The translations under genes and the position numbers were made by a program. A DNA stretch of 64,000 nucleotides from an uncultured Phycisphaera sp. GTDB taxonomy: Bacteria; Planctomycetota; Phycisphaerae; UBA1845. This document shows, piece after piece, positions 1 to 64,000 of the stretch; the stretch's first letter is position 1, and each line of letters opens with the position of its first letter. The DNA lies in the NCBI GenBank assembly GCA_964501365.1, contig CAZCST010000003.1, positions 1,962 through 65,961 of the forward strand. Reading direction: 5' to 3'. Below the pieces are notes generated by a model that saw only the letters and a list, made by a program, of their open reading frames with translations, ran no database searches and was not told the origin of the DNA.

Positions 1-1416
1 GGAACTGTTGGGCTAAGTTACCAATATACTGGAGCTTATTGGGACATCACGGATGGTTATCAGAATGTCACCATTGCCATGAATCCGTGCGCCGATGTCA
101 TTAACTATTATTACGCGGACGAACTCATCTACTCCGGTTGCGTGTTCGCAGGATCAAACCTGGAACAGCTTGTCATCCTGGGCGACAACACCAACGAGTC
201 CTATATGGACGTAGATAATGTGGTGATGACTTCTCTTGACGAGTGTCCGCATACCTGCGGAAACGGCGTGGTTGAGGACGGTTTTGAAGAATGCGAGCCG
301 GGAAATAACCCTTCGGGCTGCAACCCGGGTCACACTTGCGGTGCGGTCGGTGCTCCGGATGCTTGCCTCTGCAACCGCATCTGCACGCCCGATGAGCCAT
401 GCACTCTGAACAACGGCGCAAACGGTCCATTTTACGGCCCCTTCGATGCCCAGTTCGGCGGCATATTCGTGTATGACGCCCCAGCGGGCGTGGATGCAGT
501 ATCCGTCGATCTGTGCGGTTCGACCGGCGGTGACCAGTTTATCAACTACTGGGGCAGCTGCACCGACCTGAACGATCCGGGTTCGCATAACGATGACTGC
601 TGCGGCATTTCTACTTGTGGAACGTACGGCCTCGGTAGCGACCCGACAGCTTCTTGCTATAACAACGTAGGTGTTCCCAACTTCGAGCCGTGTACCTGCC
701 ACAACAATCCGCTGGTGGACGACAACTGCTATCTGCTTCGGATACGCAATCCCTCAGGCGATGGTCAAGTCTACATCGAGGTCAACAATAAGGTCGCTTG
801 CTTTCTAGGCCACCTCGGTTCCTGTTGTGATACCAACGCTGCTGGAGCTGGTACCTGCACCGACAATGTCGCCGAGGCCGATTGCACTGGCTCGGACAAG
901 ATTTGGACTGACCAGGGCAAGTGCGCCGATCAGGTTTGCGAGTGTATTCCCGATTGCACCGGGGCAGTCTGCGGCAGCGACGGCTGCGACGGAAGCTGCG
1001 GCACCACCTGCGACGATGGTAACGCCTGCAACGGTGTGGAAACCTGCAACGCCAATCGAACCTGCGACACTGGAACTCCCCTCGTCTGCGATGACGGCAA
1101 TGCCTGCAATGGGGTGGAAACCTGCGTCCCGCCAAACGGCTGTGTTGGCGGCACGCCGCTAAGCTGCAGTGACGGTCTGGCCTGCAACGGGATCGAGACC
1201 TGCAATCCGTCGTCGGGCTGCGTGGCCGGGACGCCGGTGAACTGTGATGATGGAATCGACTGCACGGTGGATACCTGCAACGATCCCGACGGCTCCTGCT
1301 CGCACGACGACGCGGATTGTGCGATTCCTACAATGAGCCAGTGGGGGCTGGTCGTCCTGACGATTGTCTTGCTGGTGACCGCGAAAGTGCAGTTCGGTCG
1401 GCGCAGGCCAGCGTGA
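1..1416 (+). CDS. Secreted cysteine-rich repeat protein with IPTL-CTERM-type C-terminal sorting signal (5' partial)
   Basis: The frame of the 79..1416 ORF is open from nt 1 (GTVGLSYQYTGAYWDITDGYQNVTIAMNP..), so the CDS is cut by the window edge. It contains CGNGVVEDGFEECEPGN (Myxococcus-type Cys-rich repeat). This is followed by 3-4 tandem ~26-aa units CDDGNACNGVETC..C..GTPL.C and a CDDGIDCTVDTC unit. It ends IPTMSQWGLVVLTIVLLVTAKVQFGRRRPA (IPT[LM] motif, TM helix, Arg cluster). Confidence 0.75.
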   Translation, partial: GTVGLSYQYTGAYWDITDGYQNVTIAMNPCADVINYYYADELIYSGCVFAGSNLEQLVILGDNTNESYMDVDNVVMTSLDECPHTCGNGVVEDGFEECEPGNNPSGCNPGHTCGAVGAPDACLCNRICTPDEPCTLNNGANGPFYGPFDAQFGGIFVYDAPAGVDAVSVDLCGSTGGDQFINYWGSCTDLNDPGSHNDDCCGISTCGTYGLGSDPTASCYNNVGVPNFEPCTCHNNPLVDDNCYLLRIRNPSGDGQVYIEVNNKVACFLGHLGSCCDTNAAGAGTCTDNVAEADCTGSDKIWTDQGKCADQVCECIPDCTGAVCGSDGCDGSCGTTCDDGNACNGVETCNANRTCDTGTPLVCDDGNACNGVETCVPPNGCVGGTPLSCSDGLACNGIETCNPSSGCVAGTPVNCDDGIDCTVDTCNDPDGSCSHDDADCAIPTMSQWGLVVLTIVLLVTAKVQFGRRRPA

Positions 1417-1698
1417 GGCGAATCTACAGACTCTTTGTATAAGTCCTGTGGTTCCGTTCTGCCGTGCCTCCGGCACTTGATAAGATTTCCTCCCACTACC
1501 CAGCGTTGAAACGCCGGGCTATTTTCATGCCGTCCCTTACGGGACGAACTTGAGCGATGCGCGGATAAATACTGGGAACTGTATCACGACAGGAAGTGCA
1601 TCACAGTTTGCGGTAGTCTCCACCCTCACCCTACCCTTTCCCTGGCAGGGAGAAGGGTTTTGAGTCGGAATCCAGACGAACCAAAGAAAGGTCGCGGC

Positions 1699-3342
1699 AT
1701 GGCACGGACGGCTTTGTTTGGGTTGTTGCAGCGGAGTTTTCGCAAGGCGCGGATGATCGGGCAGGGCGATTCCGCGCGCGTCTGGGATATGCTTGAGGCC
1801 GCGCGGCAGGCAAGACGCGTATCTCGGCGCGACTTCCTGCGAAGGGCGGCGGGGACTGCCGCAGTCGTTGGGGCTTCGACGATGATTCCGGGGTGTCTGA
1901 CTCCGGGCAGTCGTGGCGTGCGGAGGAACGCGCCACGAATTGCCATCATCGGCGGAGGAATGGCCGGCCTGAATGCGGCGTACACGCTGAAGAAGCAGGG
2001 ATTAGATTCCACGATTTACGAGGCGTCTGGGCGGACCGGCGGGCGGATGAGGTCGGCGACCGACCTGCTCGCCCCGGGGTTGACCACCGAACTGGGCGGA
2101 GAATTTCTCGATACCGGCCACGACGACATGTTCGCCCTCATCCGCGAATTCGAACTACCGATGCTCGACATGGAGGATGATGCCAAGGCGGGGCTGGTGG
2201 AGGACGCCTGCTTTTTTGGCGGACGGCATTACAAGGAAGCGGAAATCATCGAAGTCTTCCTTCCGGTTGCCGACAAGATGCAAGCCGACTTTGATGGACT
2301 CGGGGAGACGATCGATTATCAAAATGATGGCAAGGCCGCGGCCCTCGACCGCACCAGCATCAAGGAATACCTGGAAAAACTGGGCGGGGCGGGCTTTCTG
2401 CAAAAGCTGCTCGAAGTGGCCTACGTCACGGAGTATGGGCTTGACGCTGACGAACAGTCGGCCCTGAACCTTTTGATGTTGATCGGGCTGGATACTTCGA
2501 AGGGCTTTTCGATCTTTGGCGAGAGCGACGAGCGCTACAAGGTTCGCGGCGGGAATCAGCGCGTCGTCGATGAACTGGCGATGCGACTGGACAGTGCCAT
2601 CGAGCGTGAGCATAGCCTCGTCGCCGTGCGATCGCGCGGCTCGGGATACAATCTGACCTTCCATCGCAAGGGCAGCGCGTCGTTGGACGTGGATGCGGAC
2701 TTCGTCGTGATGACGATTCCCTTTTCGGTGCTTCGCGGCGTGGAGATCAACGTCGAACTCCCACCCGTCAAGCGTCGCGCGATCAACGAGCTGGGCTACG
2801 GCACGAACGCAAAATTGCTCATGGGATTCAAGTCGCCCGTGTGGCGCGATCGCGGTTTTTCCGGGAACATCCTGGCCGACCAGCCCTTTCAACTGGGCTG
2901 GGACAACGGCCGGCTGCAGGGCAAGGCTCAAGCGGGCTTTACGTTCTACTCCGGCGGAAAATCCGGCATTCGGGTTGGCGAAGGCACACCGGCGGAACAG
3001 GTGCAGCGATTGCTTCCCGGCCTGTCCGCAGCCTTTCCCGGTGTGGAAGCTCAGGGCAATGGCCATGTCGAGCGGTTCCACTGGCCAAGCTTTCCGCATT
3101 CGCGCGGGAGTTATGCCTGCTACAGGCCGGGGCAGTGGACGACGATTCGCGGGGCCGAGGGTGAGTCCATCGGCAACCTCTATTTCGCGGGCGAGCATTG
3201 CAGCCGCGACTTTCAGGGATTTATGAATGGGGCTGCGGAGACGGGACGAGAGGCGGCGGAAGGAATCGTGGCTGCGGTTCGGGGTCAGACGTCAGGGCAC
3301 GCACGGATCTTAAGAAGGCAACTATTGGTGGCGACGAAGTAA
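1699..3342 (+). CDS. FAD-dependent (flavin) amine oxidase, Tat-exported
   Basis: Dinucleotide-binding motif IAIIGGGMAGLNAAYTL. The C-terminal NLYFAGEHCS..FQGFMNGAAETG is typical of flavin amine oxidases. Twin-arginine signal SRRDFLRRAAGTAAVVGAS. The track ORF starts at TTG 1660; ATG at 1699 (MARTALF..) is preferred. Confidence 0.85.
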   Translation: MARTALFGLLQRSFRKARMIGQGDSARVWDMLEAARQARRVSRRDFLRRAAGTAAVVGASTMIPGCLTPGSRGVRRNAPRIAIIGGGMAGLNAAYTLKKQGLDSTIYEASGRTGGRMRSATDLLAPGLTTELGGEFLDTGHDDMFALIREFELPMLDMEDDAKAGLVEDACFFGGRHYKEAEIIEVFLPVADKMQADFDGLGETIDYQNDGKAAALDRTSIKEYLEKLGGAGFLQKLLEVAYVTEYGLDADEQSALNLLMLIGLDTSKGFSIFGESDERYKVRGGNQRVVDELAMRLDSAIEREHSLVAVRSRGSGYNLTFHRKGSASLDVDADFVVMTIPFSVLRGVEINVELPPVKRRAINELGYGTNAKLLMGFKSPVWRDRGFSGNILADQPFQLGWDNGRLQGKAQAGFTFYSGGKSGIRVGEGTPAEQVQRLLPGLSAAFPGVEAQGNGHVERFHWPSFPHSRGSYACYRPGQWTTIRGAEGESIGNLYFAGEHCSRDFQGFMNGAAETGREAAEGIVAAVRGQTSGHARILRRQLLVATK

Positions 3343-3489
3343 CGGCTGTGGATTCCTACAATCGTAGCGTTGGGTGCGGTTTGGTTGTTCCATCGCATGG
3401 GGCGTGTCCCTCTCAGCCATTGTTCATGCGGCTATGACCTTACGGGGAACACGAGCGGCGTTTGTCCGGAGTGCGGGACGCGAATGTGA
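3343..3489 (+). pseudogene. Relic 3' end (TM helix + CxxCGYDL..CPECG zinc ribbon) of a paralog of the downstream gene
   Basis: The frame is open directly after the amine-oxidase TAA: RLWIPTIVALGAVWLFHRMGRVPLSHCSCGYDLTGNTSGVCPECGTRM*. It has the same C-terminal architecture as 3486..4049 and 21517..21984 but lacks the N-terminal ~100-150 aa. The only ATG (3397) would give a 30-aa peptide. Its TGA overlaps the GTG of the next ORF (ATGTGA). Confidence 0.4.
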
Positions 3490-4049
3490 GAGGATACCAG
3501 AAACTGAAGTGGTGGCTCAGCGTTGGGATAGCTGGACCGTCGAGGCGTAGCATATATCGTGCTGGTCTTTGGCTCGCTCTACTAATGGGAGTCTTGATTG
3601 CCTTCTCGATAAGCGGTATCCGCTTGGAATGGCACGGGAATATTGGTTCCAACTATTGGATTCAGCTGGACCTACAGCGATTTCAAGCGCGGGCACTCAT
3701 ACTTGCGGCCGATTTGCCTTCTGAGCTGGGTCGCTTTGTTCGCGCCTACAACAATTCTCCGATTGATTATGTCATGAGCATCGACGAGGGATTTCGATGG
3801 GAAATTCCGCCGAGACAACCTGCAAGTGTAGGAACGTTTCGATCCTCCTGCTTTGCATTTAGAACCACAGTTCTTATCTACTTGTTAGCATTGTGGTTTT
3901 GTATTAGGTCGTTGAAAACAAAGTTTTCTGAGCGCCGCCTTCGGGCGGGTGGGTTGTGCGCACAATGTGCCTATGATCTCGAAGGCAACACCAGCGGGGT
4001 TTGTCCAGAGTGCGGGACGCGGGTAGCGACGCCAGAATCTAGCCAATAA
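3486..4049 (+). CDS. Membrane protein with C-terminal CxxC..CPEC zinc ribbon (planctomycete-style family)
   Basis: Two predicted TM helices (LWLALLMGVLIAFSI; VLIYLLALWFCI). C-terminus RRLRAGGLCAQCAYDLEGNTSGVCPECGTRV. The start is uncertain: track ATG 3462, or in-frame GTG 3486 overlapping the upstream stop. Confidence 0.6.
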   Translation: MRGYQKLKWWLSVGIAGPSRRSIYRAGLWLALLMGVLIAFSISGIRLEWHGNIGSNYWIQLDLQRFQARALILAADLPSELGRFVRAYNNSPIDYVMSIDEGFRWEIPPRQPASVGTFRSSCFAFRTTVLIYLLALWFCIRSLKTKFSERRLRAGGLCAQCAYDLEGNTSGVCPECGTRVATPESSQ

Positions 4050-4084
4050 GTTCGACGGGCTTTATGAGTGTGCGAAATCTCTCG

Positions 4085-4260
4085 TGCGTGCGTGCAGAGC
4101 GACCCTCACCCCTGCCCCTCTCCCTGCGAGGGAGAGAGGATTTCTTGAGGGATGCTATCCGGGGGTGGCGCTGCGCTAGCGACGCGAGCTTGCTGACCCC
4201 CGCATCGGGCTCCCGCCTTGGTCGCCCGATTTTCGTCGACCCCTCCGGGGCCGCCAATCA
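4085..4260. repeat. Cluster of GC-rich REP-like hairpin elements
   Basis: CCCTCACCCCTGCCCCTCTCCCT-GCG-AGGGAGAG hairpin at about 4101-4136, the same element type as at 1619-1657 and 49207-49286. It is followed by a ..GACCCCTCCGGGGC.. type element resembling those at 7163-7179 and 7239-7255. Confidence 0.5.
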
Positions 4261-4408
4261 AGACGTTTTGCGCCGTAATTGCTACCAAAACGACTCGGAC
4301 CCTTCATAGCCGGGCGAGTAGCCCATCGGCGCGTTTTCTGCTATCCTTGCCGGGCTCTACCGCAAGAAGGACAACAGGGTCTTAGTTGATAGTTGACTGG
4401 TTACAACA

Positions 4409-6232
4409 ATGAAGAACGCACAAATACGCAATGTCGCCATTATCGCCCACGTTGACCACGGCAAAACCACGCTGGTGGACCAGATGCTCCGCCAGTGCGG
4501 GCAGTTCCGCGAGGCCCAGCTCAAGGGCGAGCGGATTCTCGACTCCAACGACCTGGAACGCGAACGCGGCATCACCATTCTCGCCAAGAATATCGCGATT
4601 CAATACAAGGGCACGAAGATCAACCTGATCGATACGCCCGGCCACGCGGACTTCGGCGGCGAGGTCGAACGCGTGCTGATGATGGCCGACGGGTGCCTGT
4701 TGCTTGTGGACGCGTTCGAAGGGCCGATGCCGCAGACGCGGTTCGTGCTGCGGAAGGCGTTCGAGTACGGACTGCGGCCGGTCGTGGTGATCAACAAGGT
4801 TGATCGCTCGGACGCCCGCCCAAACGAAGTGCTCGATGAAGTGCTGGACTTGTTCATCGAACTCAACGCAAGCGAAGAGGCTCTGGACTTTCCCATTGTG
4901 TACGCCTCGGCGACGCAGGGTTGGGCAAGTCTGGATGCGACGGTGAAGACTGACAATGTGCAGGCGCTGTTTGAGACCATCATGCAGCACGTTCCCGCGC
5001 CGGAATGCGACGCGACCTCGCCGGTGCAGATGCTCATCACGACGCTCGACTACAACGATTACGTGGGCCGCATCGGAATCGGGCGCGTGGTGCGCGGCAC
5101 GCTCAAGAGCGGCAGCAAGGTGAGGGTCATTCACCGCGACGGAACGCAAAAGAATGAGCAGATCTCGGAATTGTTTGCGTTCGACGGCCTGGGCCGCAAA
5201 AAGGTCGAGGAAATCGTCGCAGGCGATATCTGTGCGATCGTGGGACTGGAATCGGTGGATATCGGGAACACCATCGCCGACGCGGAGAAGCCCGAGCCGC
5301 TGCCGCTGATTCGCGTGGACGAGCCCACGCTGCACATGACGTTTCGCGTAAATGACTCGCCGTTTTGCGGGAAATCGGGCAAGTTCCTGACCAGCCGGCA
5401 TATCCGCGACCGACTCGAAAAAGAACTGCAAAAGAATGTGGCCCTGCGCGTTGAGCCGGGTCATACGCCGGAAGAGTTTCACGTGTCGGGGCGTGGGATG
5501 CTGCACCTGGGGGTGCTGATCGAGAACATGCGCCGCGAGGGGTACGAGCTTGCCGTGGGCAAGCCGAAGGTGATTTTTCGCCAGCTTGACGGCCACAAGA
5601 CCGAGCCGATCGAACACTGCGTCATCGACGTGCCCACCGCGAACATTGGCGCGGTGATGGAATTGCTCGGGCAGCGGCGCGGCATTTGCACGGCGATGGA
5701 AACGCGAAGCGAGACGAGCCACCTCGAATTCACGGTTCCCGCGCGCGGCTTGATCGGCGTGCGCAATCGCCTGCTGAACGCCACGAACGGTACCGCGATC
5801 ATGCATCACAATTTTTACGAATACGAACTCCTGCGCGGATCGATTCCGGGGCGCGGCAACGGCGTCTTGATCTCGATGGAGACCGGCGCGGTGACGGCCT
5901 ACGCGATTGAGGGGCTGTCGGATCGCGGCGTGCTTTTTGTTTCGCCGGGCGACCCGGTTTATGTCGGGCAGATCGTCGGCGAGCACAACCGCGAGAATGA
6001 TCTGGACATCAACGTCAGCCGCTTGAAGAAACTTACCAACATGCGGGCGGCCGGAGCGGATAAGACCGTCGTACTCAAACCGCCGCGCATCCTCACGCTC
6101 GAAATGGCCCTGGAATTCATTGAGGACGACGAACTGGTCGAAGTGACCCCGGACGCGATCCGGCTGCGCAAGCGCATGCTGACCGAAAACGACCGAAAAC
6201 GGGCGGCAAGGGCCAAAGCGGGTGGGTCATAA
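4409..6232 (+). CDS. typA: Translational GTPase TypA/BipA
   Basis: N-terminus [43 protein letters not shown]. Length of 607 aa and the C-terminal region are typical of BipA. Confidence 0.97.
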
Positions 6233-6259
6233 GCCAGGAAGTCGGATAAACGAATTCCT

Positions 6260-6517
6260 ATGCCAACAATTGCCCGCATCGGTCCCTACCGCATATACTT
6301 TTATGGTGAGGACCGGAAGGAACCGCCTCATGTGCATGTTGACCGCGACGATAATTCAGCCAAGTTCTGGTTGGCTCCAGTCGGAGTAGCGCATAATTTC
6401 GGTTTCAGGCCCAAGGAGCTGCGTGACATCTATCGGATAATTGCGAGTGAAGCGGAGAATTACCTTGAAATCTGGCACGACAAATTCGGGCCCCAAGCCC
6501 GGAATGAAAGTCTCTGA
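6260..6517 (+). CDS. DUF4160 family protein
   Basis: MPTIARIGPYRIYFYGEDRKEPPHVHVDRDDNSAKFWL matches the DUF4160 signature (..F.FY..EH.PPH.HV..). Confidence 0.8.
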   Translation: MPTIARIGPYRIYFYGEDRKEPPHVHVDRDDNSAKFWLAPVGVAHNFGFRPKELRDIYRIIASEAENYLEIWHDKFGPQARNESL

Positions 6518-6824
6518 CTTGCGGTTCGATGAGGATACGCTGAGCGTCGATCTCGCAGACGGCCGGACAATCACCGTGCCATTGGTTTGGTACCCTCGCC
6601 TCTTAAATGCCACGCATGCAGAGAGAAACAATTGGGAGACCTGCGGAGCTGGATTTGGGATTCACTGGCCTGATGTTGACGAGGATTTAAGTACCCAAGG
6701 TCTTCTTGAGGGGGCGCCATCGCCCGAATACACACGAGCCGTCAAGAAAAAGCCACAAGCCAGGAAACGCACCAGAATCTCATCACATCTTTCCAAATCG
6801 AAACGGGTTATGCGCCGTCGATGA
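6504..6824 (+). CDS. DUF2442 family protein
   Basis: MKVSDLRFDEDTLSVDLADGRTITVPLVWYPRLLNATHAERNNWETCGAGFGIHWPDVDEDLS is the DUF2442 pattern. The ATG at 6504 overlaps the DUF4160 stop by 14 nt. The track ORF 6441 start is probably too early. Confidence 0.75.
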   Translation: MKVSDLRFDEDTLSVDLADGRTITVPLVWYPRLLNATHAERNNWETCGAGFGIHWPDVDEDLSTQGLLEGAPSPEYTRAVKKKPQARKRTRISSHLSKSKRVMRRR

Positions 6825-6848
6825 CACGATTCCGCCTGGAAACAATAC

Positions 6849-7136
6849 CTACGCGGCTGACATGGCCGCGAATTTGGGGGCGAGGTATTCGACGCAGCTA
6901 TCGAGGGTGGCCAGGCGCGGGTAGTCCTCCTTGGGCACTTCAATCTTGTAGCGTTTGCGAAGCTCCATGACGATGTCGAGGAAGTCCATAGAATCCAGGT
7001 CGAGCTGATCGCGGAGGCGCACGTCGGTCCTGACGTTGGAGAGGTCGGCATCAGGCGCGACCACGGCGATGATTCCCAGGATGACCCCTTTAACCTTGTC
7101 GGCAATGGCAGAAATATTCAAAACTTCAGCTCCCAT
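6849..7136 (-). CDS. Acyl carrier protein (stand-alone, non-acpP context)
   Basis: Phosphopantetheine attachment motif LDLDSMDFLDIVMEL. About 95 aa from ATG 7136. The longer track start (7190) would read through a perfect hairpin at 7163-7179. Confidence 0.8.
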   Translation of the reverse strand: MGAEVLNISAIADKVKGVILGIIAVVAPDADLSNVRTDVRLRDQLDLDSMDFLDIVMELRKRYKIEVPKEDYPRLATLDSCVEYLAPKFAAMSAA

Positions 7137-7342
7137 TTTACAATTGTTTCCAAGTGATTCTGCGACCCTTTCAGGGTCGAAATCTATCATGATCTTATTC
7201 CGGGGGTATCGCTTCGCTCAACCCCCGGCTACTTTCGGCGACCCCTTCGGGGTCGACAGCTTTCTTACCTTGCCCTCGAATTCTACGAAAGTTGATTGTC
7301 TTTGGGACTTGATTGCTAGCCCCTAAATCCAGCCCCTACACC

Positions 7343-8581
7343 CTATGCGGTGTACTTAGAGACAACCACCGCTGAGTTGATCCCCAACATTCCGAATGAA
7401 TTATTAAGGATAATACGCACCGAGTCGATTCGCTTTGGCTCATTGGCCACCAGGTTCCGTACCGCGCACCGCGGATCGGGGTCGGTCAGGTTTATCGTAG
7501 GGTGAATCACCCCATCGTCAAATGATCCAAGGTTTCCAGCCAGTTCTAATGCGCCGGCGGCCCCCATGGCGTGGCCAATGAAGCTCTTTGTGTTGTTGAT
7601 GTAGACGTTTTTGAAGTCGCCAAAGACCTGTCGGATGGCGGTGGCTTCCTGGATGTCGCCGGTTTCGGTGGCTGTGGCGTGGGTGCTGACAATGTCCACA
7701 TCGTCGGGGCCAATGGCCGCGCGTTGGAGCGCCAATGTCATACATTCGGCGACTCGTTCGGGGTTCGGAAGGACCGGGTCCAGTGCGTCAGAGTTCATGG
7801 CATAGCCAATGACCTCGGCGATGATTCTAGCCCCGCGTTTTTTCGCGTCCTGAAGCCGTTCCAGCATGAAAATGCAGCCACCTTCCGAGACGACAATGCC
7901 GTTACGGGCCAGGTCAAATGGCCGGCTGGCCTTGGTCGGGTCTTCGTGCCGGGCGAGCGCGTTTTCGGCTGCGAAGCTGGCGAAAATCCCAAAGGAATGA
8001 ATGGCCTCCGAAACACCTCCTGCCAGCGCCAGATCGACTTCTCCAAGGCGAAGCATCTGCACGCCTTGAATGAGCCCGGCGTTTCCGGCAGCACAGGCCG
8101 CCCCGATGGTGTAATGCGGGCCGCTAATCGCCAGATTCACCGTCACTTCACCGGCAGGATTATTGGCAACGGTCCGAGGGTTATGATGGTGCGACCAGAA
8201 CTTTGTGTCGTAGTCATACTGCCGGATGGCGTCGATTTCGTTCTCGGTTTCGACGGTTCCGTGCTCGGTGATCCCGAGAAACGTACCGATCCGCGAGCGA
8301 TCAAGTTGAGCGGGGTTCAGTCCGGCATGGGCAAATGCCTCGTGGGCACAATAGATGGAGATGGCTCCGGCCCGCGTACCACGGCGGCGGTCCTTGCGGG
8401 TCTGGTATTTCTGCTCGTCGAATTTGCAGACCCCCGCATGCACTTTGCCCATGAAACGGGTTTCGATCGACGTAACGCCGGACACACCTGCCAGCAGGTT
8501 GCGGCGGAAGTCGGACAGGTTGGCCCCGTTGGGGGAGGCAAGCCCTATTCCGGTTATGACGATACGATCGGAAATTGCCAT
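7343..8581 (-). CDS. Beta-ketoacyl-ACP synthase (KAS I/II type, Cys-His-His)
   Basis: Active-site Cys in YTIGAACAAGN; His motifs VSTHATATETGD and KSFIGHAMGAAGALE; 412 aa. Confidence 0.9.
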   Translation of the reverse strand: MAISDRIVITGIGLASPNGANLSDFRRNLLAGVSGVTSIETRFMGKVHAGVCKFDEQKYQTRKDRRRGTRAGAISIYCAHEAFAHAGLNPAQLDRSRIGTFLGITEHGTVETENEIDAIRQYDYDTKFWSHHHNPRTVANNPAGEVTVNLAISGPHYTIGAACAAGNAGLIQGVQMLRLGEVDLALAGGVSEAIHSFGIFASFAAENALARHEDPTKASRPFDLARNGIVVSEGGCIFMLERLQDAKKRGARIIAEVIGYAMNSDALDPVLPNPERVAECMTLALQRAAIGPDDVDIVSTHATATETGDIQEATAIRQVFGDFKNVYINNTKSFIGHAMGAAGALELAGNLGSFDDGVIHPTINLTDPDPRCAVRNLVANEPKRIDSVRIILNNSFGMLGINSAVVVSKYTA

Positions 8582-8685
8582 GACAACATTATTCTTACGG
8601 GCCGCAAACTTCGGTTCGCGCCATTCTCACCGCCAACACCGCTTCCTGACGGTCGCGGTACTGAAATAGGCAATCCTAGCAAAAA

Positions 8686-9693
8686 TTACGGGGCGGGAAA
8701 CCGCTTGAGCCATTCCACCAGCCGCGCTACCCCATCCTCCAATGATACGCGAGGTTGGTAGCCCAGGTCGCGTTTAGCCGCAGAAATGTCAAAATAGTGA
8801 GATTTTGCGAGCTGATTGGCGACGAATCGCGTCATCGGCGGTTCGCGGCGCAAGGCAAAAATCTTGTAAACCACTTCAAATGCGGCCCCCACCGCGGTTG
8901 CGGTTCCAAGCGAAATGCGGCGGGTGACTCGTGGAGCGCCGATGGCGGCCAGAAGCTGATCGAGCCACGACCAGAGGACGACGGGCTGACCCTGGCTGAT
9001 GAAGTAGGCCCTCCCCGCACATGCAGCGGTGGGATTTAGGGCGACCGCAGCGAGGAGGTGGGCCTCGGCGGCATTATCGATGTAGGTAATGTCCACGAGA
9101 TTTTTTCCGTCGCCGACCTGCCGGAGCTTGCCTGCTCTGGCGCGCTCAATCACACGCGGAATAAGGTGCGGGTCGCCCGGGCCCCAAATGAGATGTGGTC
9201 GAAGGGAAATGGTGGAAAGTAAACTGTCATTTGCGGCCAATACCAGACGCTCGGCCATCGCCTTGGATTCCGGATAGGCCGCCAGATATTGATTGGGATA
9301 GGGTACTGATTCATCGACTCCGCACAGGTCGTTGCGGCCAAAGACCACGCTGGGCGAACTTGTATAGACAAGCTTGCGCACTCCAGCCGCACGGCACGCT
9401 TCTACGACGTTTCTGGTTCCATCGACATTGATGCTATGGAATTCCCGGTGCGGCCCCCAAACACCGGCCTTGGCGGCGACATGAAAGACGACATCCATGC
9501 CCGAGCAGGCATGACGAACCGCCTCGCCATCGCGAATGTCTGCGGCCAAATGCTCAATGGTGAATGCGGAATGCGGAATGTCTGATGACGGCGCGCGACG
9601 AGATAGGGTAGTGACATGGTCGCCGCGAGCCTGGAGCATGCGCACGATGGCGCTGCCCAGGAATCCGTTTCCGCCGGTCACGAGTGCCTTCAC
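8686..9693 (-). CDS. NAD(P)-dependent epimerase/dehydratase, 3-beta-hydroxysteroid dehydrogenase-like
   Basis: Rossmann motif MKALVTGGNGFLGSAIV (GTG start). YxxxK-type region YPESKAMAE. Overall 3beta-HSD/SDR-extended family layout. Confidence 0.85.
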   Translation of the reverse strand: MKALVTGGNGFLGSAIVRMLQARGDHVTTLSRRAPSSDIPHSAFTIEHLAADIRDGEAVRHACSGMDVVFHVAAKAGVWGPHREFHSINVDGTRNVVEACRAAGVRKLVYTSSPSVVFGRNDLCGVDESVPYPNQYLAAYPESKAMAERLVLAANDSLLSTISLRPHLIWGPGDPHLIPRVIERARAGKLRQVGDGKNLVDITYIDNAAEAHLLAAVALNPTAACAGRAYFISQGQPVVLWSWLDQLLAAIGAPRVTRRISLGTATAVGAAFEVVYKIFALRREPPMTRFVANQLAKSHYFDISAAKRDLGYQPRVSLEDGVARLVEWLKRFPAP

Positions 9694-9746
9694 GTTTTTC
9701 AGCTTGAGCCGGATTCAGCGTTGCGTCAATCGCGTGAAGTGGAAGA

Positions 9747-11129
9747 TCAGGAAACGCCGGCCGCGACTGGTTTGGCAGGGCGAATGGCGTTCCAGCGTGC
9801 AAGGATGCCCGCCAATCGTTGAGCATCTTCCAGCGAATGGCTCGGTGCGATGGTGGTGAGTCGATTGCCTACCTGCGCCAGCATTGCCTCATGTGCCTCG
9901 CGATCCACGCCCGGTGGGATTTGAGATACGGACATCGCCAGCTCGGCGGCCACCAGCGGATCTTGGCGCAAAACCGTTACGAGTACGTAATGGATGAGCG
10001 GTTGGGCGAAACCAGCCTGTTCGCCGCCGCTTCGGAACAACTCGACCAGCCGTGCCCAGACCGGCCTGATCTGCTGCAGGTCTGCAACGGAAAGCTGGCT
10101 GCGAAGCTGTTGCCGGACGGCATCGCGAAGTTCGGAGCGAATTTCGCCTTCCACCCTGCCGCAAGAAGCCTGAAAGGTGCGGTACACCACATCGAGTAGT
10201 GCGAGACTTTCCTTCTTCGGGATGTCATCGATGGTATTGAACCATTCGCCAACTCGTTCCCGTACCGGCGCGGAGCAGTCGTCATAGGGGCGCGTCGTTC
10301 GGCGCGAGAGTCCCGCCAGGTCGCCGGCGGCCCAATAGCGATCGACCAATGTCAGCCAGTTCGACTGGACCGGGATGGATTTTGTTTTCGCACTGAGGAA
10401 CCCCAACCCCTGCGCCGTGACCCGCGTTTCGAGTCCTTGTTTGTCGTCGCGAAGGATATTGAGCGTGTGTCCGCGTCCGGCGGAGTAGCGGAGTCCGGCG
10501 GCGAAGGAGATTTTCAATCGGAGTGGCGCAGGCATCGCCAGAACAATCGCCTCAGCCCAGGGCAGCCAATCGGTGGGAAGTTCCACGACGAGGGGCTTTC
10601 CTTCGAGCAGTTTTTGTACTGCGTCCAATCGAACAGGGGGCGGGAGCAAAGCGGCGATCTGGCCGTCAAATCGACCGCGCGAATTTTTCTCGACGACGAG
10701 TTCGAGTGCGGGGATCGTCACCGCCGTCGCCGCAGTCTGGAGTTTTTGAAGGTTGATGTCGGTGTCGGGCAGCGCGCGAATCAGATGAAACGGATTGCTT
10801 TCACATTCCTTGAAGTCTTCTTCGTTCAGAATGAGATTCTGCGTGTAGACCCGCTGACCGCCCCGACCGCTTTGCTCGGCCCCGGCGTGTCGACTCCATG
10901 CAACACAAAGCCGTCCCGCGCCGAGGGAGTAGAAGGCGACTCCAGCGGGTGAGTCTTCGCCTGCGCCCGGAGGGCAGAGCGATTCGTGCGACGGAGAACA
11001 GCGGGTGATCTTCTGCTTTTCGTCGGCGCGAATTCCCTTGCTCGCGGCGACGATGCGATAGCCTTCGCCGGTCGGGCCGCGCGCGGAGGTAAAGACCGCC
11101 TGCTCACAGACGATAGTCTTGCCAGCCAT
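9747..11129 (-). CDS. Large uncharacterised protein, N-terminus resembling GTPase-associated protein (GAP1-like) domains
   Basis: ATG at 11129 lies 2 nt after the GTPase TAA (cgaTAAacATG). The track GTG 11174 would overlap by 43 nt. The N-terminus IVCEQAVFTSARGPTGEGYRIVAASKGI fits my recollection of the [YF]TS..x6-9..G[FY]x..A.S.G motif of GAP1 N-domains. The rest is mainly helical with no motif I recognise. Confidence 0.7.
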   Translation of the reverse strand: MAGKTIVCEQAVFTSARGPTGEGYRIVAASKGIRADEKQKITRCSPSHESLCPPGAGEDSPAGVAFYSLGAGRLCVAWSRHAGAEQSGRGGQRVYTQNLILNEEDFKECESNPFHLIRALPDTDINLQKLQTAATAVTIPALELVVEKNSRGRFDGQIAALLPPPVRLDAVQKLLEGKPLVVELPTDWLPWAEAIVLAMPAPLRLKISFAAGLRYSAGRGHTLNILRDDKQGLETRVTAQGLGFLSAKTKSIPVQSNWLTLVDRYWAAGDLAGLSRRTTRPYDDCSAPVRERVGEWFNTIDDIPKKESLALLDVVYRTFQASCGRVEGEIRSELRDAVRQQLRSQLSVADLQQIRPVWARLVELFRSGGEQAGFAQPLIHYVLVTVLRQDPLVAAELAMSVSQIPPGVDREAHEAMLAQVGNRLTTIAPSHSLEDAQRLAGILARWNAIRPAKPVAAGVS

Positions 11130-11131
11130 GT

Positions 11132-12037
11132 TTATCGTCGCTTCTTGTTCGCCTGAAGTTTGTTGAGCACCCACTCAAACGGCTCGAGCACGCCGCGTGG
11201 AGCGATGTGCAGCGGATACGAAACCACGTTGTCAGATTCGTCTGATCCGTACGCGAGCGCACCGACGACGCTGGTGGCGAAGAATTCATAGTTGACGAAA
11301 CGGCTCTCGCACATATTCCAGAGCCGGTTGAGGTTGCTCTGTGCGAATGCACGCGGATCGTCGAACACTTCGGGACAATAGTCGCCCTTGGACAGAACAA
11401 CGGCCACGGGAGTGGTCAGTTTCTTCTGAGACTTGGAGGACATGACGCCGTCGAGATAGCTGAGCAGCTTGAGAGCAAAGAAGTCGGGCTGCGGCGATCC
11501 GGCGGCGGCCAAAGCGCCATCGACCAGAAGGACTGCGCCGGCGCTCTTTTCGAGCAGTGAGCGAACGACCTGGAATGTCTTGGGATTGGCGACCTCGGCT
11601 GCGATGGCTTCGCCGGCCATGTCCGGCATGACCAGATCGTAGATGTCGCCGGATTTTGCGCGGCGCTTTACCTGATAGTAGGCCCAGTGCCAGTCATCGA
11701 CTTCCATCGCCGTCTTCGGCGGGAACATGCGCATGCTCACGTGGCTGACCACGGAGTGCTGAAGGTTCACCGAATAGGCCCCCTTGGGAACCGACTCAAA
11801 GTCTTCGGCGCGGTTGGAAAGCATGTCGAGCAACATGCCGAGGTAGACGGTCTTGCCCACGTTGCTGTCGCCCATGACCGTGACGATGCAAGGGTCGCGG
11901 TCCTGGGTGACGGCTTCATGGATGAGTGCCATGGGGGCGCCGCAGGTGGCGCATACCAGAGCTTCAAAGCCGTTCTTTTGTTCGCAGATCAGACACGGAA
12001 TCGTGGTCGAATTCCGGGATGCCGTCGCTGTAGCCAT
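11132..12037 (-). CDS. Zinc-ribbon-fused P-loop GTPase (TRAFAC class)
   Basis: N-terminal CLIC-x10-CATC ribbon. G1 GDSNVGKT, G3 DMAGE, G4 SKGD, possible G5 ATSV. AGGAG Shine-Dalgarno 8 nt upstream of the ATG. Confidence 0.85.
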   Translation of the reverse strand: MATATASRNSTTIPCLICEQKNGFEALVCATCGAPMALIHEAVTQDRDPCIVTVMGDSNVGKTVYLGMLLDMLSNRAEDFESVPKGAYSVNLQHSVVSHVSMRMFPPKTAMEVDDWHWAYYQVKRRAKSGDIYDLVMPDMAGEAIAAEVANPKTFQVVRSLLEKSAGAVLLVDGALAAAGSPQPDFFALKLLSYLDGVMSSKSQKKLTTPVAVVLSKGDYCPEVFDDPRAFAQSNLNRLWNMCESRFVNYEFFATSVVGALAYGSDESDNVVSYPLHIAPRGVLEPFEWVLNKLQANKKRR

Positions 12038-12058
12038 GTGTTCACTCCTAAAATCGTA

Positions 12059-13078
12059 TCAACCGCCGTTAATCCATGTGGCGTCGCTCAGTTTCATTGC
12101 GCATCGGAAGCCGGTGTTCGGCGTCCGGGCCAGAGCGAGCTGCCCCGTGCGGAAGTGGCTGGTGGCCTGAAACTCGAAATACGTGTCGTACGCTCCGCCG
12201 CGAACCACGTGCATGGGCATTTCGCCCACAACCGGGCGATTGTTGGAATCTGTGACGGCATAGTCGGTGTCGGTCCATTCCCAGACGTTGCCCACGAGCT
12301 GCAGCACATGGTTGGGCGCTGATCCGTTGGGAAATGCGGAAACCGGAACTGTTCCGCCGATGCGCGATCCCCAGATATTGCAGCGCTTCTTGTCCATGGC
12401 GTCGCCCCACGGGAAACGCCGCATGAGGTTGGTGGAACTGTGGAGATGCCACGACGCGGCCATCTGCCACTCCGCTTCACTCGGCAGGCGCTGCCCGATC
12501 CAGAGCGTGAAGGCCTGGGCTTCGTACCAGCTGATGCCCACGACGGGGTGCTCGGAGAGTCGCACGTCGTGGCGTCCCTGTCGCCAGTATCGCGGGCCGG
12601 GCTGGCCGGTGAGGTCTTTCAGTTCGATCAGGTGCGGCCAGATCTCCTCAGGCCAGTATTCCAGCATGTCATATCCGCCGGCGTCCACGAAATGCTGGTA
12701 TCGCTTGTTGCTTACGCAGTGAACGTCAAGGAGGTACGAAGCGACATCGATGTCCTCTTCGGGGTCGCCGGGCTGTGCGGCGAGCGTCTTCGAAATGGAG
12801 ACGGTTCCCGCGGGAACCAGAGCCATGCGCTGCTCCAGTTCGCTATAGACCTCCTGAAGGATTGATCTGTATTCCGGCTGGTCCTTCAATTCGCCTTTAT
12901 CCTTCAGGATCGCACAATAGCGTCCCTGCTGAAAGGCGCGCTTCAGCGGATTGCTGTCGAGGCTCGCCAGCGGAGCCGGCTGAGTGGTTTCAAACGTCGG
13001 AGGCAAACCGGGACCGTTGTATCCGCCATCCCGTGTTTGTTTTCCGACTGTCTTTGTGCGCGAAAAGAGCTTTAACAT
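12059..13078 (-). CDS. FGE-sulfatase (SUMF1/EgtB/PvdO) fold protein lacking the FGE catalytic cysteines
   Basis: HPVVGISWYEAQAFTLWIGQRLPSEAEWQMAA, FPWGD, LVGNVWEWTDTDY, VVRGGAYD...NTGFRCA. There is no Cys between RGG and GFRC, where bona fide FGE has its Cys pair. The N-terminal ~140 aa is unassigned. Confidence 0.85.
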   Translation of the reverse strand: MLKLFSRTKTVGKQTRDGGYNGPGLPPTFETTQPAPLASLDSNPLKRAFQQGRYCAILKDKGELKDQPEYRSILQEVYSELEQRMALVPAGTVSISKTLAAQPGDPEEDIDVASYLLDVHCVSNKRYQHFVDAGGYDMLEYWPEEIWPHLIELKDLTGQPGPRYWRQGRHDVRLSEHPVVGISWYEAQAFTLWIGQRLPSEAEWQMAASWHLHSSTNLMRRFPWGDAMDKKRCNIWGSRIGGTVPVSAFPNGSAPNHVLQLVGNVWEWTDTDYAVTDSNNRPVVGEMPMHVVRGGAYDTYFEFQATSHFRTGQLALARTPNTGFRCAMKLSDATWINGG

Positions 13079-13122
13079 TTCGTCGTTCCTTCTTTTGGAG
13101 CGTCAGCGGCGAAAATACGTTG

Positions 13123-13944
13123 TTAGACTCCGATGGCCCGACGTTTGGCGTCGCGGCGCAGTTTGCGATATTGATCGACGCCGCCCGCTGCGGCTGGTTT
13201 GGGTCCCCAGTTGTTGTTATTCGGGATTTCCAGATGAGCGGGCATCGGCTCCTGATGTTCGGCGTGTTGCTCAGGGAGCCGCGAGAGGCGTTTCAATAGT
13301 TCCTCACGATGCGCGGTTATTTCGTCGTGATCCGTCTTAAGCTGGGACTGCATTTCGGTCAGCGCTTCGCGCAATTCTTCCAGTTCGGTGCTGCGCTGTT
13401 CGAGTTCGGATGTCTGGTTTTCAATTTCCAGGGCGCGCAGGTCGAGTTCCTTCTGTTTCGGAGCCAGTTCGCGCATTTTCGCTTCGACATCGCGCTGTGC
13501 GTCTTGAAGCGCCTTTTCACGTTTTCTCAGTTCGGTTTCCGCAGCCACCACTTCGACCTGAAGGTGTTCGAGTCTCGTGGCCTTGTCGCCCAGTGCGCAG
13601 GTCTTGTCCTGAACGGATCGTTCCTGTTCGGCGAGTTGCTGGCGGGCCTGGGCCAGGCATGTTTCCTGCTCCCGCAGTTCCTCTTCCTTTTGCTGGAGGG
13701 CCGATCGATTGGATTCATACTCGGCCATATCGCTTTGGAACTGTTCGAGTGACCGGGCAATTTCGTCACGATCGTGTTGAATGCGATTGCCCTCGGCGAT
13801 GAGTTCGTCGCGCGTAATGCAGGCGGCCTTGATGACGGCCTCCGCCAGCGCCCGAACCTGAGAGGGATCGGGCGGAGAGCCTGCAGACAGTTCATCCAAC
13901 GCTTCGGGTAGGGTCATCACGCAGTCATCCCGTTCTTCGTCCAC
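13123..13944 (-). CDS. Coiled-coil protein (first gene of the GTPase module)
   Basis: About 200 aa of heptad-like E/Q/R/K/L-rich sequence (..LQQKEEELREQETCLAQARQQLAEQERSVQDK..). Basic tail QYRKLRRDAKRRAIGV. AAGGAA SD of the next gene lies in the 44-nt spacer. Confidence 0.75.
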   Translation of the reverse strand: MDEERDDCVMTLPEALDELSAGSPPDPSQVRALAEAVIKAACITRDELIAEGNRIQHDRDEIARSLEQFQSDMAEYESNRSALQQKEEELREQETCLAQARQQLAEQERSVQDKTCALGDKATRLEHLQVEVVAAETELRKREKALQDAQRDVEAKMRELAPKQKELDLRALEIENQTSELEQRSTELEELREALTEMQSQLKTDHDEITAHREELLKRLSRLPEQHAEHQEPMPAHLEIPNNNNWGPKPAAAGGVDQYRKLRRDAKRRAIGV

Positions 13945-14195
13945 GTCCGCCGGTGGGTGGAGTCATTCCTGCCCGGCGAACGCCGCCAGACCAAGTCAAG
14001 AGTACGATATGAAATTTCCGCCCCGCGTTTTTGCCGCCTGCGAAAACATTACCGGGCCTGGAGTTTCCAGCCTGCAAAAAAACCTGTCGTGAAATGTAGA
14101 CTGGGTTGGAGGATTGACGATCCGCGCGCCGAACGGACCGATAGCTTCTCGCCGATGACGTTTCAACAAACCATTGAATTGAACGAGGGAGCACG

Positions 14196-17081
14196 ATGAC
14201 TCAGCCACCACGCATCAATGACGCATTGGCCGACTTGGATAGCAAGGTAGCGGCGCTCGAGCGCGGTTTGGTCGAGTACCAGAACGGCGTGGCGACCTGG
14301 ACCAACGAGTCACTCGGTCAAGTTTCCCAACACTCTGTGGCGCTGGAGTCGAAGGGCAAGGACCTGGGCCATCGAGAGTCCTCCCTTGAGAAGGAACGTG
14401 CCCGGATCGAACAGCAGCACGCGGAAGCCCTGGAAATCAGGAAGACCTGCGAGGCCCGGGATCGTGAGCTCAAGGAACTGGCCGAATTTCTGGCGCAGGC
14501 CGAACGCGATGCGGCCAACAAGGAAAAAAGCCGTCGCGCAGAGTTCGAACAGAAGGAGGCAGAACTCAACAAGGCGAAATCCGCCCTGGCCAGGCAGGAA
14601 GAGGCTCACTCGCAACGGGAGCACGAGGCGGCCGAGCTACGTACGAAATTGGATGCGGAGTTGCGGGAGCTGGAGGCCCGCAAGAAACATTTCGACGAAC
14701 AGATCAAACAAAGCGGGAAGGAAGCTGAGCAACTGCATGTGCTGTCGGCTCGCATCGAAGAACAAAAACGCCAGATTGAAAATCAGGAACGAGAGCTGGC
14801 TGCCCGCGCAGCCGACCTCGCCGATCGTGAGGGGGCGCTCTCCAATACGCAGGCGGCCCACGGAGCTCGTGACCGCGAACTCAAGGAGCTGGCTGAGTCT
14901 CTGGCGCAGGCGGAACGCGATGCCGCCAATAATGACAAGAATCGGCGCAAGGAATTCGACCAAAGAGAGGCGGAACTCAGCCAGGCCAAAGCTGCATTGG
15001 CCAGGCAGCTCTCCGAAGTCGAGGCGAAGGGCAAGTCCGTCGAAGCCCGTGCTCAGGAGATCAAGGCGGCGGCCGCGAAACAGGAGGAGATTCGTTCGCA
15101 GTGGGAGAGTGGAGCCGCCGAGCGACGCGCGAAGCTGGACGCGGAGACACGCGAGCTGAACTCCCGGCAGAAACTGCTCGACGAACAACTTGAACAATGC
15201 GAAAAGGAAGCGGAACAGTCCCGAAGAGCCTCGGCACAAATCGAGGAACGAAAGAGTCAGTTGGAAACTCTGGAACGCGAGCTGGCTGCCCGCGAAGCCG
15301 ACCTCGTCGATCGCGAGGGGGCGCTCTCCAATACGCAGGCGGCTCACGGAGTCCGCGAATGCAAGCTGCAGGAATCCCACGAGGAACTCGATGCAAAGCG
15401 TGCGGAATGCGAAAAGCTCAAGAAGCAACTCGAGTCGCAGCGAAAGCAGTTGGAACAGCAAGTCGAGGACGTCAAGATCAAGGACCGGGAACTTGCTTCA
15501 CAATCCGAGGAATCAACCCGGCACCGCGCCCAGGTTGAAAAGGACCGTCGCGCGTTGAGCGAATGGGAGGCACGTTGCAAGGAGCAGGAGCAGCGGCTGG
15601 CCGCCGAACAGGCAAAATTCGAAAGGCAGCAGGCGAACGCAGAAAGCCGGCACGAACAATTACGGGCTCTCGAAGCATCTCTGCAGACCGACCGCACCCA
15701 ACTTGCTGCCGCGAAGGAAGCCTTTGATGCACAATGTGCGGCTGCGAAGATTCAACTCGTCCACGAACAGGATCAGATTCATCTGAAGAGTGAGAGCGCC
15801 CGCCGGCATGAACAGGAGCTTCAGAACGAACGCGCGGCCACGGCGCGATTGAAGGAGGACTTCGAGCGACGCATCGCGCAGGCTGGTCAGCGAGAGGCCG
15901 ACCTCGTCGCGCAGCAAGCCAAGCTGGAAGAAGCGCTTGCCGCCATTCAGAATGACCGCCTGGCCGTGCAAAAGGCCCGCTCCATGGCCGATGAAGTCGC
16001 CCATGCGCGCAGCGACGAGCTTGGTCGAAGTCGCCAGGAAATCGATGCTTTGCGGGCTGAAATGGCAAAAATGCAGCAGGCCCACGAAGAGCTGCAACAG
16101 ACGCTTGGAGAGGTTCGCGACGCGGCGCAGCGAGAATCCGTCGCGGCGGAAAACGCGAAGCGGGAACTTCAAGTCGCTGCCGCACAGGCGGAAAGCTCAC
16201 GGGCAGCGGCCAGCGAATCCGCGCTTACTGAATACCAGCAAAAGCTGCAGCAGGCCGAAGCGACCTTGGTCGAATTCCGCGCCGAGTTGGAGGCGGCCCG
16301 CGCACAACGAAACCAGCTCGAAAACGACCTGCTCTCCGCGCTTGAGGCACGTGAGCAGGCTGCCCAGAAGCTCGATGAGACCCGTGTGGAGCTCGAACAA
16401 TCCGGAAAGAAGCTTGAGCAGGAGCGGGCGCAATGGGTGGCCCAGCTGGAATCGCTCAAAGAACGTCAGAGTGAAGAGCGACTCGCCGCGCAGAACACGT
16501 CGTCCGCACAGGAAATGGAAAGTGTTGGCGACTCCAGAGATGAGCAACACGTCGTCGCTCAGAAATCCGGTTCAGATTATGTCTCCACAATCGCCTCAGA
16601 CCTTCTGCCGCCAGTTGAATCAACGGATCCCTCGCCCGCCGCGGCCGAAGTGTCAGAGGCGTCGGAACATGCGGCTGAAGCGCCGGCGGAAGACATGGCC
16701 TCAGCGATGCAGTCGGCCCTCGCGGCCGCGCACGCCGAGGTCAATAACAATCAGTCAGAGGAAGCCACGTCGTCCAAACAACGATCGCGCGCCACTTCCA
16801 AGAGGGCCAAACCAGCGTCAACGACTCCGAAGGCATCGACCAAGCCCGCCGCCGCCGTTTCGCAGGCTCCGGCGGCAGCACCGCAGCAGCAAGCTCCGAA
16901 AACAAGCCCGGCCGCGCCGGAAATTCCCATCGAACTTGACGCGGAGACCCGTCAGAAACTTAAGACGCTCAAGCGCCTGGATCCGAACAAGTCCGAGAGC
17001 GAGCTTCTGGCCATCATCCAGTCCAGAGAGACGGAAGTGGAGAAGCCGAAGGCCAAGCGCGGGTGGTTTGCGAGGAAATAG
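14196..17081 (+). CDS. Giant (961 aa) coiled-coil protein with Ala/Pro/Ser-rich disordered tail
   Basis: Continuous E/Q/A/R/K/L-rich sequence for about 750 aa. A low-complexity tail (..KPASTTPKASTKPAAAVSQAPAAAPQQQAPKTSPAAPE..) ends KAKRGWFARK. GAGGGAG SD before the ATG. Divergent from 13944. Confidence 0.85.
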   Translation: MTQPPRINDALADLDSKVAALERGLVEYQNGVATWTNESLGQVSQHSVALESKGKDLGHRESSLEKERARIEQQHAEALEIRKTCEARDRELKELAEFLAQAERDAANKEKSRRAEFEQKEAELNKAKSALARQEEAHSQREHEAAELRTKLDAELRELEARKKHFDEQIKQSGKEAEQLHVLSARIEEQKRQIENQERELAARAADLADREGALSNTQAAHGARDRELKELAESLAQAERDAANNDKNRRKEFDQREAELSQAKAALARQLSEVEAKGKSVEARAQEIKAAAAKQEEIRSQWESGAAERRAKLDAETRELNSRQKLLDEQLEQCEKEAEQSRRASAQIEERKSQLETLERELAAREADLVDREGALSNTQAAHGVRECKLQESHEELDAKRAECEKLKKQLESQRKQLEQQVEDVKIKDRELASQSEESTRHRAQVEKDRRALSEWEARCKEQEQRLAAEQAKFERQQANAESRHEQLRALEASLQTDRTQLAAAKEAFDAQCAAAKIQLVHEQDQIHLKSESARRHEQELQNERAATARLKEDFERRIAQAGQREADLVAQQAKLEEALAAIQNDRLAVQKARSMADEVAHARSDELGRSRQEIDALRAEMAKMQQAHEELQQTLGEVRDAAQRESVAAENAKRELQVAAAQAESSRAAASESALTEYQQKLQQAEATLVEFRAELEAARAQRNQLENDLLSALEAREQAAQKLDETRVELEQSGKKLEQERAQWVAQLESLKERQSEERLAAQNTSSAQEMESVGDSRDEQHVVAQKSGSDYVSTIASDLLPPVESTDPSPAAAEVSEASEHAAEAPAEDMASAMQSALAAAHAEVNNNQSEEATSSKQRSRATSKRAKPASTTPKASTKPAAAVSQAPAAAPQQQAPKTSPAAPEIPIELDAETRQKLKTLKRLDPNKSESELLAIIQSRETEVEKPKAKRGWFARK
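14454..15350 (+). repeat. Internal tandem duplication inside the giant coiled-coil gene (units aa 87-223 and 224-385)
   Basis: ARDRELKELAEFLAQAERDAANKEKSRRAEFEQKEAEL.. versus ARDRELKELAESLAQAERDAANNDKNRRKEFDQREAEL... Both units end RELAAR.ADL.DREGALSNTQAAHG, with near-identical DNA (gctggctgcccgcg.agccgacctcg.cgatcg.gagggggcgctctccaatacgcaggcgg.). The second unit carries a ~25-aa insertion. Confidence 0.8.
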
Positions 17082-17396
17082 GCCATAGATTGCGAACACC
17101 TGGAAGGGAATACGATTGCATTTGGATCGCATTCTTCTGGCGCGATAAAAGCGTAATTGCCGATTTCCCGAAGCAGACGGCGTTTCCCCTGCGCGGTTAC
17201 CGCTTGATGACGCCGCATATTATTTCCCCGTCATTGGCAGTGCCCCCATAACCATATCCGGTTCCCAAAAACAATGGACAAGTTCAATTCGACGGTTAAA
17301 ATTCACGGTGAAGGGCTGTATTCACATGGAACAGGCCCGAAGGGGGATTCGTTACTTTTCCAAAGAGTCGTTCGGCCTTCTCGACGGGGGGATTCT

Positions 17397-18992
17397 ATGA
17401 AGGTTTGGCATTGCCTTAGCGCCTTGGCTTTTGCGGCATTGGCTCAGGTAGCCGCAGGCCAGGTCATCAATATTCCGCAGTCAGCGTTGCTTCCGCTGGG
17501 AGACCCCGGGACGAGTTCCTGGATTGCCAGTGATGCGGGGCTTGATGGGACAACGAACCTCAAGCTCATTGCCGAGGTTACCGGAACGGCAGTCGCCAAC
17601 TCATTTCTCCTCGACGTTCAAAATGACGGCTTTCCAACGGTAGGTGGAACGACCAATGACGTGGTGGTGTTCGGACCCGCCGCGGTGCCGGGCGCAACAG
17701 CGACAGTGGAGATCCCGTCAACCTGCGGAATCTCGCTTTTCCACGACGTCTATGACGCCACGGGGGAGTTCTTGAGCGGCCCCGACGGCATCCTCAATGA
17801 GAACCCCGTATTCGGCACGAGCGACGCCTATCTGTGCAGCGATACATCGAAGAGTTATACGGCCGAGGGCCGTCGCCAAATGGTCAAATATTATCCGGTC
17901 TCTCCTGCGCACAGTTACAAGTTCACCAGCCAGTGGGGGACCGTGACGCAATTGGGATCGGGTTATCGATTGTTCCTGTTTCTCGACGACGATCATACAC
18001 CCAATTACGACTACGACGACATGATCATTGGCGTGATTGCGCCGCCCTGCGTGGGAAACATTGATTGCAACGACAACGACGTATGCAACGGCGAAGAGAC
18101 CTGTCTGAGTGGTGTTTGTCAGGAAGGCCAGCCGATCCTGTGCGACGACGGCGATTTTTGCAATGGCGCTGAAACCTGCGTAAACGGGATTTGCGGGCCG
18201 GGAACTCCACCGACATGCAGCGACGGAAATGTCTGTACTGTGGATTCGTGCGCGGAGAATGCCTGCGTTCATGCTCCCAACAACGCGATGTGCCCCAATG
18301 ACGGCCTGTTCTGCAACGGCGTGGAGTCATGTGATCCTGTTTTCGGCTGCATTTCGTCGGGAAACCCCTGCGACGTCGGCGCGATTTGCGATGAAGACGA
18401 CGATGTTTGCCGCAATTGCCAGAATGATCCCGACTGCGACGACGGCAACCCCTGCACGGTAGGCCACGCCTGTATCGAAGGCGTATGTCAGCCGGGCGCG
18501 CCGGTGAATTGCACGCCGTTCAATACGCAATGCACGATCGTCTCCTGCGATTCGCACGGCGAACCAGGCAATTGCGACATCACAACTCCGAAGCCAAACG
18601 GCACGGGTTGCGATGACGGATTGTTCTGCACGGTGAATGATGCGTGCAGCGCCGGAAACTGCACGGGTACTCCAAAGGATTGCAGCGCACTGAGCAATGA
18701 ATGCAATCAAGGCGTCTGCAACGAGGCGGCGGACGCCTGCCAGGCGCAGCCCCTCGGCGGCGAAACCGTCTGCAACGACGGCGATGAATGCACGGTCGGC
18801 GACGCTTGCGTCGAAGGGAATTGCCAGGGTTTGGTGCCCGCTGGATTGGCTCAGTGGGCGGACCTTGCAGATTGCATGTCCGGACCTGACTGGATTATTT
18901 TTCCGGAGTGCGAATGCCACGACCTCAATGCCGATGGTCGCCTCGACTTGCGCGACGCGGAACAGTTCATGCGGTTATTTGACGGGCAATAA
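17397..18992 (+). CDS. Secreted cysteine-rich repeat protein with dockerin/EF-hand-like C-terminal segment
   Basis: Signal peptide MKVWHCLSALAFAALAQVAAGQ from ATG 17397 (GGGGGA SD). The N-terminal ~215-aa domain ends LFLFLDDDHTPNYDYDDMIIGVI. Then come more than 10 Cys-rich units (CNDNDVCNGEETC, CDDGDFCNGAETC, CSDGNVCTVDSC ..). The tail is CHDLNADGRLDLRDAEQFMRLFDGQ. Confidence 0.8.
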   Translation: MKVWHCLSALAFAALAQVAAGQVINIPQSALLPLGDPGTSSWIASDAGLDGTTNLKLIAEVTGTAVANSFLLDVQNDGFPTVGGTTNDVVVFGPAAVPGATATVEIPSTCGISLFHDVYDATGEFLSGPDGILNENPVFGTSDAYLCSDTSKSYTAEGRRQMVKYYPVSPAHSYKFTSQWGTVTQLGSGYRLFLFLDDDHTPNYDYDDMIIGVIAPPCVGNIDCNDNDVCNGEETCLSGVCQEGQPILCDDGDFCNGAETCVNGICGPGTPPTCSDGNVCTVDSCAENACVHAPNNAMCPNDGLFCNGVESCDPVFGCISSGNPCDVGAICDEDDDVCRNCQNDPDCDDGNPCTVGHACIEGVCQPGAPVNCTPFNTQCTIVSCDSHGEPGNCDITTPKPNGTGCDDGLFCTVNDACSAGNCTGTPKDCSALSNECNQGVCNEAADACQAQPLGGETVCNDGDECTVGDACVEGNCQGLVPAGLAQWADLADCMSGPDWIIFPECECHDLNADGRLDLRDAEQFMRLFDGQ

Positions 18993-19016
18993 ACCTCCCT
19001 GATCACAAATTGCAAT

Positions 19017-19060
19017 GCGGCGCAGAACCGGACGATTCGGACTGCGCCGCTTTTTTGTTT
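19017..19060 (+). terminator. Rho-independent terminator of the Cys-rich protein gene
   Basis: GCGGCGCAG (19017-25) pairs with CTGCGCCGC (19042-50) and is followed by TTTTTTGTTTT, 25 nt after the stop codon. Confidence 0.75.
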
Positions 19061-19366
19061 TCGGGTCCTGACAAAGCAAAACCGGCCAGAGTCCCGTTCC
19101 GCTGCGAAGCGGACGGTCATCTGGCCGGGTGCGTGAGGCTTCCCCCTCCGGAAAGCAGTTTTTATTGCACAGGAAGCCTGTTCCGGGCCTTTTGTCCCGT
19201 CCGAGGCCGCCAATGAAGGTACTCAAATCTAAGATACGAAGGGCATTTCACCAAGGGTGTAACGGAAATGAAATTCCCCCAGGCCGGTAACTCAAATACC
19301 GGATAACAGAGATCGTTCTGAAGTTGCTTCACCGCGCCGACGATTCAGAAAACCCAGGCAGCAGCA

Positions 19367-19466
19367 GGCACTGGTATCGTTCGGAGTTCGGGTGTCACTG
19401 GCAGCTGGCTGCCAGTGCCGGCACGGGCGGACCAGCCGCCCGTGGCACCCAAACGATACCAGTACC
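19367..19466. other. Perfectly paired three-way-junction element (candidate small RNA or palindromic repeat unit)
   Basis: Outer stem ggCACTGGTATCGTT (19367-81) / AACGATACCAGTaCC (19452-66): 12 perfect bp plus 2. It encloses two perfect 9-bp hairpins, CACTGGCAG-ctgg-CTGCCAGTG (19396-19417) and CACGGGCGG-accag-CCGCCCGTG (19422-19444). Confidence 0.5.
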
Positions 19467-19537
19467 CAGCAGCATGCATTCTGGCGGCAAATTTGACACC
19501 GGCTTTTCTTGCAGGATGATTTCCCGTTTCGGGGTTC

Positions 19538-20164
19538 ATGCGAAACTTTTTGCGAGGTACGGACATGGTCAAGATGATGGTGGTTTTGTCAGCGATTTCC
19601 ATTGGGGCGGTGGCATTGGGCGGGGACGAAGCCAAGACGGCCAAGCCCGCGGCCAAATCGGTCTACGAATTTACGGTGAAGGATATTGACGGGAAGGATG
19701 TCAACCTGTCGAAGTACAAGGGCGACGTTCTGATGATCGTCAATGTAGCCAGCAAGTGCGGGCTGACGGAAAAATCCTACGCCGGCCTGGAGACGATTTA
19801 CAAGAAGTACAAGGACAAGGGCTTCAAGGTGCTTGCCTTCCCGGCCAACAATTTTGGCGGCCAGGAGCCGGGGACCAATCCGGAAATCAAGAGCTTCTGT
19901 GCCCAGCACAATGTCAGCTTCGACCTGTTCGACAAGATTTCGGTCAAGGGCGAGGATCAGGCGGCGCTGTACGCCTATCTGACGAAGCATCCGGAGAAAT
20001 CCATTGCCGGCGACATCGAGTGGAATTTCCAGAAGTACCTCATCAGCCGCGACGGTACGGTGCTGGCGAAATTCAGCCCGAAAAAATATCCGGACGACAA
20101 GGAAATCACCGATGCGATCGAAAAGGCGCTGGCCGACAAGCCCAAGCCCGCGACCGGCGGCTGA
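19538..20164 (+). CDS. gpx: Glutathione peroxidase (Cys-type), exported
   Basis: NVASKCGLT (TGC codon, not TGA), LAFPANNFGGQEPG, WNFQKYLISRDG. N-terminal hydrophobic signal. An alternative start is ATG 19565. Confidence 0.9.
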   Translation: MRNFLRGTDMVKMMVVLSAISIGAVALGGDEAKTAKPAAKSVYEFTVKDIDGKDVNLSKYKGDVLMIVNVASKCGLTEKSYAGLETIYKKYKDKGFKVLAFPANNFGGQEPGTNPEIKSFCAQHNVSFDLFDKISVKGEDQAALYAYLTKHPEKSIAGDIEWNFQKYLISRDGTVLAKFSPKKYPDDKEITDAIEKALADKPKPATGG

Positions 20165-20201
20165 TCCGACACAATAACCGCACGCAATCGCGCTGACAGT
20201 C

Positions 20202-20693
20202 ATGGATTATCGATTTCTTGATCGTCTCGCCGGAAACGAGTCGCGTTCCCGGCCCGCCGCCGAGCACCAGCATTGTGCATTTTGCGGGTACGATCTTTTT
20301 GCGAGCGTCTCCGACCGCTGTCCGGAATGTGGAAACCTCATCGATACGCACGCGATGCGCGACCAGTCCGACGAAGCCAGGCTGCAGTCTATGGAACTGG
20401 AAGATGCGATGCGGTTTCTTCCCCTGGCGTGGAAACTGGCGGCAGTGGGAGTGGTGCTCTTTTTGATCCGAGTGCCTCCGTTCCTTGGCCCCGGGGCGGC
20501 ATGGCTGGCTCGCTCACTTGGCTTCCTATGCGGATTCGTTGCACTGTTCCTTCGGCTGTCGGTGATCCGCCTGGGCAGCCTCCCTGGTTCGCCCATAACG
20601 CAGGAGCAGAGGGCGGCGCGCGACAGTTTTTTGGGGGCGATCGAAATCGTGTGTGGTCTGTTTTTGATGGCGACAGCCATCGGACTCAAATGA
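20202..20693 (+). CDS. Membrane protein with N-terminal CxxCGYDL..CPECG zinc ribbon
   Basis: HCAFCGYDLFASVSDRCPECGN near the N-terminus, followed by three hydrophobic helices. Confidence 0.65.
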   Translation: MDYRFLDRLAGNESRSRPAAEHQHCAFCGYDLFASVSDRCPECGNLIDTHAMRDQSDEARLQSMELEDAMRFLPLAWKLAAVGVVLFLIRVPPFLGPGAAWLARSLGFLCGFVALFLRLSVIRLGSLPGSPITQEQRAARDSFLGAIEIVCGLFLMATAIGLK

Positions 20694-20711
20694 TCCTCTC
20701 GTGAGATTCCA

Positions 20712-21536
20712 TTGACCTACCTCGAGGGGATCATTCTTGGTGCGGTGCAGGGCCTGACCGAATTTCTCCCCATCAGCAGCAGTGCCCACCTGATCGTCGT
20801 GCAAAACTGGCTGCGGCTCGACCCCAATGGCCTGCCCATGGAAGTGTTCGACGGAGTATCGCACGTTGGCACCGTGCTGGCCGTGTTCCTCGTTTTCTTC
20901 GCCTCCTTTCGCGGCTACTTCACCCGCCTGCTCGCCGAGATGAGTCCTGGTTGGACGCATCATCGCTATGCCTGGCGTATCGCACTTCTGGGAATCTGCG
21001 CTTCCGTTCCGACGGCCGTCATCGGCCTGGCGTTCAAGGACTATTTCGAACGTTCATTCGGAAATCCCATCGAGGTGGGCGGCGGCCTGGTCATCACGGG
21101 ATTTTTGCTGCTGGCCACGCTGTGGTTCCCGCGCGGCCGAAAGGGTTGGAAGAGATTCTCATGGTGGAATGCCTTCTGGGTCGGCGTCGCACAGGGCATT
21201 TCCATCTCGCCGGGCATTTCGCGCAGCGGAGCGACCATCTGCACGGCCACCGTGTGCGGCATACGCCGCCGCTGGGCGGCGGAGTTCAGCTTCTTCATCG
21301 CGATTCCGGCGATCCTCGGGGCGACCGTGCTGAAGCTCCGCGAGGCATTTGCTGGATCGACGGATTCCGGTCACGTCATTGCCTGGGGCCCAACGCTTCT
21401 TGGCGGCTTCATTGCATTTCTATTTGGCGTCATCTCGCTCCGCATGCTTCTCGACGCGGTCCGCCGCGCCAAGCTCCATCACTTCGCCTGGTATTGCTTC
21501 ATCGTCGGCGCTCTCATCATGGCGAAGGTGGTATGA
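20712..21536 (+). CDS. uppP: Undecaprenyl-diphosphate phosphatase
   Basis: GAVQGLTEFLPISSSAHL and ISRSGATI motifs; 8-TM BacA/UppP layout; TTG start. Confidence 0.9.
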   Translation: MTYLEGIILGAVQGLTEFLPISSSAHLIVVQNWLRLDPNGLPMEVFDGVSHVGTVLAVFLVFFASFRGYFTRLLAEMSPGWTHHRYAWRIALLGICASVPTAVIGLAFKDYFERSFGNPIEVGGGLVITGFLLLATLWFPRGRKGWKRFSWWNAFWVGVAQGISISPGISRSGATICTATVCGIRRRWAAEFSFFIAIPAILGATVLKLREAFAGSTDSGHVIAWGPTLLGGFIAFLFGVISLRMLLDAVRRAKLHHFAWYCFIVGALIMAKVV

Positions 21537-21984
21537 CTTCTGAATTCGTACCGCATTCGGGGCAGGTGCCGGTCGTGTTGCACGCAAGATTGTAGCCGCA
21601 TTTCACGCACAGCCCGCGACGGCGACGATTCCAAGGAATGACTCGACGGACCAAAGCGAAATAAACGGGGTAAGCGACCAGCAACATAGACAATGGGAAT
21701 AGTTCAACGCTGATTCGGAGATGCCAAAAGCCCGACCATTCGATGTACCCTATCCATGGAATTCGAATCTCATGTGTAGTTGGAGCCACCGTGCCTGGAG
21801 CGGTTGGCGGATTCGTGGGGAGTCTTTCACAAAACGCGTAGAAGCCTCCATTAAATGCTTCAATACGGCAGAAGTAGTTCTTCCTAATGACGCCTTGGTC
21901 GATTGGAACGACAGTGTTTATGGCGGTTGCGATAGCACACAATGACGCCAACGTCACCAAGACAACGATCAAGAACTTTCTCAC
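21517..21984 (-). CDS. Membrane protein with C-terminal CxxCGYNL..CPECG zinc ribbon
   Basis: N-terminal TM, ~80-aa middle region, second TM (LFPLSMLLVAYPVYFALV), then RRRRGLCVKCGYNLACNTTGTCPECGT. Same architecture as 3486..4049. Its 3' end overlaps uppP by 20 nt (convergent). Confidence 0.65.
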   Translation of the reverse strand: MRKFLIVVLVTLASLCAIATAINTVVPIDQGVIRKNYFCRIEAFNGGFYAFCERLPTNPPTAPGTVAPTTHEIRIPWIGYIEWSGFWHLRISVELFPLSMLLVAYPVYFALVRRVIPWNRRRRGLCVKCGYNLACNTTGTCPECGTNSEVIPPSP

Positions 21985-22020
21985 CGGCTGTCTCGATACC
22001 GAACAACACCGTAAGTTCTG

Positions 22021-22170
22021 CTAATCCTCCGGGTCGAGGATGGCGAGGAAGGCTTCCTGGGGGATGGCGACGTTGCCAACGGTGCGCATGCGCTTCTTGC
22101 CTTCCTTCTGCTTCTCCAGCAGTTTGCGCTTGCGGGTGATGTCGCCGCCGTAGCACTGGCAAGTAGTATT
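22021..22170 (-). pseudogene. lepA: Relic of the 3' end of lepA (elongation factor 4)
   Basis: ..[44 protein letters not shown] matches the conserved LepA C-terminus (compare E. coli [41 protein letters not shown]). No LepA-like sequence is seen upstream, where the nucleotidyltransferase gene lies. The upstream boundary is approximate. Confidence 0.6.
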
Positions 22171-22231
22171 TCGACTGCGTTCCAATCGCTTTCCGCCTTG
22201 GCTCGCTATTGCCGAACAGCGTCCCTGGGCC

Positions 22232-22546
22232 TCATCCGGCATACAGGACCCTTCCGGTCTTTTCTGCGAAGTACACGATGGAATTCACGACGGATCTTGC
22301 GCGGCGATATTCCTCAGGGGTTTTTACGATGATATCAAAGGCCGCAGGAATGTCGGCCAGCAGGCGGCGAACCGCGCCGTAACGCTTGTGCGGAGGCAGC
22401 GAAGTTTTCGCGATCACTAGCAAGTCGATATCGGAATCCGGCCGTGCGGATCCGTCGGCATGCGATCCGAAAACGACGACGCGATCCGCTCCGAATTGAA
22501 CCGCGATTTGTCTGCCAAGTTCATTGAGTTGCTGTGTGCTTATCAT
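22232..22546 (-). CDS. Nucleotidyltransferase-domain protein (MNT-like), no HEPN partner
   Basis: [24 protein letters not shown] (G[SG]..x9-13..D.D pol-beta-type NTase motif). About 104 aa from ATG 22546. The longer track start (22681) adds non-homologous sequence. Confidence 0.8.
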
Positions 22547-23049
22547 GTTATTTTCCTGCGGCTCTATTATAGCCGACAGCGCTGGAATCGGACAAACCAA
22601 CTCGGGGCAGAGAATTTTCGGGTCCATTCTGGGAAAACGCCGCTCAGGTTCCATATCTAATTGTAACTGGGCTATTCGCACAGCCCGCGCCTACGAAGCA
22701 AACCAAAGAAGCCTGCGCTTTAATCGAGTGATCGTTTCGCCGAAAAAAATCCGCGCGCCCCCGATGTTCTCCTTTGTGATGCTCAACCGTGCCGCCAGCA
22801 TTCGATTTCACCAGGCCTCGCGCCGGAATTCTGCGTTTCCCTGCCGGCCTCCCTCCAGTCCCTCCGCCGCGAAAGTAAAAACGACAAATCGAACCCGACT
22901 TTCAGTGCCTCTTTGCGCTTACGACACCCTGTGGTCTTGGCCCAGGTCAATCATGCTGCGCGAAGCTGATCCAACGCCTGGGATTGAGTCGGGTTTGACG
23001 GAGGATGGGAGTCGGCTCATGCTTTGTTCCTAAAGGGGCGTGATGACTC

Positions 23050-24108
23050 ATGGGCACCTGCGTCTGTGCATGTGGGGCGAAGTACCGATTCGCGGCGGAT
23101 GTATCGGGGAAGACGGCCCGGTGCAAACGGTGCGGAGAGACGCTGACATTTGCCGAAACTGTCACTTCGTCCGGCCACCCGCACGGGGGAGGCGCCGAAA
23201 AAAGCGAAGTGGTAGGTCCTCCACCGAATATCCCGGAATGCATCATCGAAGTCGAATCCGCAGAAGACGAAAACCAGATTGTCATTCAAAAGCGCCGCGA
23301 ACAAGGCTACTGGAGCGGCCTGCTCTGGAGTCTGCTTTTTCCATCGAGCATCCACAACCTGGCCGCCTTTTTGACGATCTGGTGCGCGTATGGGTTTATA
23401 TACTGCCTGCCCGTGCCGTGGACGATGCGGATTCCCCTGATCATTTTCTGGATTGCCCTTCAATGCTGGCTTGTGGCATTTCGCGTGGGAGTGGTGGAAG
23501 CTGCCGCGATGGGGCAATATCGGTTGCCCGATGTTGAGATTTCCGGAGATTTCTGGAGCGATCTGATCGAGCCTGCGCTGCGATGGTGCGGAAGCTGGCT
23601 GGTAGTCCTACTGCCAGCATTGCTCTATTCCACGGTTCAAGGATATCGTGGAATCAACGTTATCGGAGATACGTGGAAGGCGATCGACAACCCGCCTCTG
23701 CCGGGCATGGCGGGACCGGTCGTGGACGCCGGATTGGTGACGCTTGCGACTGTGGGAGTGTTCTTCTGGCCATTGGTGTTGCTGGTGGTCGTGTTCGGGA
23801 GCTTTGGATCGCTCTGGCGCATCGACATGATTCTTCAATCGGTCGGCAATACGCTGTTTCCCTATCTGGTGACGCCGGCGGTTGTCGCGCTGGGGTACGG
23901 AGCGATTGGATTGAGCGAGACGTATCTCACGCCGACACTTGGAATGGTATTCAAAGCGACGACGACAGCGGGCCTCGGTACAGCCATCTCGCAGCGAATC
24001 CTGTCCACCGGGATTGGATTGTATGCGGGGATTGTCATGGCGCGTGCGATCGGATTGTACTTCCGGCATTTCGGACATCGGCTGGCGTGGGATTGGGGAC
24101 AGAAGTAA
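23050..24108 (+). CDS. Polytopic membrane protein with N-terminal zinc ribbon
   Basis: MGTCVCACGAKYRFAADVSGKTARCKRCGETL (CxC..CxxC), then about 7 hydrophobic helices. No family is recognised. Confidence 0.65.
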   Translation: MGTCVCACGAKYRFAADVSGKTARCKRCGETLTFAETVTSSGHPHGGGAEKSEVVGPPPNIPECIIEVESAEDENQIVIQKRREQGYWSGLLWSLLFPSSIHNLAAFLTIWCAYGFIYCLPVPWTMRIPLIIFWIALQCWLVAFRVGVVEAAAMGQYRLPDVEISGDFWSDLIEPALRWCGSWLVVLLPALLYSTVQGYRGINVIGDTWKAIDNPPLPGMAGPVVDAGLVTLATVGVFFWPLVLLVVVFGSFGSLWRIDMILQSVGNTLFPYLVTPAVVALGYGAIGLSETYLTPTLGMVFKATTTAGLGTAISQRILSTGIGLYAGIVMARAIGLYFRHFGHRLAWDWGQK

Positions 24109-24139
24109 AGTTCAAAATTCGAAATTCAAAGTTCAAAAA
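24109..24139. repeat. Heptameric A/T-rich tandem repeat (consensus AGTTCAA) x4
   Basis: agttcaa aattcga aattcaa agttcaa, immediately after the stop at 24108. Followed by the small hairpin TCCCC-n9-GGGGA (24165-24183). Confidence 0.6.
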
Positions 24140-24205
24140 CGATGGAAAAACTAACCCGTCCATGTCCCCACTTATCAGGGGGAGGCACACCGGACAGCAT
24201 GGCAC

Positions 24206-25042
24206 TTAATGACGGTCGGGGGTGGGTTCGGTATCGCCGGCGTCGGGCATGATATGGTCGGTGGCGATGATTTCGACGCGTCGGTTCTTCTGGTGGCCCG
24301 GCTCATCGTAGGCGATGGGCTGGGCGCGATCACTGTCGGCGCAGGAGACGATGCGAATCTGTCGCCAGTCGAGGCCTCGTTCGGTGAGAGCCTTGGCGAC
24401 GGCGAGGGCACGGTCGAATCCCAGGCGCGTATTGTGGTCGGGCTCGCCGAAGGCTTCCTGTGCGGAGACGTGGCCCCGCACGTCGACAATGAAGCGCCGG
24501 CCCTGCAGATGCAGTACGGCAGCGTCGAGGCTTTTCAACGCCGCTGCTGTGAGTTTGGCGCTGTTGTGCTCGAAGGAGACCAGGCCGCAGAGGCTGTAGT
24601 ATTTGCTGGGGCGTAGCGATTGGACGTCGTGTTCGGCACCTTCCGGGCCAAGCTGATCGGTGGTGCTCAGACCGCGTCGCCAAAGTACGTGTCGGACCAG
24701 GACTTGTTCGTTGGGGTCCTGCGAGTTGAGATCAACGGGATTGTTGAAAGCCTCGCGGATGGCGACCGAGGCATCCAGATAAGAGACGGGAGGCTCCGAT
24801 CCGCCCTTGCCGTCACCGTCCTTGTTTTCGCCGCCGCCCTTGGGGCCCATGGCCATCGCGAGCATGATGACAAAGAACCCCATCATCAGTGTGACGTTGT
24901 CGGCGAAGGAAATGAGCCATTCCGGAGCGCCTTCGTGTTCGCCCTCGGCGTGGCCGCCTCCACCGTGGCCTCCTCCTCCGCCGTGACCGTGGCCGCCGTG
25001 CTCATCCTTCTTGTCGTGCTTGTCGTGTTCTTTGGCGTCCAT
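24206..25042 (-). CDS. motB: MotB/OmpA-family stator protein with His/Gly-rich N-terminus
   Basis: PEWLISFADNVTLMMGFFVIMLAM (MotB plug/TM region). C-terminal OmpA-like region ..RLGFDRALAVAKAL..NRRVEI. N-terminus MDAKEHDKHDKKDEHGGHGHGGGGGHGGGGHAEGEHEG. Confidence 0.8.
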   Translation of the reverse strand: MDAKEHDKHDKKDEHGGHGHGGGGGHGGGGHAEGEHEGAPEWLISFADNVTLMMGFFVIMLAMAMGPKGGGENKDGDGKGGSEPPVSYLDASVAIREAFNNPVDLNSQDPNEQVLVRHVLWRRGLSTTDQLGPEGAEHDVQSLRPSKYYSLCGLVSFEHNSAKLTAAALKSLDAAVLHLQGRRFIVDVRGHVSAQEAFGEPDHNTRLGFDRALAVAKALTERGLDWRQIRIVSCADSDRAQPIAYDEPGHQKNRRVEIIATDHIMPDAGDTEPTPDRH

Positions 25043-25049
25043 GGACGGA

Positions 25050-25080
25050 AGTTCAAAGTCAAAAGTTCAAAGTTCAAAAA
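25050..25080. repeat. Heptameric tandem repeat (AGTTCAA family) x4 in the motA-motB spacer
   Basis: agttcaa agtcaaa agttcaa agttcaa aaaag. On the minus strand it sits immediately 5' of the motB ATG. Followed by hairpins AGGGG-aaa-CCCCT and TCCCCCC-ttcgtaa-GGGGGGA (25100-25120). Confidence 0.6.
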
Positions 25081-25163
25081 AGAGGGGAAACCCCCCTAGT
25101 CCCCCCTTCGTAAGGGGGGAGGCGATTGAGTGCATCCCCCGGACATTCGGGAGAAGCGATCTG

Positions 25164-25952
25164 TTATGCGGCGACGAGCTTTTGTCGCTGAGACACCGGC
25201 AAGAATACGACCATCTTGTCCATCGTGGTGCGCGGATTGTCGCCGGCCTGGATGGACAACACGCCCTGCAGGATCATTTCGCGGTTGAGGACTTCCTCCG
25301 CGGATCGCAGGGCGAGCTTGTCTCCGATGGGGCCGGCAATCGCATTGGCCACCACGGTTCCATACATCGTGGCGCAAACGGCCACCGCGAGGTTCTTACC
25401 GAGCGTGCCCACGTCGCCGCCGCTGAGATTTCCGAACATACCGATCTGTCCGACGAGCGTTCCGACCAGTCCATATCCGGGGCCGTATAGTTTGATCAGA
25501 TCGAAAAACTTCTTGCCGCTCTTATGACGATCCTGCATGGCCAGAATTTCGATTCGCAAGGTCTGCTCGATCGTGGCGGAGTCGATTCCGTCAATTGCCA
25601 TGCGGACTCCGGTGGCCAAAAATGGATCGACTTCCTTGCACCGGTTGAACTGGGCTTCAAGGGCGAGAATTCCATCGCGGCGGGCCCGGTCGGCCAGGTC
25701 GGCGATCAGTTTGATGACCACCGCAGGCCCCTTACTCTTGTTGAAAAGGAAACGCTTGCAATAGCCGGGGATCGACTTCACCCGGTCCAGGGGCAGGGCC
25801 ATAAAGGAGACGCTGATACTGCCGCCGAACACCAGCAGCACGCCTTCCATGGAATAAAACATCATCCAGTGGCCATGGCAGGACTCGTAGCCGACGATGC
25901 CGACCAACACGACTCCCAAAAGGCAGCCAATGAGGCTGGAAATATCCATCAA
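25164..25952 (-). CDS. motA: MotA/TolQ/ExbB-family proton-channel protein
   Basis: 262 aa with 4 TM helices. ..LAVAVCATMYGTVVANAIAGPIGDKL.. is the conserved MotA C-terminal TM region. Directly upstream of motB. Confidence 0.85.
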   Translation of the reverse strand: MMDISSLIGCLLGVVLVGIVGYESCHGHWMMFYSMEGVLLVFGGSISVSFMALPLDRVKSIPGYCKRFLFNKSKGPAVVIKLIADLADRARRDGILALEAQFNRCKEVDPFLATGVRMAIDGIDSATIEQTLRIEILAMQDRHKSGKKFFDLIKLYGPGYGLVGTLVGQIGMFGNLSGGDVGTLGKNLAVAVCATMYGTVVANAIAGPIGDKLALRSAEEVLNREMILQGVLSIQAGDNPRTTMDKMVVFLPVSQRQKLVAA

Positions 25953-26125
25953 GGACGTCCCAATAAGGTATACGCAAGTCCGGAATGGACACGGCGCCTC
26001 CGGACACTGTGCATGGTTTGTCGGATGAAAATGTCCGATAGTTAAGCCCCGCCGGGCGCCCTTGAGACCAATGGGTCCTATATCAAGGAATCTTTGACAG
26101 GCTGGGTCGGCCTGGCACGTCTATA

Positions 26126-26707
26126 TTGGTGATTATGGCGATGGCAGTAGCCCATGAGTTCGATCCGGAAGCCCCGGTAATCGAGGCGATCCGCAGCGGT
26201 GACCGCTGTGCCTTCGCGGAGTTTGTGCGCCGCCATAACGAATGGGTTCGCGGTGTGATCTTCGGAGTGCTTGGCCGGGCGGACGTGATTGACGACGTGT
26301 CCCAGCAGGTCTGGACGGCCGTGTGGCAGCGCGTCGGCGAGCTTCGTTCGATGCAGAGTTGGAGATCGTGGTTGTACCGATTGGCGAGAAACGCGGCGGT
26401 GGATGCGGGGCGCGATGCTTCGCGGCAACGGGCCCGACTCAAGGTGGCGGCGGTGGAAGGCGGCGCAGGCAAAACGGAGTCCGCTGAGGCGGAGCTGGTG
26501 AGCGAAGAGGGTCGGCGGGAAGTTCTGGCCGCCATTGGTGGATTGCCTCCGCTGTATCGTGAGCCGTTTGTTCTGCGACACATGAATGGTTGGAACTATC
26601 AGCAAATCGCGGAGGCGATGGAGATGCCGGTGGATTCGATCGAAACGCGATTGGTTCGTGCCCGGCGGCTTCTGCGGGATGCACTGAAGGACAAAGTGAG
26701 TTACTAG
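26126..26707 (+). CDS. ECF-type RNA polymerase sigma-70 factor
   Basis: Region 2 (FAEFVRRHNEWVRGVIFGVL..DVSQQVWTAVWQ..WLYRLARNAAVDAGR) and region 4 (YREPFVLRHMNGWNYQQIAEAMEMPVDSIETRLVRARRLLRDAL). The start may be ATG 26135. Confidence 0.9.
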   Translation: MVIMAMAVAHEFDPEAPVIEAIRSGDRCAFAEFVRRHNEWVRGVIFGVLGRADVIDDVSQQVWTAVWQRVGELRSMQSWRSWLYRLARNAAVDAGRDASRQRARLKVAAVEGGAGKTESAEAELVSEEGRREVLAAIGGLPPLYREPFVLRHMNGWNYQQIAEAMEMPVDSIETRLVRARRLLRDALKDKVSY

Positions 26708-26710
26708 GCG

Positions 26711-27292
26711 ATGCAAAACGAACTGGACAATTCGGAACTGTTGATCAGTCGGCTGCTCGACGGGGAGCTTTCTGAGGACGCCGAGCTGGAACTGAATCGC
26801 ACGTTGATTCGCGAGCCGGAGATGATGCGGCTTCGCGACGACTATCAGAAGGTCAATGCACTGGCGGTGTCGGCGCTCGATTCACTGCGATGTGGTGGGG
26901 CAATTAATCTGGATGCGGTGTTTGACGCCGCTGTTCCTGCCCGACCGGCTCTACGGATCCATGCCCGCCGTGGATGGGTGATGATTCCCGGTGCGATTGC
27001 GGCAGCCCTTCTGGCGATGGTCATTCCGAATCCGGATTATCGTCCGGCCACGACGCCCATTGTTACGGACGCCAGTTCCCTTTTTTCGACTGCGCCCGGA
27101 TCGACGTGGAATGGATCGGAATTGGCCAGACCGGTATCCACGATGCCGAGAATTCGCAGTCAGACGGGGCGCGACGTGATCGGTGCGGTGGGGGACGATG
27201 GCAATTTGTACTGGATCGAGGTGGAGAAGACGCGAACGGTTCGCTGGCCGGCGGGAGCGGTTGCAGCGCCGGATGGCAAGGATTCCATGTAA
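26711..27292 (+). CDS. Putative anti-sigma factor (single-pass membrane)
   Basis: Starts 4 nt after the sigma gene. N-terminus LISRLLDGELSEDAELELNRTLIREPEMMRLRDDY is typical of anti-sigma N-domains. Central TM WVMIPGAIAAALLAMVI. Confidence 0.65.
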   Translation: MQNELDNSELLISRLLDGELSEDAELELNRTLIREPEMMRLRDDYQKVNALAVSALDSLRCGGAINLDAVFDAAVPARPALRIHARRGWVMIPGAIAAALLAMVIPNPDYRPATTPIVTDASSLFSTAPGSTWNGSELARPVSTMPRIRSQTGRDVIGAVGDDGNLYWIEVEKTRTVRWPAGAVAAPDGKDSM

Positions 27293-27302
27293 CACGGATT
27301 TG

Positions 27303-27340
27303 AGAATTCAGAATTCAGATTTCAAATTTCAGATTTGAAA
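27303..27340. repeat. Heptameric tandem repeat (GAATTCA/GATTTCA variants) x5
   Basis: agaattc agaattc agatttc aaatttc agatttg, located between the anti-sigma stop and the PDZ gene start. Confidence 0.6.
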
Positions 27341-27378
27341 CAGGTTTTGTTGAAATGATTGTGGAAGGAGAATGGACT

Positions 27379-28908
27379 ATGAAAACATTGATGTGTGCAT
27401 TGCTGGGGCTTACGCCGAATTTGCTGGCGTGGAATTATGCCGTCGCTCAGACCGCGAGTGCGGCGGACGGCACTCCCAGAGTGATCGTGGTGCGGCCCAA
27501 TGGTGACGCTGGAGCTCAGCCCGAGAATTTCGAGTGGGTCAGTGACGACGGCCAGCAACATATCCAGATCATCGCACAGGCGGTGGCCGGCGATGGCAGC
27601 GCGCAGGATGGCGAAGTCAAAGTGATCCAACTGGTTGGCGGTCCGAACGGCGCGAATGGAAACGGCGTAACGGCCGATGTTGATGTGCAAGTGACGAGCG
27701 ATGGCGGCCACGGTCAGGCCAAGCAGATCAAGGTTGTTGCCAGACCCAAGACGGACGATCCCGATGCCGCGCAGCGCGGCTGGCTGGGCGTGTCGATCAT
27801 GAGCGTGCCCGAGGCGGTGGCCGCCCAGGCAGGAACACCGGGTCGCGGTGTAATGGTGGGAAACGTGATGACTGGCAGCCCGGCGGACAAGGCGGGCATC
27901 CAGAATAATGATGTGATCGTATCCATCAACGGTGAGGAGGTTGCCGGCGACGTGGGTCCGGCGGTTGATCTGATCAAGACGCACAAGCCCGGCGAGACGA
28001 TCAACGTGGGCATTCTTCGCGAAGGGAAACCCAGCACGATGAAGGTGACCCTGGGTTCGCGGGCCGACATGAAGAATTTCGAGTGGAAATTCGAGGGTCT
28101 TCCGGCCCAGGTAGATGAGCAGGTCAAGACTCGCGGTAAGTTCATTCTGAAGAATCCCAACGGCGAACTGATCGTCAAGGACCTTGGAGAACTCAACGAC
28201 CTCAAGAATCTCCCGGACAACATTCGCATGTTCGTGCCGCAGTCCGGCAGTCGGTCGACGCAGGTCTTCGTGGAAAACGGTCAGAAGACGATCAAGATGA
28301 ACGTGGAGAAGGACGGTTCAACGGTCAGCATCGAACAGGCCGATGGCGGACCGATCACTGTCCGGCGTTCCGAAAACGGCGGTCAGGAGACGGTCGCGAC
28401 CTATGACAATGCGGACGCCCTGAAGGCTGCCGACGAAGATGCCTATGGCCTGTATTCCCAGGCGGGACAAAATATTTTTGTCCACGTCGATGGCGACGAC
28501 GATGACGACGACGGTCCGCACGTGTTCTTCCACGGCGGTGATCCTTCGGGACAGTGGCGCGTTCATCTCGAGCAGAGCCTGGCCGAGGCCAAGACGGCTT
28601 ACGGCGAGGCGATGCAGGAACTGCACAACAACCTCATGGAGTTGAATAAGAACGGAACCCTGGATGTGGAGAAGCTGCACGAATTGCTCAATTCCCAGGG
28701 TGGAAAGGGTCTTGGAACCGCGTTTACTTTTACGACGGGCAAGCCCACTCATCGTTTCGAAGTCAACGCGGACGGTTCAATCGAAGTCTCCATTCGCAAG
28801 GGAGATTCGGAAGTGACGCAGTCATTCAAGAGCGAGGCCGATATGTCCAAGCGACGTCCGGACCTTTATGAGAAGTATCAGGATGTGAAGGCTGCTGACG
28901 AGGAATAG
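27379..28908 (+). CDS. Secreted PDZ-domain protein
   Basis: Signal peptide MKTLMCALLGLTPNLLAWNYAVAQ. PDZ region RGWLGVSIMSVPEAVAAQAG..GVMVGNVMTGSPADKAGIQNNDVIVSINGEEV. Acidic run DGDDDDDDG. GGAAGGAG SD precedes ATG 27379. Confidence 0.75.
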   Translation: MKTLMCALLGLTPNLLAWNYAVAQTASAADGTPRVIVVRPNGDAGAQPENFEWVSDDGQQHIQIIAQAVAGDGSAQDGEVKVIQLVGGPNGANGNGVTADVDVQVTSDGGHGQAKQIKVVARPKTDDPDAAQRGWLGVSIMSVPEAVAAQAGTPGRGVMVGNVMTGSPADKAGIQNNDVIVSINGEEVAGDVGPAVDLIKTHKPGETINVGILREGKPSTMKVTLGSRADMKNFEWKFEGLPAQVDEQVKTRGKFILKNPNGELIVKDLGELNDLKNLPDNIRMFVPQSGSRSTQVFVENGQKTIKMNVEKDGSTVSIEQADGGPITVRRSENGGQETVATYDNADALKAADEDAYGLYSQAGQNIFVHVDGDDDDDDGPHVFFHGGDPSGQWRVHLEQSLAEAKTAYGEAMQELHNNLMELNKNGTLDVEKLHELLNSQGGKGLGTAFTFTTGKPTHRFEVNADGSIEVSIRKGDSEVTQSFKSEADMSKRRPDLYEKYQDVKAADEE

Positions 28909-28925
28909 CACCGCAGAGAATGAAA

Positions 28926-29291
28926 TCAGCGTACCGGGGCGGGCGCCGAAATCGGCGTCCGCCCTTTTTCATTGGCAGGCTGAACCAGCTTCAAGCCGAG
29001 TATTCCGGTGCAAATCATCGCGATACAAACGAGCCGCACCGCGTCGCGCGGTTCGGCAAAGAGGATGATTCCCAACAGGGTTGTGCCCACTACGCCAATT
29101 CCGGTCCAGACGGCATAAGCCGTTCCGAGCGGAATGGACTGTACTGCCTTCGAGAGGAACCAAAAGCTCGCGATCATGGCGACGATGGTGAAGATGCTGG
29201 GGAGGGGGCGACTAAACCCCTGGGCGTATTTCAAGCCGACTGCCCAAGTGATTTCGAGCAACCCGGCGAAGAGAAGGTAGGTCCATGCCAT
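28926..29291 (-). CDS. sugE: SMR-family small multidrug/guanidinium exporter (SugE/Gdx-like)
   Basis: MAWTYLLFAGLLEITWAVGLKY..PLGTAYAVWTGIGVVGTTLLGIILF; conserved Glu in TM1; about 121 aa from ATG 29291. Confidence 0.9.
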   Translation of the reverse strand: MAWTYLLFAGLLEITWAVGLKYAQGFSRPLPSIFTIVAMIASFWFLSKAVQSIPLGTAYAVWTGIGVVGTTLLGIILFAEPRDAVRLVCIAMICTGILGLKLVQPANEKGRTPISAPAPVR

Positions 29292-29351
29292 TGAGTTCAA
29301 ATTGACCAATCTTCAGCCCCCTTGGCTTGGGGACAGACAAAACACACGATC

Positions 29352-31094
29352 TCACTCCGGAGCGGTGTAGACGATGTTGCCGCCAACGATCGTCTGGCCA
29401 ACTCGGACCGATTGCAGTTTGTCTGGCGCAATCGTGAAGGGGTCGTCCTTAAGTATGACGAGGTCGGCGAGTTTGCCGGGTTCGATAAGCCCCAACGTTG
29501 CCTCGCGGTGAATAGCTCGTGGAGGCCACGCCGTGTAGGCGGCCATGGCTTCCTGCACGGTGATGGAATGATCGGGCTGCCATGTTTTTCCGTCAAGCGT
29601 TTTGGCGGTAACGGCGGAAGCGACGCCCTCAAACGGATTCATGCTGACCACTGGCCAATCGCTTCCGAAGACAAGGAGTGCCTTCGCATTCAGCAATTCG
29701 CGGAAGGCGTACGAGCCCCGAAGACGGTCACTGCCGATGGCTTTTTCGGCATAGCGTCCGTCGTCCGCTTTGTGCAACGGCTGCATGGACGCAACGACTC
29801 CCAGCCTGGCGAAGCGCGGGATGTCGTCGACAAGCAGGTGCTGGGCGTGTTCGATACGGTGGCGCATGTCGGAGGTGGAGTTTCTCTTTGCGGCGGCTTC
29901 GTACGCATCCAGCAACAAATGGTTCGCCTGGTCGCCGATGGCGTGTACCGCGAGTTGAAGGCCCTTGGAGTCGGCGGCGGTGACTTGTTCGACGAACGAG
30001 TCATTCTTTGCGGCGAACGCGGTGAGCTGCCCTCGCGGGTAGGGTGAATGCGAGTCGGCATCCGCATAGGGATCGAGCATGTAGGCCGTGCGGCTGCCGA
30101 GCGATCCATCCATGTAGCCCTTGAATCCGGCGAGGTACAGCATCTTGTCGTTGAGGTCCATGTGGTCTTTGGCGATCTGGTCGGCGTATTTCGCCCAATC
30201 CGTGGTGCTGAGGTAACTGGTGATTCGTACCGTGAGGGTGCGATCCCTGCCGGCCTGGCGAAAAGCCTCAAGGTCGGCGAGTCCGGACATATCGTGCACT
30301 GAAGTGATGCCAAGCGAGTTGGCGTGCCGCATTGCGCGAAGAAGAGATTCGTAGCGGTCTTTGGCGGAAGGCTCAGGGATCAGCTTATCGACCAGCTCCA
30401 TGGCCGATTCCTTAAGGATGCCGGTAGGCTCCCTGGTCTTCGGGTCGCGCTCGATTTCGCCGCCCGGAGGGTCGGCCGGTCCCTTGGCGTCGATGCCAGC
30501 GAGCTTCAGGGCGGCCGAATTCACCAGTGCTTCGTGTCCGTCCATCCTGGTCAGGAATGTCGGGGTCTTCCCGGTGACGGGATCGAGCCATTCCGCTTTC
30601 GGCGTTGACGGGTCCTTCCAGCTGTCCACGCTCCATCGCCCACCGAGAACCCATTCGCCTTCCTTCTTTTCCTTGGCCGCGGATTCAACGGCTTTGACGA
30701 ATTCATCACGATTCTTTGCATCGCGGAGGTTCAACCGGACGAGCTGAAACCCGCCGCCAATCAAGTGGGTATGAGAGTCGGTCATTCCGGGAATGACCCT
30801 GCGGCCCTGGGCATCGAGCATTCTCGTGTCCTTGCCGAGCCGATCGCGAGTGATGTCAAAGGACGATCCGACATCGGCAATGGCGTCACCGATGATGGCA
30901 ATGGAATCAGGTGCTGGATCGCCGGGTCGTCCAGGTCCCGCCCAAATCTTTGCGTTGATGATGATGAGATCCGCCTTGCGGGGGCGATCCTGAGCGAATG
31001 CCGGCGAGGCGAGCAGGAGGGCCGGTAAGAAGATCAGGGTACCGGATTGGTTTTTTCTTCGGTGGCTCATTCCGGGCATGCGTACGCTCCTCAT
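29352..31094 (-). CDS. Exported metal-dependent amidohydrolase (Amidohydro_3-like)
   Basis: GMTDSHTHLIGGG metal-binding HxH. Signal peptide ..TLIFLPALLLASPAFAQ. C-terminal ..ADLVILKDDPF.. is typical of the family. The start is chosen among ATGs 31094/31079/31070; the track start is 31241. Confidence 0.85.
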   Translation of the reverse strand: MRSVRMPGMSHRRKNQSGTLIFLPALLLASPAFAQDRPRKADLIIINAKIWAGPGRPGDPAPDSIAIIGDAIADVGSSFDITRDRLGKDTRMLDAQGRRVIPGMTDSHTHLIGGGFQLVRLNLRDAKNRDEFVKAVESAAKEKKEGEWVLGGRWSVDSWKDPSTPKAEWLDPVTGKTPTFLTRMDGHEALVNSAALKLAGIDAKGPADPPGGEIERDPKTREPTGILKESAMELVDKLIPEPSAKDRYESLLRAMRHANSLGITSVHDMSGLADLEAFRQAGRDRTLTVRITSYLSTTDWAKYADQIAKDHMDLNDKMLYLAGFKGYMDGSLGSRTAYMLDPYADADSHSPYPRGQLTAFAAKNDSFVEQVTAADSKGLQLAVHAIGDQANHLLLDAYEAAAKRNSTSDMRHRIEHAQHLLVDDIPRFARLGVVASMQPLHKADDGRYAEKAIGSDRLRGSYAFRELLNAKALLVFGSDWPVVSMNPFEGVASAVTAKTLDGKTWQPDHSITVQEAMAAYTAWPPRAIHREATLGLIEPGKLADLVILKDDPFTIAPDKLQSVRVGQTIVGGNIVYTAPE

Positions 31095-31344
31095 GTTCAA
31101 CTCCGATTGCGATCGCCGCTTTGTTGCGAGGCACTCAGTGGGCCTCCTAACGTCAGCTCCAGGCTCTCCATTCCATGAAAACATTTTTACACGAAAATGC
31201 AACGTCCCGCGATGGCGGGAGTTGTCAGCTCCGGAAGGCATTTCGCCAAATAATCGTGCCGCATACGGTAGCGGCCATGAAGGTGTGGCCTACCGGCGTC
31301 CGATAGCTGAATAGGGAGTCACGCAATTACGGAAAGGGTGCGCT

Positions 31345-32487
31345 ATGGGTACGGCTGTTGTGCGTGGGAAGCGGACGATTCCGGTGTGTACGCCGCAGGT
31401 GGGTGCGGCGGAGCGCCGGTACGTGGCCGACTGTCTGGAGACAAACTGGATTTCGTCGATGGGCGCATATATCCCGCGCTTCGAGCAGCAGTTCTCAGAG
31501 ATTTGCGGGGCCCAGCATGGAGTGGCGTGCAGCAACGGGACGACGGCGCTGCACCTGGCCCTGGAGTCTCTCGGAGTCGGTCCGGGCGACGAAGTGATCA
31601 TTCCGGCGTTTACGTTGATCGTATCGGCAAATGTCGTGTGCCTGACTGGGGCGCGGCCGGTGCTGGTGGATGTACGCCCTGACACATGGTGCATTGATGA
31701 ACGATTGATCGAGGCAAAGATTACGCCGCGGACGAAGGCGATCATGGCCGTGCACATGTATGGCCACCCGTGCGAGATGGGCGCGATCATGGCGGTTGCC
31801 AAGAAGCACGGATTGTTTGTGATTGAGGATGCGGCGCAGGCTCACGGTGCGACGTATCGTGGGAGGCGGGTTGGAGCGATCGGGCACCTGGGGTGCTTCA
31901 GCTTTTACGGGAACAAGATCATCACGACCGGTGAAGGCGGGATGTTGGTGACGAATGATGCGGAGATTGCCAGGCGAGCAGCGCTGCTGCGGAATCAGGC
32001 GTTCGGCGAAGAGCGGTTCGTACACCACGAAGTGGGATTCAACTATCGGATGACGAACATTCAGGCGGCCATCGGGTGCGGGCAATGCGAGGAATTTGAT
32101 GAGAAGGTGGCGCGAAAGCGGGGGATTGCCGCGATCTATGATGATTTGCTCTGCGGAGAAGAGGATCTGCGATTACCCGCGCGAGCCGATGGGTGTGAGC
32201 CGGTGTGCTGGATGTATGGCGTGGTGCTGGATGAGGGGTTTGGGCGGACCAAGCGCGAGGTACGGGAGCAATTGGAGGCGCGCGGGGTGGAGACGCGATC
32301 GTTTTTCATTCCGATGAATCAGCAGCCGGTTTTCCAGGGCGGGCATTCCCGGTGGCCCGACTTGCGGGGGAGTTTTCCGGTAAGCGAGCGACTTGGCGAG
32401 CGGGGGTTTTATTTGCCAAGCGGGGCGGATTTGAAAAGAGATGATCAGGAATACGTGGTGGAACAATTGTTGAACTGCAAGCGATGA
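31345..32487 (+). CDS. DegT/DnrJ/EryC1/StrS-family sugar aminotransferase
   Basis: ..CSNGTTALHLALESLGVGPGDEVIIPAFT.., ..FYGNKIITTGEGGM.. (PLP-Lys region), ..GFNYRMTNIQAAIG... Confidence 0.9.
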   Translation: MGTAVVRGKRTIPVCTPQVGAAERRYVADCLETNWISSMGAYIPRFEQQFSEICGAQHGVACSNGTTALHLALESLGVGPGDEVIIPAFTLIVSANVVCLTGARPVLVDVRPDTWCIDERLIEAKITPRTKAIMAVHMYGHPCEMGAIMAVAKKHGLFVIEDAAQAHGATYRGRRVGAIGHLGCFSFYGNKIITTGEGGMLVTNDAEIARRAALLRNQAFGEERFVHHEVGFNYRMTNIQAAIGCGQCEEFDEKVARKRGIAAIYDDLLCGEEDLRLPARADGCEPVCWMYGVVLDEGFGRTKREVREQLEARGVETRSFFIPMNQQPVFQGGHSRWPDLRGSFPVSERLGERGFYLPSGADLKRDDQEYVVEQLLNCKR

Positions 32488-32547
32488 TTTCCTAATGCGT
32501 TCAAAGGCTGAAGAGGTCAAGGGTTCAAGAGTCCAGTCGAGAACAAT

Positions 32548-33684
32548 ATGCCGCCGCGAGTGATGGTCATTCAGACGTTTTATCCGGAATTCCTGAAGGA
32601 TATCTATCGCGCGGAGCCGGGCCTGGCGGAACTGGAATTTGAAGCGCAGTGCGCACGCCTTTTTTCCTCGGCGTTCAGCACGTCAGATGCCTATTCGCAA
32701 GGATTGGCGGCGCTGGGGTGCCAGACGTGGGAGATCATTTGCAACGCGGATGCGGCACAGAAGCGATGGGCGGATGATCACGGACTGACACCCGCCGGCA
32801 ATATTCATGATCAACGGCGTGAGATTGTGATCGCTCAGATTGACGAGTTTCGACCGGACGTCGTTTACATTTTCGAGTGGTGTCCGCTGGGCGATCGATT
32901 TGTTGGCGAAATGAGGGATCGAGTCCAACTGGTTGTTGGAGAGATTGCATCGCCGCTGCCCAGGGATCGGACGTTTCGCGGTTACGACCTGATGATTTCG
33001 TCGTGGCCACCGCTGGTGGATTATTTTCGCTCGGAGGGGATTGATGCGGAGCACGTCCGGCTCGGATTTGACCGGCGAATTCTGGATCGTCTGCCGGCAC
33101 GCGAGACGAGACATGACGTGACGTTTGTGGGTGGATTTGCCGAGTCACACCCGGATCGGATTCCCTGGCTGGAAGAATTGCTGGGCGAAGTGGACATTGA
33201 CATTTTTTGCTATGGCTTGGGCCGGACGCGGGAGAATTCGCCTATTCGCAGTCACCATCGTGGGCAGTTGTGGGGGCTGGAGATGTATCAGGCCCTCCAG
33301 CAATCGAAGATCACTCTCAACCGACACGCAAGAATCGACATTCGAGGCGCGGTTGATTCACAGTGGTGCAACAACATGAGGCTGTATGAGGCGACGGGCG
33401 TGGGGACGTGCTTGTTGACCGAGTGGCGTCCCCACCTCGCGGACTTGTTTGAGCCGGAACGCGACGTGCTGACCTATCGAGATACGGCTGAGTGTGCGGA
33501 AAAAATCCGGCATTACCTTGACCATGCCGACGAGCGGGAGGCGATCGCGCAGGCGGGGCAGCGGCGAACGCTTCGAGATCATTTGTACACGGACCGGATG
33601 GTTGAGCTCCTGGGCCACTTTGAGCGACAATTAGGATCAAGACGGACGCTCCGTTCACGCCCCGTCGCACCTGCCACACTTTGA
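32548..33684 (+). CDS. Glycosyltransferase, CgeB-like
   Basis: C-terminal NMRLYEATGVGTCLLTEW..DVLTYRDTAECAEKIRHYLDHADEREAIAQAGQRRTLRDHLYTDRM resembles CgeB/DUF3880-type glycosyltransferases. The assignment is from motif memory only. Confidence 0.6.
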   Translation: MPPRVMVIQTFYPEFLKDIYRAEPGLAELEFEAQCARLFSSAFSTSDAYSQGLAALGCQTWEIICNADAAQKRWADDHGLTPAGNIHDQRREIVIAQIDEFRPDVVYIFEWCPLGDRFVGEMRDRVQLVVGEIASPLPRDRTFRGYDLMISSWPPLVDYFRSEGIDAEHVRLGFDRRILDRLPARETRHDVTFVGGFAESHPDRIPWLEELLGEVDIDIFCYGLGRTRENSPIRSHHRGQLWGLEMYQALQQSKITLNRHARIDIRGAVDSQWCNNMRLYEATGVGTCLLTEWRPHLADLFEPERDVLTYRDTAECAEKIRHYLDHADEREAIAQAGQRRTLRDHLYTDRMVELLGHFERQLGSRRTLRSRPVAPATL

Positions 33685-33814
33685 TTGCAGTATTGAGCTC
33701 CATGCTGTTCCGGCGAGCTGGGAATGGCCGATTTTCGCATTGTCCCTGCGGAACGCGAAACCGTTTCCCGACGGAATATGCAAAAGTCCGGAAGGATGCC
33801 GATATCCGTAGGGT

Positions 33815-35041
33815 ATGCGGATTGGGATTCATCCTGCGATGAAGCGGCACGACGGAGGTATTTACCAATACTCGGTTGCAGTGCTGCGCGCCTTGCGGGG
33901 GCTGACTGACTCTACGGGGCATGAGTTTGTAGTCTTCGCTCACGATATTGGCGAACCGCTTTTCCGTGAAATGGATCACCCAACTTGGATGGTCCGTACG
34001 TTTCGTCCGCCGTGGGCGCCGATATCGTGCATCGATTTGAATGCGGAAAGCGATCCGGATATTCCGCTCGAACAGCCCGACATGCGTGCATGGCTGTTGG
34101 AGTGCGGGGTCGAATTGATGTTGTACACCTCTCCGCACCGCCTTTCCTTCGAGTCGGCCTTGCCGTTTGTAATGGCTGTGCACGACGTGCAGCATCGGAT
34201 TCACCCGGAGTTTCCCGAAGTTTCGGCGGAAGGGGAGTACAGGAAGCGCGAGTACATCTATAAAAATGCGGCGCGTCAGGCGGCCGCGCTGGTGACGAAT
34301 TCGGAAACGGGCCGCCGGCAATTGCTGGACTGTTATGGCGAATACGGGCTTTCGTCGGATCGGATTGCGATACTGCCCTATCCTCCGCCCGAATATGAGG
34401 TCGACCGAGTCAGGCGAAGTGCGGCGGTCGTGTCTGATCGATATTCGCTGCCGGCACGATATCTTTTTTATCCCGCGCAGTTCTGGCCACACAAAAATCA
34501 CCTGGGCCTGATCGAAGCCCTGGGATACCTGCGAAAGCGCCATGGCCTAGTGATTCCGCTCGTACTTACGGGGTCCTCCAGTGGAGTCGTCCGAGAGAGA
34601 CACGTTGCTTTCCTTCGTGACCGGGCTGAGCAATTGGGCGTGGCCGACGACATTCTTTTTCTCGGATATGTGAGTGACGACGACCTGCCGGGGCTTTACG
34701 CGCGGGCCGAGGCGTTGGTCATGCCCACGTTTTTTGGTCCGACCAATCTTCCCGTGCTGGAGGCCTGGGCGCTGGATTGCCCGGTGATTACTTCAGATGT
34801 TCCGGGCAACGGCGAGCAACTTGGGGATGCCGGAATACTCGTGGATCCTGCCAGCGTCGAGGACATCGCAGACGGAATTCATCGCTTGTGGACGCAGCCG
34901 GCATTGCGGCAGTCCCTCATTCAAAACGGTCGGCAGCGGCGTGCGTCGTACACGCTTGAGGATTTTGGTTGCAGACTTCTATCCATTCTGGACGAGGCAG
35001 GGGCTGATTTGACGACCACGGAGCGAGCATCATGCCTGTAG
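33815..35041 (+). CDS. Glycosyltransferase family 1 (GT4-type)
   Basis: YLFYPAQFWPHKNH..LVLTGS..LGYVSDDDLPGLYARAEALVMPTFFGPTNLPVLEAWALDCPVITSDV..GDAGILVDP (E-x7-E region). Confidence 0.85.
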   Translation: MRIGIHPAMKRHDGGIYQYSVAVLRALRGLTDSTGHEFVVFAHDIGEPLFREMDHPTWMVRTFRPPWAPISCIDLNAESDPDIPLEQPDMRAWLLECGVELMLYTSPHRLSFESALPFVMAVHDVQHRIHPEFPEVSAEGEYRKREYIYKNAARQAAALVTNSETGRRQLLDCYGEYGLSSDRIAILPYPPPEYEVDRVRRSAAVVSDRYSLPARYLFYPAQFWPHKNHLGLIEALGYLRKRHGLVIPLVLTGSSSGVVRERHVAFLRDRAEQLGVADDILFLGYVSDDDLPGLYARAEALVMPTFFGPTNLPVLEAWALDCPVITSDVPGNGEQLGDAGILVDPASVEDIADGIHRLWTQPALRQSLIQNGRQRRASYTLEDFGCRLLSILDEAGADLTTTERASCL

Positions 35042-35454
35042 AAACAGCCGTCGAACCGATGGTGGAGCAGTTGGTTCACGATGGGCAGTGCCTGGCCTGC
35101 ATCATTCGCGGGCGGCTTGCCCCGAGTTCCACCCAATTCGTGACACCCAACGATTGGGGTCAGCAGGTGGGGTTCATCGTCTACAAGGCGGGCAGTGAAA
35201 TCGCCCGGCACCGGCATCGGCCTCTGGAGCGGCGGATTGTCGGAACCTCGGAAGTGCTGGTCGTGCGGCGCGGTTGCTGTGAAGTGGATCTTTTTACGGA
35301 GTCAGGGACGCTGGTTGGCACGCGACGGCTGCAGGTTGGAGACGTGATTGTCATCGTGTCCGGCGGCCATCGGTATCGAATGGTCGAGGATACGGTCCTG
35401 CTGGAAGTGAAGCAGGGGCCGTACACCGGAGTGGATGAGAAGGAGTATTACTAG
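35032..35454 (+). CDS. Cupin-fold protein (WxcM/sugar ketoisomerase-like)
   Basis: Beta-rich 140-aa protein with IARHRH..E and GDVIVIVSGGHRYRM. It overlaps the GT stop by 10 nt and sits in a glycan cluster. Confidence 0.5.
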   Translation: MPVETAVEPMVEQLVHDGQCLACIIRGRLAPSSTQFVTPNDWGQQVGFIVYKAGSEIARHRHRPLERRIVGTSEVLVVRRGCCEVDLFTESGTLVGTRRLQVGDVIVIVSGGHRYRMVEDTVLLEVKQGPYTGVDEKEYY

Positions 35455-35457
35455 AAA

Positions 35458-36234
35458 ATGTCCACGGTTTTCGGTGAACGATATTCTGCGCTGTACGACT
35501 CCCTCTATCAGGACAAAGATTACGTCGCGGAATGTGATCTGCTGGAGCGGATTTTCAGCGAGTTTGGGACTTTGCCGGTGCGTGACGTGCTGGACCTGGG
35601 GTGCGGTACCGGCGGACACGCGTACGTGCTCGCGGAACGGGGCTACGAGGTTGTGGGCGTGGACCGATCTTTGCCGATGGTGCAACGCGCGCGTCAGAAA
35701 TCACAGGGCGCGGCGGCGATTTCGGATCCGACCTTTCACGTGGCAGATTTGCGTGAGTTTCGCGTCGATCAGTCGTTCAATGCCGTTCTGATGATGTTCG
35801 CCGTACTCGGCTATCAACTGGAAGACTGCGACGTTCTTTCTGCGCTAAAGACTGCTCGGTGCCAGCTTCGTCCGGGCGGCCTGCTCGCGTTTGACTGCTG
35901 GTATGGCCCGGCGGTGGATCGCCAAAGGCCTGGCTCCCGCAGAAAAATCGTTGCCACGGAACAGGGCCGGGCGATTCGAACCTCCTCGACCTCCCAGGAT
36001 TGTGAAAAGAATCTCTGTACAGTCTTGTTTGAAGTGAATGAGGAAGGCGAGGCGGCGAGTTGCACGACACGCGAAACGCACCCGATGCGATATTTTTACC
36101 GGCCTGAACTGGAGGCGTTTCTTAATGACGCCGGCCTGGAGCTATTGCGGCTGGAAGCCCTCCCCGATTTTGACCGTCCGGCGGATGAGGAGAGCTGGAA
36201 CGCGATGGGAGTGGCGCGGGTTGGCGGACGGTGA
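35458..36234 (+). CDS. Class I SAM-dependent methyltransferase
   Basis: Motif I VLDLGCGTGGHAYVLAERGYEVVGVDRS; post-I and motif II-like regions (FNAVLMMF..). Confidence 0.85.
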   Translation: MSTVFGERYSALYDSLYQDKDYVAECDLLERIFSEFGTLPVRDVLDLGCGTGGHAYVLAERGYEVVGVDRSLPMVQRARQKSQGAAAISDPTFHVADLREFRVDQSFNAVLMMFAVLGYQLEDCDVLSALKTARCQLRPGGLLAFDCWYGPAVDRQRPGSRRKIVATEQGRAIRTSSTSQDCEKNLCTVLFEVNEEGEAASCTTRETHPMRYFYRPELEAFLNDAGLELLRLEALPDFDRPADEESWNAMGVARVGGR

Positions 36235-36255
36235 GCGATCGCGCATAGTACGGCC

Positions 36256-36963
36256 GTGAGTTTTCTGGCTGGTTCCTTTGAAGAGACGATTGCCACGACC
36301 CTCGCGGCGTGGCGTATTCCGGTCACGCCCGACCAGCACGCGCTGTTCCGCAGGCATTTCGAGGCCGTGCTACTCGCCAACCAATCCATGAATCTGACTC
36401 GAATCATCGAGCCGAAGGAAGCGGCGGTCAAGCATTACGTTGACAGTCTTGCCATTCTGTTGCTGGAGACGGGCACAGCGTCATCGCATCCCTCATTTGG
36501 ATTGGAACAAAGTCAATTGAAGTTGCTGGACGTTGGGACGGGTGCCGGGTTTCCGGCAGTTCCGATTGCGGTGATGCGACCGGACTGGCAGGTGACGGCC
36601 CTGGATGGAACGAAGAAAAAGACCGAGTTTGTCGGGCGAATTGGGACAGAGCTGGGGTTGAAGAATCTTGTCACCGAGCATGCACACTCGGATCACTGGA
36701 CGACGGTGGGAACTTTTGACGTGGTGACGACGCGGGCGGTGGCGCCTTTGGGGAAATGCATCCGGACATCCGGTCGGTTTCTGAAGAAAGGCGGTAGGCT
36801 CATCGCGTACAAAACCGCGAAGTTGCCGGATGACGAATCTAATGCGGCGCAGGAAGCGTGCGCCGAATTGGACATGAAAATGGAGACTCCGATTTTGTAT
36901 GAGTTGGAATTGAACGCGGAAACAATGTCGCGGGCGTTGTACCTGGTCCGGCGAATTGCGTAG
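36256..36963 (+). CDS. rsmG: 16S rRNA (guanine527-N7)-methyltransferase RsmG
   Basis: ..NQSMNLTRIIEPKEAAVKHYVDSL.. and LLDVGTGAGFPAVPIAV; GTG start. Confidence 0.85.
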   Translation: MSFLAGSFEETIATTLAAWRIPVTPDQHALFRRHFEAVLLANQSMNLTRIIEPKEAAVKHYVDSLAILLLETGTASSHPSFGLEQSQLKLLDVGTGAGFPAVPIAVMRPDWQVTALDGTKKKTEFVGRIGTELGLKNLVTEHAHSDHWTTVGTFDVVTTRAVAPLGKCIRTSGRFLKKGGRLIAYKTAKLPDDESNAAQEACAELDMKMETPILYELELNAETMSRALYLVRRIA

Positions 36964-36974
36964 TCGAGGATTGA

Positions 36975-39116
36975 TTGACCATCCAATCCATCAAACCCAA
37001 TCCGTCATTGGGAGCGCACTGGGACGGGTCCGGTGTCCGCTTTGCGTTGTACTCCGGCGTGGCACACGGGGTGAATCTGTGCCTCTTCGACTCGACAACG
37101 GGCGCAGAAACCCGGCGAATTTCACTGGCCCCGACGAATGATCGCGTCTGGCAGGTGTATGTTCCTGATGCGCGACCGGGTCTGTTGTACGGATATCGAG
37201 TGGATGGCCCATACTTGCCCGACGAGGGATTGCGGTGCAATCCTGCCAAACTGCTACTGGATCCATACGCGAAGGCGATGTCAGGGATTGTCCCGGCGGA
37301 CGATCTGCTGCTGGGCTATGACGTAAACAGGCCTGAAATTGCGGATTCTCGCGACTCCGCGGAGGCCATGCCAAAGTGCGTCGTGGTCGATGAAGGATGG
37401 GACTGGGCCGGCGATCGTCATCCTCGCACACCGTGGGCGGATACGGTCATCTACGAGTGTCACGTCAAAGGGCTGACGAAATTGCATCCGGCCATTGCTC
37501 CCGAATTGCGAGGGACGTACCTGGGACTGGCCTCGCCACCAATCATCGAACATTTGTTGAAGCTCGGCGTCACGGCCGTAGAGATTCTACCCGTGCAATA
37601 CTTCGTGACCGAGCGACGACTCGCCCAATTGGGCCTGGTCAATTATTGGGGCTACAACACGATTGGTTTTTTCGCGCCGGATGTACGTTATGCGACTGCG
37701 CCAATGCGAGCAGTGGCCGAGTTCAAGACGATGGTGCATACGCTGCACAAGGCCGGAATCGAAGTGCTCCTGGATGTGGTCTACAACCACACGGCCGAGG
37801 GTGACGAACTGGGGCCCACGCTTTCGTTTCGCGGCATCGACAACCATGCGTATTACCATCTTGAGCCGGGTGCGCCGGGGCGATATTCGAATTTCACCGC
37901 GTGCGGGAACACCCTGAACGCGCCGCACCCGCGCACGCAACAGCTCATCATGGACAGTCTGCGGTATTGGGTGAGTGAAATGCACGTCGATGGTTTTCGG
38001 TTTGATCTTGCGCCTGCGCTAAGTCGGGAGGCTGGTCATGTCGATCACCACTTGCGATTCTTCAACACCATTCTGCAAGACCCCGTTTTGAAAGAGACCA
38101 AATTGTTGGTGGAACCGTGGGATGCGGGGCCAGGCGGCCATTGGAGCGGACTGTTTCCGGCGGGAATTCGGGAGTGGAATGGGCGGTACCGCGACTGCGT
38201 GCGGAGATTCTGGCGCGGGGACGGCGGGCAACTTGCGGAATTTGCGTCGCGAATAGCGGGGAGCAGCGATATTTTTGCGAGCCAGCGCACCCCGCTGGCG
38301 GGAATAAATTACGTCACGTGCCATGACGGCCACACGCTGCATGACATCGTGAGTTATGCGAGGAAGCACAATTGGGCCAATGGAGAGGCCAATCGTGACG
38401 GACCTGCGGATGATTTCGGCCGGAATTTTGGCGTGGAGGGGGCCACAACGAACGATGAGGTGAACGAAATTCGAGAGCGGGTGAAGAGAAATTTGCTTGC
38501 GACGCTGGCCTTTTCCCAGGGCGTGCCGATGCTCACGGCCGGGGACGAAATGGGCCGCACTCAGATGGGCAACAACAACGCGTATTGCCAGGATAATGAG
38601 ATTTCGTGGGTGGATTGGAATCTCGATGGCGCGAAGACAGCGATGTTGGAGTTTACTCGGCAAATTCTGAGTCTGCGGAAGCAATATCCTTCGCTGCGGA
38701 GAGATGCGTTCTTCACCGGAAAGACAGAGGGAAGTCTTCCGGATGTGATTTGGCTCGATGGGACCGGGCGGGAGCTATCGGAGGCCAAGTGGCGCGATCC
38801 GGAGCGACGAACATTGGGAGTCGTGATGCGACCCACCGCGGGCGGGGCGCACGTGACGCAACAGGGAGCTCACGGAGGTTCCCAATGGGAGATCGGCAGC
38901 AGGCCGGAAACAATGTTGCTCCTGCTGATGAATGCACATGACGACTCTCGGCAGTTCCACCTGCCTCGAGGATTGGAATGGCGCGAAATTCTTTACACGA
39001 ATGACTCACCAGGCGAGGCGGCTTACGAGAACGATCTTGCGCTGACGGGCATGTCGCTGGTCCTGCTGGCCACGGGCGCGAACGAAGGCGATCCTCCTGC
39101 TACAATGCCTGAATGA
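36975..39116 (+). CDS. glgX: Glycogen debranching enzyme GlgX
   Basis: N-terminus LGAHWDGSGVRFALYSGVAHGVNLCLFD. GH13 motifs VLLDVVYNHT, GFRFDLA, EPWD, VTCHDG. Confidence 0.92.
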   Translation: MTIQSIKPNPSLGAHWDGSGVRFALYSGVAHGVNLCLFDSTTGAETRRISLAPTNDRVWQVYVPDARPGLLYGYRVDGPYLPDEGLRCNPAKLLLDPYAKAMSGIVPADDLLLGYDVNRPEIADSRDSAEAMPKCVVVDEGWDWAGDRHPRTPWADTVIYECHVKGLTKLHPAIAPELRGTYLGLASPPIIEHLLKLGVTAVEILPVQYFVTERRLAQLGLVNYWGYNTIGFFAPDVRYATAPMRAVAEFKTMVHTLHKAGIEVLLDVVYNHTAEGDELGPTLSFRGIDNHAYYHLEPGAPGRYSNFTACGNTLNAPHPRTQQLIMDSLRYWVSEMHVDGFRFDLAPALSREAGHVDHHLRFFNTILQDPVLKETKLLVEPWDAGPGGHWSGLFPAGIREWNGRYRDCVRRFWRGDGGQLAEFASRIAGSSDIFASQRTPLAGINYVTCHDGHTLHDIVSYARKHNWANGEANRDGPADDFGRNFGVEGATTNDEVNEIRERVKRNLLATLAFSQGVPMLTAGDEMGRTQMGNNNAYCQDNEISWVDWNLDGAKTAMLEFTRQILSLRKQYPSLRRDAFFTGKTEGSLPDVIWLDGTGRELSEAKWRDPERRTLGVVMRPTAGGAHVTQQGAHGGSQWEIGSRPETMLLLLMNAHDDSRQFHLPRGLEWREILYTNDSPGEAAYENDLALTGMSLVLLATGANEGDPPATMPE

Positions 39117-40996
39117 CGCAGCCAACTGATTTACGAGCGCTGGGGGAGCAGGCGGGGATTCTCGCTGAGTACCTCAATTATGACGGCACTCAGCGAGTCG
39201 TTACGTCCGAAGAGACGTATCAGGCCATCCTCCAGTGCATGGGATATGAAGTTGGCGACAACGAGGCGCTGTTGCGTGCCATTGGTGTTGCAAGCCCCCT
39301 TGATCCTGACAATATCGCAAATCGTCCTGCGCCTGGAAGGTGTGTCTCGACCGCGGAGCGCTCTTCAAAACCGCAACTTCGCGGAATCTGGTGCAATCTG
39401 TATTCCATTCACAGCGCAACCAACTGGGGCGTGGGGGATTTTGGAGATCTGCGGCGGCTCATTGCGTGGGCGGCGGAAATTGGCATGGCATTTGTGGCCA
39501 TCAATCCATTGCATGCACTAAGAAATCGCGGAAGCGATGTCAGCCCCTACAGGCCGGTAAGTCGCCTCTATCGAAACGAGATTTATCTGGAAACGGAGGC
39601 GATCCCTGAGTTTTCCCATTGCGAGCCAGCGCAACAATGGATGGGCTCAGTGGAGTTTCGTCGTCGGCTCGAGCTTACTCGTGAAGGATCGAATGTCGGT
39701 TACGACGCGGTCTCAACGTGGAAACGGGAGATTCTCAAGACGCTGCATCAGACCTTTCAGCAAGTGCATGTCGGCCCAAAAACAAAGCGAGGACAGGAGT
39801 ATGCGGAATACCTGAAACGCGAGGGAGAGGCATTACTTGGTTTCGCCACTTTTATGGCGATCGAAGAGCAGTATTCGACACGGGGTGGAGACGCTATTGG
39901 CTGGTGGCACTGGCCGGGTGGACTTAGCGATTCGCGGTCGACAGAAGTGCAGGAATTCCGGGGCAAGCATGCCGACGAAGTTGATTTTCATTGCTATGTG
40001 CAATTTGAGTTGGACCGCCAGCTTGCTTCACTTGCTCAAATGGCCGAAGACGTTGGGATAGAAATCGGATTGTTTGGCGATCTGGCCATTGGCACTTCGC
40101 CTGACGGAAGCGATCCGTGGGCGTTTCCGGAGTTGTTCCTGCAAGGCATTTCGATCGGTGCGCCGCCCGACGACCTCGGCCCGCATGGCCAGAACTGGGG
40201 CCTGCCGCCGATGCATCCACGCGTGCTTGTGGAATCGGATTTCGCGTATTGGCGGAAACTCTTGCAGAACAACCTCGCCCACATGGGCGCGCTCCGCATC
40301 GATCATGTGATGGGATTATTGCGACAATTCTGGATACCTGACGGATTCGACGGATCGAAAGGAGCATACGTTCGTTTTCCGGCGGAGAGATTGTTCCCCA
40401 TCCTGGCGGAGGAAAGTCAACGAAGCCGCACGGTTATCGTTGGCGAAGATTTGGGTACAGTTCCGGAGGGATTTCGCGACATGTTGCAGCGATTTGGCGT
40501 GCTTTCCACGCGAGTCGTTCAGTTCGAGCGTGACTGGGATGGGTCGTTCAAAGCGGCGGCTGCCTATCCGCACGATGCCTATGTTGTCGTCGAAACGCAT
40601 GACATGGCTCCGCTGGCTGGTTACGCAGAGGGACGCGATCTTGTCATTCGCCGCCAGTTGGGCCTGATCGAGAATGATGCCGAATTGGAGAAATCGCTTC
40701 ATGGCCGACAACGCAATTGGGAAGCGCTGACTTCACGACTCATTCAGGATCGTGTGGGCGATGGTGTTTCGAAGGACGACGTCGGTTCGGTCTGTAGTGC
40801 AACGATCCGATTCCTGGCCAAAACTCCTTCGTCCATGATCGGTATTTCGCTCGACGATCTCGCAGGCGAGCGCGAGCCGGTCAACATTCCCGGAGTCGGG
40901 CAGGACCGGCACCCAAGCTGGTCGCGGAGAATGACCATGACCCTGGAGGAAATCATTTCATCGCCTACCATTCGCAATGCGTTGGCGGGACGTTAG
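39113..40996 (+). CDS. malQ: 4-alpha-glucanotransferase (amylomaltase)
   Basis: WGVGDFGDLRRLIAWAAEIGMAFVAINPLHA, GALRIDHVMGL, VGEDLGTVP. ATGA overlap with the glgX stop. Confidence 0.9.
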   Translation: MTQPTDLRALGEQAGILAEYLNYDGTQRVVTSEETYQAILQCMGYEVGDNEALLRAIGVASPLDPDNIANRPAPGRCVSTAERSSKPQLRGIWCNLYSIHSATNWGVGDFGDLRRLIAWAAEIGMAFVAINPLHALRNRGSDVSPYRPVSRLYRNEIYLETEAIPEFSHCEPAQQWMGSVEFRRRLELTREGSNVGYDAVSTWKREILKTLHQTFQQVHVGPKTKRGQEYAEYLKREGEALLGFATFMAIEEQYSTRGGDAIGWWHWPGGLSDSRSTEVQEFRGKHADEVDFHCYVQFELDRQLASLAQMAEDVGIEIGLFGDLAIGTSPDGSDPWAFPELFLQGISIGAPPDDLGPHGQNWGLPPMHPRVLVESDFAYWRKLLQNNLAHMGALRIDHVMGLLRQFWIPDGFDGSKGAYVRFPAERLFPILAEESQRSRTVIVGEDLGTVPEGFRDMLQRFGVLSTRVVQFERDWDGSFKAAAAYPHDAYVVVETHDMAPLAGYAEGRDLVIRRQLGLIENDAELEKSLHGRQRNWEALTSRLIQDRVGDGVSKDDVGSVCSATIRFLAKTPSSMIGISLDDLAGEREPVNIPGVGQDRHPSWSRRMTMTLEEIISSPTIRNALAGR

Positions 40997-41068
40997 GAGC
41001 AAGAGGTCCTTCGCTTCGCTCAGGATGACGGTTGCCTTCCGGCGGCTTGGATTCTTCTCCGAATCAAT

Positions 41069-41098
41069 CAGCCCTCTTTCCAACTTCGTCGAGGGCTG
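41069..41098 (+). terminator. Possible weak terminator after malQ
   Basis: CAGCCCTC-n14-GAGGGCTG 8-bp stem followed by TATCTTCT. The U tract is poor. Confidence 0.3.
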
Positions 41099-41178
41099 TA
41101 TCTTCTGGCAATCACACGGTCGGTCGATAGATCGGGTGAGGAGTTGTTCGTCCAATAAAGAATTAGTTAAGAGCCAAT

Positions 41179-42906
41179 ATGCCCAACCGACCGTTGACCA
41201 CTATTTCCAAACCAGAGCAGAGAAAGATCGCCTATTTTTCAATGGAAATCGGGCTGGATGCGGCCATGCCCACCTACAGCGGCGGTCTTGGCATGCTGGC
41301 CGGTGATACCGTTCGCTCGGCGGCGGATCTTCGCGTTCCGATGGTGGCGGTGACGCTGTTGTATCGAAAGGGGTATTTCTACCAACGGCTGGATCACAGC
41401 GGGTGGCAGCGTGAGGAGCCGGCCGTCTGGGTGGTGGAGGACTTTCTTGCCGAGCTGCCTGCGCGCGTATCGGTGTCGATCGAAGGCCGCGAAGTCCAGT
41501 TACGGGCGTGGACAAGAAACGTGGTGGGGCAGGACGGTGAATTTCGCGTGCCCGCGATTCTGCTGGACTCCGAATTGCCGGAAAACAGCGACGCAGACCG
41601 AACTCTGACGCATTACCTTTACGGCGGCGATGCCCGGTATCGATTTTGTCAGGAAGTAATCCTGGGCATTGGTGGAGTAAAGATGCTTCGGGCGCTGGGG
41701 TTCACGGGGATCGAACGTCATCACATGAATGAGGGGCACGCGGCTTGTCTTGCCCTTGAGCTGCTCGACGAGCGACTTCGCGATGCGGGACGAAGTGACG
41801 CGACCCGGGAGGACATTGACGCGGTTCGATCTCGATGCGTGTTCACGACGCACACGCCCGTGCCCGCTGGTCACGATAAGTTTCCTCTGGACCTGGTTCG
41901 CGGAGTGCTGGGGGACATGCCGGCACTTGCCAATACGAGTTTGTTTGAGACCGATGGCCAGTTGAACATGACCTTTCTTGCCTTGAATCTGAGCAGCTTT
42001 GTGAACGGCGTCGCGAGGCGGCACGGCGAAGTCGCCCAGCGGATGTTTCCGCAGTTTCGGGTCGATTTCATCACCAATGGTGTTCATGCGACGACCTGGA
42101 CGTCGGCCCCCTTTCAAAACCTGTTCGATCGTCATCTTGTGGGCTGGCGCGCCGATTCATTTGCCCTCCGTGCAGGAAATTCATTGCCATCCGATGAAGT
42201 GTGGACGGCGCACCAGGAGGCCAAGGATCTCCTCGTTCATTTCGTGAACCGGGAAGACAACGTGGGGATGAATTTGGAGACGTTTACGATCGGGTTTGCC
42301 CGGCGTGCGGCCACCTATAAGAGAGTCGGGCTGCTCTTTCACGACGTGGAATGGCTGCGCAGAATCGCTGAAGAGGTCGGCGGGCTTCAGATTATTTTTG
42401 CGGGCAAGGCCCATCCGCACGATGCCCAGGGAAAAGAGCTGATTCAGAGCTTGTTCAGAGCGAAGGAGGCGCTGAGTTCGGCCATCCGGATTTCGTATCT
42501 CGAAAACTACGACATGGAACTGGGCCGACTCATTACATCAGGTGTGGATTTGTGGCTCAACACGCCGCAGGCGCCGCTGGAGGCGTCCGGGACGAGCGGA
42601 ATGAAAGCCGCACTCAATGGTGTTCCTTCGCTCAGCATTGCGGATGGATGGTGGGTGGAAGGCTGCGTGGAAGGGGTCACGGGATGGAACATCGGTGAAG
42701 ACTTTGGCGTAGAGGGGGGGCACGCGGACAATGCGCGGGACGCATCAGCCCTCTATAAGAAGCTCGAACACACCATCCTGCCCATGTTTCATCACGATCA
42801 GTCCGCGTTTATCAACGTGATGCAAAATTGCATCGCGATCAACGGCTCGTACTTCAACACGCATCGCATGATGTATGAATATGTTCTGAAAGCATATTTT
42901 CGCTAG
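41179..42906 (+). CDS. glgP: Alpha-glucan family phosphorylase
   Basis: [35 protein letters not shown].. and [14 protein letters not shown] (PLP-Lys region). Confidence 0.9.
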
Positions 42907-43073
42907 TTCTTTTCCTGTTTTTCAGTTTTCCGCAATAGTCGCCGCCGCGAGAGTTCCAGTGCAATTTTAGAGAAAATGCAACGTTATCGGGCGGTCGCGG
43001 GACTAAACTCTTGGGTTCCGGAATTCTATAATGGGCACGGAGTTGGGATGTCCGTCCTTGGGGGAGAGTTCCG

Positions 43074-44795
43074 ATGTCGATTCGCGGGTTGAACCTCATC
43101 GTGGGGTTCGCGTCTGTCCTTGCAGGTCAAATGGAGATTGCGCGGGCGGACACGCCTCTGACTACGATCCGAGTGGCGTCCGGATTGAGTTACCCCACGT
43201 TTGTCACGCATGCACCCGGTGACTACGATCGACTATTCATTCTCGAACAGCGCGGGAAAATCAAAATTCTCAAGGGCGGACAGATTCTGCCTACACCGTT
43301 TCTTGATATTTCCACGAAAGTGAGCCTGGGAGGGGAGCAGGGATTGCTTGGCCTCGCCTTTCATCCTGATTTTGCGAATAACCGACAGTTTTTCATCGAC
43401 TACACTGACACGGCCGGTGACACGATCGTGGCAAAATACACTGTGTCGGACACCGATCCGGATCAGGCCAACAAGACCGGAGACACGATCCTATTTGTCG
43501 ACCAACCCTACGTCAATCACAACGGAGGATGGATCGAATTCGGCCCCGACGGATATTTGTATATTGCCCTGGGAGATGGCGGCGACCAGGGCGATCCCGA
43601 TGATCGGGGACAGTCCATCTCCGGTGATCTGCTCGGCAATCTTCTGCGCATCGACGTGAATGGCGATGATTTCCCCGGTGACACGCTGCGCGACTATCGC
43701 ATCCCTCCCGACAACCCCTTCGTCGGGCGAGTGGGAGAGGACGAAATCTGGGCCTATGGTCTGCGCAACCCATGGCGCAACGCCTTCGATAGCAAGACCG
43801 GAGATTTATGGATCGCCGACGTGGGCGAAGGCAATTGGGAGGAAATCAATTTCCAGCCTGCGTCCAGCACAGGCGGTCAAAACTACGGTTGGAATTGCAT
43901 GGAAGGAACCGAGTGTGCGACGTTTGGCGCCTGCGATTGCGCAGCGCTGGATTCCGTTTTGCCTATCTACCAATATTCGCACGGGAACTTCAGCCGATGC
44001 GCCATTACCGGAGGTGCCGTCTATCGTGGCTGCGAAATTCCGGATCTGGCTGGGACGTATTTCTTTGCGGACTATTGCAGCGGGCAAATCTGGAGCATGA
44101 CATACGACGGCGTGACGGCCAGCGTGGTGGAGCGAACGGCTGAACTGGCTCCGGCCGTGCCTTTGGTCATCTCCAACGTCTCCTCGTTCGGAGCGGATGC
44201 AGCCGGCGAAATCTACATCTGCGATCGCGCGAGCACCACCGGAGAATTGTACAAGATCATTCCCAGGTCGGGCGTGCCTGTGGTCGTGAGTACCGACCCG
44301 CCCGACGGGGCGATCGACGCCCGCACTCCGTTGGCCCCGGACGGCGTGACGCAGGTCGGCATGGACCAGGTCACGTTTTATTTCGATAGACCCACGAATT
44401 GCTCGGCCCCCGAAAACTTTGTCGTTCGGCAACAGGGAGTGGCCGGTTCAGCCCCCATTGTCACGAGCGTGCAGTCGGTGGAGAACAACGGGCTTCGGGC
44501 GACGCTGAATCACCCGATTACCCCGAAGGCATGGACCATGATCACGCACGGTCCCGCCCGGACGACCATACGCCTTGGCTACCTGCCCGGCGACGCAAGT
44601 GGCGATGGCCTGAGCAGCGCATCTGACATTCTTGACCTGGTGGATTTCCTCAATGGAATCGGACCATCGCGTCCCATTTGGTCCACCGATCTCGATCGCT
44701 CAGGCGTGGCCGCTCCCGCGGACATTCTCAAGTTGATTGATCTTCTCAATGGTGCCGGCAATCTTGATCCGTACGTCGGCGTGAGTCTGCCGTGA
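43074..44795 (+). CDS. PQQ-dependent sugar (glucose/sorbosone) dehydrogenase with dockerin-like C-terminal pair
   Basis: Signal peptide. GLLGLAFHPDF, HNGGWIEFGPDGYLYIALGDGG, LRNPWR. The tail is GDASGDGLSSASDILDLVDFLNG ... DLDRSGVAAPADILKLIDLLNG. Confidence 0.85.
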   Translation: MSIRGLNLIVGFASVLAGQMEIARADTPLTTIRVASGLSYPTFVTHAPGDYDRLFILEQRGKIKILKGGQILPTPFLDISTKVSLGGEQGLLGLAFHPDFANNRQFFIDYTDTAGDTIVAKYTVSDTDPDQANKTGDTILFVDQPYVNHNGGWIEFGPDGYLYIALGDGGDQGDPDDRGQSISGDLLGNLLRIDVNGDDFPGDTLRDYRIPPDNPFVGRVGEDEIWAYGLRNPWRNAFDSKTGDLWIADVGEGNWEEINFQPASSTGGQNYGWNCMEGTECATFGACDCAALDSVLPIYQYSHGNFSRCAITGGAVYRGCEIPDLAGTYFFADYCSGQIWSMTYDGVTASVVERTAELAPAVPLVISNVSSFGADAAGEIYICDRASTTGELYKIIPRSGVPVVVSTDPPDGAIDARTPLAPDGVTQVGMDQVTFYFDRPTNCSAPENFVVRQQGVAGSAPIVTSVQSVENNGLRATLNHPITPKAWTMITHGPARTTIRLGYLPGDASGDGLSSASDILDLVDFLNGIGPSRPIWSTDLDRSGVAAPADILKLIDLLNGAGNLDPYVGVSLP

Positions 44796-45450
44796 CGAAA
44801 TTTGTACGAAGGCGCGCATAGCTCGACGCATCATTCGACGTTCCACTTTCGTTCCATTTTCTTCAACTAGCGCGCTTCGCATGTCGTTTGCAAGCGCGAA
44901 AACAAAAAATTTTCAAATTTTTTTTGCTTGTCTTTTTTGACGCGCTTCAAGGAATGATCACGTTGATCAACGCGCGCATGTGGATCGCGTTCGGCAACGT
45001 GACCGGGACGTTGGAATCATGCGAGTCAATGCGATACGAAGAGCCGGAAACAGCATCATGGCAATTGCGGAACATTTCTCTTGCGTGTCCCTTCGTGTTG
45101 ATTCGGTCGTGCGATCGAGAGTCATGCTTACTCCGCCGCCTTCTCAAAGATTGCAAATCTCTCAATGATTTGCGGGGTTTTCTTGCACGATTCCCTCGCG
45201 TCACGTTCGTCGAAGTTGATGAATCGAGGCTCGCTGGTCGATAAAGACATCGTGCGTCAAGGCGGATGCGATCGTCGATCATGTTGTCCGGCGATTTGCA
45301 CAAACGCAGGATGCGAAACGATTCGTATGCCGTGCTGAGTATGTGCCACGCGATGTCGCTCGCGCAAAATTTTCGACGACTGGCCATCGGTTTGATGAGT
45401 TCGGGCGCGTGTAACCGACATTGAAAATCGCCTCAAAGGCAAAAAATCTT

Positions 45451-45478
45451 TTGACAGGCTCCAGTGAACGTGTAGTAT
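45451..45478 (+). promoter_or_regulatory. Near-consensus sigma-70-type promoter of the Lys-rich sORF
   Basis: TTGACA (45451-56), 16-nt spacer, TAGTAT (45473-78). The predicted TSS is about 20 nt upstream of the sORF ATG. Confidence 0.55.
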
Positions 45479-45503
45479 TTACTCAAGAAAGGAGGTGACG
45501 CTA

Positions 45504-45572
45504 ATGGCTAAGAAACGAAAGGCTGCCAAGTCTTCAAAGAAGAAGGCTAAGAAGTCCGCAAAGAAGAAGTAA
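45504..45572 (+). CDS. 22-aa lysine-rich small protein MAKKRKAAKSSKKKAKKSAKKK
   Basis: Canonical SD AAGGAGGTGA (45488-97) 6 nt before the ATG. Its own promoter lies upstream and a strong terminator about 110 nt downstream. It is below the length cutoff of the ORF track. Confidence 0.55.
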   Translation: MAKKRKAAKSSKKKAKKSAKKK

Positions 45573-45681
45573 GGTCGTGCCCTCCGCGTCGGGCGTGATA
45601 ACGCCGGATGATCACTGACGAAAGTCGCCACGGCCGTCGGTAATCCTGAGCGAGCGCCAAGCGGAGATGGCCAAAATGACG

Positions 45682-45730
45682 GAACGGAAGGTGTCGCATC
45701 GCCACGGCGACATCTTCCGTTCGTCTTTTT
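45682..45730 (+). terminator. Rho-independent terminator
   Basis: GAACGGAAGGTGTCGC (45682-97) pairs with GCGACATCTTCCGTTC (45707-22): 16 bp including one G-U. It is followed by GTCTTTTT. Confidence 0.8.
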
Positions 45731-45852
45731 ACGAAACCTGCGTTTGATTGTCTGAGTCCAACCTCTCCCTAATCCTCATCCCTTGTGCTTTTGAACCCCG
45801 AACTTGGCCTCCCTCTGAAGCCCCCCCCAATAGGGGTCGATAATATGTAGAT

Positions 45853-46947
45853 ATGCACCGGGTACTTTGCATCTGCGGGGCGCGGCCAAACTTCATGAAA
45901 ATCGCCCCTTTACTGACTGGTTTGCGACAGCGCGGCGGTATCGACGCGCAGTTGGTCCACACCGGCCAGCATTACGACGAAAAAATGAGCCGGTCGTTTT
46001 TCTCCGACCTGGGCATCCCGCAGCCCGACGTCAACCTCGAAGTCGGCAGCGGATCGCATGCCGTTCAGACCGCCGAAATCATGAAGCGGTTCGAACCGGT
46101 CTGCCTCGAACGCCGTCCCGATTGGGTGATCGTCGTCGGCGACGTGAACAGCACGATTGCGTGCGCCCTGGTGGCCGCCAAGTTGAACATCAAGGTCGCC
46201 CACGTCGAGGCCGGTTTGCGAAGCTTCGACCGCACCATGCCCGAGGAAGTCAATCGCGTCCTTACGGATGCGATCAGCGATTTGCTCTTTGTCAGCGAAC
46301 CCAGCGGCGTGGAAAACTTGCGAAAGGAAGGAATCGACGATCGCAAGATTCATCTCGTGGGAAACGTGATGATTGACACGCTGCTCCAGAACCGGTCGCG
46401 GGCCGACGAATCACGCATCGTGGAGGGATTGGGATTGCGGCCGCGACAATATGCCGTGCTCACTCTGCACAGACCAAGCAACGTGGATCGCCGCGAATCG
46501 TTCGAGCCGATCCTTAGTGCCCTGGAGCGAATCGCCCGCGATATGCCGATCGTGTTCCCCGTACACCCGCGCTCGCGCAAGAATATCACCTCGATGGGCC
46601 TCGATCCGCGCCTGGCCAAGGCCGCCAATATCAAACTGATTGAACCGCTGGGTTATCTGGATTTTCTCAAGCTGATGGCCGAATCCGCGATGGTGCTCAC
46701 TGATTCCGGTGGAATTCAGGAGGAGACCACGATATTGGGGGTTGCCTGCCTGACGCTCCGCGACAACACCGAACGGCCTGTTACCACCACCCAGGGAACC
46801 AATCGTATCGCAGGGAGCACGACCGAGGGTATCCTTCGAGCGTATGATACAGTGCGGAAGAACCCGCCGTCCGGCAAACGACCCGACCTGTGGGACGGCA
46901 AGGCCGCCCAGCGGATTGTGGATGTCCTGGTGAGATCGCTTTCATGA
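45853..46947 (+). CDS. wecB: UDP-N-acetylglucosamine 2-epimerase (non-hydrolysing)
   Basis: VLCICGARPNFMKIAPL, HTGQHYDEKMSRSFFSDLGIPQPDVNLEVGSGSHAVQTA, ..VLTDSGGIQEE... Confidence 0.92.
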   Translation: MHRVLCICGARPNFMKIAPLLTGLRQRGGIDAQLVHTGQHYDEKMSRSFFSDLGIPQPDVNLEVGSGSHAVQTAEIMKRFEPVCLERRPDWVIVVGDVNSTIACALVAAKLNIKVAHVEAGLRSFDRTMPEEVNRVLTDAISDLLFVSEPSGVENLRKEGIDDRKIHLVGNVMIDTLLQNRSRADESRIVEGLGLRPRQYAVLTLHRPSNVDRRESFEPILSALERIARDMPIVFPVHPRSRKNITSMGLDPRLAKAANIKLIEPLGYLDFLKLMAESAMVLTDSGGIQEETTILGVACLTLRDNTERPVTTTQGTNRIAGSTTEGILRAYDTVRKNPPSGKRPDLWDGKAAQRIVDVLVRSLS

Positions 46948-48260
46948 ATATTTCCGTCATAGGAACAGGTTACGTAGGACTCGTTGCAGGCGCTTGCCTT
47001 TCCGATAGCGGCCATCGCGTCCTGTGTGTGGACAAGGACACGGGAAAGATCGCAAGACTCAGCCGTGGTGAGATTCCCATATTCGAGCCGGGGCTTGCCG
47101 AGATCGTCCAGCGAAACCAGAAGGCCAGCCGCCTGGCATTTACGTCGGACCTGGAGGCCGCCATCAAGCACGGACGGGTCATCTTCATTGCCGTCGGCAC
47201 TCCGGAAGGAGCCAACGGCGAGCCTGACCTGTCTTCGATTCTTCAGGTGGCCACGACCATCGGGAAAATCATGGACGGCTATCGGGTTGTGGTGATGAAG
47301 AGCACCGTGCCGGTGGGAACGCATCTCAAGGTGACCAAAGCCATTGGCGAACAGACGGCACATCCCTTCGATTATGTCAGCAATCCGGAATTCCTTAAGG
47401 AGGGTGCTGCGATCGAGGACTTCACCCGTCCCGATCGAGTCGTACTCGGAACGAGCAATCCGGCGGCCGGCGAAATCATGCGCGAAATTTACGCCTCGTT
47501 CATGCGCCGCGATGAGAAAATCATGCTGATGGACCCGGCCAGCGCGGAAATGACCAAGTACGCGGCCAACGCCATGCTCGCCCTGCGCATTTCGTTTATC
47601 AACGAGATGAGCGGGCTTTGCGAAAGGTACGGCGCCGACATCGAAAGCGTCCGGCGCGGAGTCGGCTCCGACTCCCGCATCGGCAGTGCCTTTCTCTATC
47701 CCGGCGTGGGTTATGGCGGTTCCTGCTTCCCCAAGGACGTCAATGCACTCATCGCCATGGGCAAGGCTGTCGATTTTCCGGCCAGCCTTGCCTCCGCCGC
47801 TCAGGAAATCAATCTTCGCCAGCGAAAGCGATTCGCCCGCCGGGTAATCGATCACTTTGGCAGCGCCGCGAAATCGACGACTCTCGCCGTCTGGGGTCTG
47901 GCCTTCAAGGCCTGGACGGATGACATCCGTGAATCGCCCGCGATCGCGGCCATTCGCATGTTTGTCGAGTGCGGAATGAAGATTCAGGCACACGACCCCG
48001 AAGCGATCTCCAAGGCAAGGGCGGAACTCGGTGACTCCGTGACGTTTTGCGACGAGCCGTACCAGACCCTTGAGCGTGCCGACGCGCTGGCCATCTTTAC
48101 GGACTGGCCGCAGTTCCGGACGCCGGATTTTGACGTGATTGGCAGTCGCCTTCGCAATCGCCTGATTTTCGACGGCCGCAATCTGTACGACCCCGTCGCC
48201 ATGGCCCGCCGAGGATTCAAATACATCTGTGTCGGCCGCCCAACCCGCCAGCCCGCGTGA
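46944..48260 (+). CDS. ugd: UDP-glucose/nucleotide-sugar 6-dehydrogenase
   Basis: MNISVIGTGYVGLVAGACLSDSGHRVLCVDKD, GGSCFPKD catalytic Cys region. ATGA overlap with the wecB stop. The track start 46890 is upstream of the Rossmann N-terminus. Confidence 0.9.
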   Translation: MNISVIGTGYVGLVAGACLSDSGHRVLCVDKDTGKIARLSRGEIPIFEPGLAEIVQRNQKASRLAFTSDLEAAIKHGRVIFIAVGTPEGANGEPDLSSILQVATTIGKIMDGYRVVVMKSTVPVGTHLKVTKAIGEQTAHPFDYVSNPEFLKEGAAIEDFTRPDRVVLGTSNPAAGEIMREIYASFMRRDEKIMLMDPASAEMTKYAANAMLALRISFINEMSGLCERYGADIESVRRGVGSDSRIGSAFLYPGVGYGGSCFPKDVNALIAMGKAVDFPASLASAAQEINLRQRKRFARRVIDHFGSAAKSTTLAVWGLAFKAWTDDIRESPAIAAIRMFVECGMKIQAHDPEAISKARAELGDSVTFCDEPYQTLERADALAIFTDWPQFRTPDFDVIGSRLRNRLIFDGRNLYDPVAMARRGFKYICVGRPTRQPA

Positions 48261-48267
48261 CGCTATT

Positions 48268-49236
48268 ATGAAGATCGTGGTTACAGGTGGAGCGGGGTTT
48301 ATCGGATCGCACTTGTGCGAGGCGTTGCTGCGCACCGGCCATAATGTTACGGCCCTGGATATCTTCGACAACTTCTACAACCCCGACATCAAACGTGGGA
48401 ATATCAGAAATCTGCTATCGAACCCGGGCTTCAAACTGATTGAGGGTGACATTCGTAACCCAGACGACGTGAAAAACGCAATCGGCGCCGGAACCGACGC
48501 CATTGTTCACCTCGCGGCCCGCGCCGGAGTCCGCCCCTCCATCGAGCAGCCCCTGCTCTATCAGGACGTAAACATTCGCGGCACGATGGTGCTCTTGGAG
48601 GCGGTGCGGCATGTCAGAGGCTGCAAGTTCATCTTCGGCAGCAGTTCCAGCGTCTACGGCAACAACGCGAAAGTCCCCTTCGCCGAGGACGACAACGTCG
48701 ATTCCCCGATTTCACCATACGCGGCTACCAAGCGCGCCGGTGAATTACTCTGCCGCACCTACCACCACCTGTACGCCATTCCCACGACCTGCCTGCGATT
48801 TTTCACCGTGTACGGGCCCCGCCAGCGGCCGGACCTCGCCATTCACAAGTTCGCCCGGCTGATCGAGACCGGAAAACCCATCCCTGTTTTCGGCGACGGC
48901 TCCATGCAGCGCGATTACACTTACGTCGATGACATCGTTCGAGGCGTGCAACGGGCCATCGAGCGGTGCAGCGGATTTGCGACCTACAACCTCGGCAACT
49001 CCAGCCCGATTTCGCTCACTCAGCTCATCGCCGCTCTCGAATCGGCACTCGGCAAGAAGGCGATCATCGACCGACTCCCGCTCCAGCCCGGCGATGTGAA
49101 TCGCACGTACGCCGATATCACCTTGGCCGCCCGCGATCTGGGCTTTTCTCCGCAAACCGACTTCCGCACCGGTCTCGCCCGATTCGTGGAATGGTTCCGC
49201 ACAACTTCCTCTCCCCATGGGAGAGGACAGCGGTGA
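48268..49236 (+). CDS. NAD-dependent nucleotide-sugar epimerase (UDP-glucuronate 4-epimerase-like)
   Basis: MKIVVTGGAGFIGSHL, SSSSVYG, YAATKRAGE (YxxxK). Follows ugd. The last ~10 codons run into a REP-like hairpin. Confidence 0.85.
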   Translation: MKIVVTGGAGFIGSHLCEALLRTGHNVTALDIFDNFYNPDIKRGNIRNLLSNPGFKLIEGDIRNPDDVKNAIGAGTDAIVHLAARAGVRPSIEQPLLYQDVNIRGTMVLLEAVRHVRGCKFIFGSSSSVYGNNAKVPFAEDDNVDSPISPYAATKRAGELLCRTYHHLYAIPTTCLRFFTVYGPRQRPDLAIHKFARLIETGKPIPVFGDGSMQRDYTYVDDIVRGVQRAIERCSGFATYNLGNSSPISLTQLIAALESALGKKAIIDRLPLQPGDVNRTYADITLAARDLGFSPQTDFRTGLARFVEWFRTTSSPHGRGQR

Positions 49237-49286
49237 GGGCGCTTTTCCCTCTCCCTCCCAGGGAGAGGGCCGGGGTGAGGGTAAGG
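49207..49286. repeat. Tandem GC-rich REP-like hairpins (CCTCTCCC / GGGAGAGG family with GGTGAGGG flanks)
   Basis: TCCTCTCCC-cat-GGGAGAGGA (49207-27) and CCCTCTCCCT-ccc-AGGGAGAGGG (49247-69), flanked by two GGTGAGGG copies. The same family occurs at 1619-1657 and 4101-4136 in the opposite orientation. Confidence 0.55.
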
Positions 49287-49376
49287 ACTTCCAAATACTG
49301 AATGGTTTCGTGCCTTCGTGGTGAACAGGCCGTTTCAGTCAGTGGTAAGACCTTCCGATAACTCAATTACCATTCC

Positions 49377-50297
49377 ATGAACTCGCAATTCGATCAACCA
49401 TTGAATGCCCTGACCTTCGACGTCGAAGATTGGATTCAATCCGTCTACAACGTTGACGCGCCGCTTACGGACTGCTTCATTCGCAATACCCATGCTGTCC
49501 TTGAGCTCCTCGCAGTACACAATGTGCGCGCCACGTTTTTTGTGCTCGGCCTGGCCGCCGAAAAATCGCCGGAATTGGTTCGCGCGATCCATGCGGCCGG
49601 ACATGAGATCCAAAGCCATGGCCATGGCCACCGCCTCATCCATACGCAGACACGCGCCCAATTCCGAGAAGACATCCGTCGCTCGAAGGCGTTGCTTGAA
49701 GACCTGATCACCCGGCCCATCACCGGTTACCGCGCCCCGGCCTTTTCCATCACCTGCCGCACCGTCTGGGCCCTCGACGAACTCGCCAACGCCGGCTTCG
49801 AGTATGACTCATCCATCTTCCCGATGCGCCTCCGCCGCTACGGAATCAGTGGTACTCCGAGAACCCCATACCGGCTCCAGACGCCGAGCGGCGCGCAACT
49901 GCTCGAAATCCCGGTCTGCACCATGCAGCTTGGCCCGCTGCGCCTCCCGGCAGCCGGAGGCGGTTATCTACGTCTCGCGCCAGCCTGGTTCGTGGAGCTG
50001 GCCATTGCCCGCATGAACCAGCAGGGCCACCCGGCCGTGCTCTATATGCACCCCTACGAACTCGCCCCGCATGAATTCTCGCAGCTTCTGACTTCCATTC
50101 CCTGGCGTATCCGATTCCAGCAAGGGTTGGGTCGATCCACGGTCGCCGCCAAGCTCAGTCGACTCGCGACGGAAATTCCCTTTGGAACGATTCGCGAGAT
50201 GCTCGTCCAGTGTCGATGTGTGGAACCGGCGATGTTTGTCGGCCACGACGCACAAATCGATACCGGATTCCACGCCGTTGCCGCCCCGGTTGCTTGA
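49377..50297 (+). CDS. Polysaccharide deacetylase (DUF3473-containing subfamily)
   Basis: ALTFDVEDW.., ATFFVLGLAAEKSPELVRAIHAAGHEIQSHGHGH, ..YRAPAFSI.. Confidence 0.85.
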   Translation: MNSQFDQPLNALTFDVEDWIQSVYNVDAPLTDCFIRNTHAVLELLAVHNVRATFFVLGLAAEKSPELVRAIHAAGHEIQSHGHGHRLIHTQTRAQFREDIRRSKALLEDLITRPITGYRAPAFSITCRTVWALDELANAGFEYDSSIFPMRLRRYGISGTPRTPYRLQTPSGAQLLEIPVCTMQLGPLRLPAAGGGYLRLAPAWFVELAIARMNQQGHPAVLYMHPYELAPHEFSQLLTSIPWRIRFQQGLGRSTVAAKLSRLATEIPFGTIREMLVQCRCVEPAMFVGHDAQIDTGFHAVAAPVA

Positions 50298-50369
50298 GCG
50301 CAGCGATTTTCCCCGTATATTTGGCTTCCTATCTTGATTACGGGCGTCCTTACCCATTGGAGATTGACC

Positions 50370-52286
50370 ATGACCAGCAGGCACTTGATCCGGGCCAATT
50401 GGATTTGTCTTCTTTTCGCAGTTTTGTGCGCGCCGACGCTTTTGCGAGCCGAGGCGGGAAAAGGCATTGAGCCGTTTATCAAGATGCGCTGGCCCGGCGC
50501 GGGCAAGCTGGCTCCGGATGGCACCCTCTACTTCATCTATAACCCCGACGGCATTAACCAGCTCTACAAGGTGGCCCCCGGCAAGACACAGAAGGATGCC
50601 GTCAAACTCACGACCTTTCAGGATGGTATTGGCGGATACAACCTCAGCGACGACGGCAAGTGGATCGTCATTACGGCGGCCGTCGGCGGAAGCGAACAAT
50701 TCAGCATGTACCTGCTCGATACCACCAGCGGCAAGATGGACGATCTCTTCGTAAATCCAAAGTTCGTCTACGCCGGACCGACCTGGCGACGCGACTCGAA
50801 AGCGTTTGCATTCCGCGCCAACGATGAAACTCCCTCGGACTTCCACATCTACACGGTCGATCTCGAGACGCGCAAGCCCAAGAAGGCCTATGCCGCCAAG
50901 GGATCACACGATGCGGTGGACTTCAATCGAGACGGAACAAAGCTGATGGTGATGAAGGAGATTTCGGCCACCTACAGCCAGCTTTTCGAAGTGAATCTCG
51001 CCAGCGGCGAAGCCCGCGAAATCACCCCCAAGGGTGAGGAGTGGAGTTTCGAGGGCGTCGGCTACACCGCCGATGACAAGCGCTTCATCGTCAACACGAA
51101 CTACAAGGGCGATTTGATGGCCCTTCATTCCATCGATCTGGCTACCGGCAAAATCGAGCCGATCCTCACCGACCTTGCCGGCAAGGAAATCGACGGCGCC
51201 GCCTTCAACGACGAACGGACGATTCTGGCGGTGGCCGTCAACGAAGACGGATTCAGCACACTCCACCTGCGAAAAGCTGGCGATTTCTCACCCATGCAGG
51301 GTCCGACGCTGGCCAAGGGGCTGGTCGGCAACATCTATTTCCGCGGCCCCTACATGCTCTACTCGCTCGATAACGCCAATACCCCGGGCCTCGTCTACAA
51401 GTGGGACACAACCAAGCCCACGGAGCCCGGCGTTGTGCTGACGCAGGCCGATACGCAGGGCGTGGACGTAAGCAAGTTCCGCCTGCCCGAACTCGTGCAA
51501 TACCCGTCCTTCGACGGCATGAAGATCCCGGCTTTCATTTACCTTCCAGCCGACTACCAGAAGGGGAAGAAGATTCCGTTTATCGTTCAGTACCACGGCG
51601 GGCCTGAGTCGCAGTTCCGCCCGTCGTTCAATCGCTCGTTCCAATACTTTGTTTCGCAAGGCTACGGCGTCATCGCACCCAATCCGCGCGGCAGCAGTGG
51701 CTACGGCAAGACGTTTCTCGAAGCCGACAACTACAAGAACCGCGACAAGAGCGTGAAGGACGGCATCTGGGCGGCCAAGTACCTCGTCGATCAGGGCTAC
51801 TCCGAGCCGCGCAAGATTGCCGCGTGGGGCGGCAGCTACGGCGGCTTTATGACCATGGCCGTCATCACCGAAGCGCCGGAATTGTTCGGCGCCGCCTGTG
51901 ATGTGGTGGGCGTCGTTAATTTTGAAACGTTTCTCGAACAGACCAAGGATTACCGCCGGGCGCTGCGTGAAGTGGAGTATGGCCCGCTTACCGACCGTGA
52001 ATTCCTTAAGTCGATTTCTCCGATCCACAAGGTGGACCGCATCACCACTCCACTGATGATCGCCCACGGTCTGAATGACCCGCGCGTCCCCGTCGGCGAG
52101 GCCATGCAGATCGCCGTCGCCCTTAAGAAGCGCGGTGCCGACGTTGCCGAACTCTACTTCCCGGATGAAGGCCACGGTTTCGCCAAGGAAGGCAACCGGT
52201 TGCTGTATTACCAGGAACTGGTGAAGTTTTTCGACGCGCACTTGAAGACAACATCCAATCCGAAGTCGGCTCCGAATCAGGGATAA
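50370..52286 (+). CDS. S9-family serine peptidase (prolyl oligopeptidase/DPP-like), exported
   Basis: Signal MTSRHLIRANWICLLFAVLCAPTLLRA. Beta-propeller N-half. GGSYGGFMT nucleophile elbow. HGLNDPRVP and DEGHGF complete the triad regions. Confidence 0.9.
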   Translation: MTSRHLIRANWICLLFAVLCAPTLLRAEAGKGIEPFIKMRWPGAGKLAPDGTLYFIYNPDGINQLYKVAPGKTQKDAVKLTTFQDGIGGYNLSDDGKWIVITAAVGGSEQFSMYLLDTTSGKMDDLFVNPKFVYAGPTWRRDSKAFAFRANDETPSDFHIYTVDLETRKPKKAYAAKGSHDAVDFNRDGTKLMVMKEISATYSQLFEVNLASGEAREITPKGEEWSFEGVGYTADDKRFIVNTNYKGDLMALHSIDLATGKIEPILTDLAGKEIDGAAFNDERTILAVAVNEDGFSTLHLRKAGDFSPMQGPTLAKGLVGNIYFRGPYMLYSLDNANTPGLVYKWDTTKPTEPGVVLTQADTQGVDVSKFRLPELVQYPSFDGMKIPAFIYLPADYQKGKKIPFIVQYHGGPESQFRPSFNRSFQYFVSQGYGVIAPNPRGSSGYGKTFLEADNYKNRDKSVKDGIWAAKYLVDQGYSEPRKIAAWGGSYGGFMTMAVITEAPELFGAACDVVGVVNFETFLEQTKDYRRALREVEYGPLTDREFLKSISPIHKVDRITTPLMIAHGLNDPRVPVGEAMQIAVALKKRGADVAELYFPDEGHGFAKEGNRLLYYQELVKFFDAHLKTTSNPKSAPNQG

Positions 52287-52483
52287 CTCTCTAAAGAATG
52301 TAGGTAGCTACCTCTCACTTTGTGTAGATAAGAGGGTTGGTTGGACGAATCATCTGGGAGCAGCCCCAATCGCGGCCTGTGAATTTTCCGGATTTGCCAA
52401 CCGCAAGGTAGCGGCTATACTCTCCGATTCTTCACTTTTTTCCGAGTTACCGCCCCTTGAGCGGTTGCGGATTGAGTGCGGAC

Positions 52484-52512
52484 TTGGGCGCTACGCGGCC
52501 AGGCGATAGAAT
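52484..52512 (+). promoter_or_regulatory. Candidate promoter for tRNA-Trp/secE-nusG
   Basis: TTGGGC (52484-89), 17 nt, TAGAAT (52507-12), about 15 nt upstream of the tRNA 5' end. A second candidate further upstream is TTGCCA (52394-99), 16 nt, TATACT (52416-21). Confidence 0.35.
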
Positions 52513-52527
52513 GGCCGGGCTTGCAGT

Positions 52528-52600
52528 AGGAGCGTAGCTCAATTGGTAGAGCACCGGTTTCCAAAACCGGCGGTTGCGGGTTCGAGTCCCTCCGCTCCTG
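52528..52600 (+). tRNA. trnW: tRNA-Trp (anticodon CCA)
   Basis: AGGAGCG-TA-GCTC-AATTGGTA-GAGC-A-CCGGT-TTCCAAA-ACCGG-CGGTTG-CGGGT-TCGAGTC-CCTCC?-CGCTCCT-G. Acceptor stem AGGAGCG/CGCTCCT; anticodon loop TTCCAAA; T-loop GGTTCGAGTCC. No encoded CCA. In the canonical position upstream of secE. Confidence 0.95.
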
Positions 52601-52627
52601 TGGTTTGAGGGACGCGATATGCAGGTT

Positions 52628-52691
52628 GTGCCACTGCTTCAAACAGTGGTTGTTGAACGGTTCTTGATTCACTGCTCAAGAGCAGTGGCAC
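52628..52691 (+). promoter_or_regulatory. Structured spacer/leader between tRNA-Trp and secE with mutually exclusive pairings
   Basis: GTGCCACTGCT (52628-38) can pair either with nearby CAGTGG (local 6-bp hairpin) or with AGCAGTGGCAC (52681-91; 11 bp). A second CACTGCT copy pairs with the same AGCAGTG. No U tract follows. Confidence 0.35.
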
Positions 52692-52703
52692 CTGGGCGGA
52701 ACT

Positions 52704-53225
52704 ATGAGTAACGGTAACACAGGAACGGCAACCTACGACGATGTGCAGGATTCGGTGGAGTCCGGTTCCGGACGGCAACAGCCTCCACGGCGAACGGCTC
52801 GCGGCGGTTCCGGCGGCGGATTTTTCACCCCCTACAAGCCCGAACAGGGCAAGGTCACACGTACGACTACGGTGGTGGCCGCAGGGGCGCTCATCGCGTG
52901 GGGAGCCTACTTCATCTACGACCGTTTGCAGGTCTATGAAGGCGACGATTGGTGGCGCATGCTGATCACGATCGGCATTCCGCTGGCATTCGCGATTGTG
53001 CTGGGTTCTTTTGCCTGGCGGTTTTCCTTCGCCCACTCGGGCACCGGCGACTTCATGATCGCCACCGAAGGCGAAATGAAGAAGGTGAGCTGGTCGAGCC
53101 GCCGCGAAATCATCGGCTCCACCAAAGTGGTCATTCTTTTCACCATCGCCATGGCGTTCTACTTGTTCATTATCGACTTTGGTTTCCAGCGATTCTTCCA
53201 GTGGATCGGGGTTCTAAAAAGGTAG
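52704..53225 (+). CDS. secE: Preprotein translocase subunit SecE (long, 3-TM form)
   Basis: C-terminal EMKKVSWSSRREIIGSTKVVILFTIAMAFYLFIIDFGF is the conserved SecE core. In the canonical position before nusG. The ~120-aa N-terminal extension has two extra TM helices. Confidence 0.85.
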   Translation: MSNGNTGTATYDDVQDSVESGSGRQQPPRRTARGGSGGGFFTPYKPEQGKVTRTTTVVAAGALIAWGAYFIYDRLQVYEGDDWWRMLITIGIPLAFAIVLGSFAWRFSFAHSGTGDFMIATEGEMKKVSWSSRREIIGSTKVVILFTIAMAFYLFIIDFGFQRFFQWIGVLKR

Positions 53226-53228
53226 GAA

Positions 53229-53879
53229 ATGTCCCACGAACAAGTGACAACCCCGGAAGCTCCCGTGGAAGGCGCCAGCCCGCCGGCTGCGACGATGGCC
53301 CTCCCGTCATCCACACTGGCCCAGCCGGGCATGAAGTGGTACGTGCTTCGCGTGGCCTCCAATAAGGAGGAATCGGTCCGCGACGCGCTGGTCCGCAAGG
53401 TGAAGATCGAGGGGCTGGAGCAGCGAATCGGCCGGATTCTGGTTCCCACGCTGAAAGAAAAGAAGATGAAGGCCGGCGTGCTCAAGATCGTCGAGCGCAA
53501 GCTGTATCCCGGCTACGTATTCGTGGAAATGGCAACCGAGCAGGACGGCTCGGTGAATGAAGGCGTCTGGTTCCTGATCAAGGAGACCAGCGGCGTCGGC
53601 GATTTCATCGGCTCCGACGGCAAGCCCACGAGCATGCCCGATCAGGACGTGACCGGAATGCTTGCGGCCTCAGAAAAGGCCGAGGAGCAGCCCGGGCTTT
53701 CCGGCCTCAACATTCACAAGGGCGATCAGGTCAAGATTACGGACGGCGCTTTCGAGAGCTTCGAGGGCGAAGTGGAGGCCGTCGACGAAAAACGCGGCAT
53801 GGTGTCGGTCATCGTGTCGATCTTCGGGCGGTCCACGCCGGTCGAGGTCGGCTACTGGCAGTTGGAAAAAGTTGAGTAA
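53229..53879 (+). CDS. nusG: Transcription termination/antitermination factor NusG
   Basis: WYVLRVASNKEESV, LYPGYVFVEM, KOW motif GDQVKITDGAFESFEGEV. The ATG is 3 nt after the secE stop, giving a ~34-aa N-terminal extension unless the start is ATG 53331. Confidence 0.93.
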   Translation: MSHEQVTTPEAPVEGASPPAATMALPSSTLAQPGMKWYVLRVASNKEESVRDALVRKVKIEGLEQRIGRILVPTLKEKKMKAGVLKIVERKLYPGYVFVEMATEQDGSVNEGVWFLIKETSGVGDFIGSDGKPTSMPDQDVTGMLAASEKAEEQPGLSGLNIHKGDQVKITDGAFESFEGEVEAVDEKRGMVSVIVSIFGRSTPVEVGYWQLEKVE

Positions 53880-53886
53880 ACGATAA

Positions 53887-53909
53887 AGTTCAAACTTCAA
53901 AGTTCCAAA
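53887..53909. repeat. Heptameric tandem repeat (AGTTCAA family) x3 in the nusG-rplK spacer
   Basis: agttcaa acttcaa agttcca. A partial inverted copy tttgaatttt lies about 30 nt downstream. Confidence 0.55.
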
Positions 53910-53964
53910 AAGGCGGATCCAATTCTTGGGCTTTGAATTTTAGCGTTTAAGTTTGGAGGTATTT

Positions 53965-54447
53965 GTGGGTAAGGCAGCAGCGCCGGCAAAAGGCGGCAAA
54001 CCAGGTGGTGGCGGTGGAGGCGGCAAGAAGGAAGTCACCACCCAGATCAAGCTTCAGGCCCCCGGCGGTCAGGCGACTCCGGCCCCGCCCATCGGCCCCG
54101 CGCTGGGTCAGCACGGCGTCAACATCGGACAGTTCGTTCAGCAGTTCAACGCCCAGACCGGCAACCTCAACGGCATGATCGTTTCCGTGGTCATTTCGGT
54201 CTATTCCGACCGTTCTTTCAGCTTCATCGTCAAGAGCCCGCCCGCCTCTGTCCTACTCAAGGATGCGGCCAAGGTCGCCAAGGGCAGCGGCGTGCCCAAC
54301 AAGGACAAGGTGGGCACGGTCACCAAGGCCCAGCTTCGCGCCATCGCGGAGAAAAAGCTCCCCGACCTCAATTCCAACTCCGTCCAGGCCGCCGAGCGAG
54401 TCGTCGCCGGCACCGCTCGGTCGATGGGTATTGATATCGTGGATTGA
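53965..54447 (+). CDS. rplK: 50S ribosomal protein L11 with Gly-rich N-terminal extension
   Basis: [35 protein letters not shown]. The GTG at 53965 is preceded by GGAGG. The extension is [23 protein letters not shown]. Confidence 0.93.
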
Positions 54448-54597
54448 ACCTAACGGGTGTCCCGCCGTCCTTGACAACTGACGGCCCTTACCGTAAAAAG
54501 CCCCGTTTCGGCTGGCGGAGCCTCCTGAATTCACAGTATTGGTAATTTCGCATGACGGCGGTTCGCCGGGCCATGCGTGTCGGATAGGAACAAGGCC

Positions 54598-55326
54598 ATG
54601 GCGGATCGCAGCGTACAGTACAGAAAACAGCTTGAAACTCGGGGCGACAACAAGACGCTTGTCAGTGTCGATGACGCCGTTTCAAAGGTTAAGAAGATGG
54701 CCGCGATCAAGGGCGATCGCACCTACAAGAATGGTCGTCGCCGCAAGTCGAAGGACCAGACGGTGGACATCGTGCTGAATCTGGGCATTGATCCCAAGCA
54801 GGCCGACCAGATGCTTCGCGGCGCAATCTCCCTCCCCAAGGGGCTGGGCAAGTCGCGCTCGGTCATCGTCTTTTGCGATGCCAATACCGCAGAGGCCGCC
54901 AAGGCCGCCGGCGCAAAGGAGGCCGGCGCAGAGGAACTGGTGGCCAAGGTCGAAGGCGGCTGGTCTGATTTTGATGTAGCCATCGCACATCCTTCGATGA
55001 TGGGCAAGGTCGGAAAGCTTGGTCGCGTGCTGGGTCCGCAGGGCAAGATGCCAACGCCAAAGGCGGGCACCGTTACGCCGGACATCGTCAACGCGGTCAA
55101 GGAATTCGCCGCAGGCCGTATCGAGTTCCGCAATGACGACGGCGGGAATGTGCATCTTCCGGTGGGCAAGGCGAGCTTCGCCGAAGGTGATTTGAAGGCG
55201 AACATCGAGGCGGTGATCGAGCATTTCCGCAAGCTGAAGCCTGCAACCGCCAAGGGGCATTACTTCAAGAAAGTGTCCATTTCGGCGACGCGCTCGCCGT
55301 CCGTCCTGCTGGAAGTCAGCGCATAA
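54598..55326 (+). CDS. rplA: 50S ribosomal protein L1
   Basis: ..VDIVLNLGIDPKQADQMLRGAISLPKGLGK.., ..MGKVGKLGRVLGPQGKMPTPKAGTVT... ATG 54598 is preferred over track GTG 54577. Confidence 0.93.
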   Translation: MADRSVQYRKQLETRGDNKTLVSVDDAVSKVKKMAAIKGDRTYKNGRRRKSKDQTVDIVLNLGIDPKQADQMLRGAISLPKGLGKSRSVIVFCDANTAEAAKAAGAKEAGAEELVAKVEGGWSDFDVAIAHPSMMGKVGKLGRVLGPQGKMPTPKAGTVTPDIVNAVKEFAAGRIEFRNDDGGNVHLPVGKASFAEGDLKANIEAVIEHFRKLKPATAKGHYFKKVSISATRSPSVLLEVSA

Positions 55327-55395
55327 CGCGGTTTCCCAATGAATTCAATAGTGTGTCGGGCCGCTGGGCCTGCTGAGAAATAAGAGCGAGGATGT

Positions 55396-55908
55396 ATGAG
55401 CAAGCTGGTGAAATCGCTGGTTACGGACGAACTCAAGGCCAAGTATTCCGGCGTGAGTAGTGCGCTGGTGCTCGACGTAACCGGCATGGACGTGCATTCC
55501 CAGGAAAAGCTTCGCAAGACCCTGCGGACCAAGTCCGCACGGCTGCAGATCGTCAAGAACAGCCTGGCTCGCCGGGCGTTTGCGGGCGGTCCGCTTGAGC
55601 CGCTGGGCAAGTCGATGGAAGGCCCGTGTGCCGTGGTGGTGGCCAAGGAGTCCTTGGTTGATGTGGCCAAGATGCTCATCGACGCGGCCAAGGAGTTTCA
55701 GAAGCTCAAGTTCAAGAAGGCGATTTTCGACGGCGATCCCTCGTTGATGACGGTTGAAGAGCTGTCAAAGATGAAGGGCAAGCGAGAGCTGATCGGCGAA
55801 GTGTTGATGTTGGTTTCATCGCCGGGCCGTGCGATCGCTGGTTGCTTGCGAAGTCCGGGCGGCAAGATTGCGGGCTGCATCAAGTCCATGGCGGACAAGG
55901 CCGCTTGA
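55396..55908 (+). CDS. rplJ: 50S ribosomal protein L10
   Basis: Position between rplA and rplL. ..KAKYSGVSSALVLDVTGMDVHSQEKLRKTLR..ARLQIVKNSLARRA.. Confidence 0.9.
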   Translation: MSKLVKSLVTDELKAKYSGVSSALVLDVTGMDVHSQEKLRKTLRTKSARLQIVKNSLARRAFAGGPLEPLGKSMEGPCAVVVAKESLVDVAKMLIDAAKEFQKLKFKKAIFDGDPSLMTVEELSKMKGKRELIGEVLMLVSSPGRAIAGCLRSPGGKIAGCIKSMADKAA

Positions 55909-56123
55909 GTCTTGGTTTTTTCAGTGCCGCGACCGTGAAGGAGCGGCGTTGGAAACCAATGACGGCGAAATGTCGTTGGATGGGACAAGCTGAAGTTTGC
56001 GGCTTGAAATACAAAACTTTGATCGTTGCATGCTGAGTGGTCCGCATAGTCGGATGAAATGACCCGCAGTGGGTGGGTCGCCTGTCGGCGTGGCGAAGTT
56101 ACCTAAAAGGATGATGGTGTCTC

Positions 56124-56525
56124 ATGGCAGGAGCAGTAGCGGATTTTCCCGCAAAAATAACGGAACTCGCGGATAAGCTTGTCGGTCTCTCTATCAAGGA
56201 AGCCCAAAACCTCGTTGATTGCCTGAAGGCCGTTCACGGTATCGAGCCTGCTGGCGGCGGCGTCATGATGGCGGCCGGCCCCGGAGCGGCAGCTGCGGCT
56301 CCCGCCGAGGAAAAGACCTCCTTTGATGTCATTCTGGCGGCCGCCGGCGACAAGAAGATCCAGGTCATCAAGGTTGTCCGTGCGATCACCGGTCTGGGCC
56401 TCAAGGAAGCCAAGGACTTGGTGGAAGGCGCTCCCAAGCCCCTCAAGCAGGGTGTTTCCAAGGAAGACGCTGACAAGATCAAGAAGGAAATCGAGGAATC
56501 TGGCGGCGCCATTACGATTCAGTAA
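56124..56525 (+). CDS. rplL: 50S ribosomal protein L7/L12
   Basis: ..[66 protein letters not shown].. Confidence 0.95.
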
Positions 56526-56829
56526 CGCTGCGGATTGGCCTTTTCGAACGATGTGCCCGGCTGGAGCGTAGTATTGCAGCTGGTGGCAATGGGGCATGGC
56601 CGGCGGGTTGTGCCTGACGGAATCTTGAAATTTCACTTCGCGGCCTCGCGAGAACGACCGGATGAATGGGACGTCCGGTGTATCAGATGCGAGGCTCACC
56701 GAAATCAGGTCCCTCCGAAATGTGGTTGGTCTGGTGTGCCGCTCAGAAAAGGGGCGGCGCACCGGTCCGGCCTTTTCTGCGCTTTGGCGATCCAACATAG
56801 CGACGACTTAAAAACGAGGGTCACTTCGA

Positions 56830-59800
56830 ATGCAAGCAATGTTGCCGGTACGTGATTACGCGAAGGTGGGAGATGGAATTCCGGTTCCCGATCTCATCGG
56901 TATCCAGACGCGTTCCTATGCCCGCTTCCTTCAGGAGTACGTTCCCATCATGGAGCGTGATCCGCACGGTCTGGAGGCCCTGCTCCGCGAGATGTTCCCT
57001 ATGGAAAGCTACGACGGAAAGCTCTCCATGCAATACATCAGCTACGAGCTTGGGAAGGCCCGTTACACGCCCGACGAATGTCGCGAGCTGCGCCTGACCT
57101 ACGGCATGCCGCTTCGCATTCGCCTGCGTCTGGTCCGCAAGGACCACGACGAGATACAGGAAGACCTGGTGTACCTTGGCGACATGCCGATCATGATCGG
57201 CGGCGGGGAGTTCATCATTAACGGGGCCGAGCGCGTGATTGTGTCTCAGCTTCACCGTTCGCCGGGCGTGGACTTCATCAAGGACCAGGCCGAGGGCGAC
57301 CGCGCTTTGCACGCCTGCCGCATCATTCCCGAACGCGGAAGCTGGATCGAAATCGAAGTCACCAAGAAGGACATACTCGTCGTTCGCATCGACCAGTCGA
57401 GCAAACTGCCGGCGACGACCTTTCTGCGCGGCATGGACCAGAAGTATTCGACGGACGAGTCCATCATCGAAGAGTTCTACGCGACCAAGATGATCAAGAC
57501 TTCGGCGCTCAAGCCGGAGATGTACACCGTCTCGGCGATCCTCGATGAGGAAACCGACGAAGTTATCGTCCGGGCCGGTTCGCCGGTGGGCGACGCGGTG
57601 GAGAGAATCCAGGCCCTCGACATCAAGCAGATCAAGATCATCGCCAAGGTGGCCGACCCGCTCATTCTGAACACCCTAATTGAGGACCCCAGCCGCTCCC
57701 ATGAACAGGCCCTGGAAAGAATCTACGCCCGGCTTCGTCCGGGAAACCCTGCACAGCTGGATAAGGCCCGCAAGCTCTTCGCCGAAAAATTCCGCGACGA
57801 AAACCGTTATCGCCTGGGCAAGGTGGGCCGTTTCCGTCTCAACCGCAAGTTCGAACTCGACGACGACGGCGGCTCGATGACCCTCACCGTCGATGACATC
57901 GTCAACTGTCTCAAATATCTGCTCAAGCTGCGCACCGGCGAAGGCGCGGTCGCGGTGGACGACATCGATCACCTGGGCAACCGCCGGCTCCGCACCCTCG
58001 ACGAACTCTGCGCCGACGAAATGCGCAAGGGCTTCCTCAAGCTGCGCCGCACCGTGCAGGAGCGCATGAGCCTGAAAGACCCCGACCAGGTTGGCCGCGT
58101 GGCCGAGTTCATCAACAGCAAGTCGGTCAGCTCCGCGATCGAGTTGTTCTTTGGCCGCGGCGAACTCTCACAGGTCGTTGACCAGACCAATCCGCTCTCC
58201 CAGCTCACGCACGAGCGACGTCTTTCGGCCCTGGGTCCGGGCGGTTTGAATCGCAAGCGCGCGGGCTTCGAAGTGCGCGACGTGCACATCAGCCACTATG
58301 GCCGCATCTGCCCGATCGAAACGCCGGAAGGCACCAACATCGGTTTGATCGCCTCGTTGAGCCTGTACAGCGCGGTGGATGACTACGGCTTCCTGATCAC
58401 TCCGTATCGCAAGGTCGAAAAGGGCGGCAAGCTCGGCGATCACCGGTTCCTCCGCGCTGACGAGGAAATGCGCGAAATCCTGGGCCCGCCCGAAGCGGTG
58501 GAGCCCAAGGCCGGTCGCCTTGTGGACGGCCAGATCGTTGTGCGCGCCTACGGCGACCTTCGCCAGGTGGCCCGCGAGGCAGTGACCTACGTCGATATTT
58601 CGCCCAAGCAGACGATCGGCGTGTCGGCGGCGTTGATTCCGTTCCTGGAGCACGATGACGCCAACCGCGCCTTGATGGGATCGAACATGCAGCGGCAGGC
58701 GGTCCCGCTTCTGCGCGTCGAGCCGCCCGTAGTGGCGACGGGAATGGAAAAGCCGGTGGCCCTCAACAGCGGCATGGTGGTCCGCGCCCGCACCAGTGGA
58801 AAAGTAACGGCCGCCGACTCCCAGCGAATCATCATCGACGACACCGACGAATACATCCTGCGGAAGTTCCAGGGCCTCAACGAGCGCACCTGCATGAACC
58901 AAAAGCCGCTCGTCCTTCCCGGACAGAAGGTCAAAAAGGGCGATATCATCGCCGATGGTCCGGCCACGCTGAAGGGTGAACTCGCCCTCGGTCGCAATGT
59001 ACTCGTGGGCTTCATGACCTTCGACGGTCACAACTTCGAGGACGCGATCGTCATCAGCGAGCGTCTGGTTCGCGGCGATGTCTTCACCAGCATCCACATC
59101 GACGAATACGACATCGAAGTTCGTGAGACCAAGCTGGGTCGCGAAGAATTCACGGCTGACATCCCCAACGTTTCCGAAAAGGCGCTCGCCAACCTCGACG
59201 CCAACGGCGTTGTACGAATCGGCACGCGTGTTCAGGCTCGCGATATTCTCGTAGGCAAGGTCAGTCCGAAGTCCAAGAGCGAGCTGAGCCCGGAAGAGAA
59301 GCTTCTGCACGCCATCTTTGGTCGTGCGGGCGAAGACGTGAAGAACGACTCGCTCGAACTGCCCGCCGGCGAAGAGGGAACTGTCATCGGGGCCAAACGC
59401 TTCAGCCGCCGCCTCAACATGGGCGACGAAGACCGCAAGAAGCTGAGTGAGGAAATCCAGGCCTATGTGAACAGCCAAAATGCCCGCGTCATCGCCTGCT
59501 TCAAGCAGATGTGCGCGGAAATCGAAACGGTCATCGAAACGCCCATGATCGACCCCAACACCCGTCAGAAGGTCGGCCATAGCGACCTCGACGAAGTTAT
59601 CATGGAGCAGATCGACATCTTTTCCGAGCATGTTCGTTCGCGCGACCTCAAGTGGGTCAAACCGACGAACAAGCGAGACGAGGCGCTCACAATTACCGAT
59701 CGCTTCTGGCCCCGCATTCAGGAAATTCAGGAGGAGCGCGACCGCAAGGCCGCCCAGATGAAGCGCGGCGACGAACTTCCGTCCGGTGTGCTGGAAATGG

Positions 59801-60603
59801 TCAAGGTCTATGTGGCCACCAAGCGCCCGATTTCAGTCGGCGACAAGATGGCCGGCCGCCACGGCAACAAGGGCGTCATCGCCCGCATCGTCCCCGAAGA
59901 AAACATGCCGTTCCTTGACGATGGGACGCCGCTGGACATTCTGCTCAATCCGCTCGGCGTGCCTTCGCGTATGAACGTCGGCCAGATTCTCGAGACGCAC
60001 CTGGGCTGGGCCGCCAAAATGCTTGGATTCCAGGCCGTCACGCCCGTATTCGACGGCGCGTCCGAAGAGGAAATCCTCAAGGCCATCCGCGAGGCCAATG
60101 ACACAGCCGCGGCGCGTGCCAAGGACCCCGCCGCTATTGCCCGTGCCGCCAAGGACGATCTCCGCTTCTCGCAGCTTTTGCAGGGCGGAAAGGTAATGCT
60201 CCGCGACGGCCGCACCGGCGAATATCTCGATCAGCCTGTTACTGTCGGCTATCTCTATATGCTCAAGCTGCACCATCTCGTGGATGACAAGATTCACGCT
60301 CGTGCAACAGGCCCGTACAGCCTGATTACGCAGCAGCCGTTGGGTGGCAAGGCCCGCACCGGCGGACAGCGCTTCGGCGAGATGGAAGTCTGGGGTCTGG
60401 AAGCCTACGGTGCTTCCTACATCCTCCAGGAACTCCTCACCGTCAAGAGCGACGACGTGGAAGGCCGCACCAAGATTTACGAGGCCATGGTCAAGGGCAA
60501 GAACACACTCGAGGCCGGCACGCCGGTTTCGTTCGACGTGCTCTGCAACGAAATCCGCGGTCTGTGCCTCAATATCCATCTGGAGAAACGCAAGATCGGG
60601 TAG
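56830..60603 (+). CDS. rpoB: DNA-directed RNA polymerase subunit beta
   Basis: 1257 aa. ..[19 protein letters not shown].., ..SQLSQFMDQ-like region [27 protein letters not shown].., ..[13 protein letters not shown].., ..[11 protein letters not shown].. Confidence 0.98.
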
Positions 60604-60707
60604 CGATGTCCGTTTGGTCTTGCGAGCCGCCAACTACAGTTCGCGCGGTTTCACGGACTTTGTTGGAGTGTTGGGCAGGAGAAGTGGTAGCGTAAAGGAG
60701 TTCGGCG

Positions 60708-61202
60708 ATGTTTCACGACGTGACATTCGAAGCGAAGGTGAAGCCCGACCCGGCGGAGCTGTCGGCCTTTTACGCCCGGCAACAGCACCAGGCTCAATCT
60801 CCGGAAAAGTTGAGACGCATGCTCGAAAACACATTCTGTGTGGTGACCGCTCGCAAGGATGGCGAGTTGATCGGCTTCGCCCGCGGCCTCACAGACGGCC
60901 TGTCGGGCCGCCTCGCCGAATGCAAGCTCGATCCTGCGTTTCAGGGACCAGCCTGCGTCACGCGGAAGCAGGGCCGCATTGAACACGATTCCTACGGGAT
61001 CGCCCGCGAAATGGCCTTTCGCGTGATCCAGTCGTTGCGGGATTACGGCGTCGAACGCATCGACGCAATTGCGTACGGCACGGAGGTTGATTTCTGCGAG
61101 GAGCTTGGCTTCCGCAAAACCCGTGGTGTCGAAGTCATGGAACTCGACACCCAACGATCGTTGGTACCCAGGGCCGCAGGTGCTGCGGTCGCGGCAGAAT
61201 AA
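60708..61202 (+). CDS. GNAT-like acetyltransferase-fold protein inserted between rpoB and rpoC
   Basis: AAGGAG SD 8 nt upstream. ..VVTARKDGELIGFARGLTDG.., ..GIAREMAFRVIQSLRDYGVERIDAIAY..FCEELGFRK.. fits the GNAT beta4-alpha3-beta5 and C-terminal GF region. The acetyl-CoA loop motif is degenerate. Confidence 0.6.
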   Translation: MFHDVTFEAKVKPDPAELSAFYARQQHQAQSPEKLRRMLENTFCVVTARKDGELIGFARGLTDGLSGRLAECKLDPAFQGPACVTRKQGRIEHDSYGIAREMAFRVIQSLRDYGVERIDAIAYGTEVDFCEELGFRKTRGVEVMELDTQRSLVPRAAGAAVAAE

Positions 61203-61287
61203 ATACATTCGTGCGGCTTGTCGCCGCGGAACGGTTGGGCCGGTTTCGGCTTAGCCACGCATCGAAATTGGAGAGGTGTGTAAGACG

Positions 61288-64000
61288 ATGCTCGATAATC
61301 TTTACGATCGTGTAAATGACTATAGCTGCGTGCATATCGCGCTGGCCTCACCCAACGACATCCGCAGTTGGTCGTTCGGCGAGGTGAAAAAGCCCGAGAC
61401 GATCAACTACCGCACCTACCGCCCGGAAAAGGACGGTTTGTTCTGCGAGCGGATCTTCGGGCCCGAGCGCGACTGGGAGTGTGCCTGCGGCAAGTTCAAG
61501 GGCACCAAGCACAAGGGCATCATCTGCGATCGCTGCGGCGTCAAGGTGACGCACTCGCGCGTGCGCCGCAAGCGCATGGGCCATATCAATCTCGCTGCGC
61601 CCGTCGTGCATATCTGGTTCTTCAAGGCCATGCCGTCGCGGCTCGGCGCATTGCTCGACGTCAAGACGACGAGCCTTGAAAAGGTCATCTACTTTCAGGA
61701 TTACATCGTCGTCGATCCCGGCGACACGCCGCTCAAACCGCGCCAACTCCTCACCGAAGAGGAGTATCGCGCCGCCGTCGAATCTTATGGCCGCACGTTT
61801 ACGGCCCTCATGGGAGCCGAGGCCGTCCGCGAGTTGCTTGCCCGCCTGGACCTGGCCACGCTCTCCACTCAGTTGCGCGAGGAAATCTCCAAGACCGGCA
61901 GCAAGCAGCGTGAAAAGGACCTGGCCAAGCGACTCAAGATCGTCGAGGCGCTGCGTAATTCTCCGAACGACCCCAAGTGGATGGTCCTGGAAGTGATTCC
62001 GGTGATTCCGCCGGATTTGCGCCCGCTCGTTTTGCTCGACAGTGGCAACTTCGCCACCAGCGATCTCAACGACCTCTATCGCCGCATCATCAACCGCAAC
62101 AGCCGCTTGAAGAAGCTGGTCGATCTCAACGCGCCCGAAGTCATCATTCAGAACGAAAAGCGCATGTTGCAGCAGGCCGTCGACGCCTTGTTTGACAACG
62201 GCCGCTGCCGACGCCCGGTGCTCGGCTCCAGCAACCGCCCGCTCAAGTCCATGACCGACATGATCAAGGGCAAGCAGGGCCGCTTCCGCGAAAACCTCCT
62301 CGGCAAGCGCGTGGACTATTCCGCCCGATCTGTGGTCGTCGTCGGCCCGGAACTCAAGCTGCACCAGTGCGGCCTCCCCAAGAAGATCGCCCTGGAATTG
62401 TTCCAGCCCTTCATTATCCGCAAGCTCAAGGAGCGCGGTCTGGCCGATACCATCAAGTCCGCCAAGAAAATGCTCGAGCGCCGCGACCAGGCGATCTGGG
62501 ACATTCTTGAAGAGGTCATTTATCAACACCCCGTGCTGCTTAACCGCGCCCCCACGCTCCACCGCATGGGTATTCAGGCGTTTGAGCCGGTGCTCGTCGA
62601 GGGCAACGCGATCAAGATTCACCCGCTGGTCTGCCGCGGTTTCAATGCCGACTTCGACGGCGACCAGATGGCCGTACACCTTCCGCTCTCCATCGAGGCC
62701 CAGGTCGAGGCCCACGTACTGATGATGTCCACCAATAACATCTTCAGCCCGGCCAACGGCAGCCCCATCATGTCGCCGACCCAGGACGTCGTGCTCGGCT
62801 CGTTCTACCTCACCACCGACCACGTCACGACCAAGATCGACGAAAAGGACGCGCCGAAGTTCTCCAGCACCTTCGAGGCCATGATGGCCTACGAGCAAAA
62901 GCGCATCGCCATTCACGATCGCATCGTGGTCCGCATCAACAACGACCGCGTCGTTTCCGATTTGAAGAATCCGGCAGGGCCCATGCCGGCGCACAAACGC
63001 GTCGTCACTACCATCGGCCGCATCATTTTCAATGACATCCTTCCTTCGGCGATGCCGTTTTACAACACGGCTCTTTCGCAGAAGGGTCTCATGCGCGTGG
63101 TGGCCGACTGCCACGAGCAACTGGGCCGCTCCGCCACGATCGACCTGCTCGACAACATCAAGGAAATCGGATTCAAGCGCAGCACCCTCGCCGGACTTTC
63201 GTTCGGTTTGACGGACATGCGCGTTCCCCAGGCCAAGCAGAAGATCATCGACGTCGCCCAGAAAAAGGTCGACGAAGTGCAGAAGGCCTTTGACCAGGGT
63301 ACGCTCACCCGCCTCGAGCGCTACAACCAGATCATCGACGTCTGGATTCACGCCCGCGAACTCGTGACGCAGGCCATGATGATTGAACTGCGCGATGACT
63401 ATCGCACCCCCACAGGTGAGTACCGGGGACCCGATGACAAGGACGGGAAACCGTATCTCAACCCGATTTATCTCATGACCCAGTCCGGAGCCCGCGGTAG
63501 CGTCGATCAGATTCGACAGCTCGCCGGCATGCGCGCCCTCATGGCCAAGCCCTCCGGCGAAATCATCGAGACGCCCATCAAAGCCAACTTCCGCGAGGGT
63601 CTCTCCGTGCTCGAGTATTTCAGTTCGACTCACGGAGCCCGCAAGGGTCTGGCCGACACCGCGCTCAAGACCGCCGACTCCGGCTACTTGACGCGCAAAC
63701 TCGCCGACGTCGCCCAGAACGTCATCGTCAACGAATACGACTGCGGCACGATCAACGGCGTGACCAAGGCCGCCACCTACAAGGGTGAAGAGGTCGACAT
63801 CAGCCTCCGCGAAAACATCGTGGGCCGCACAGGCCGCGATCCAGTTCGCAACATGATGACCGATGAGTCGATCCTCAAGGAAAATGAGCTGATTACCAAG
63901 GAAATCGCGGCCCGCATCGAAGGCCTCGGTCTCGACAAGATCCGCGTCCGCAGCCCGCTCACCTGCGAAAACGCCCGGGGCGTCTGCGCCCTTTGCTATG
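61288..64000 (+). CDS. rpoC: DNA-directed RNA polymerase subunit beta' (3' partial, runs off the window)
   Basis: [71 protein letters not shown] (zinc site), NADFDGDQM catalytic loop, ..[30 protein letters not shown]... It has no stop before 64000, so it is absent from the ORF track. The 761-aa minus ORF here is antisense noise. Confidence 0.97.

What the first reader, a model, noticed from the sequence alone, without database searches (positions are those of the whole stretch)
9747..13944. Candidate uncharacterised GTPase-centred four-gene system (coiled-coil / Cys-less FGE-like / zinc-ribbon GTPase / GAP1-like protein)
Four tightly packed co-directional genes have short, SD-containing or coupled junctions: 44 nt, 21 nt, and TAAacATG.

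(1) A 273-aa coiled-coil protein.

(2) A protein whose C-terminal two-thirds is an FGE-sulfatase/SUMF1 fold (ISWYEA..RLPSEAEW..GNVWEWT..RGG..GFRC). It has no cysteine in the RGG-to-GFRC segment where genuine formylglycine-generating enzymes carry the catalytic Cys pair. It is therefore unlikely to be a sulfatase maturase, and no sulfatase gene is nearby.

(3) A 301-aa P-loop GTPase with intact G1/G3/G4 (GDSNVGKT, DMAGE, SKGD) fused to an N-terminal CxxC-x10-CxxC ribbon. It does not look like Era/Obg/Der/MglA/dynamin.

(4) A 460-aa protein whose N-terminus (VFTSARGPTGEGYRIVAASKGI) resembles, from my memory, the [YF]TS...G[FY]x..A.S.G signature of GTPase-associated protein 1 N-domains. Those domains were defined in the Aravind-group computational survey of NTP-dependent conflict systems (eLife 2020). 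That survey also proposed FGE-like (FGS) domains as sensor/effector modules.

As I recall them, the described GTPase-centric systems use double-GTPase proteins. A single zinc-ribbon GTPase combined with an FGS protein and coiled-coil partners is not an architecture I can assign to a named system.

An alternative reading is a GTPase switch organising a coiled-coil scaffold (polarity, division or envelope). That would be interesting if the host is an FtsZ-less planctomycete.
Basis: partly seen in the sequence, partly recalled or inferred. Interest (0 to 1): 0.85.

Follow-up and report, generated by a model that had tools for sequence, protein, structure and literature searches.

The report
Planctomycete GTPase–GAP1–FGE-like gene cluster
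This is a real, tightly conserved operon of a kind predicted by computer in 2020 but never tested: a zinc-ribbon GTPase, its partner protein GAP1 and a non-catalytic FGE-like protein, here always joined by coiled-coil proteins, and in planctomycetes it evolves like a housekeeping membrane-associated switch rather than a mobile defence island.

Summary
The four genes, their motifs and their junctions are exactly as described. Pfam places the GTPase in DO-GTPase1/2 and the 460-aa protein in GAP1-N2, both above the curated cut-offs. The second protein is an FGE-sulfatase fold without the FGE cysteine pair and without the EgtB DinB domain.

The architecture is not unassigned. Kaur et al. [quoted passage not shown] No experimental work was found.

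New here:
- CC → FGE-like → GTPase → GAP1 is conserved in 80 Phycisphaerae/Planctomycetota species genomes and in Pirellulales.
- A second coiled-coil protein (window 14196-17081) also belongs to the module.
- Three partners carry conserved basic terminal peptides or hydrophobic hairpins.
- The GTPase is as conserved as a flanking housekeeping enzyme. The locus is single-copy, sits in syntenic housekeeping flanks and has no viral relatives.
- A confident AlphaFold model of GAP1 has longin topology plus an α/β lobe and best matches folliculin, DENND1 and TagF.

Best reading: a membrane-proximal GTPase switch, regulated by GAP1, that organises a coiled-coil scaffold. Verdict: a member of a known but uncharacterised kind, of moderate interest.

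The parts
14196..17081 (+). Second coiled-coil partner ('CC-long', 961 aa), transcribed divergently from the operon. Its C-terminal tail reads LD.ET..KLK.LKRL.P.KS..ELL ... K.K.WFARK.
   Evidence: Orthologues of 824-1670 aa sit in the same divergent position in the near relatives. In the distant loci a short version (about 160-290 aa, up to 572 in L049) with the same tail is co-directional and upstream. At least 37 loci match by regex. There is no Pfam domain and no TM segment. The gene contains internal direct repeats at 14454-15373.
13945..14195 (.). Divergent intergenic region (251 bp), the presumed promoter region for both transcription units. A conserved block, ATATCGTACTCTTGAC, lies at about 13995-14013.
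   Evidence: The block is invariant in the window, L084, L001 and L002 while the rest of the spacer has diverged. The sigma-70 consensus scan found nothing. Any function is inferred.
13123..13944 (-). Coiled-coil protein CC273 (the probable start is the ATG at 13917, giving 264 aa). Conserved C-terminal peptide: PKPA...DQ[FY]RKLRRDAKR[KR]AIG[VA].
   Evidence: A CC273-type ORF lies immediately upstream of the FGE-like gene in 70/70 loci. The tail motif is also kept in Pirellulales as QFE[ML]LQRD..RRR. The body evolves fast, with a median pairwise identity of 33%. It gives only weak coiled-coil-type profile hits.
12059..13078 (-). FGE-sulfatase-fold protein (339 aa). It lacks the FGE catalytic cysteines and the EgtB DinB domain. 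Its N-terminus carries three conserved motifs: M(A)LKLFSRK, [FY]xPAP and DPLKR..QQGR[YF].
   Evidence: Pfam PF03781, E = 5.6e-39, residues 83-327. The closest solved relatives are the C-terminal domains of OvsA/EgtB (E about 2e-24), then FGE (6e-19). The NCBIfam EgtB, SenA, OvoA and GldK models all score far below their cut-offs. The gene is present in 80/80 loci. Median identity is 67% and dN/dS about 0.05. Pirellulales versions have an N-terminal hydrophobic hairpin instead. There is no DGR-type repeat.
11132..12037 (-). Zinc-ribbon DO-GTPase (301 aa), a TRAFAC P-loop GTPase with a DxxGE Walker B motif.
   Evidence: Pfam DO-GTPase1/2 above cut-off. 99 of 301 residues are at least 95% conserved in 80 species, including four Zn-ribbon cysteines and G1/G3/G4. 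There is no solved relative by sequence. The AF2 model (pLDDT 72) matches TRAFAC GTPases generically. Only 273 of 1.84 billion 50%-identity representatives match at E ≤ 1e-3.
9747..11129 (-). GAP1-N2 protein (460 aa), translationally coupled to the GTPase (TAAacATG). It has a longin-like N-domain, an α/β middle lobe and an all-α C-domain.
   Evidence: Pfam GAP1-N2 at 51.2 bits; GAP1-M is weak. GAP1-N2 is found in 60/60 family members. Invariant residues: G23 Y24 P46 S47 H48 G83 E85 R89 G91 R93 R204 W258. AF2 model: pLDDT 93.3, pTM 0.89. The best Foldseek PDB matches are FLCN, TagF and DENND1A/B.

Best explanation
The locus is the planctomycete, FGS-containing form of the GAP1-N2-type DO-GTPase system predicted by Kaur et al. 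2020. Here it turns out to be a five-gene module.

Proposed mechanism:
1. The zinc-ribbon GTPase is the switch. (Shown: intact, invariant G motifs. Inferred: that it cycles.)
2. GAP1 is made in fixed proportion through translational coupling. It is the GTPase's dedicated regulator, and it docks through its longin-like N2 domain. The invariant arginines R25, R89 and R93 are candidate catalytic or contact residues, as in the longin/DENN regulators folliculin, GATOR1 and DENND1. (Inferred from the fold, from conservation and from co-divergence.)
3. The FGE-like protein is a non-catalytic lectin-fold binding module. It is held at the inner face of the cytoplasmic membrane by a basic N-terminal peptide in Phycisphaerae and by a hydrophobic hairpin in Pirellulales.
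4. The two coiled-coil proteins carry conserved basic or aromatic C-terminal peptides. They are the scaffold whose assembly or membrane attachment is set by the nucleotide state. (Inferred.)

In these planctomycetes the module behaves as a vertically inherited, single-copy, strongly constrained cellular system. I therefore rate a constitutive cell-biological role (envelope, polarity, division or membrane organisation) as more likely than phage or conflict defence.
For: Membership:
- Pfam hits above the curated cut-offs.
- The DxxGE motif, the zinc ribbon, GAP1 immediately downstream and the FGS partner all match the paper's description.

The genes are a unit:
- FGE-like 80/80, GAP1 77/80 and CC273-type 70/70.
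- The same four genes recur in Pirellulales.
- Pairwise divergences of GTPase/FGE-like and GTPase/GAP1 correlate, with Spearman 0.82 and 0.81 over 68 loci.

Housekeeping-like evolution:
- Median pairwise identity is 74.5% for the GTPase against 70.6% for the flanking FTCD enzyme in the same 13 genomes.
- dN/dS is 0.04-0.14 for all five genes.
- The 80 loci come from 80 different assemblies.
- The flanks are metabolic genes that are syntenic within sub-clades. Mantel r = 0.47, p = 0.001 against FTCD.
- The window has uniform GC and carries rpoB and TypA, with no mobile-element genes.
- There are no relatives on viral contigs and no PADLOC hits.
- It is a narrow family of uniform architecture.

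GAP1 as regulator:
- The AF2 model has pLDDT 93 and ββαβββαα order. That is the longin topology as defined in PMC3747258.
- The top Foldseek hits are FLCN (2e-4), TagF (3.6e-4), DENND1A (3.9e-3), FLCN again, and DENND1B.

Membrane proximity:
- Hydrophobic N-terminal segments occur in the Pirellulales FGE-like proteins.
- Conserved basic or aromatic termini occur on three partners.
- The paper also infers that GAP1-N2 systems are membrane-proximal.
Against: - No experiment exists for any DO-GTPase/GAP1 system.
- The DENN/longin link is structural only. TM-scores are low (0.16-0.34), and sequence profiles find nothing.
- TagF, which scores equally well, is not known to regulate a GTPase.
- Membrane binding by the terminal peptides is a guess.
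- The FGE-like domain could still be catalytic in some unknown way: C233 and C326 are invariant.
- I could not measure presence or absence across whole genomes, so 'core, not patchy' rests on synteny, copy number and evolutionary rate.
- dS is saturated (above 1), so the dN/dS values are rough.
- The authors who defined the family interpret it as a conflict system. Strong conservation of a switch component is compatible with that view, because the fast-evolving GAP1 and coiled-coil genes could be sensors.
- The FNIII partner that the paper attributes to GAP1-N2 systems is absent.
Confidence: 0.5

Rival explanations
1. It is an NTP-dependent biological-conflict (anti-phage or abortive-infection) system, as Kaur et al. 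proposed. GAP1 and the fast-evolving coiled-coil proteins sense an invader, the GTPase sets a threshold, and the FGS protein is the effector or decoy that triggers macromolecular assembly or cell death.
For: - The locus belongs to the family its discoverers interpret this way, including the FGS 'effector' in planctomycetes.
- GAP1 and the coiled-coil proteins diverge much faster than the GTPase: 40% and 33% median identity against 74.5%. That pattern is expected of sensors.
- The module keeps its integrity while its flanks change.
Against: - The locus is single-copy in each of the 80 genomes.
- Its flanks are housekeeping genes, syntenic within sub-clades.
- All five genes are under purifying selection.
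- The supposed effector is among the most conserved parts (67% identity, ω about 0.05) and has no hypervariable region or DGR repeat.
- No toxin-type domain was found.
- There are no PADLOC matches and no viral relatives.
- The window has no mobile-element genes and no compositional anomaly.
Confidence: 0.3
2. It is an enzyme-centred pathway. The FGE-like protein would be an oxidase or sulfoxide-synthase-type enzyme, or a modifier of the conserved tail peptides. The GTPase and GAP1 would serve as its metal-insertion or activation chaperones, by analogy with the CobW, HypB, UreG and MeaB GTPases.
For: - The FGE-like domain is closest in sequence to the catalytic-core domains of OvsA and EgtB.
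- It is highly conserved, with invariant C233 and C326.
- It is always adjacent to the GTPase.
- The GTPase carries a zinc-binding ribbon.
Against: - The FGE copper-binding cysteine pair is absent, which the sequence shows directly.
- The EgtB/OvsA iron-binding DinB domain is absent. Only the C-terminal part of those models aligns, and the scores are 107 against a cut-off of 360.
- The GTPase is a TRAFAC DO-GTPase, not a SIMIBI/G3E metallochaperone.
- There are no sulfatase, ergothioneine or ovothiol genes nearby.
- Coiled-coil partners have no place in such a pathway.
Confidence: 0.08
3. The genes are functionally unrelated neighbours that only look like an operon.
For: None beyond the absence of direct transcription data. 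The consensus promoter scan found nothing.
Against: - The same order and orientation hold in 80 species-level genomes and in a second class, with 2-44 nt junctions or overlaps.
- The components co-diverge.
Confidence: 0.01

Closest known systems
GAP1-N2-type DO-GTPase ('GTPase-centric') systems, planctomycete FGS-containing form (Kaur, Burroughs, Iyer, Aravind, eLife 2020; PMC7159879)
   Same: - A DO-GTPase with DxxGE and an N-terminal zinc ribbon.
- GAP1 with an N2-type N-domain encoded immediately downstream.
- An FGS/FGE-like protein in the operon.
- A planctomycete host.
- Inferred membrane proximity.
   Different: - It has one zinc ribbon, not the 'usual' two.
- It has no FNIII-repeat protein.
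- GAP1-M is only weakly detectable and GAP1-C is not detected.
- Two conserved coiled-coil partners with terminal peptides are not mentioned in the paper's text.
- In this clade the system is not mobile, paralogous or effector-variable. It is single-copy, syntenic and strongly constrained.
Longin/DENN-type GTPase regulators (DENND1-Rab35 GEF; folliculin-FNIP2 GAP for RagC; GATOR1 Nprl2/3)
   Same: - The GAP1 model has an N-terminal ββαβββαα (longin-order) domain followed by an α/β lobe and a helical region.
- These proteins are its best structural matches in the PDB.
- Like them, GAP1 is dedicated to one cognate P-loop GTPase.
- It has invariant arginines in the longin-like domain. From my own knowledge, FLCN and Nprl2 use longin-domain arginine fingers.
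   Different: - There is no detectable sequence homology.
- Global TM-scores are low.
- The partner GTPase is a distinct TRAFAC family with a zinc ribbon, not a Rab, Rag or Arf.
- Any activity (GAP, GEF or neither) is untested.
MglA/MglB(-RomR/RomX) polarity module of Myxococcus
   Same: A bacterial small-GTPase switch whose dedicated regulator has a roadblock/longin-class fold. It is encoded next to the GTPase and positions cytoskeletal or polar scaffolds.
   Different: - MglB is a roadblock homodimer, not a three-domain protein.
- MglA is Ras/Arf-like and has no zinc ribbon.
- There is no FGE-like partner.
- No homology was shown here.
TagF (type VI secretion accessory protein; PDB 9t0n)
   Same: It is the second-best Foldseek match of the GAP1 model (E = 3.6e-4, probability 0.99), with a two-lobed α+β / α/β architecture.
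   Different: TagF binds Hcp and regulates T6SS assembly, and no GTPase partner is known (bioRxiv 10.64898/2025.12.08.692957). It shows no sequence similarity to GAP1.
FGE/SUMF1 and EgtB/OvoA/OvsA sulfoxide synthases
   Same: - The same FGE-sulfatase (C-type-lectin-like) fold.
- The shared motifs HPV.G.SW.EA, RLP[ST]EAEW, GNVWEWT, RGG and GFRC.
   Different: - The FGE cysteine pair is missing.
- The N-terminal DinB iron-binding domain of EgtB and OvsA is missing.
- The protein instead has a short N-terminal region with three conserved linear motifs.

Membership tests
DO-GTPase / GAP1-N2 system (Kaur et al. 2020) | A GTPase of the DO-GTPase family (Pfam PF19975/PF19993) | tested here: met
   48.9 and 37.0 bits against a gathering cut-off of 27. 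All 240 listed homologues carry both Pfam marks.
DO-GTPase / GAP1-N2 system (Kaur et al. 2020) | A conserved glutamate in Walker B (DxxGE) | tested here: met
   D139-M-A-G-E143. D139, G142 and E143 are invariant in A2. One Pirellulales orthologue has DMAGD.
DO-GTPase / GAP1-N2 system (Kaur et al. 2020) | N-terminal zinc ribbon(s) on the GTPase (usually two in the N2 type) | tested here: met
   One CxxC-x10-CxxC ribbon, with C15, C18, C29 and C32 invariant. It has one ribbon, not two.
DO-GTPase / GAP1-N2 system (Kaur et al. 2020) | GAP1 with a GAP1-N2 domain, encoded directly downstream of the GTPase | tested here: met
   PF20013 at 51.2 bits against a cut-off of 24, and 60/60 family members match. 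The junction is TAAacATG. GAP1 is adjacent in 77/80 loci.
DO-GTPase / GAP1-N2 system (Kaur et al. 2020) | GAP1-M and GAP1-C domains | tested here: inconclusive
   GAP1-M scores E = 0.11 here and matches in 4/60 members (best 0.0017). No GAP1-C match was found. The AF2 model does show three domains.
DO-GTPase / GAP1-N2 system (Kaur et al. 2020) | An accompanying protein with rapidly evolving FNIII repeats | tested here: not met
   No FNIII hit in the module genes or in any scanned window ORF. No such family appears among the conserved neighbours in 80 loci.
DO-GTPase / GAP1-N2 system (Kaur et al. 2020) | An FGS (FGE-like) component in planctomycete versions | tested here: met
   PF03781, E = 5.6e-39, present in 80/80 loci.
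DO-GTPase / GAP1-N2 system (Kaur et al. 2020) | A mobile gene neighbourhood with variable effectors and, in some organisms, paralogous copies | tested here: not met
   There is one locus per assembly and a fixed component set. The flanks are syntenic housekeeping genes. There are no viral relatives. Whole-genome presence/absence was not testable.
DO-GTPase / GAP1-N2 system (Kaur et al. 2020) | A function in biological conflict | not testable with these tools
   No experimental literature was found. PADLOC has no model that matches.
Formylglycine-generating enzyme (FGE/SUMF1) | The FGE-sulfatase fold | tested here: met
   Pfam, 134.8 bits. PDB FGE chains match at E about 6e-19.
Formylglycine-generating enzyme (FGE/SUMF1) | A catalytic, copper-binding cysteine pair between the RGG and GFRC motifs | tested here: not met
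   There is no Cys in residues 294-325, in the window protein or in the family consensus. The positions of the FGE cysteines are from my own knowledge.
Formylglycine-generating enzyme (FGE/SUMF1) | A sulfatase substrate gene in the vicinity | tested here: not met
   No sulfatase was found among the window ORFs scanned or among the recurrent neighbours.
EgtB/OvoA/OvsA sulfoxide or selenoxide synthases | An N-terminal DinB-type iron-binding domain plus a score above the model cut-off | tested here: not met
   EgtB scores 107 bits against a cut-off of 360, and only profile positions 171-413 align. SenA scores 94 against 420 and OvoA 59 against 400. The PDB alignments start at chain residues of about 213-223.
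Longin/DENN GTPase-regulator fold class | An N-terminal ββαβββαα longin topology followed by an α/β lobe, with structural matches to DENN or FLCN | tested here: met
   The AF2 secondary-structure order is E4-18, E21-29, H35-44, E62-70, E73-84, E92-102, H103-108, H113-119, compared with the definition in PMC3747258. The Foldseek top hits are FLCN, TagF and DENND1A/B. This rests on a predicted model and low TM-scores.
Longin/DENN GTPase-regulator fold class | Sequence-profile homology to DENN, folliculin or longin families | tested here: not met
   A profile search of the PDB returns only helical-repeat noise. No DENN, longin or TagF Pfam family matches in 60 members at E ≤ 10.
Longin/DENN GTPase-regulator fold class | GEF or GAP activity on the cognate GTPase | not testable with these tools
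   This needs biochemistry or at least a complex model.
Known anti-phage defence systems (PADLOC-DB 2.0) | A match of the core proteins to any defence-system model | tested here: not met
   No hits for the FGE-like protein, the GTPase or GAP1. The coiled-coil protein gives only low-score coiled-coil matches to JetC and LmuB.

The most novel reading that the evidence does not exclude
The DO-GTPase/GAP1-N2/FGE-like/coiled-coil module is not a defence system in Planctomycetota. It is a vertically inherited cell-biological machine. In it, a bacterial longin+DENN-like protein regulates a dedicated P-loop GTPase to control membrane-tethered coiled-coil scaffolds. That would make it a prokaryotic counterpart, possibly a distant homologue, of eukaryotic DENN/folliculin-type GTPase regulation. 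It would operate in a phylum known for FtsZ-less division and elaborate membranes.
Probability: 0.3. Interest if true: 0.8.

Novelty: new member of a known kind. Interest (0 to 1): 0.5.

Why it matters
DO-GTPase/GAP1 systems are widespread, yet none has been studied experimentally. This planctomycete form offers an unusually clean case: five genes, a fixed architecture and hundreds of orthologues, with clear predictions.

If the housekeeping reading is right, it adds a candidate GTPase-driven scaffold system to a phylum whose division and membrane organisation lack the usual FtsZ machinery.

If the fold assignment of GAP1 holds, longin-plus-DENN-like GTPase regulators exist in bacteria alongside a cognate GTPase. 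They were once thought to be eukaryote-specific (PMC3521125, PMC3747258). That bears on the origin of eukaryotic GTPase regulation and would also reinterpret TagF.

If the locus is instead a defence system, it would be an unusual one: vertically fixed and lacking a toxin.

Tried and rejected
- **Sulfatase maturase.** Rejected: there is no cysteine pair and no sulfatase nearby.
- **Ergothioneine/ovothiol-type synthase.** Rejected: there is no DinB domain and the scores are far below the cut-offs.
- **DGR-diversified FGS receptor.** Rejected: there is no template/variable repeat pair, and the C-terminus of the domain is conserved.
- **Known defence system.** PADLOC gave no hits.
- **Mobile island.** The window has uniform GC, no integrase or transposase, a single tRNA 40 kb away, and rpoB and TypA in the same window.
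- **Loss of GAP1 in the closest relative (L001).** This was a false lead. A 299-aa lipoprotein gene is inserted, and GAP1 follows it.
- **Sequence-level link of GAP1 to DENN, FLCN or TagF, and of the GTPase to any solved structure.** Nothing was found.
- **Known small domains in the conserved tails** (for example SAP/HeH-like). No Pfam match.
- **Supplementary data of the eLife paper, searched for planctomycete examples.** The text held has no matching terms.
- **Search for a cultured host.** Only MAGs were found among named members.
- **Sigma-70 promoter scan.** It found nothing and is uninformative for this phylum.
- **First greedy ORF clustering.** It was contaminated by antisense ORFs in this GC-rich DNA (cluster 4), so I replaced it with tblastn-anchored extraction.

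Full report
**Observation**

The four co-directional minus-strand ORFs are present at the stated coordinates.
- CC273 stop, then 44 nt containing AAGGA, then the FGE-like ATG.
- FGE-like TGA, then 21 nt containing AGGAG, then the GTPase ATG.
- GTPase cgaTAAacATGgct GAP1.

No terminator-like site lies on the coding strand inside the cluster. Gene callers on identical public contigs start the first gene at the ATG at 13917, giving 264 aa rather than 273. The stated motifs exist. The FGE-like protein has no cysteine between R293-GG and GFR-C326, although it is not cysteine-free.

**Family assignment**

Pfam places the proteins as follows:
- The 301-aa protein falls in DO-GTPase1 (48.9 bits) and DO-GTPase2 (37 bits); the cut-off for both is 27.
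- The 460-aa protein falls in GAP1-N2 (51.2 bits, cut-off 24), with a weak GAP1-M match.
- The 339-aa protein falls in FGE-sulfatase (E = 5.6e-39, residues 83-327).
- The first protein gives only weak coiled-coil-type hits.

NCBIfam's EgtB, SenA, OvoA and GldK models match the FGE-like domain far below their cut-offs and only over their C-terminal halves. By sequence, the nearest solved structures are the C-terminal domains of OvsA and EgtB, followed by FGE. The protein therefore has the fold but neither the FGE cysteine pair nor the DinB iron domain of the sulfoxide synthases. PADLOC has nothing for the three core proteins.

**What is already known**

The eLife 2020 survey (PMC7159879) defines GTPase-centric systems by a DO-GTPase plus a downstream GAP1. 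It states that:
- Only 38% of systems have two GTPases.
- 60% of DO-GTPases carry one or two N-terminal zinc ribbons.
- GAP1-N2 systems occur in planctomycetes.

The paper also attributes an FNIII-repeat protein to GAP1-N2 systems, and that protein is absent here. Its text does not mention coiled-coil partners for the planctomycete form. I found no experimental study: only four papers in the library use these terms at all.

**Comparative genomics**

The GTPase has 886 relatives in the 90%-cluster database, and the best 120 are 71-94% identical. GAP1 has 61 relatives and falls to 57-58% identity for its nearest non-identical relative.

A scan of species-representative genomes returned 80 loci. 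All are MAGs labelled Phycisphaerae or Planctomycetota, apart from three labelled only 'uncultured bacterium' and one, probably mislabelled, 'Alphaproteobacteria' bin.

- The FGE-like gene immediately precedes the GTPase in 80/80 loci, and GAP1 follows in 77/80.
- Two of the three exceptions are contig ends.
- The third exception (L001, and its relative L084) has a 299-aa lipoprotein gene inserted between the GTPase and a retained GAP1.
- A CC273-type gene lies upstream in 70/70 loci with at least 2.2 kb of upstream sequence.

The same quartet recurs in Pirellulales (class Planctomycetia): a coiled-coil protein, the FGE-like gene, the GTPase (often overlapping by 4 nt) and GAP1. The GTPase clade there is again large and conserved, with 1,438 hits.

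**A fifth component and conserved terminal peptides**

The divergently transcribed 961-aa coiled-coil gene (14196-17081) also belongs to the module.
- Orthologues of 824-1670 aa occupy the same position in the near relatives.
- In the distant loci a short protein (about 160-290 aa, up to 572 in L049) with the same C-terminal tail sits co-directionally upstream.
- The tail reads LDPET..KLK.LRRLNP.KS..ELL, then a variable linker, then KKK.W[FW].RK at the very end.

CC273 always ends in PKPA...DQFRKLRRDAKR[KR]AIG[VA]. In Pirellulales the equivalent is QFE[ML]LQRD..RRR.

The FGE-like protein begins with M-A-L-[KR]-L-F-[ST]-R-K-K, followed by [FY]xPAP and DPLKR..QQGR[YF]. In Pirellulales this N-terminal peptide is replaced by a hydrophobic hairpin plus a basic stretch.

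None of these tails matches a Pfam domain. No window protein has a TM segment. I read these features as membrane-targeting or docking peptides. That reading is an inference.

**Evolutionary behaviour**

- Across 13 genomes that also share the downstream housekeeping gene FTCD, median pairwise identities are: GTPase 74.5%, FTCD 70.6%, FGE-like 66.6%, GAP1 40.1% and CC273 32.9%.
- The GTPase, FGE-like and GAP1 divergences are tightly correlated over 68 loci (Spearman 0.82 and 0.81). The GTPase matrix correlates with FTCD (Mantel r = 0.47, p = 0.001).
- Against the closest relative, dN/dS is 0.04-0.05 for the GTPase and the FGE-like gene and 0.08-0.14 for GAP1 and the coiled-coil genes. dS is saturated, so these values are rough.
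- Flanking genes are metabolic (FTCD, the kynurenine pathway, EamA, saccharopine dehydrogenase) and are syntenic within sub-clades. The window's own downstream ACP/KAS/3β-HSD genes are not conserved next to the module.
- The 80 loci come from 80 assemblies.
- No relatives occur on viral contigs.
- The window has uniform GC and carries TypA, rpoB and glycogen and cell-envelope genes, but no mobile-element genes.
- No DGR-type repeat involves the FGE-like gene.
- An exhaustive phmmer search of 1.84 billion 50%-identity representatives finds only 273 matches at E ≤ 1e-3 and 53 at E ≤ 1e-30, mostly about 300 aa long. This is a narrow family of uniform architecture.

Together these results argue for vertical inheritance under strong constraint rather than a mobile, diversifying island. 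I could not measure genome-wide presence or absence.

**Structures**

*GAP1.* The GAP1 model is confident (pLDDT 93.3, pTM 0.89).
- Residues 1-120 have the order ββαβββαα. That is the longin topology as defined in PMC3747258, which also stated that no longin domains were then known in prokaryotes.
- Residues 140-250 form a five-strand α/β unit.
- Residues 257-460 are all-helical.

Foldseek against the PDB ranks folliculin (6nzd_H, E = 2e-4), TagF (9t0n, 3.6e-4, probability 0.99), DENND1A (6ekk_B, 3.9e-3), folliculin again (8dhb_J) and DENND1B (3tw8_A) at the top. GATOR1 subunits rank further down. TM-scores are low (0.16-0.34), and sequence profiles find no link. This is therefore a fold-level resemblance, not demonstrated homology.

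The eLife paper does not mention DENN, longin or roadblock. The 2012 DENN study treated the DENN and d-DENN domains as confined to the eukaryotic module. The TagF preprint reports no characterised homologue for TagF's C-terminal domain.

Family-invariant GAP1 residues cluster in the longin-like domain: G23, Y24, R25, P46-S47-H48, G83, E85, R89, G91 and R93. From my own knowledge, folliculin and Nprl2 act through longin-domain arginine fingers, which makes R25, R89 and R93 natural candidates.

*GTPase.* The GTPase model is of moderate quality (pLDDT 72). It matches TRAFAC GTPases broadly, including Nog1, Sar1/Arf/Arl, FeoB, translation factors and YcjX, with no specific closest family. No sequence relative has been solved.

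**Interpretation**

Membership in the GAP1-N2 DO-GTPase family is secure. I rate it at about 0.9, with the caveats that there is no FNIII partner, only one zinc ribbon, and an undetected GAP1-C domain.

The mechanism I consider most likely has three parts:
1. The GTPase is a switch.
2. GAP1 is its dedicated longin/DENN-like regulator.
3. The nucleotide state controls assembly or membrane attachment of a complex formed by the membrane-tethered, non-catalytic FGE-like binding module and the two coiled-coil scaffolds.

Given the evolutionary behaviour, I favour a constitutive cellular role over defence, at roughly 0.5 against 0.3. Neither is shown. An enzyme-centred reading is unlikely (about 0.08), and chance adjacency is excluded.

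**Verdict**

The finding is real and correctly described. It belongs to a known, computationally defined and experimentally untouched kind, so it is not categorically new.

The additions made here give it moderate interest (0.5) and clear experiments:
- The five-gene conserved module.
- The terminal peptides.
- The housekeeping-like evolution.
- The longin/DENN-like model of GAP1.

Noticed in passing
L001:8141-8992 and L084:11052-12704: In the closest relatives (GTPase 94% identical) a 299-aa lipoprotein-like gene (MKNALKILSVCAAMLAVAGC...) is inserted between the GTPase and GAP1. This breaks the translational coupling seen everywhere else. GAP1 is retained after the insertion.
   Followed up: partly
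window 14454-15373: The 961-aa coiled-coil gene contains internal direct repeats of 143-144 nt at 76-82% identity. Its orthologues vary from about 824 to 1670 aa, so the rod length is evolutionarily plastic while the C-terminal tail is fixed.
   Followed up: partly
window 13995-14013 (and a second block TACATTTCRCGA nearby): A block reading ATATCGTACTCTTGAC is invariant in the divergent intergenic region of the window, L084, L001 and L002, while the surrounding spacer has diverged. It is a candidate promoter or operator shared by the two transcription units.
   Followed up: partly
PDB 9t0n versus GAP1 model: The type VI secretion accessory protein TagF is the second-best structural match of GAP1, sitting between folliculin and DENND1. 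The TagF preprint reports no characterised homologue for its C-terminal domain. TagF may belong to the same longin/DENN-like fold class.
   Followed up: partly
window 79-1416 and 17274-18992: Two ORFs carry Cys-rich repeats of the form CDDGN.CNG.E.C, with weak DUF7107 and Dicty_CTDC hits. The 572-aa ORF also neighbours the module in L001 and L084.
   Followed up: no
window 3426-3482 and 3965-4021: A 57-nt direct repeat (81% identity) encodes C.YDL.GNTSGVCPECG, a zinc-ribbon-like motif, in two places 539 nt apart.
   Followed up: no
window 24108-24149, 25049-25090, 53879-53920: A 42-nt motif rich in AAGTTCAAA recurs three times. Two of the copies flank the MotB/OmpA-like and MotA/ExbB-like genes (24206-25952).
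   Followed up: no
window 6260-6824: A small overlapping gene pair encodes DUF4160 and DUF2442 proteins. It sits between TypA and the ACP/KAS genes and may be a small mobile two-gene cassette.
   Followed up: no
window 6849-9693: ACP-like, beta-ketoacyl synthase and 3β-HSD/epimerase genes are co-directional with the module. They start only about 53 nt after the GAP1 stop, with no predicted terminator, so they may be co-transcribed in this genome. This linkage is not conserved in other loci.
   Followed up: partly
L057 (JANQQE010000011.1): An 892-kb contig labelled 'Alphaproteobacteria bacterium' carries the module with the same kynurenine-pathway flanks as the Phycisphaerae loci L054, L058, L059 and L067. 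The bin is probably mislabelled.
   Followed up: no
window 1499-1546 (+): Rfam match to Acido-Lenti-1 RNA just above the gathering threshold (38.2 bits against 37).
   Followed up: no
L085:10001-11115 (CP070790.1): A partial GAP1-N2 homologue lies in a 4.28-Mb Planctomycetota MAG chromosome with no DO-GTPase or FGE-like gene within 10 kb. The called gene does not translate to the database protein. It may be a pseudogene or an orphan copy.
   Followed up: no

What the first reader, a model, noticed from the sequence alone, without database searches (positions are those of the whole stretch)
45451..45730. Self-contained transcription unit for a 22-aa poly-lysine peptide (MAKKRKAAKSSKKKAKKSAKKK)
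Everything needed for expression is present and close to consensus: TTGACA-16 nt-TAGTAT promoter, AAGGAGGTGA Shine-Dalgarno at optimal spacing, a 22-codon ORF (55% Lys/Arg, no hydrophobic core), a ~110-nt 3' region, and a 16-bp-stem terminator with a U tract.

The ORF is too short for the track and would be missed by standard annotation. Such extremely basic mini-proteins could be ribosome- or nucleoid-associated (in the style of Thx, bS22/bL36-like or histone-tail-like proteins), or the unit may primarily encode a regulatory RNA.
Basis: seen in the sequence. Interest (0 to 1): 0.6.

Follow-up and report, generated by a model that had tools for sequence, protein, structure and literature searches.

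The report
Hidden poly-lysine mini-gene, structured tail
The 22-codon poly-lysine reading frame is a real, unannotated gene: the shortest member of a family of highly positively charged, histone-H1-like mini-proteins found across Phycisphaerae planctomycetes, always followed by the same undescribed folded RNA tail; what the protein does is still unknown.

Summary
Observation confirmed. Window 45451-45730 holds a TTGACA-16-TAGTAT promoter, a 13-nt Shine-Dalgarno, a 22-codon ORF (45504-45572, MAKKRKAAKSSKKKAKKSAKKK), a 109-nt spacer and a 14-bp terminator with a T-run.

The unit is conserved as a single-copy gene across class Phycisphaerae (Planctomycetota). In 59 distinct homologues of 18-133 aa, K+R make up 61% of residues and there is no Asp, Glu, Asn, Phe, Trp or Tyr in 3184 residues. 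Third codon positions vary while first and second are kept, so the frame is under selection as a protein.

The SD is the exact complement of the last 13 nt of the genome's own 16S rRNA and occurs nowhere else in the 4.2 Mb.

The 3' UTR is a conserved structured RNA of about 150 nt. A long hairpin and the terminator hairpin both carry the invariant apical motif CGCCACGGC, with covarying stems. A covariance model of the terminator finds one copy per genome, in nearly every locus examined downstream of a poly-K ORF. There is no Rfam, Pfam or NCBIfam match.

Best reading: an abundant polycation of histone-H1/Hc2 or protamine type, whose mRNA carries a cis-regulatory, protein-binding 3' domain. Ribosomal-peptide and dual-function-RNA readings remain open. 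An attenuator is rejected.

The parts
45432..45450 (+). A/T-rich tract directly upstream of the -35 (possible UP element)
   Evidence: The sequence is ...ggcaaaaaatctt. The 20 nt upstream of the -35 average 65% A+T in 59 homologous loci, against about 58% G+C for the genome.
45451..45478 (+). Sigma-70-type promoter: TTGACA, 16 nt, TAGTAT
   Evidence: Scan. It is conserved at a fixed distance from the ATG: 60 of 62 homologues have the -35 and 59 of them a -10 at 16-18 nt. Transcription itself was not tested.
45486..45498 (+). 13-nt Shine-Dalgarno AGAAAGGAGGTGA, 5 nt before the ATG
   Evidence: It is the exact complement of the 3' end of the genome's own 16S rRNA (...GGATCACCTCCTTTCT). The 13-mer occurs only here and as the complement of the 16S gene in 4.2 Mb. 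GAAAGGAGGTGA is kept in nearly all homologues.
45504..45572 (+). Protein-coding ORF, 22 codons plus TAA: MAKKRKAAKSSKKKAKKSAKKK
   Evidence: Homologues of 18-133 aa share the N-terminus MAKK[RK]K.AKK. Third-position variation (majority fraction by codon position 0.81/0.81/0.52) is. There are 0 D/E/N/F/W/Y in 3184 residues of 59 homologues. It is the only such gene in the genome.
45573..45672 (+). 3'-UTR domain 1: extended imperfect hairpin whose tip is HP1
   Evidence: MFE folds of 20 homologues all place HP1 on top of a long stem. The RNAalifold consensus has long-range helices enclosing HP1, and 17 of 34 pairs show compensatory changes.
45614..45641 (+). HP1: ACTGACG-aaagt-CGCCACGGC-CGTCGGT; invariant motif at 45626-45634
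   Evidence: Anchored alignment A2 of 36 homologues: motif columns are invariant, the stem is 80% paired, and 4 of 6 pairs show compensatory change. 0 of 500 shuffles reach the observed score.
45682..45730 (+). HPT: terminator hairpin with the same apical motif CGCCACGGC (45700-45708), a purine-rich SD-like 5' arm (GGAAGGTG), and T-run 45726-45730
   Evidence: Alignment A1 of 35 homologues: the stem is 93% paired, 9 of 12 pairs are compensatory, and 0 of 500 shuffles reach it. Covariance model R1 gives one strong hit per genome in 34 of 41 relatives. In nearly every locus examined, the hit lies downstream of a poly-K ORF.

Best explanation
This is a real, translated, single-copy gene. It is the shortest known member (22 aa; about 21 aa and net charge near +13 if the initiator Met is removed, which is inferred) of a Phycisphaerae-wide family of 18-133-aa Lys/Ala/Thr proteins with no acidic residues.

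It is transcribed from its own near-consensus promoter as a short mRNA of roughly 270 nt (inferred). A maximal 13-nt Shine-Dalgarno probably drives efficient initiation (inferred). The product is most likely an abundant, intrinsically disordered polycation that coats or condenses a polyanion. DNA or the nucleoid is the first candidate, then RNA or ribosomes. It would work like the C-terminal tail of histone H1, chlamydial Hc2 or a protamine (inferred from composition only).

The conserved 3' UTR has a long hairpin and an intrinsic terminator, each presenting the invariant CGCCACGGC tip. I read it as a cis-acting domain that ends transcription, stabilises the message and offers two identical binding sites for a trans-acting factor that sets the level of this potentially toxic polycation. 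That factor could be an RNA-binding protein or the peptide itself. The structure and conservation are shown. The regulatory role and the ligand are inferred.
For: Gene and frame:
- The promoter, SD and ATG are conserved at fixed spacing.
- GCN/CGN third positions take all bases while positions 1 and 2 are kept.
- 59 distinct homologues contain 1737 Lys and 200 Arg but no Asp, Glu, Asn, Phe, Trp or Tyr. GAA/GAG are one transition from AAA/AAG, so their absence is telling.
- AAG is preferred over the slippery AAA (1295:442).

Spread:
- 24 of 41 relatives match by DNA.
- 39 of 42 exact-pattern hits among 185,579 species genomes are Phycisphaerae or Planctomycetota.
- Other families of the class carry 101-133-aa versions with the same terminator loop.

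Expression signals: the SD is the perfect complement of the last 13 nt of 16S rRNA and is unique in the genome.

3' UTR:
- The apical motif is invariant and the stems covary.
- CACGG occurs 2.0 times per UTR against 0.26 in shuffles.
- R1 finds one copy per genome in 25 of 27 high-quality relatives, in nearly every locus examined behind a poly-K ORF, including genomes where the ORF search had failed.
- The motif hairpins are not a genome-wide repeat.

H1/Hc2-like character: composition, repeat-driven length variation as described for Hc2 (PMC2848022), and weak sub-threshold hits to HC2 and H1-like models only.
Against: - There is no expression, proteomic or localisation evidence.
- The polycation function rests on composition alone.
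- Homology to Hc2 or H1-like families is not demonstrable. The best score is 18.3 bits against a 40-bit cut-off, and only for one 71-aa homologue. The window peptide has no hit at all.
- The genome already has two HU-family genes, so a nucleoid role is not needed to fill a gap.
- The conserved N-terminal decapeptide and the rRNA-complementary SD would fit a ribosome-linked role equally well.
- The ligand of the CGCCACGGC loops is unknown.
- A 22-aa peptide may behave differently from the 100-aa family members.
Confidence: 0.6

Rival explanations
1. The peptide is a small ribosome-bound protein, in the manner of bL37, bS22, bTHX or eL41. Its conserved N-terminal decapeptide would anchor in rRNA and the variable Lys tail would decorate the surface. 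The conserved 3'-UTR hairpins would be an autoregulatory mimic of its rRNA site.
For: - It is tiny, extremely basic and has maximal translation signals.
- MAKK[RK]K.AKK is the only conserved peptide segment.
- In other genera efp or der (EngA) lie nearby.
- Structured mRNA elements are typical of ribosomal-protein feedback (established knowledge).
- In the own genus, HP1 resembles a stretch of 5S rRNA at 16 of 21 positions.
Against: - Length runs from 18 to 133 aa with repeat expansion, which is unlike any fixed-pocket ribosomal protein.
- No NCBIfam, Pfam or PDB-sequence match even at E = 10.
- The 5S resemblance does not covary. G027, G028 and G006 have CUCGG, CAUGG and CGCGG in 5S, but their UTR loops stay CCACGG.
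- No CCACGG was found in the held part of the 23S. The 16S is only partly assembled and was not scanned for the motif.
- Synteny with translation genes is loose.
Confidence: 0.2
2. The unit is mainly a regulatory RNA, or a dual-function RNA. The ~150-nt structured 3' domain, possibly released as a 3'-UTR-derived sRNA, would act in trans through its two CGCCACGGC loops or titrate an RNA-binding protein. Alternatively, the 13-nt SD plus the (AAG)n tract would sequester 30S subunits or Hfq. The peptide would be secondary.
For: - In this genome the 3' UTR (about 160 nt) is more than twice the ORF length. Its loop motif is more strictly conserved than the peptide across the class.
- Several CACGG copies per UTR resemble multi-site protein-sponge RNAs.
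- The SD is the longest possible and unique in the genome.
- The terminator 5' arm is SD-like, GGAAGGUG or GGGAGGUG.
Against: - Strong protein-level selection (no acidic codons, codon periodicity) shows the peptide matters.
- No conserved target complementarity was found in tRNAs, 23S or 5S.
- The motif is not repeated elsewhere in the genome beyond chance.
- Complementarity between the SD and the terminator 3' arm is weak (mean z = -0.8) and absent in the own genus.
Confidence: 0.15
3. It is a leader peptide and attenuator. Translation of the Lys-codon run would report lysine or Lys-tRNA supply and control read-through of the terminator into wecB and the nucleotide-sugar genes downstream (45853 onward).
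For: In this genus the next gene is co-directional, about 280 nt downstream. A Lys-rich ORF followed by a terminator superficially resembles amino-acid attenuators.
Against: - The downstream gene is not conserved. In 20 of 46 loci it is a convergent gene on the other strand, and elsewhere it is parA, der or others.
- There are 109 nt between the stop and the terminator, and no alternative anti-terminator pairing is evident.
- The ORF length (18-133 codons) is not what a sensor needs.
- No lysine riboswitch or T-box was found.
Confidence: 0.03

Closest known systems
Chlamydial histone H1-like protein Hc2 (HctB; Pfam PF07382, NCBIfam NF038052) and Hc1 (HctA)
   Same: - A Lys/Ala/Thr-rich, acid-free, low-complexity polycation in a PVC-superphylum bacterium.
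- Length varies through different numbers of short Lys-rich repeats, as reported for Hc2 (PMC2848022).
- Synthesis of such a protein is expected to need tight post-transcriptional control, as HctA has through the sRNA IhtA (PMC3469542).
   Different: - No significant sequence match. The best is 18.3 bits against a 40-bit cut-off, for one 71-aa homologue, and the window peptide has none.
- It is 22 aa instead of 165-237 aa.
- It has its own conserved N-terminus, MAKKRK.AKK.
- It has a conserved structured 3' UTR with CGCCACGGC loops. I know of no counterpart for hctA or hctB (from my own knowledge; not tested here).
- DNA binding is untested.
Other bacterial H1-like Lys/Ala repeat proteins (Bordetella BpH1, Burkholderia H1-like NF038053, Pseudomonas AlgP, tails of mycobacterial HupB)
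   Same: (A/T)KKK-type repeats and strong positive charge. They are presumed non-specific nucleic-acid binders.
   Different: The match is sub-threshold only (12.8 against 80 bits). Those proteins are much longer or are tails on folded domains. Here the whole protein is the tail.
Very small basic ribosomal proteins: bL37, bS22, bTHX, eL41
   Same: 20-35 aa, Lys/Arg-rich, and often unannotated (the Borrelia ribosome paper PMC10618245 shows such proteins being missed).
   Different: Those have fixed length and specific sequence. This family spans 18-133 aa. There is no model or PDB match, and ribosome binding is untested.
Metazoan replication-dependent histone mRNA 3' stem-loop bound by SLBP (functional analogy only)
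   Same: An mRNA for a chromatin-type polycation that ends in a highly conserved 3' hairpin whose sequence, not just its pairing, is kept.
   Different: There is no sequence or structural relation: Rfam, which includes the histone 3' element, gave no hit at E <= 10. Here the hairpin is also an intrinsic terminator, a second copy of the loop sits upstream, and no binding protein is known.

Membership tests
Hc2 / HC2 (Pfam PF07382; NCBIfam NF038052) | Match to the family profile above its curated cut-off (40 bits for Pfam, 135 bits for NCBIfam) | tested here: not met
   The window peptide has no hit at E <= 10. The best family member (71 aa) scores 18.3 bits on PF07382 and 10.2 bits on NF038052. 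Four others of 40-98 aa and five of 101-133 aa have no hit.
Hc2 / HC2 (Pfam PF07382; NCBIfam NF038052) | Lys-rich short repeats whose number varies between strains or species | tested here: met
   The family ranges from 18 to 133 aa through (A/T/V/G)KKK-type repeats. The window copy has room for only about four such units.
Hc2 / HC2 (Pfam PF07382; NCBIfam NF038052) | Binds and condenses DNA | not testable with these tools
   Needs EMSA or nucleoid fractionation.
Burkholderia/Bordetella H1-like DNA-binding protein (NCBIfam NF038053) | Match above the 80-bit cut-off | tested here: not met
   12.8 bits for one 71-aa homologue; none for the window peptide.
Small basic ribosomal proteins (bL37, bS22, bTHX, bL36 and similar) | Match to the NCBIfam or Pfam model of one of these families, or to a ribosomal chain in the PDB | tested here: not met
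   0 families at E <= 10 in NCBIfam and Pfam. 0 PDB chains at E <= 10. HMMER's composition correction weakens this negative result.
Small basic ribosomal proteins (bL37, bS22, bTHX, bL36 and similar) | Near-constant length and sequence across the clade | tested here: not met
   18-133 aa within one class; only the first 10 residues are conserved.
Small basic ribosomal proteins (bL37, bS22, bTHX, bL36 and similar) | Physical presence in purified ribosomes | not testable with these tools
   Needs cryo-EM or MS of Phycisphaera ribosomes.
Intrinsic (Rho-independent) terminator | G+C-rich hairpin directly followed by a U-run | tested here: met
   The stem is 14 bp and the T-run is 45726-45730. The stem is 93% paired with compensatory changes in 35 homologues. 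Termination itself was not measured.
Amino-acid leader-peptide attenuator | A conserved co-directional regulated gene downstream, and mutually exclusive terminator and anti-terminator pairings coupled to the leader ORF | tested here: not met
   The downstream gene differs between genera and is convergent in 20 of 46 loci. There are 109 nt between the stop and the terminator.
Any Rfam 15 RNA family | cmscan match | tested here: not met
   Nothing better than E = 7 in window 44800-46000. Nothing at E <= 0.01 in 10 homologous loci.
Sigma-70-type promoter | -35 and -10 hexamers at 16-18 nt, conserved in position | tested here: met
   10 of 12 consensus positions match. 59 of 62 homologues keep both hexamers at a fixed distance from the ATG. 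The transcription start was not mapped.

The most novel reading that the evidence does not exclude
The poly-lysine gene and its 3' domain form a dedicated feedback module, a bacterial counterpart of the histone-mRNA stem-loop system. The two identical CGCCACGGC-tipped hairpins would be recognised by a specific factor, or by the conserved basic N-terminus of the peptide itself in the style of arginine-rich peptides on TAR or boxB hairpins. This would couple production of a genetically encoded 'protamine' to the state of the nucleoid or ribosome pool. Together with the look-alike mini-genes noted elsewhere in this scan, it would mean that encoded oligolysines are a widespread, overlooked class of major cellular polycations.
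Probability: 0.2. Interest if true: 0.8.

Novelty: new variant of a known kind. Interest (0 to 1): 0.55.

Why it matters
If the peptide is made at the level its signals suggest, Phycisphaerae carry an abundant polycation that standard annotation probably misses. None of the 17 family members I looked up is in a 15-billion-protein collection, though that does not show why they are absent. Trypsin-based proteomics would be expected to miss it too, because trypsin would cut it into very short Lys-ended pieces (my inference).

That bears on how planctomycetes compact their nucleoids and balance charge. The family runs from a 133-aa H1-like protein down to a 22-aa oligolysine, which offers a way to ask what minimal length still works.

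The 3' UTR adds a second, independent item. It is a conserved, single-copy structured RNA with an invariant loop motif, absent from Rfam, and it gives a concrete handle (pull-downs, loop mutants) on the post-transcriptional control of a histone-like protein in bacteria.

Tried and rejected
1. Protein-database homology gave nothing usable. The search for homologous proteins returned no hit with a 40-aa or a 133-aa member, probably because of HMMER's composition correction. Exact look-ups of 17 members found none. These searches say nothing about names or annotation.

3. Attenuator for wecB is rejected on synteny.

4. The CGCCACGGC hairpin as a genome-wide repeat or REP-like element is rejected. 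18 stem-flanked copies were found against roughly 28 expected by chance, and only the two at this locus have long stems.

5. Loop complementarity was checked against the 45 tRNAs (including both tRNA-Lys), the held part of 23S, and 5S. None was found.

6. 5S rRNA mimicry: the own-genus HP1 matches a 5S segment at 16 of 21 positions. That 5S segment varies (CUCGG, CAUGG, CGCGG) in genomes whose UTR loops stay CCACGG. Rejected.

7. The terminator 3' arm as an anti-SD that closes onto the gene's own SD: duplex energies are only slightly better than shuffles (mean z = -0.8) and worse than shuffles in the own genus. Not supported.

8. A conserved ORF in the 650-nt upstream tract: none, even within the genus.

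9. Literature searches for a described planctomycete poly-lysine or H1-like mini-protein found nothing.

Full report
**1. What is in the window**

- -35 TTGACA lies at 45451-45456. After 16 nt, -10 TAGTAT lies at 45473-45478.
- A Shine-Dalgarno follows. On inspection it is 13 nt long: AGAAAGGAGGTGA, 45486-45498.
- Five nt further on is ATG 45504. The 22-codon ORF ends at TAA 45570-45572 and encodes MAKKRKAAKSSKKKAKKSAKKK.
- After 109 nt comes a hairpin, GAACGGAAGGTGTC-gcat-CGCCACGGC-GACATCTTCCGTTC (45682-45722), then TTTTT (45726-45730).

The whole transcript folds better than shuffled versions (z = -3.55). The simple terminator scan missed the hairpin because its loop exceeds 8 nt. One promoter-like hit in 2 kb is not above chance by itself (0.7 expected).

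**2. It is conserved, and it is a protein-coding gene**

A DNA search of 41 relatives found the promoter-SD-ORF block in 24 of them. An exact-pattern scan of one genome for each of 185,579 species returned 42 loci. Of these, 39 are Phycisphaerae or Planctomycetota MAGs, including one labelled Phycisphaera mikurensis.

In all of them the ORF begins ATG GCN AAR AAR CGN AAR .... The GCN and CGN third positions take all four bases.

I then anchored loci on the RNA model of the terminator, so the choice of locus did not depend on the ORF sequence. The ORF picked within each locus was still required to be Lys/Arg-rich with GC at the second codon, so the test is only partly independent. The majority-base fraction is 0.81, 0.81 and 0.52 for codon positions 1, 2 and 3.

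The strongest argument is composition. The 59 distinct homologues run from 18 to 133 aa, 3184 residues in all. They contain 1737 Lys, 200 Arg, 682 Ala and 255 Thr. They contain no Asp, Glu, Asn, Phe, Trp or Tyr. GAA and GAG are a single transition away from AAA and AAG, so their complete absence shows selection on the translated frame for net positive charge. AAG outnumbers the slippery AAA 1295 to 442.

The own genome has only this one such gene.

**3. Expression signals**

Of 62 distinct upstream regions, 60 have TTGAC[AG]. Of those, 59 have TAnnnT at 16-18 nt, and the -10 ends 25-28 nt before the ATG in 53 of the 59. The 20 nt upstream of the -35 average 65% A+T.

The SD is the exact complement of the last 13 nt of the genome's 16S rRNA (...GGATCACCTCCTTTCT). 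In 4.2 Mb the 13-mer occurs only here and, as its complement, in the 16S gene itself. No other gene in the genome has so long an SD.

**4. The 3' UTR is a conserved structured RNA**

Printing the 3' UTRs of 46 homologues showed one motif, CGCCACGGC, twice in most of them:
- at the tip of a first hairpin, HP1 (window 45614-45641, motif 45626-45634);
- at the tip of the terminator hairpin, HPT (motif 45700-45708).

The stems differ between genera while the tips do not.
- HPT (35 sequences): stem 93% paired, 9 of 12 pairs with changes on both sides, 0 of 500 shuffles as good.
- HP1 (36 sequences): stem 80% paired, 4 of 6 pairs compensatory, 0 of 500 shuffles.

Single-sequence folds place HP1 on top of a long imperfect stem in every case. 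RNAalifold on 15 full UTRs recovers long-range helices around HP1 plus HPT, with 17 of 34 pairs compensatory. CACGG occurs 2.0 times per UTR against 0.26 in shuffles.

The HPT stem is conserved in sequence as well as pairing. Its 5' arm is always purine-rich and SD-like (GGAAGGUG or GGGAGGUG).

**5. ORF and RNA element travel together**

A covariance model of HPT (R1) gives one strong hit per genome in 34 of 41 relatives, and in 25 of 27 high-quality ones. In nearly every locus I examined, the hit lies 50-160 nt downstream of the stop of a poly-K ORF. That includes genomes where the ORF searches had failed.

In a 401-genome sample of the phylum only 5 genomes matched, 4 of them in the class. 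That search ran at reduced sensitivity.

Other families of the class carry 101-133-aa Lys/Ala/Thr or Lys/Ser/Thr proteins with the same GCCACGGC-tipped terminator. The window's 22-mer is therefore the short end of one class-wide family.

The motif hairpins are not a genome-wide repeat. No Rfam family matches here or in 10 homologous loci.

**6. What it is not**

- *Not an attenuator.* The downstream gene differs between genera and is convergent in 20 of 46 loci.
- *Not a demonstrable member of Hc2/HC2, the Burkholderia H1-like family, or any small ribosomal protein family.* The window peptide has no hit at E <= 10. The best homologue scores 18.3 bits against a 40-bit cut-off. There is no PDB sequence match.
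- *The loops are not complementary to any tRNA, to the held part of 23S, or to 5S*.
- *Not a 5S rRNA mimic.* The own-genus HP1 matches a 5S stretch at 16 of 21 positions. This fails a covariation test: 5S varies in genomes where the UTR loops do not.
- *The terminator 3' arm does not convincingly pair with the gene's own SD.* Mean z is -0.8, and the pairing is worse than shuffles in the own genus.

**7. Most likely mechanism**

Shown here: a conserved, single-copy, independently signalled gene under protein-level selection for extreme positive charge, and a conserved structured 3' UTR with two identical apical motifs, the second on an intrinsic-terminator-like hairpin.

Inferred: high expression; a disordered polycation that binds DNA, RNA or another polyanion like the histone H1 tail, Hc2 or protamines; and a 3' domain that terminates transcription, stabilises the mRNA and binds a factor (or the peptide) to control output.

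I put 0.9 on 'translated gene family'. I put about 0.6 on the whole statement, 0.2 on a ribosome-bound peptide, 0.15 on a primarily RNA-level function and 0.03 on attenuation. The genome also has two HU-family genes, so the peptide is not the only candidate nucleoid protein.

**8. Known or new**

Full-text searches found no description of such a planctomycete mini-protein or of the RNA motif.

The nearest described systems are chlamydial Hc2, whose size varies with its number of Lys-rich repeats (PMC2848022), and Hc1, which is controlled by the sRNA IhtA (PMC3469542).

Earlier notes of this scan (AI notes, not evidence) report the same kind of poly-lysine mini-gene in other Phycisphaerae and in other phyla. 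My results agree with them and add four points: the invariant CGCCACGGC loop pair, the class-wide link between ORF and terminator, the genome-unique 13-nt SD, and the acid-free composition statistic.

I rate it a new variant of a known kind: bacterial H1-like polycations, here reduced to an oligolysine with its own RNA domain.

**9. Limits**

Profile searches are blunt on low-complexity sequence. The phylum-wide RNA search ran with strict filters. The 16S and 23S genes of this MAG are only partly assembled.

Noticed in passing
window 44890-44927 (and 44796-45450 as a whole): A ~40-nt A/T-rich element (gcaagcgcgaaaacaaaaaattttcaaattttttttgc) sits about 600 nt upstream of the poly-K ATG. It recurs at a similar distance (-580 to -670) in several other genera. 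The ~500 nt between it and the poly-K promoter have no conserved ORF and are not alignable even within the genus. Most homologous loci have a similar 700-1000-nt 'empty' gap upstream.
   Followed up: partly
L008, L010, L011, L023, L029, L035, L064-L067 and others, directly after the terminator T-run: The T-run of the terminator is followed by a conserved GCGC (TTTTTGCGC) in most genera and even in distant families of the class, but not in the window's own genus (cgtctttttacg). The meaning is unknown.
   Followed up: no
L036 (Vicinamibacteria MAG), L039 (bin labelled Gammaproteobacteria), L041 (Patescibacteria MAG): Three non-planctomycete genomes carry the same SD and an MAKKRK.AK... poly-basic mini-ORF (21-34 aa), but with ordinary terminators lacking the CGCCACGGC motif. 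This could be convergence, transfer or mis-binning.
   Followed up: partly
L066, L067 (another family of the class): 103-121-aa Lys/Ser/Thr-rich versions of the protein, with the same GCCACGGC-loop terminator, sit directly upstream of a ParA-type ATPase gene (IAVINQKGGVGKTT...).
   Followed up: no
L018, L030, L046, L054, L060 (upstream); L013, L032, L035, L043 (flank): In several genera the nearest real upstream gene is elongation factor P, 700-1100 nt away. In others the GTPase Der/EngA flanks the unit. These are loose links to translation genes and are not conserved in the window.
   Followed up: partly
window 45614-45644 versus own 5S rRNA (G000 C7:44001-44106, minus strand): HP1 of this genus (GUCGCCACGGCCGUCGGUAAU) matches the 5S rRNA stretch GUCCGCACGGCCGAUGGUAGU at 16 of 21 positions. 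The match does not covary across genera, so I treat it as coincidence.
   Followed up: yes
window 45573-45600: In this genome a CCCUCC just after the stop codon can pair with the GGAGG of the SD in the MFE fold. One congener (L002) has CCUUUCC there, but other genera have nothing similar.
   Followed up: partly
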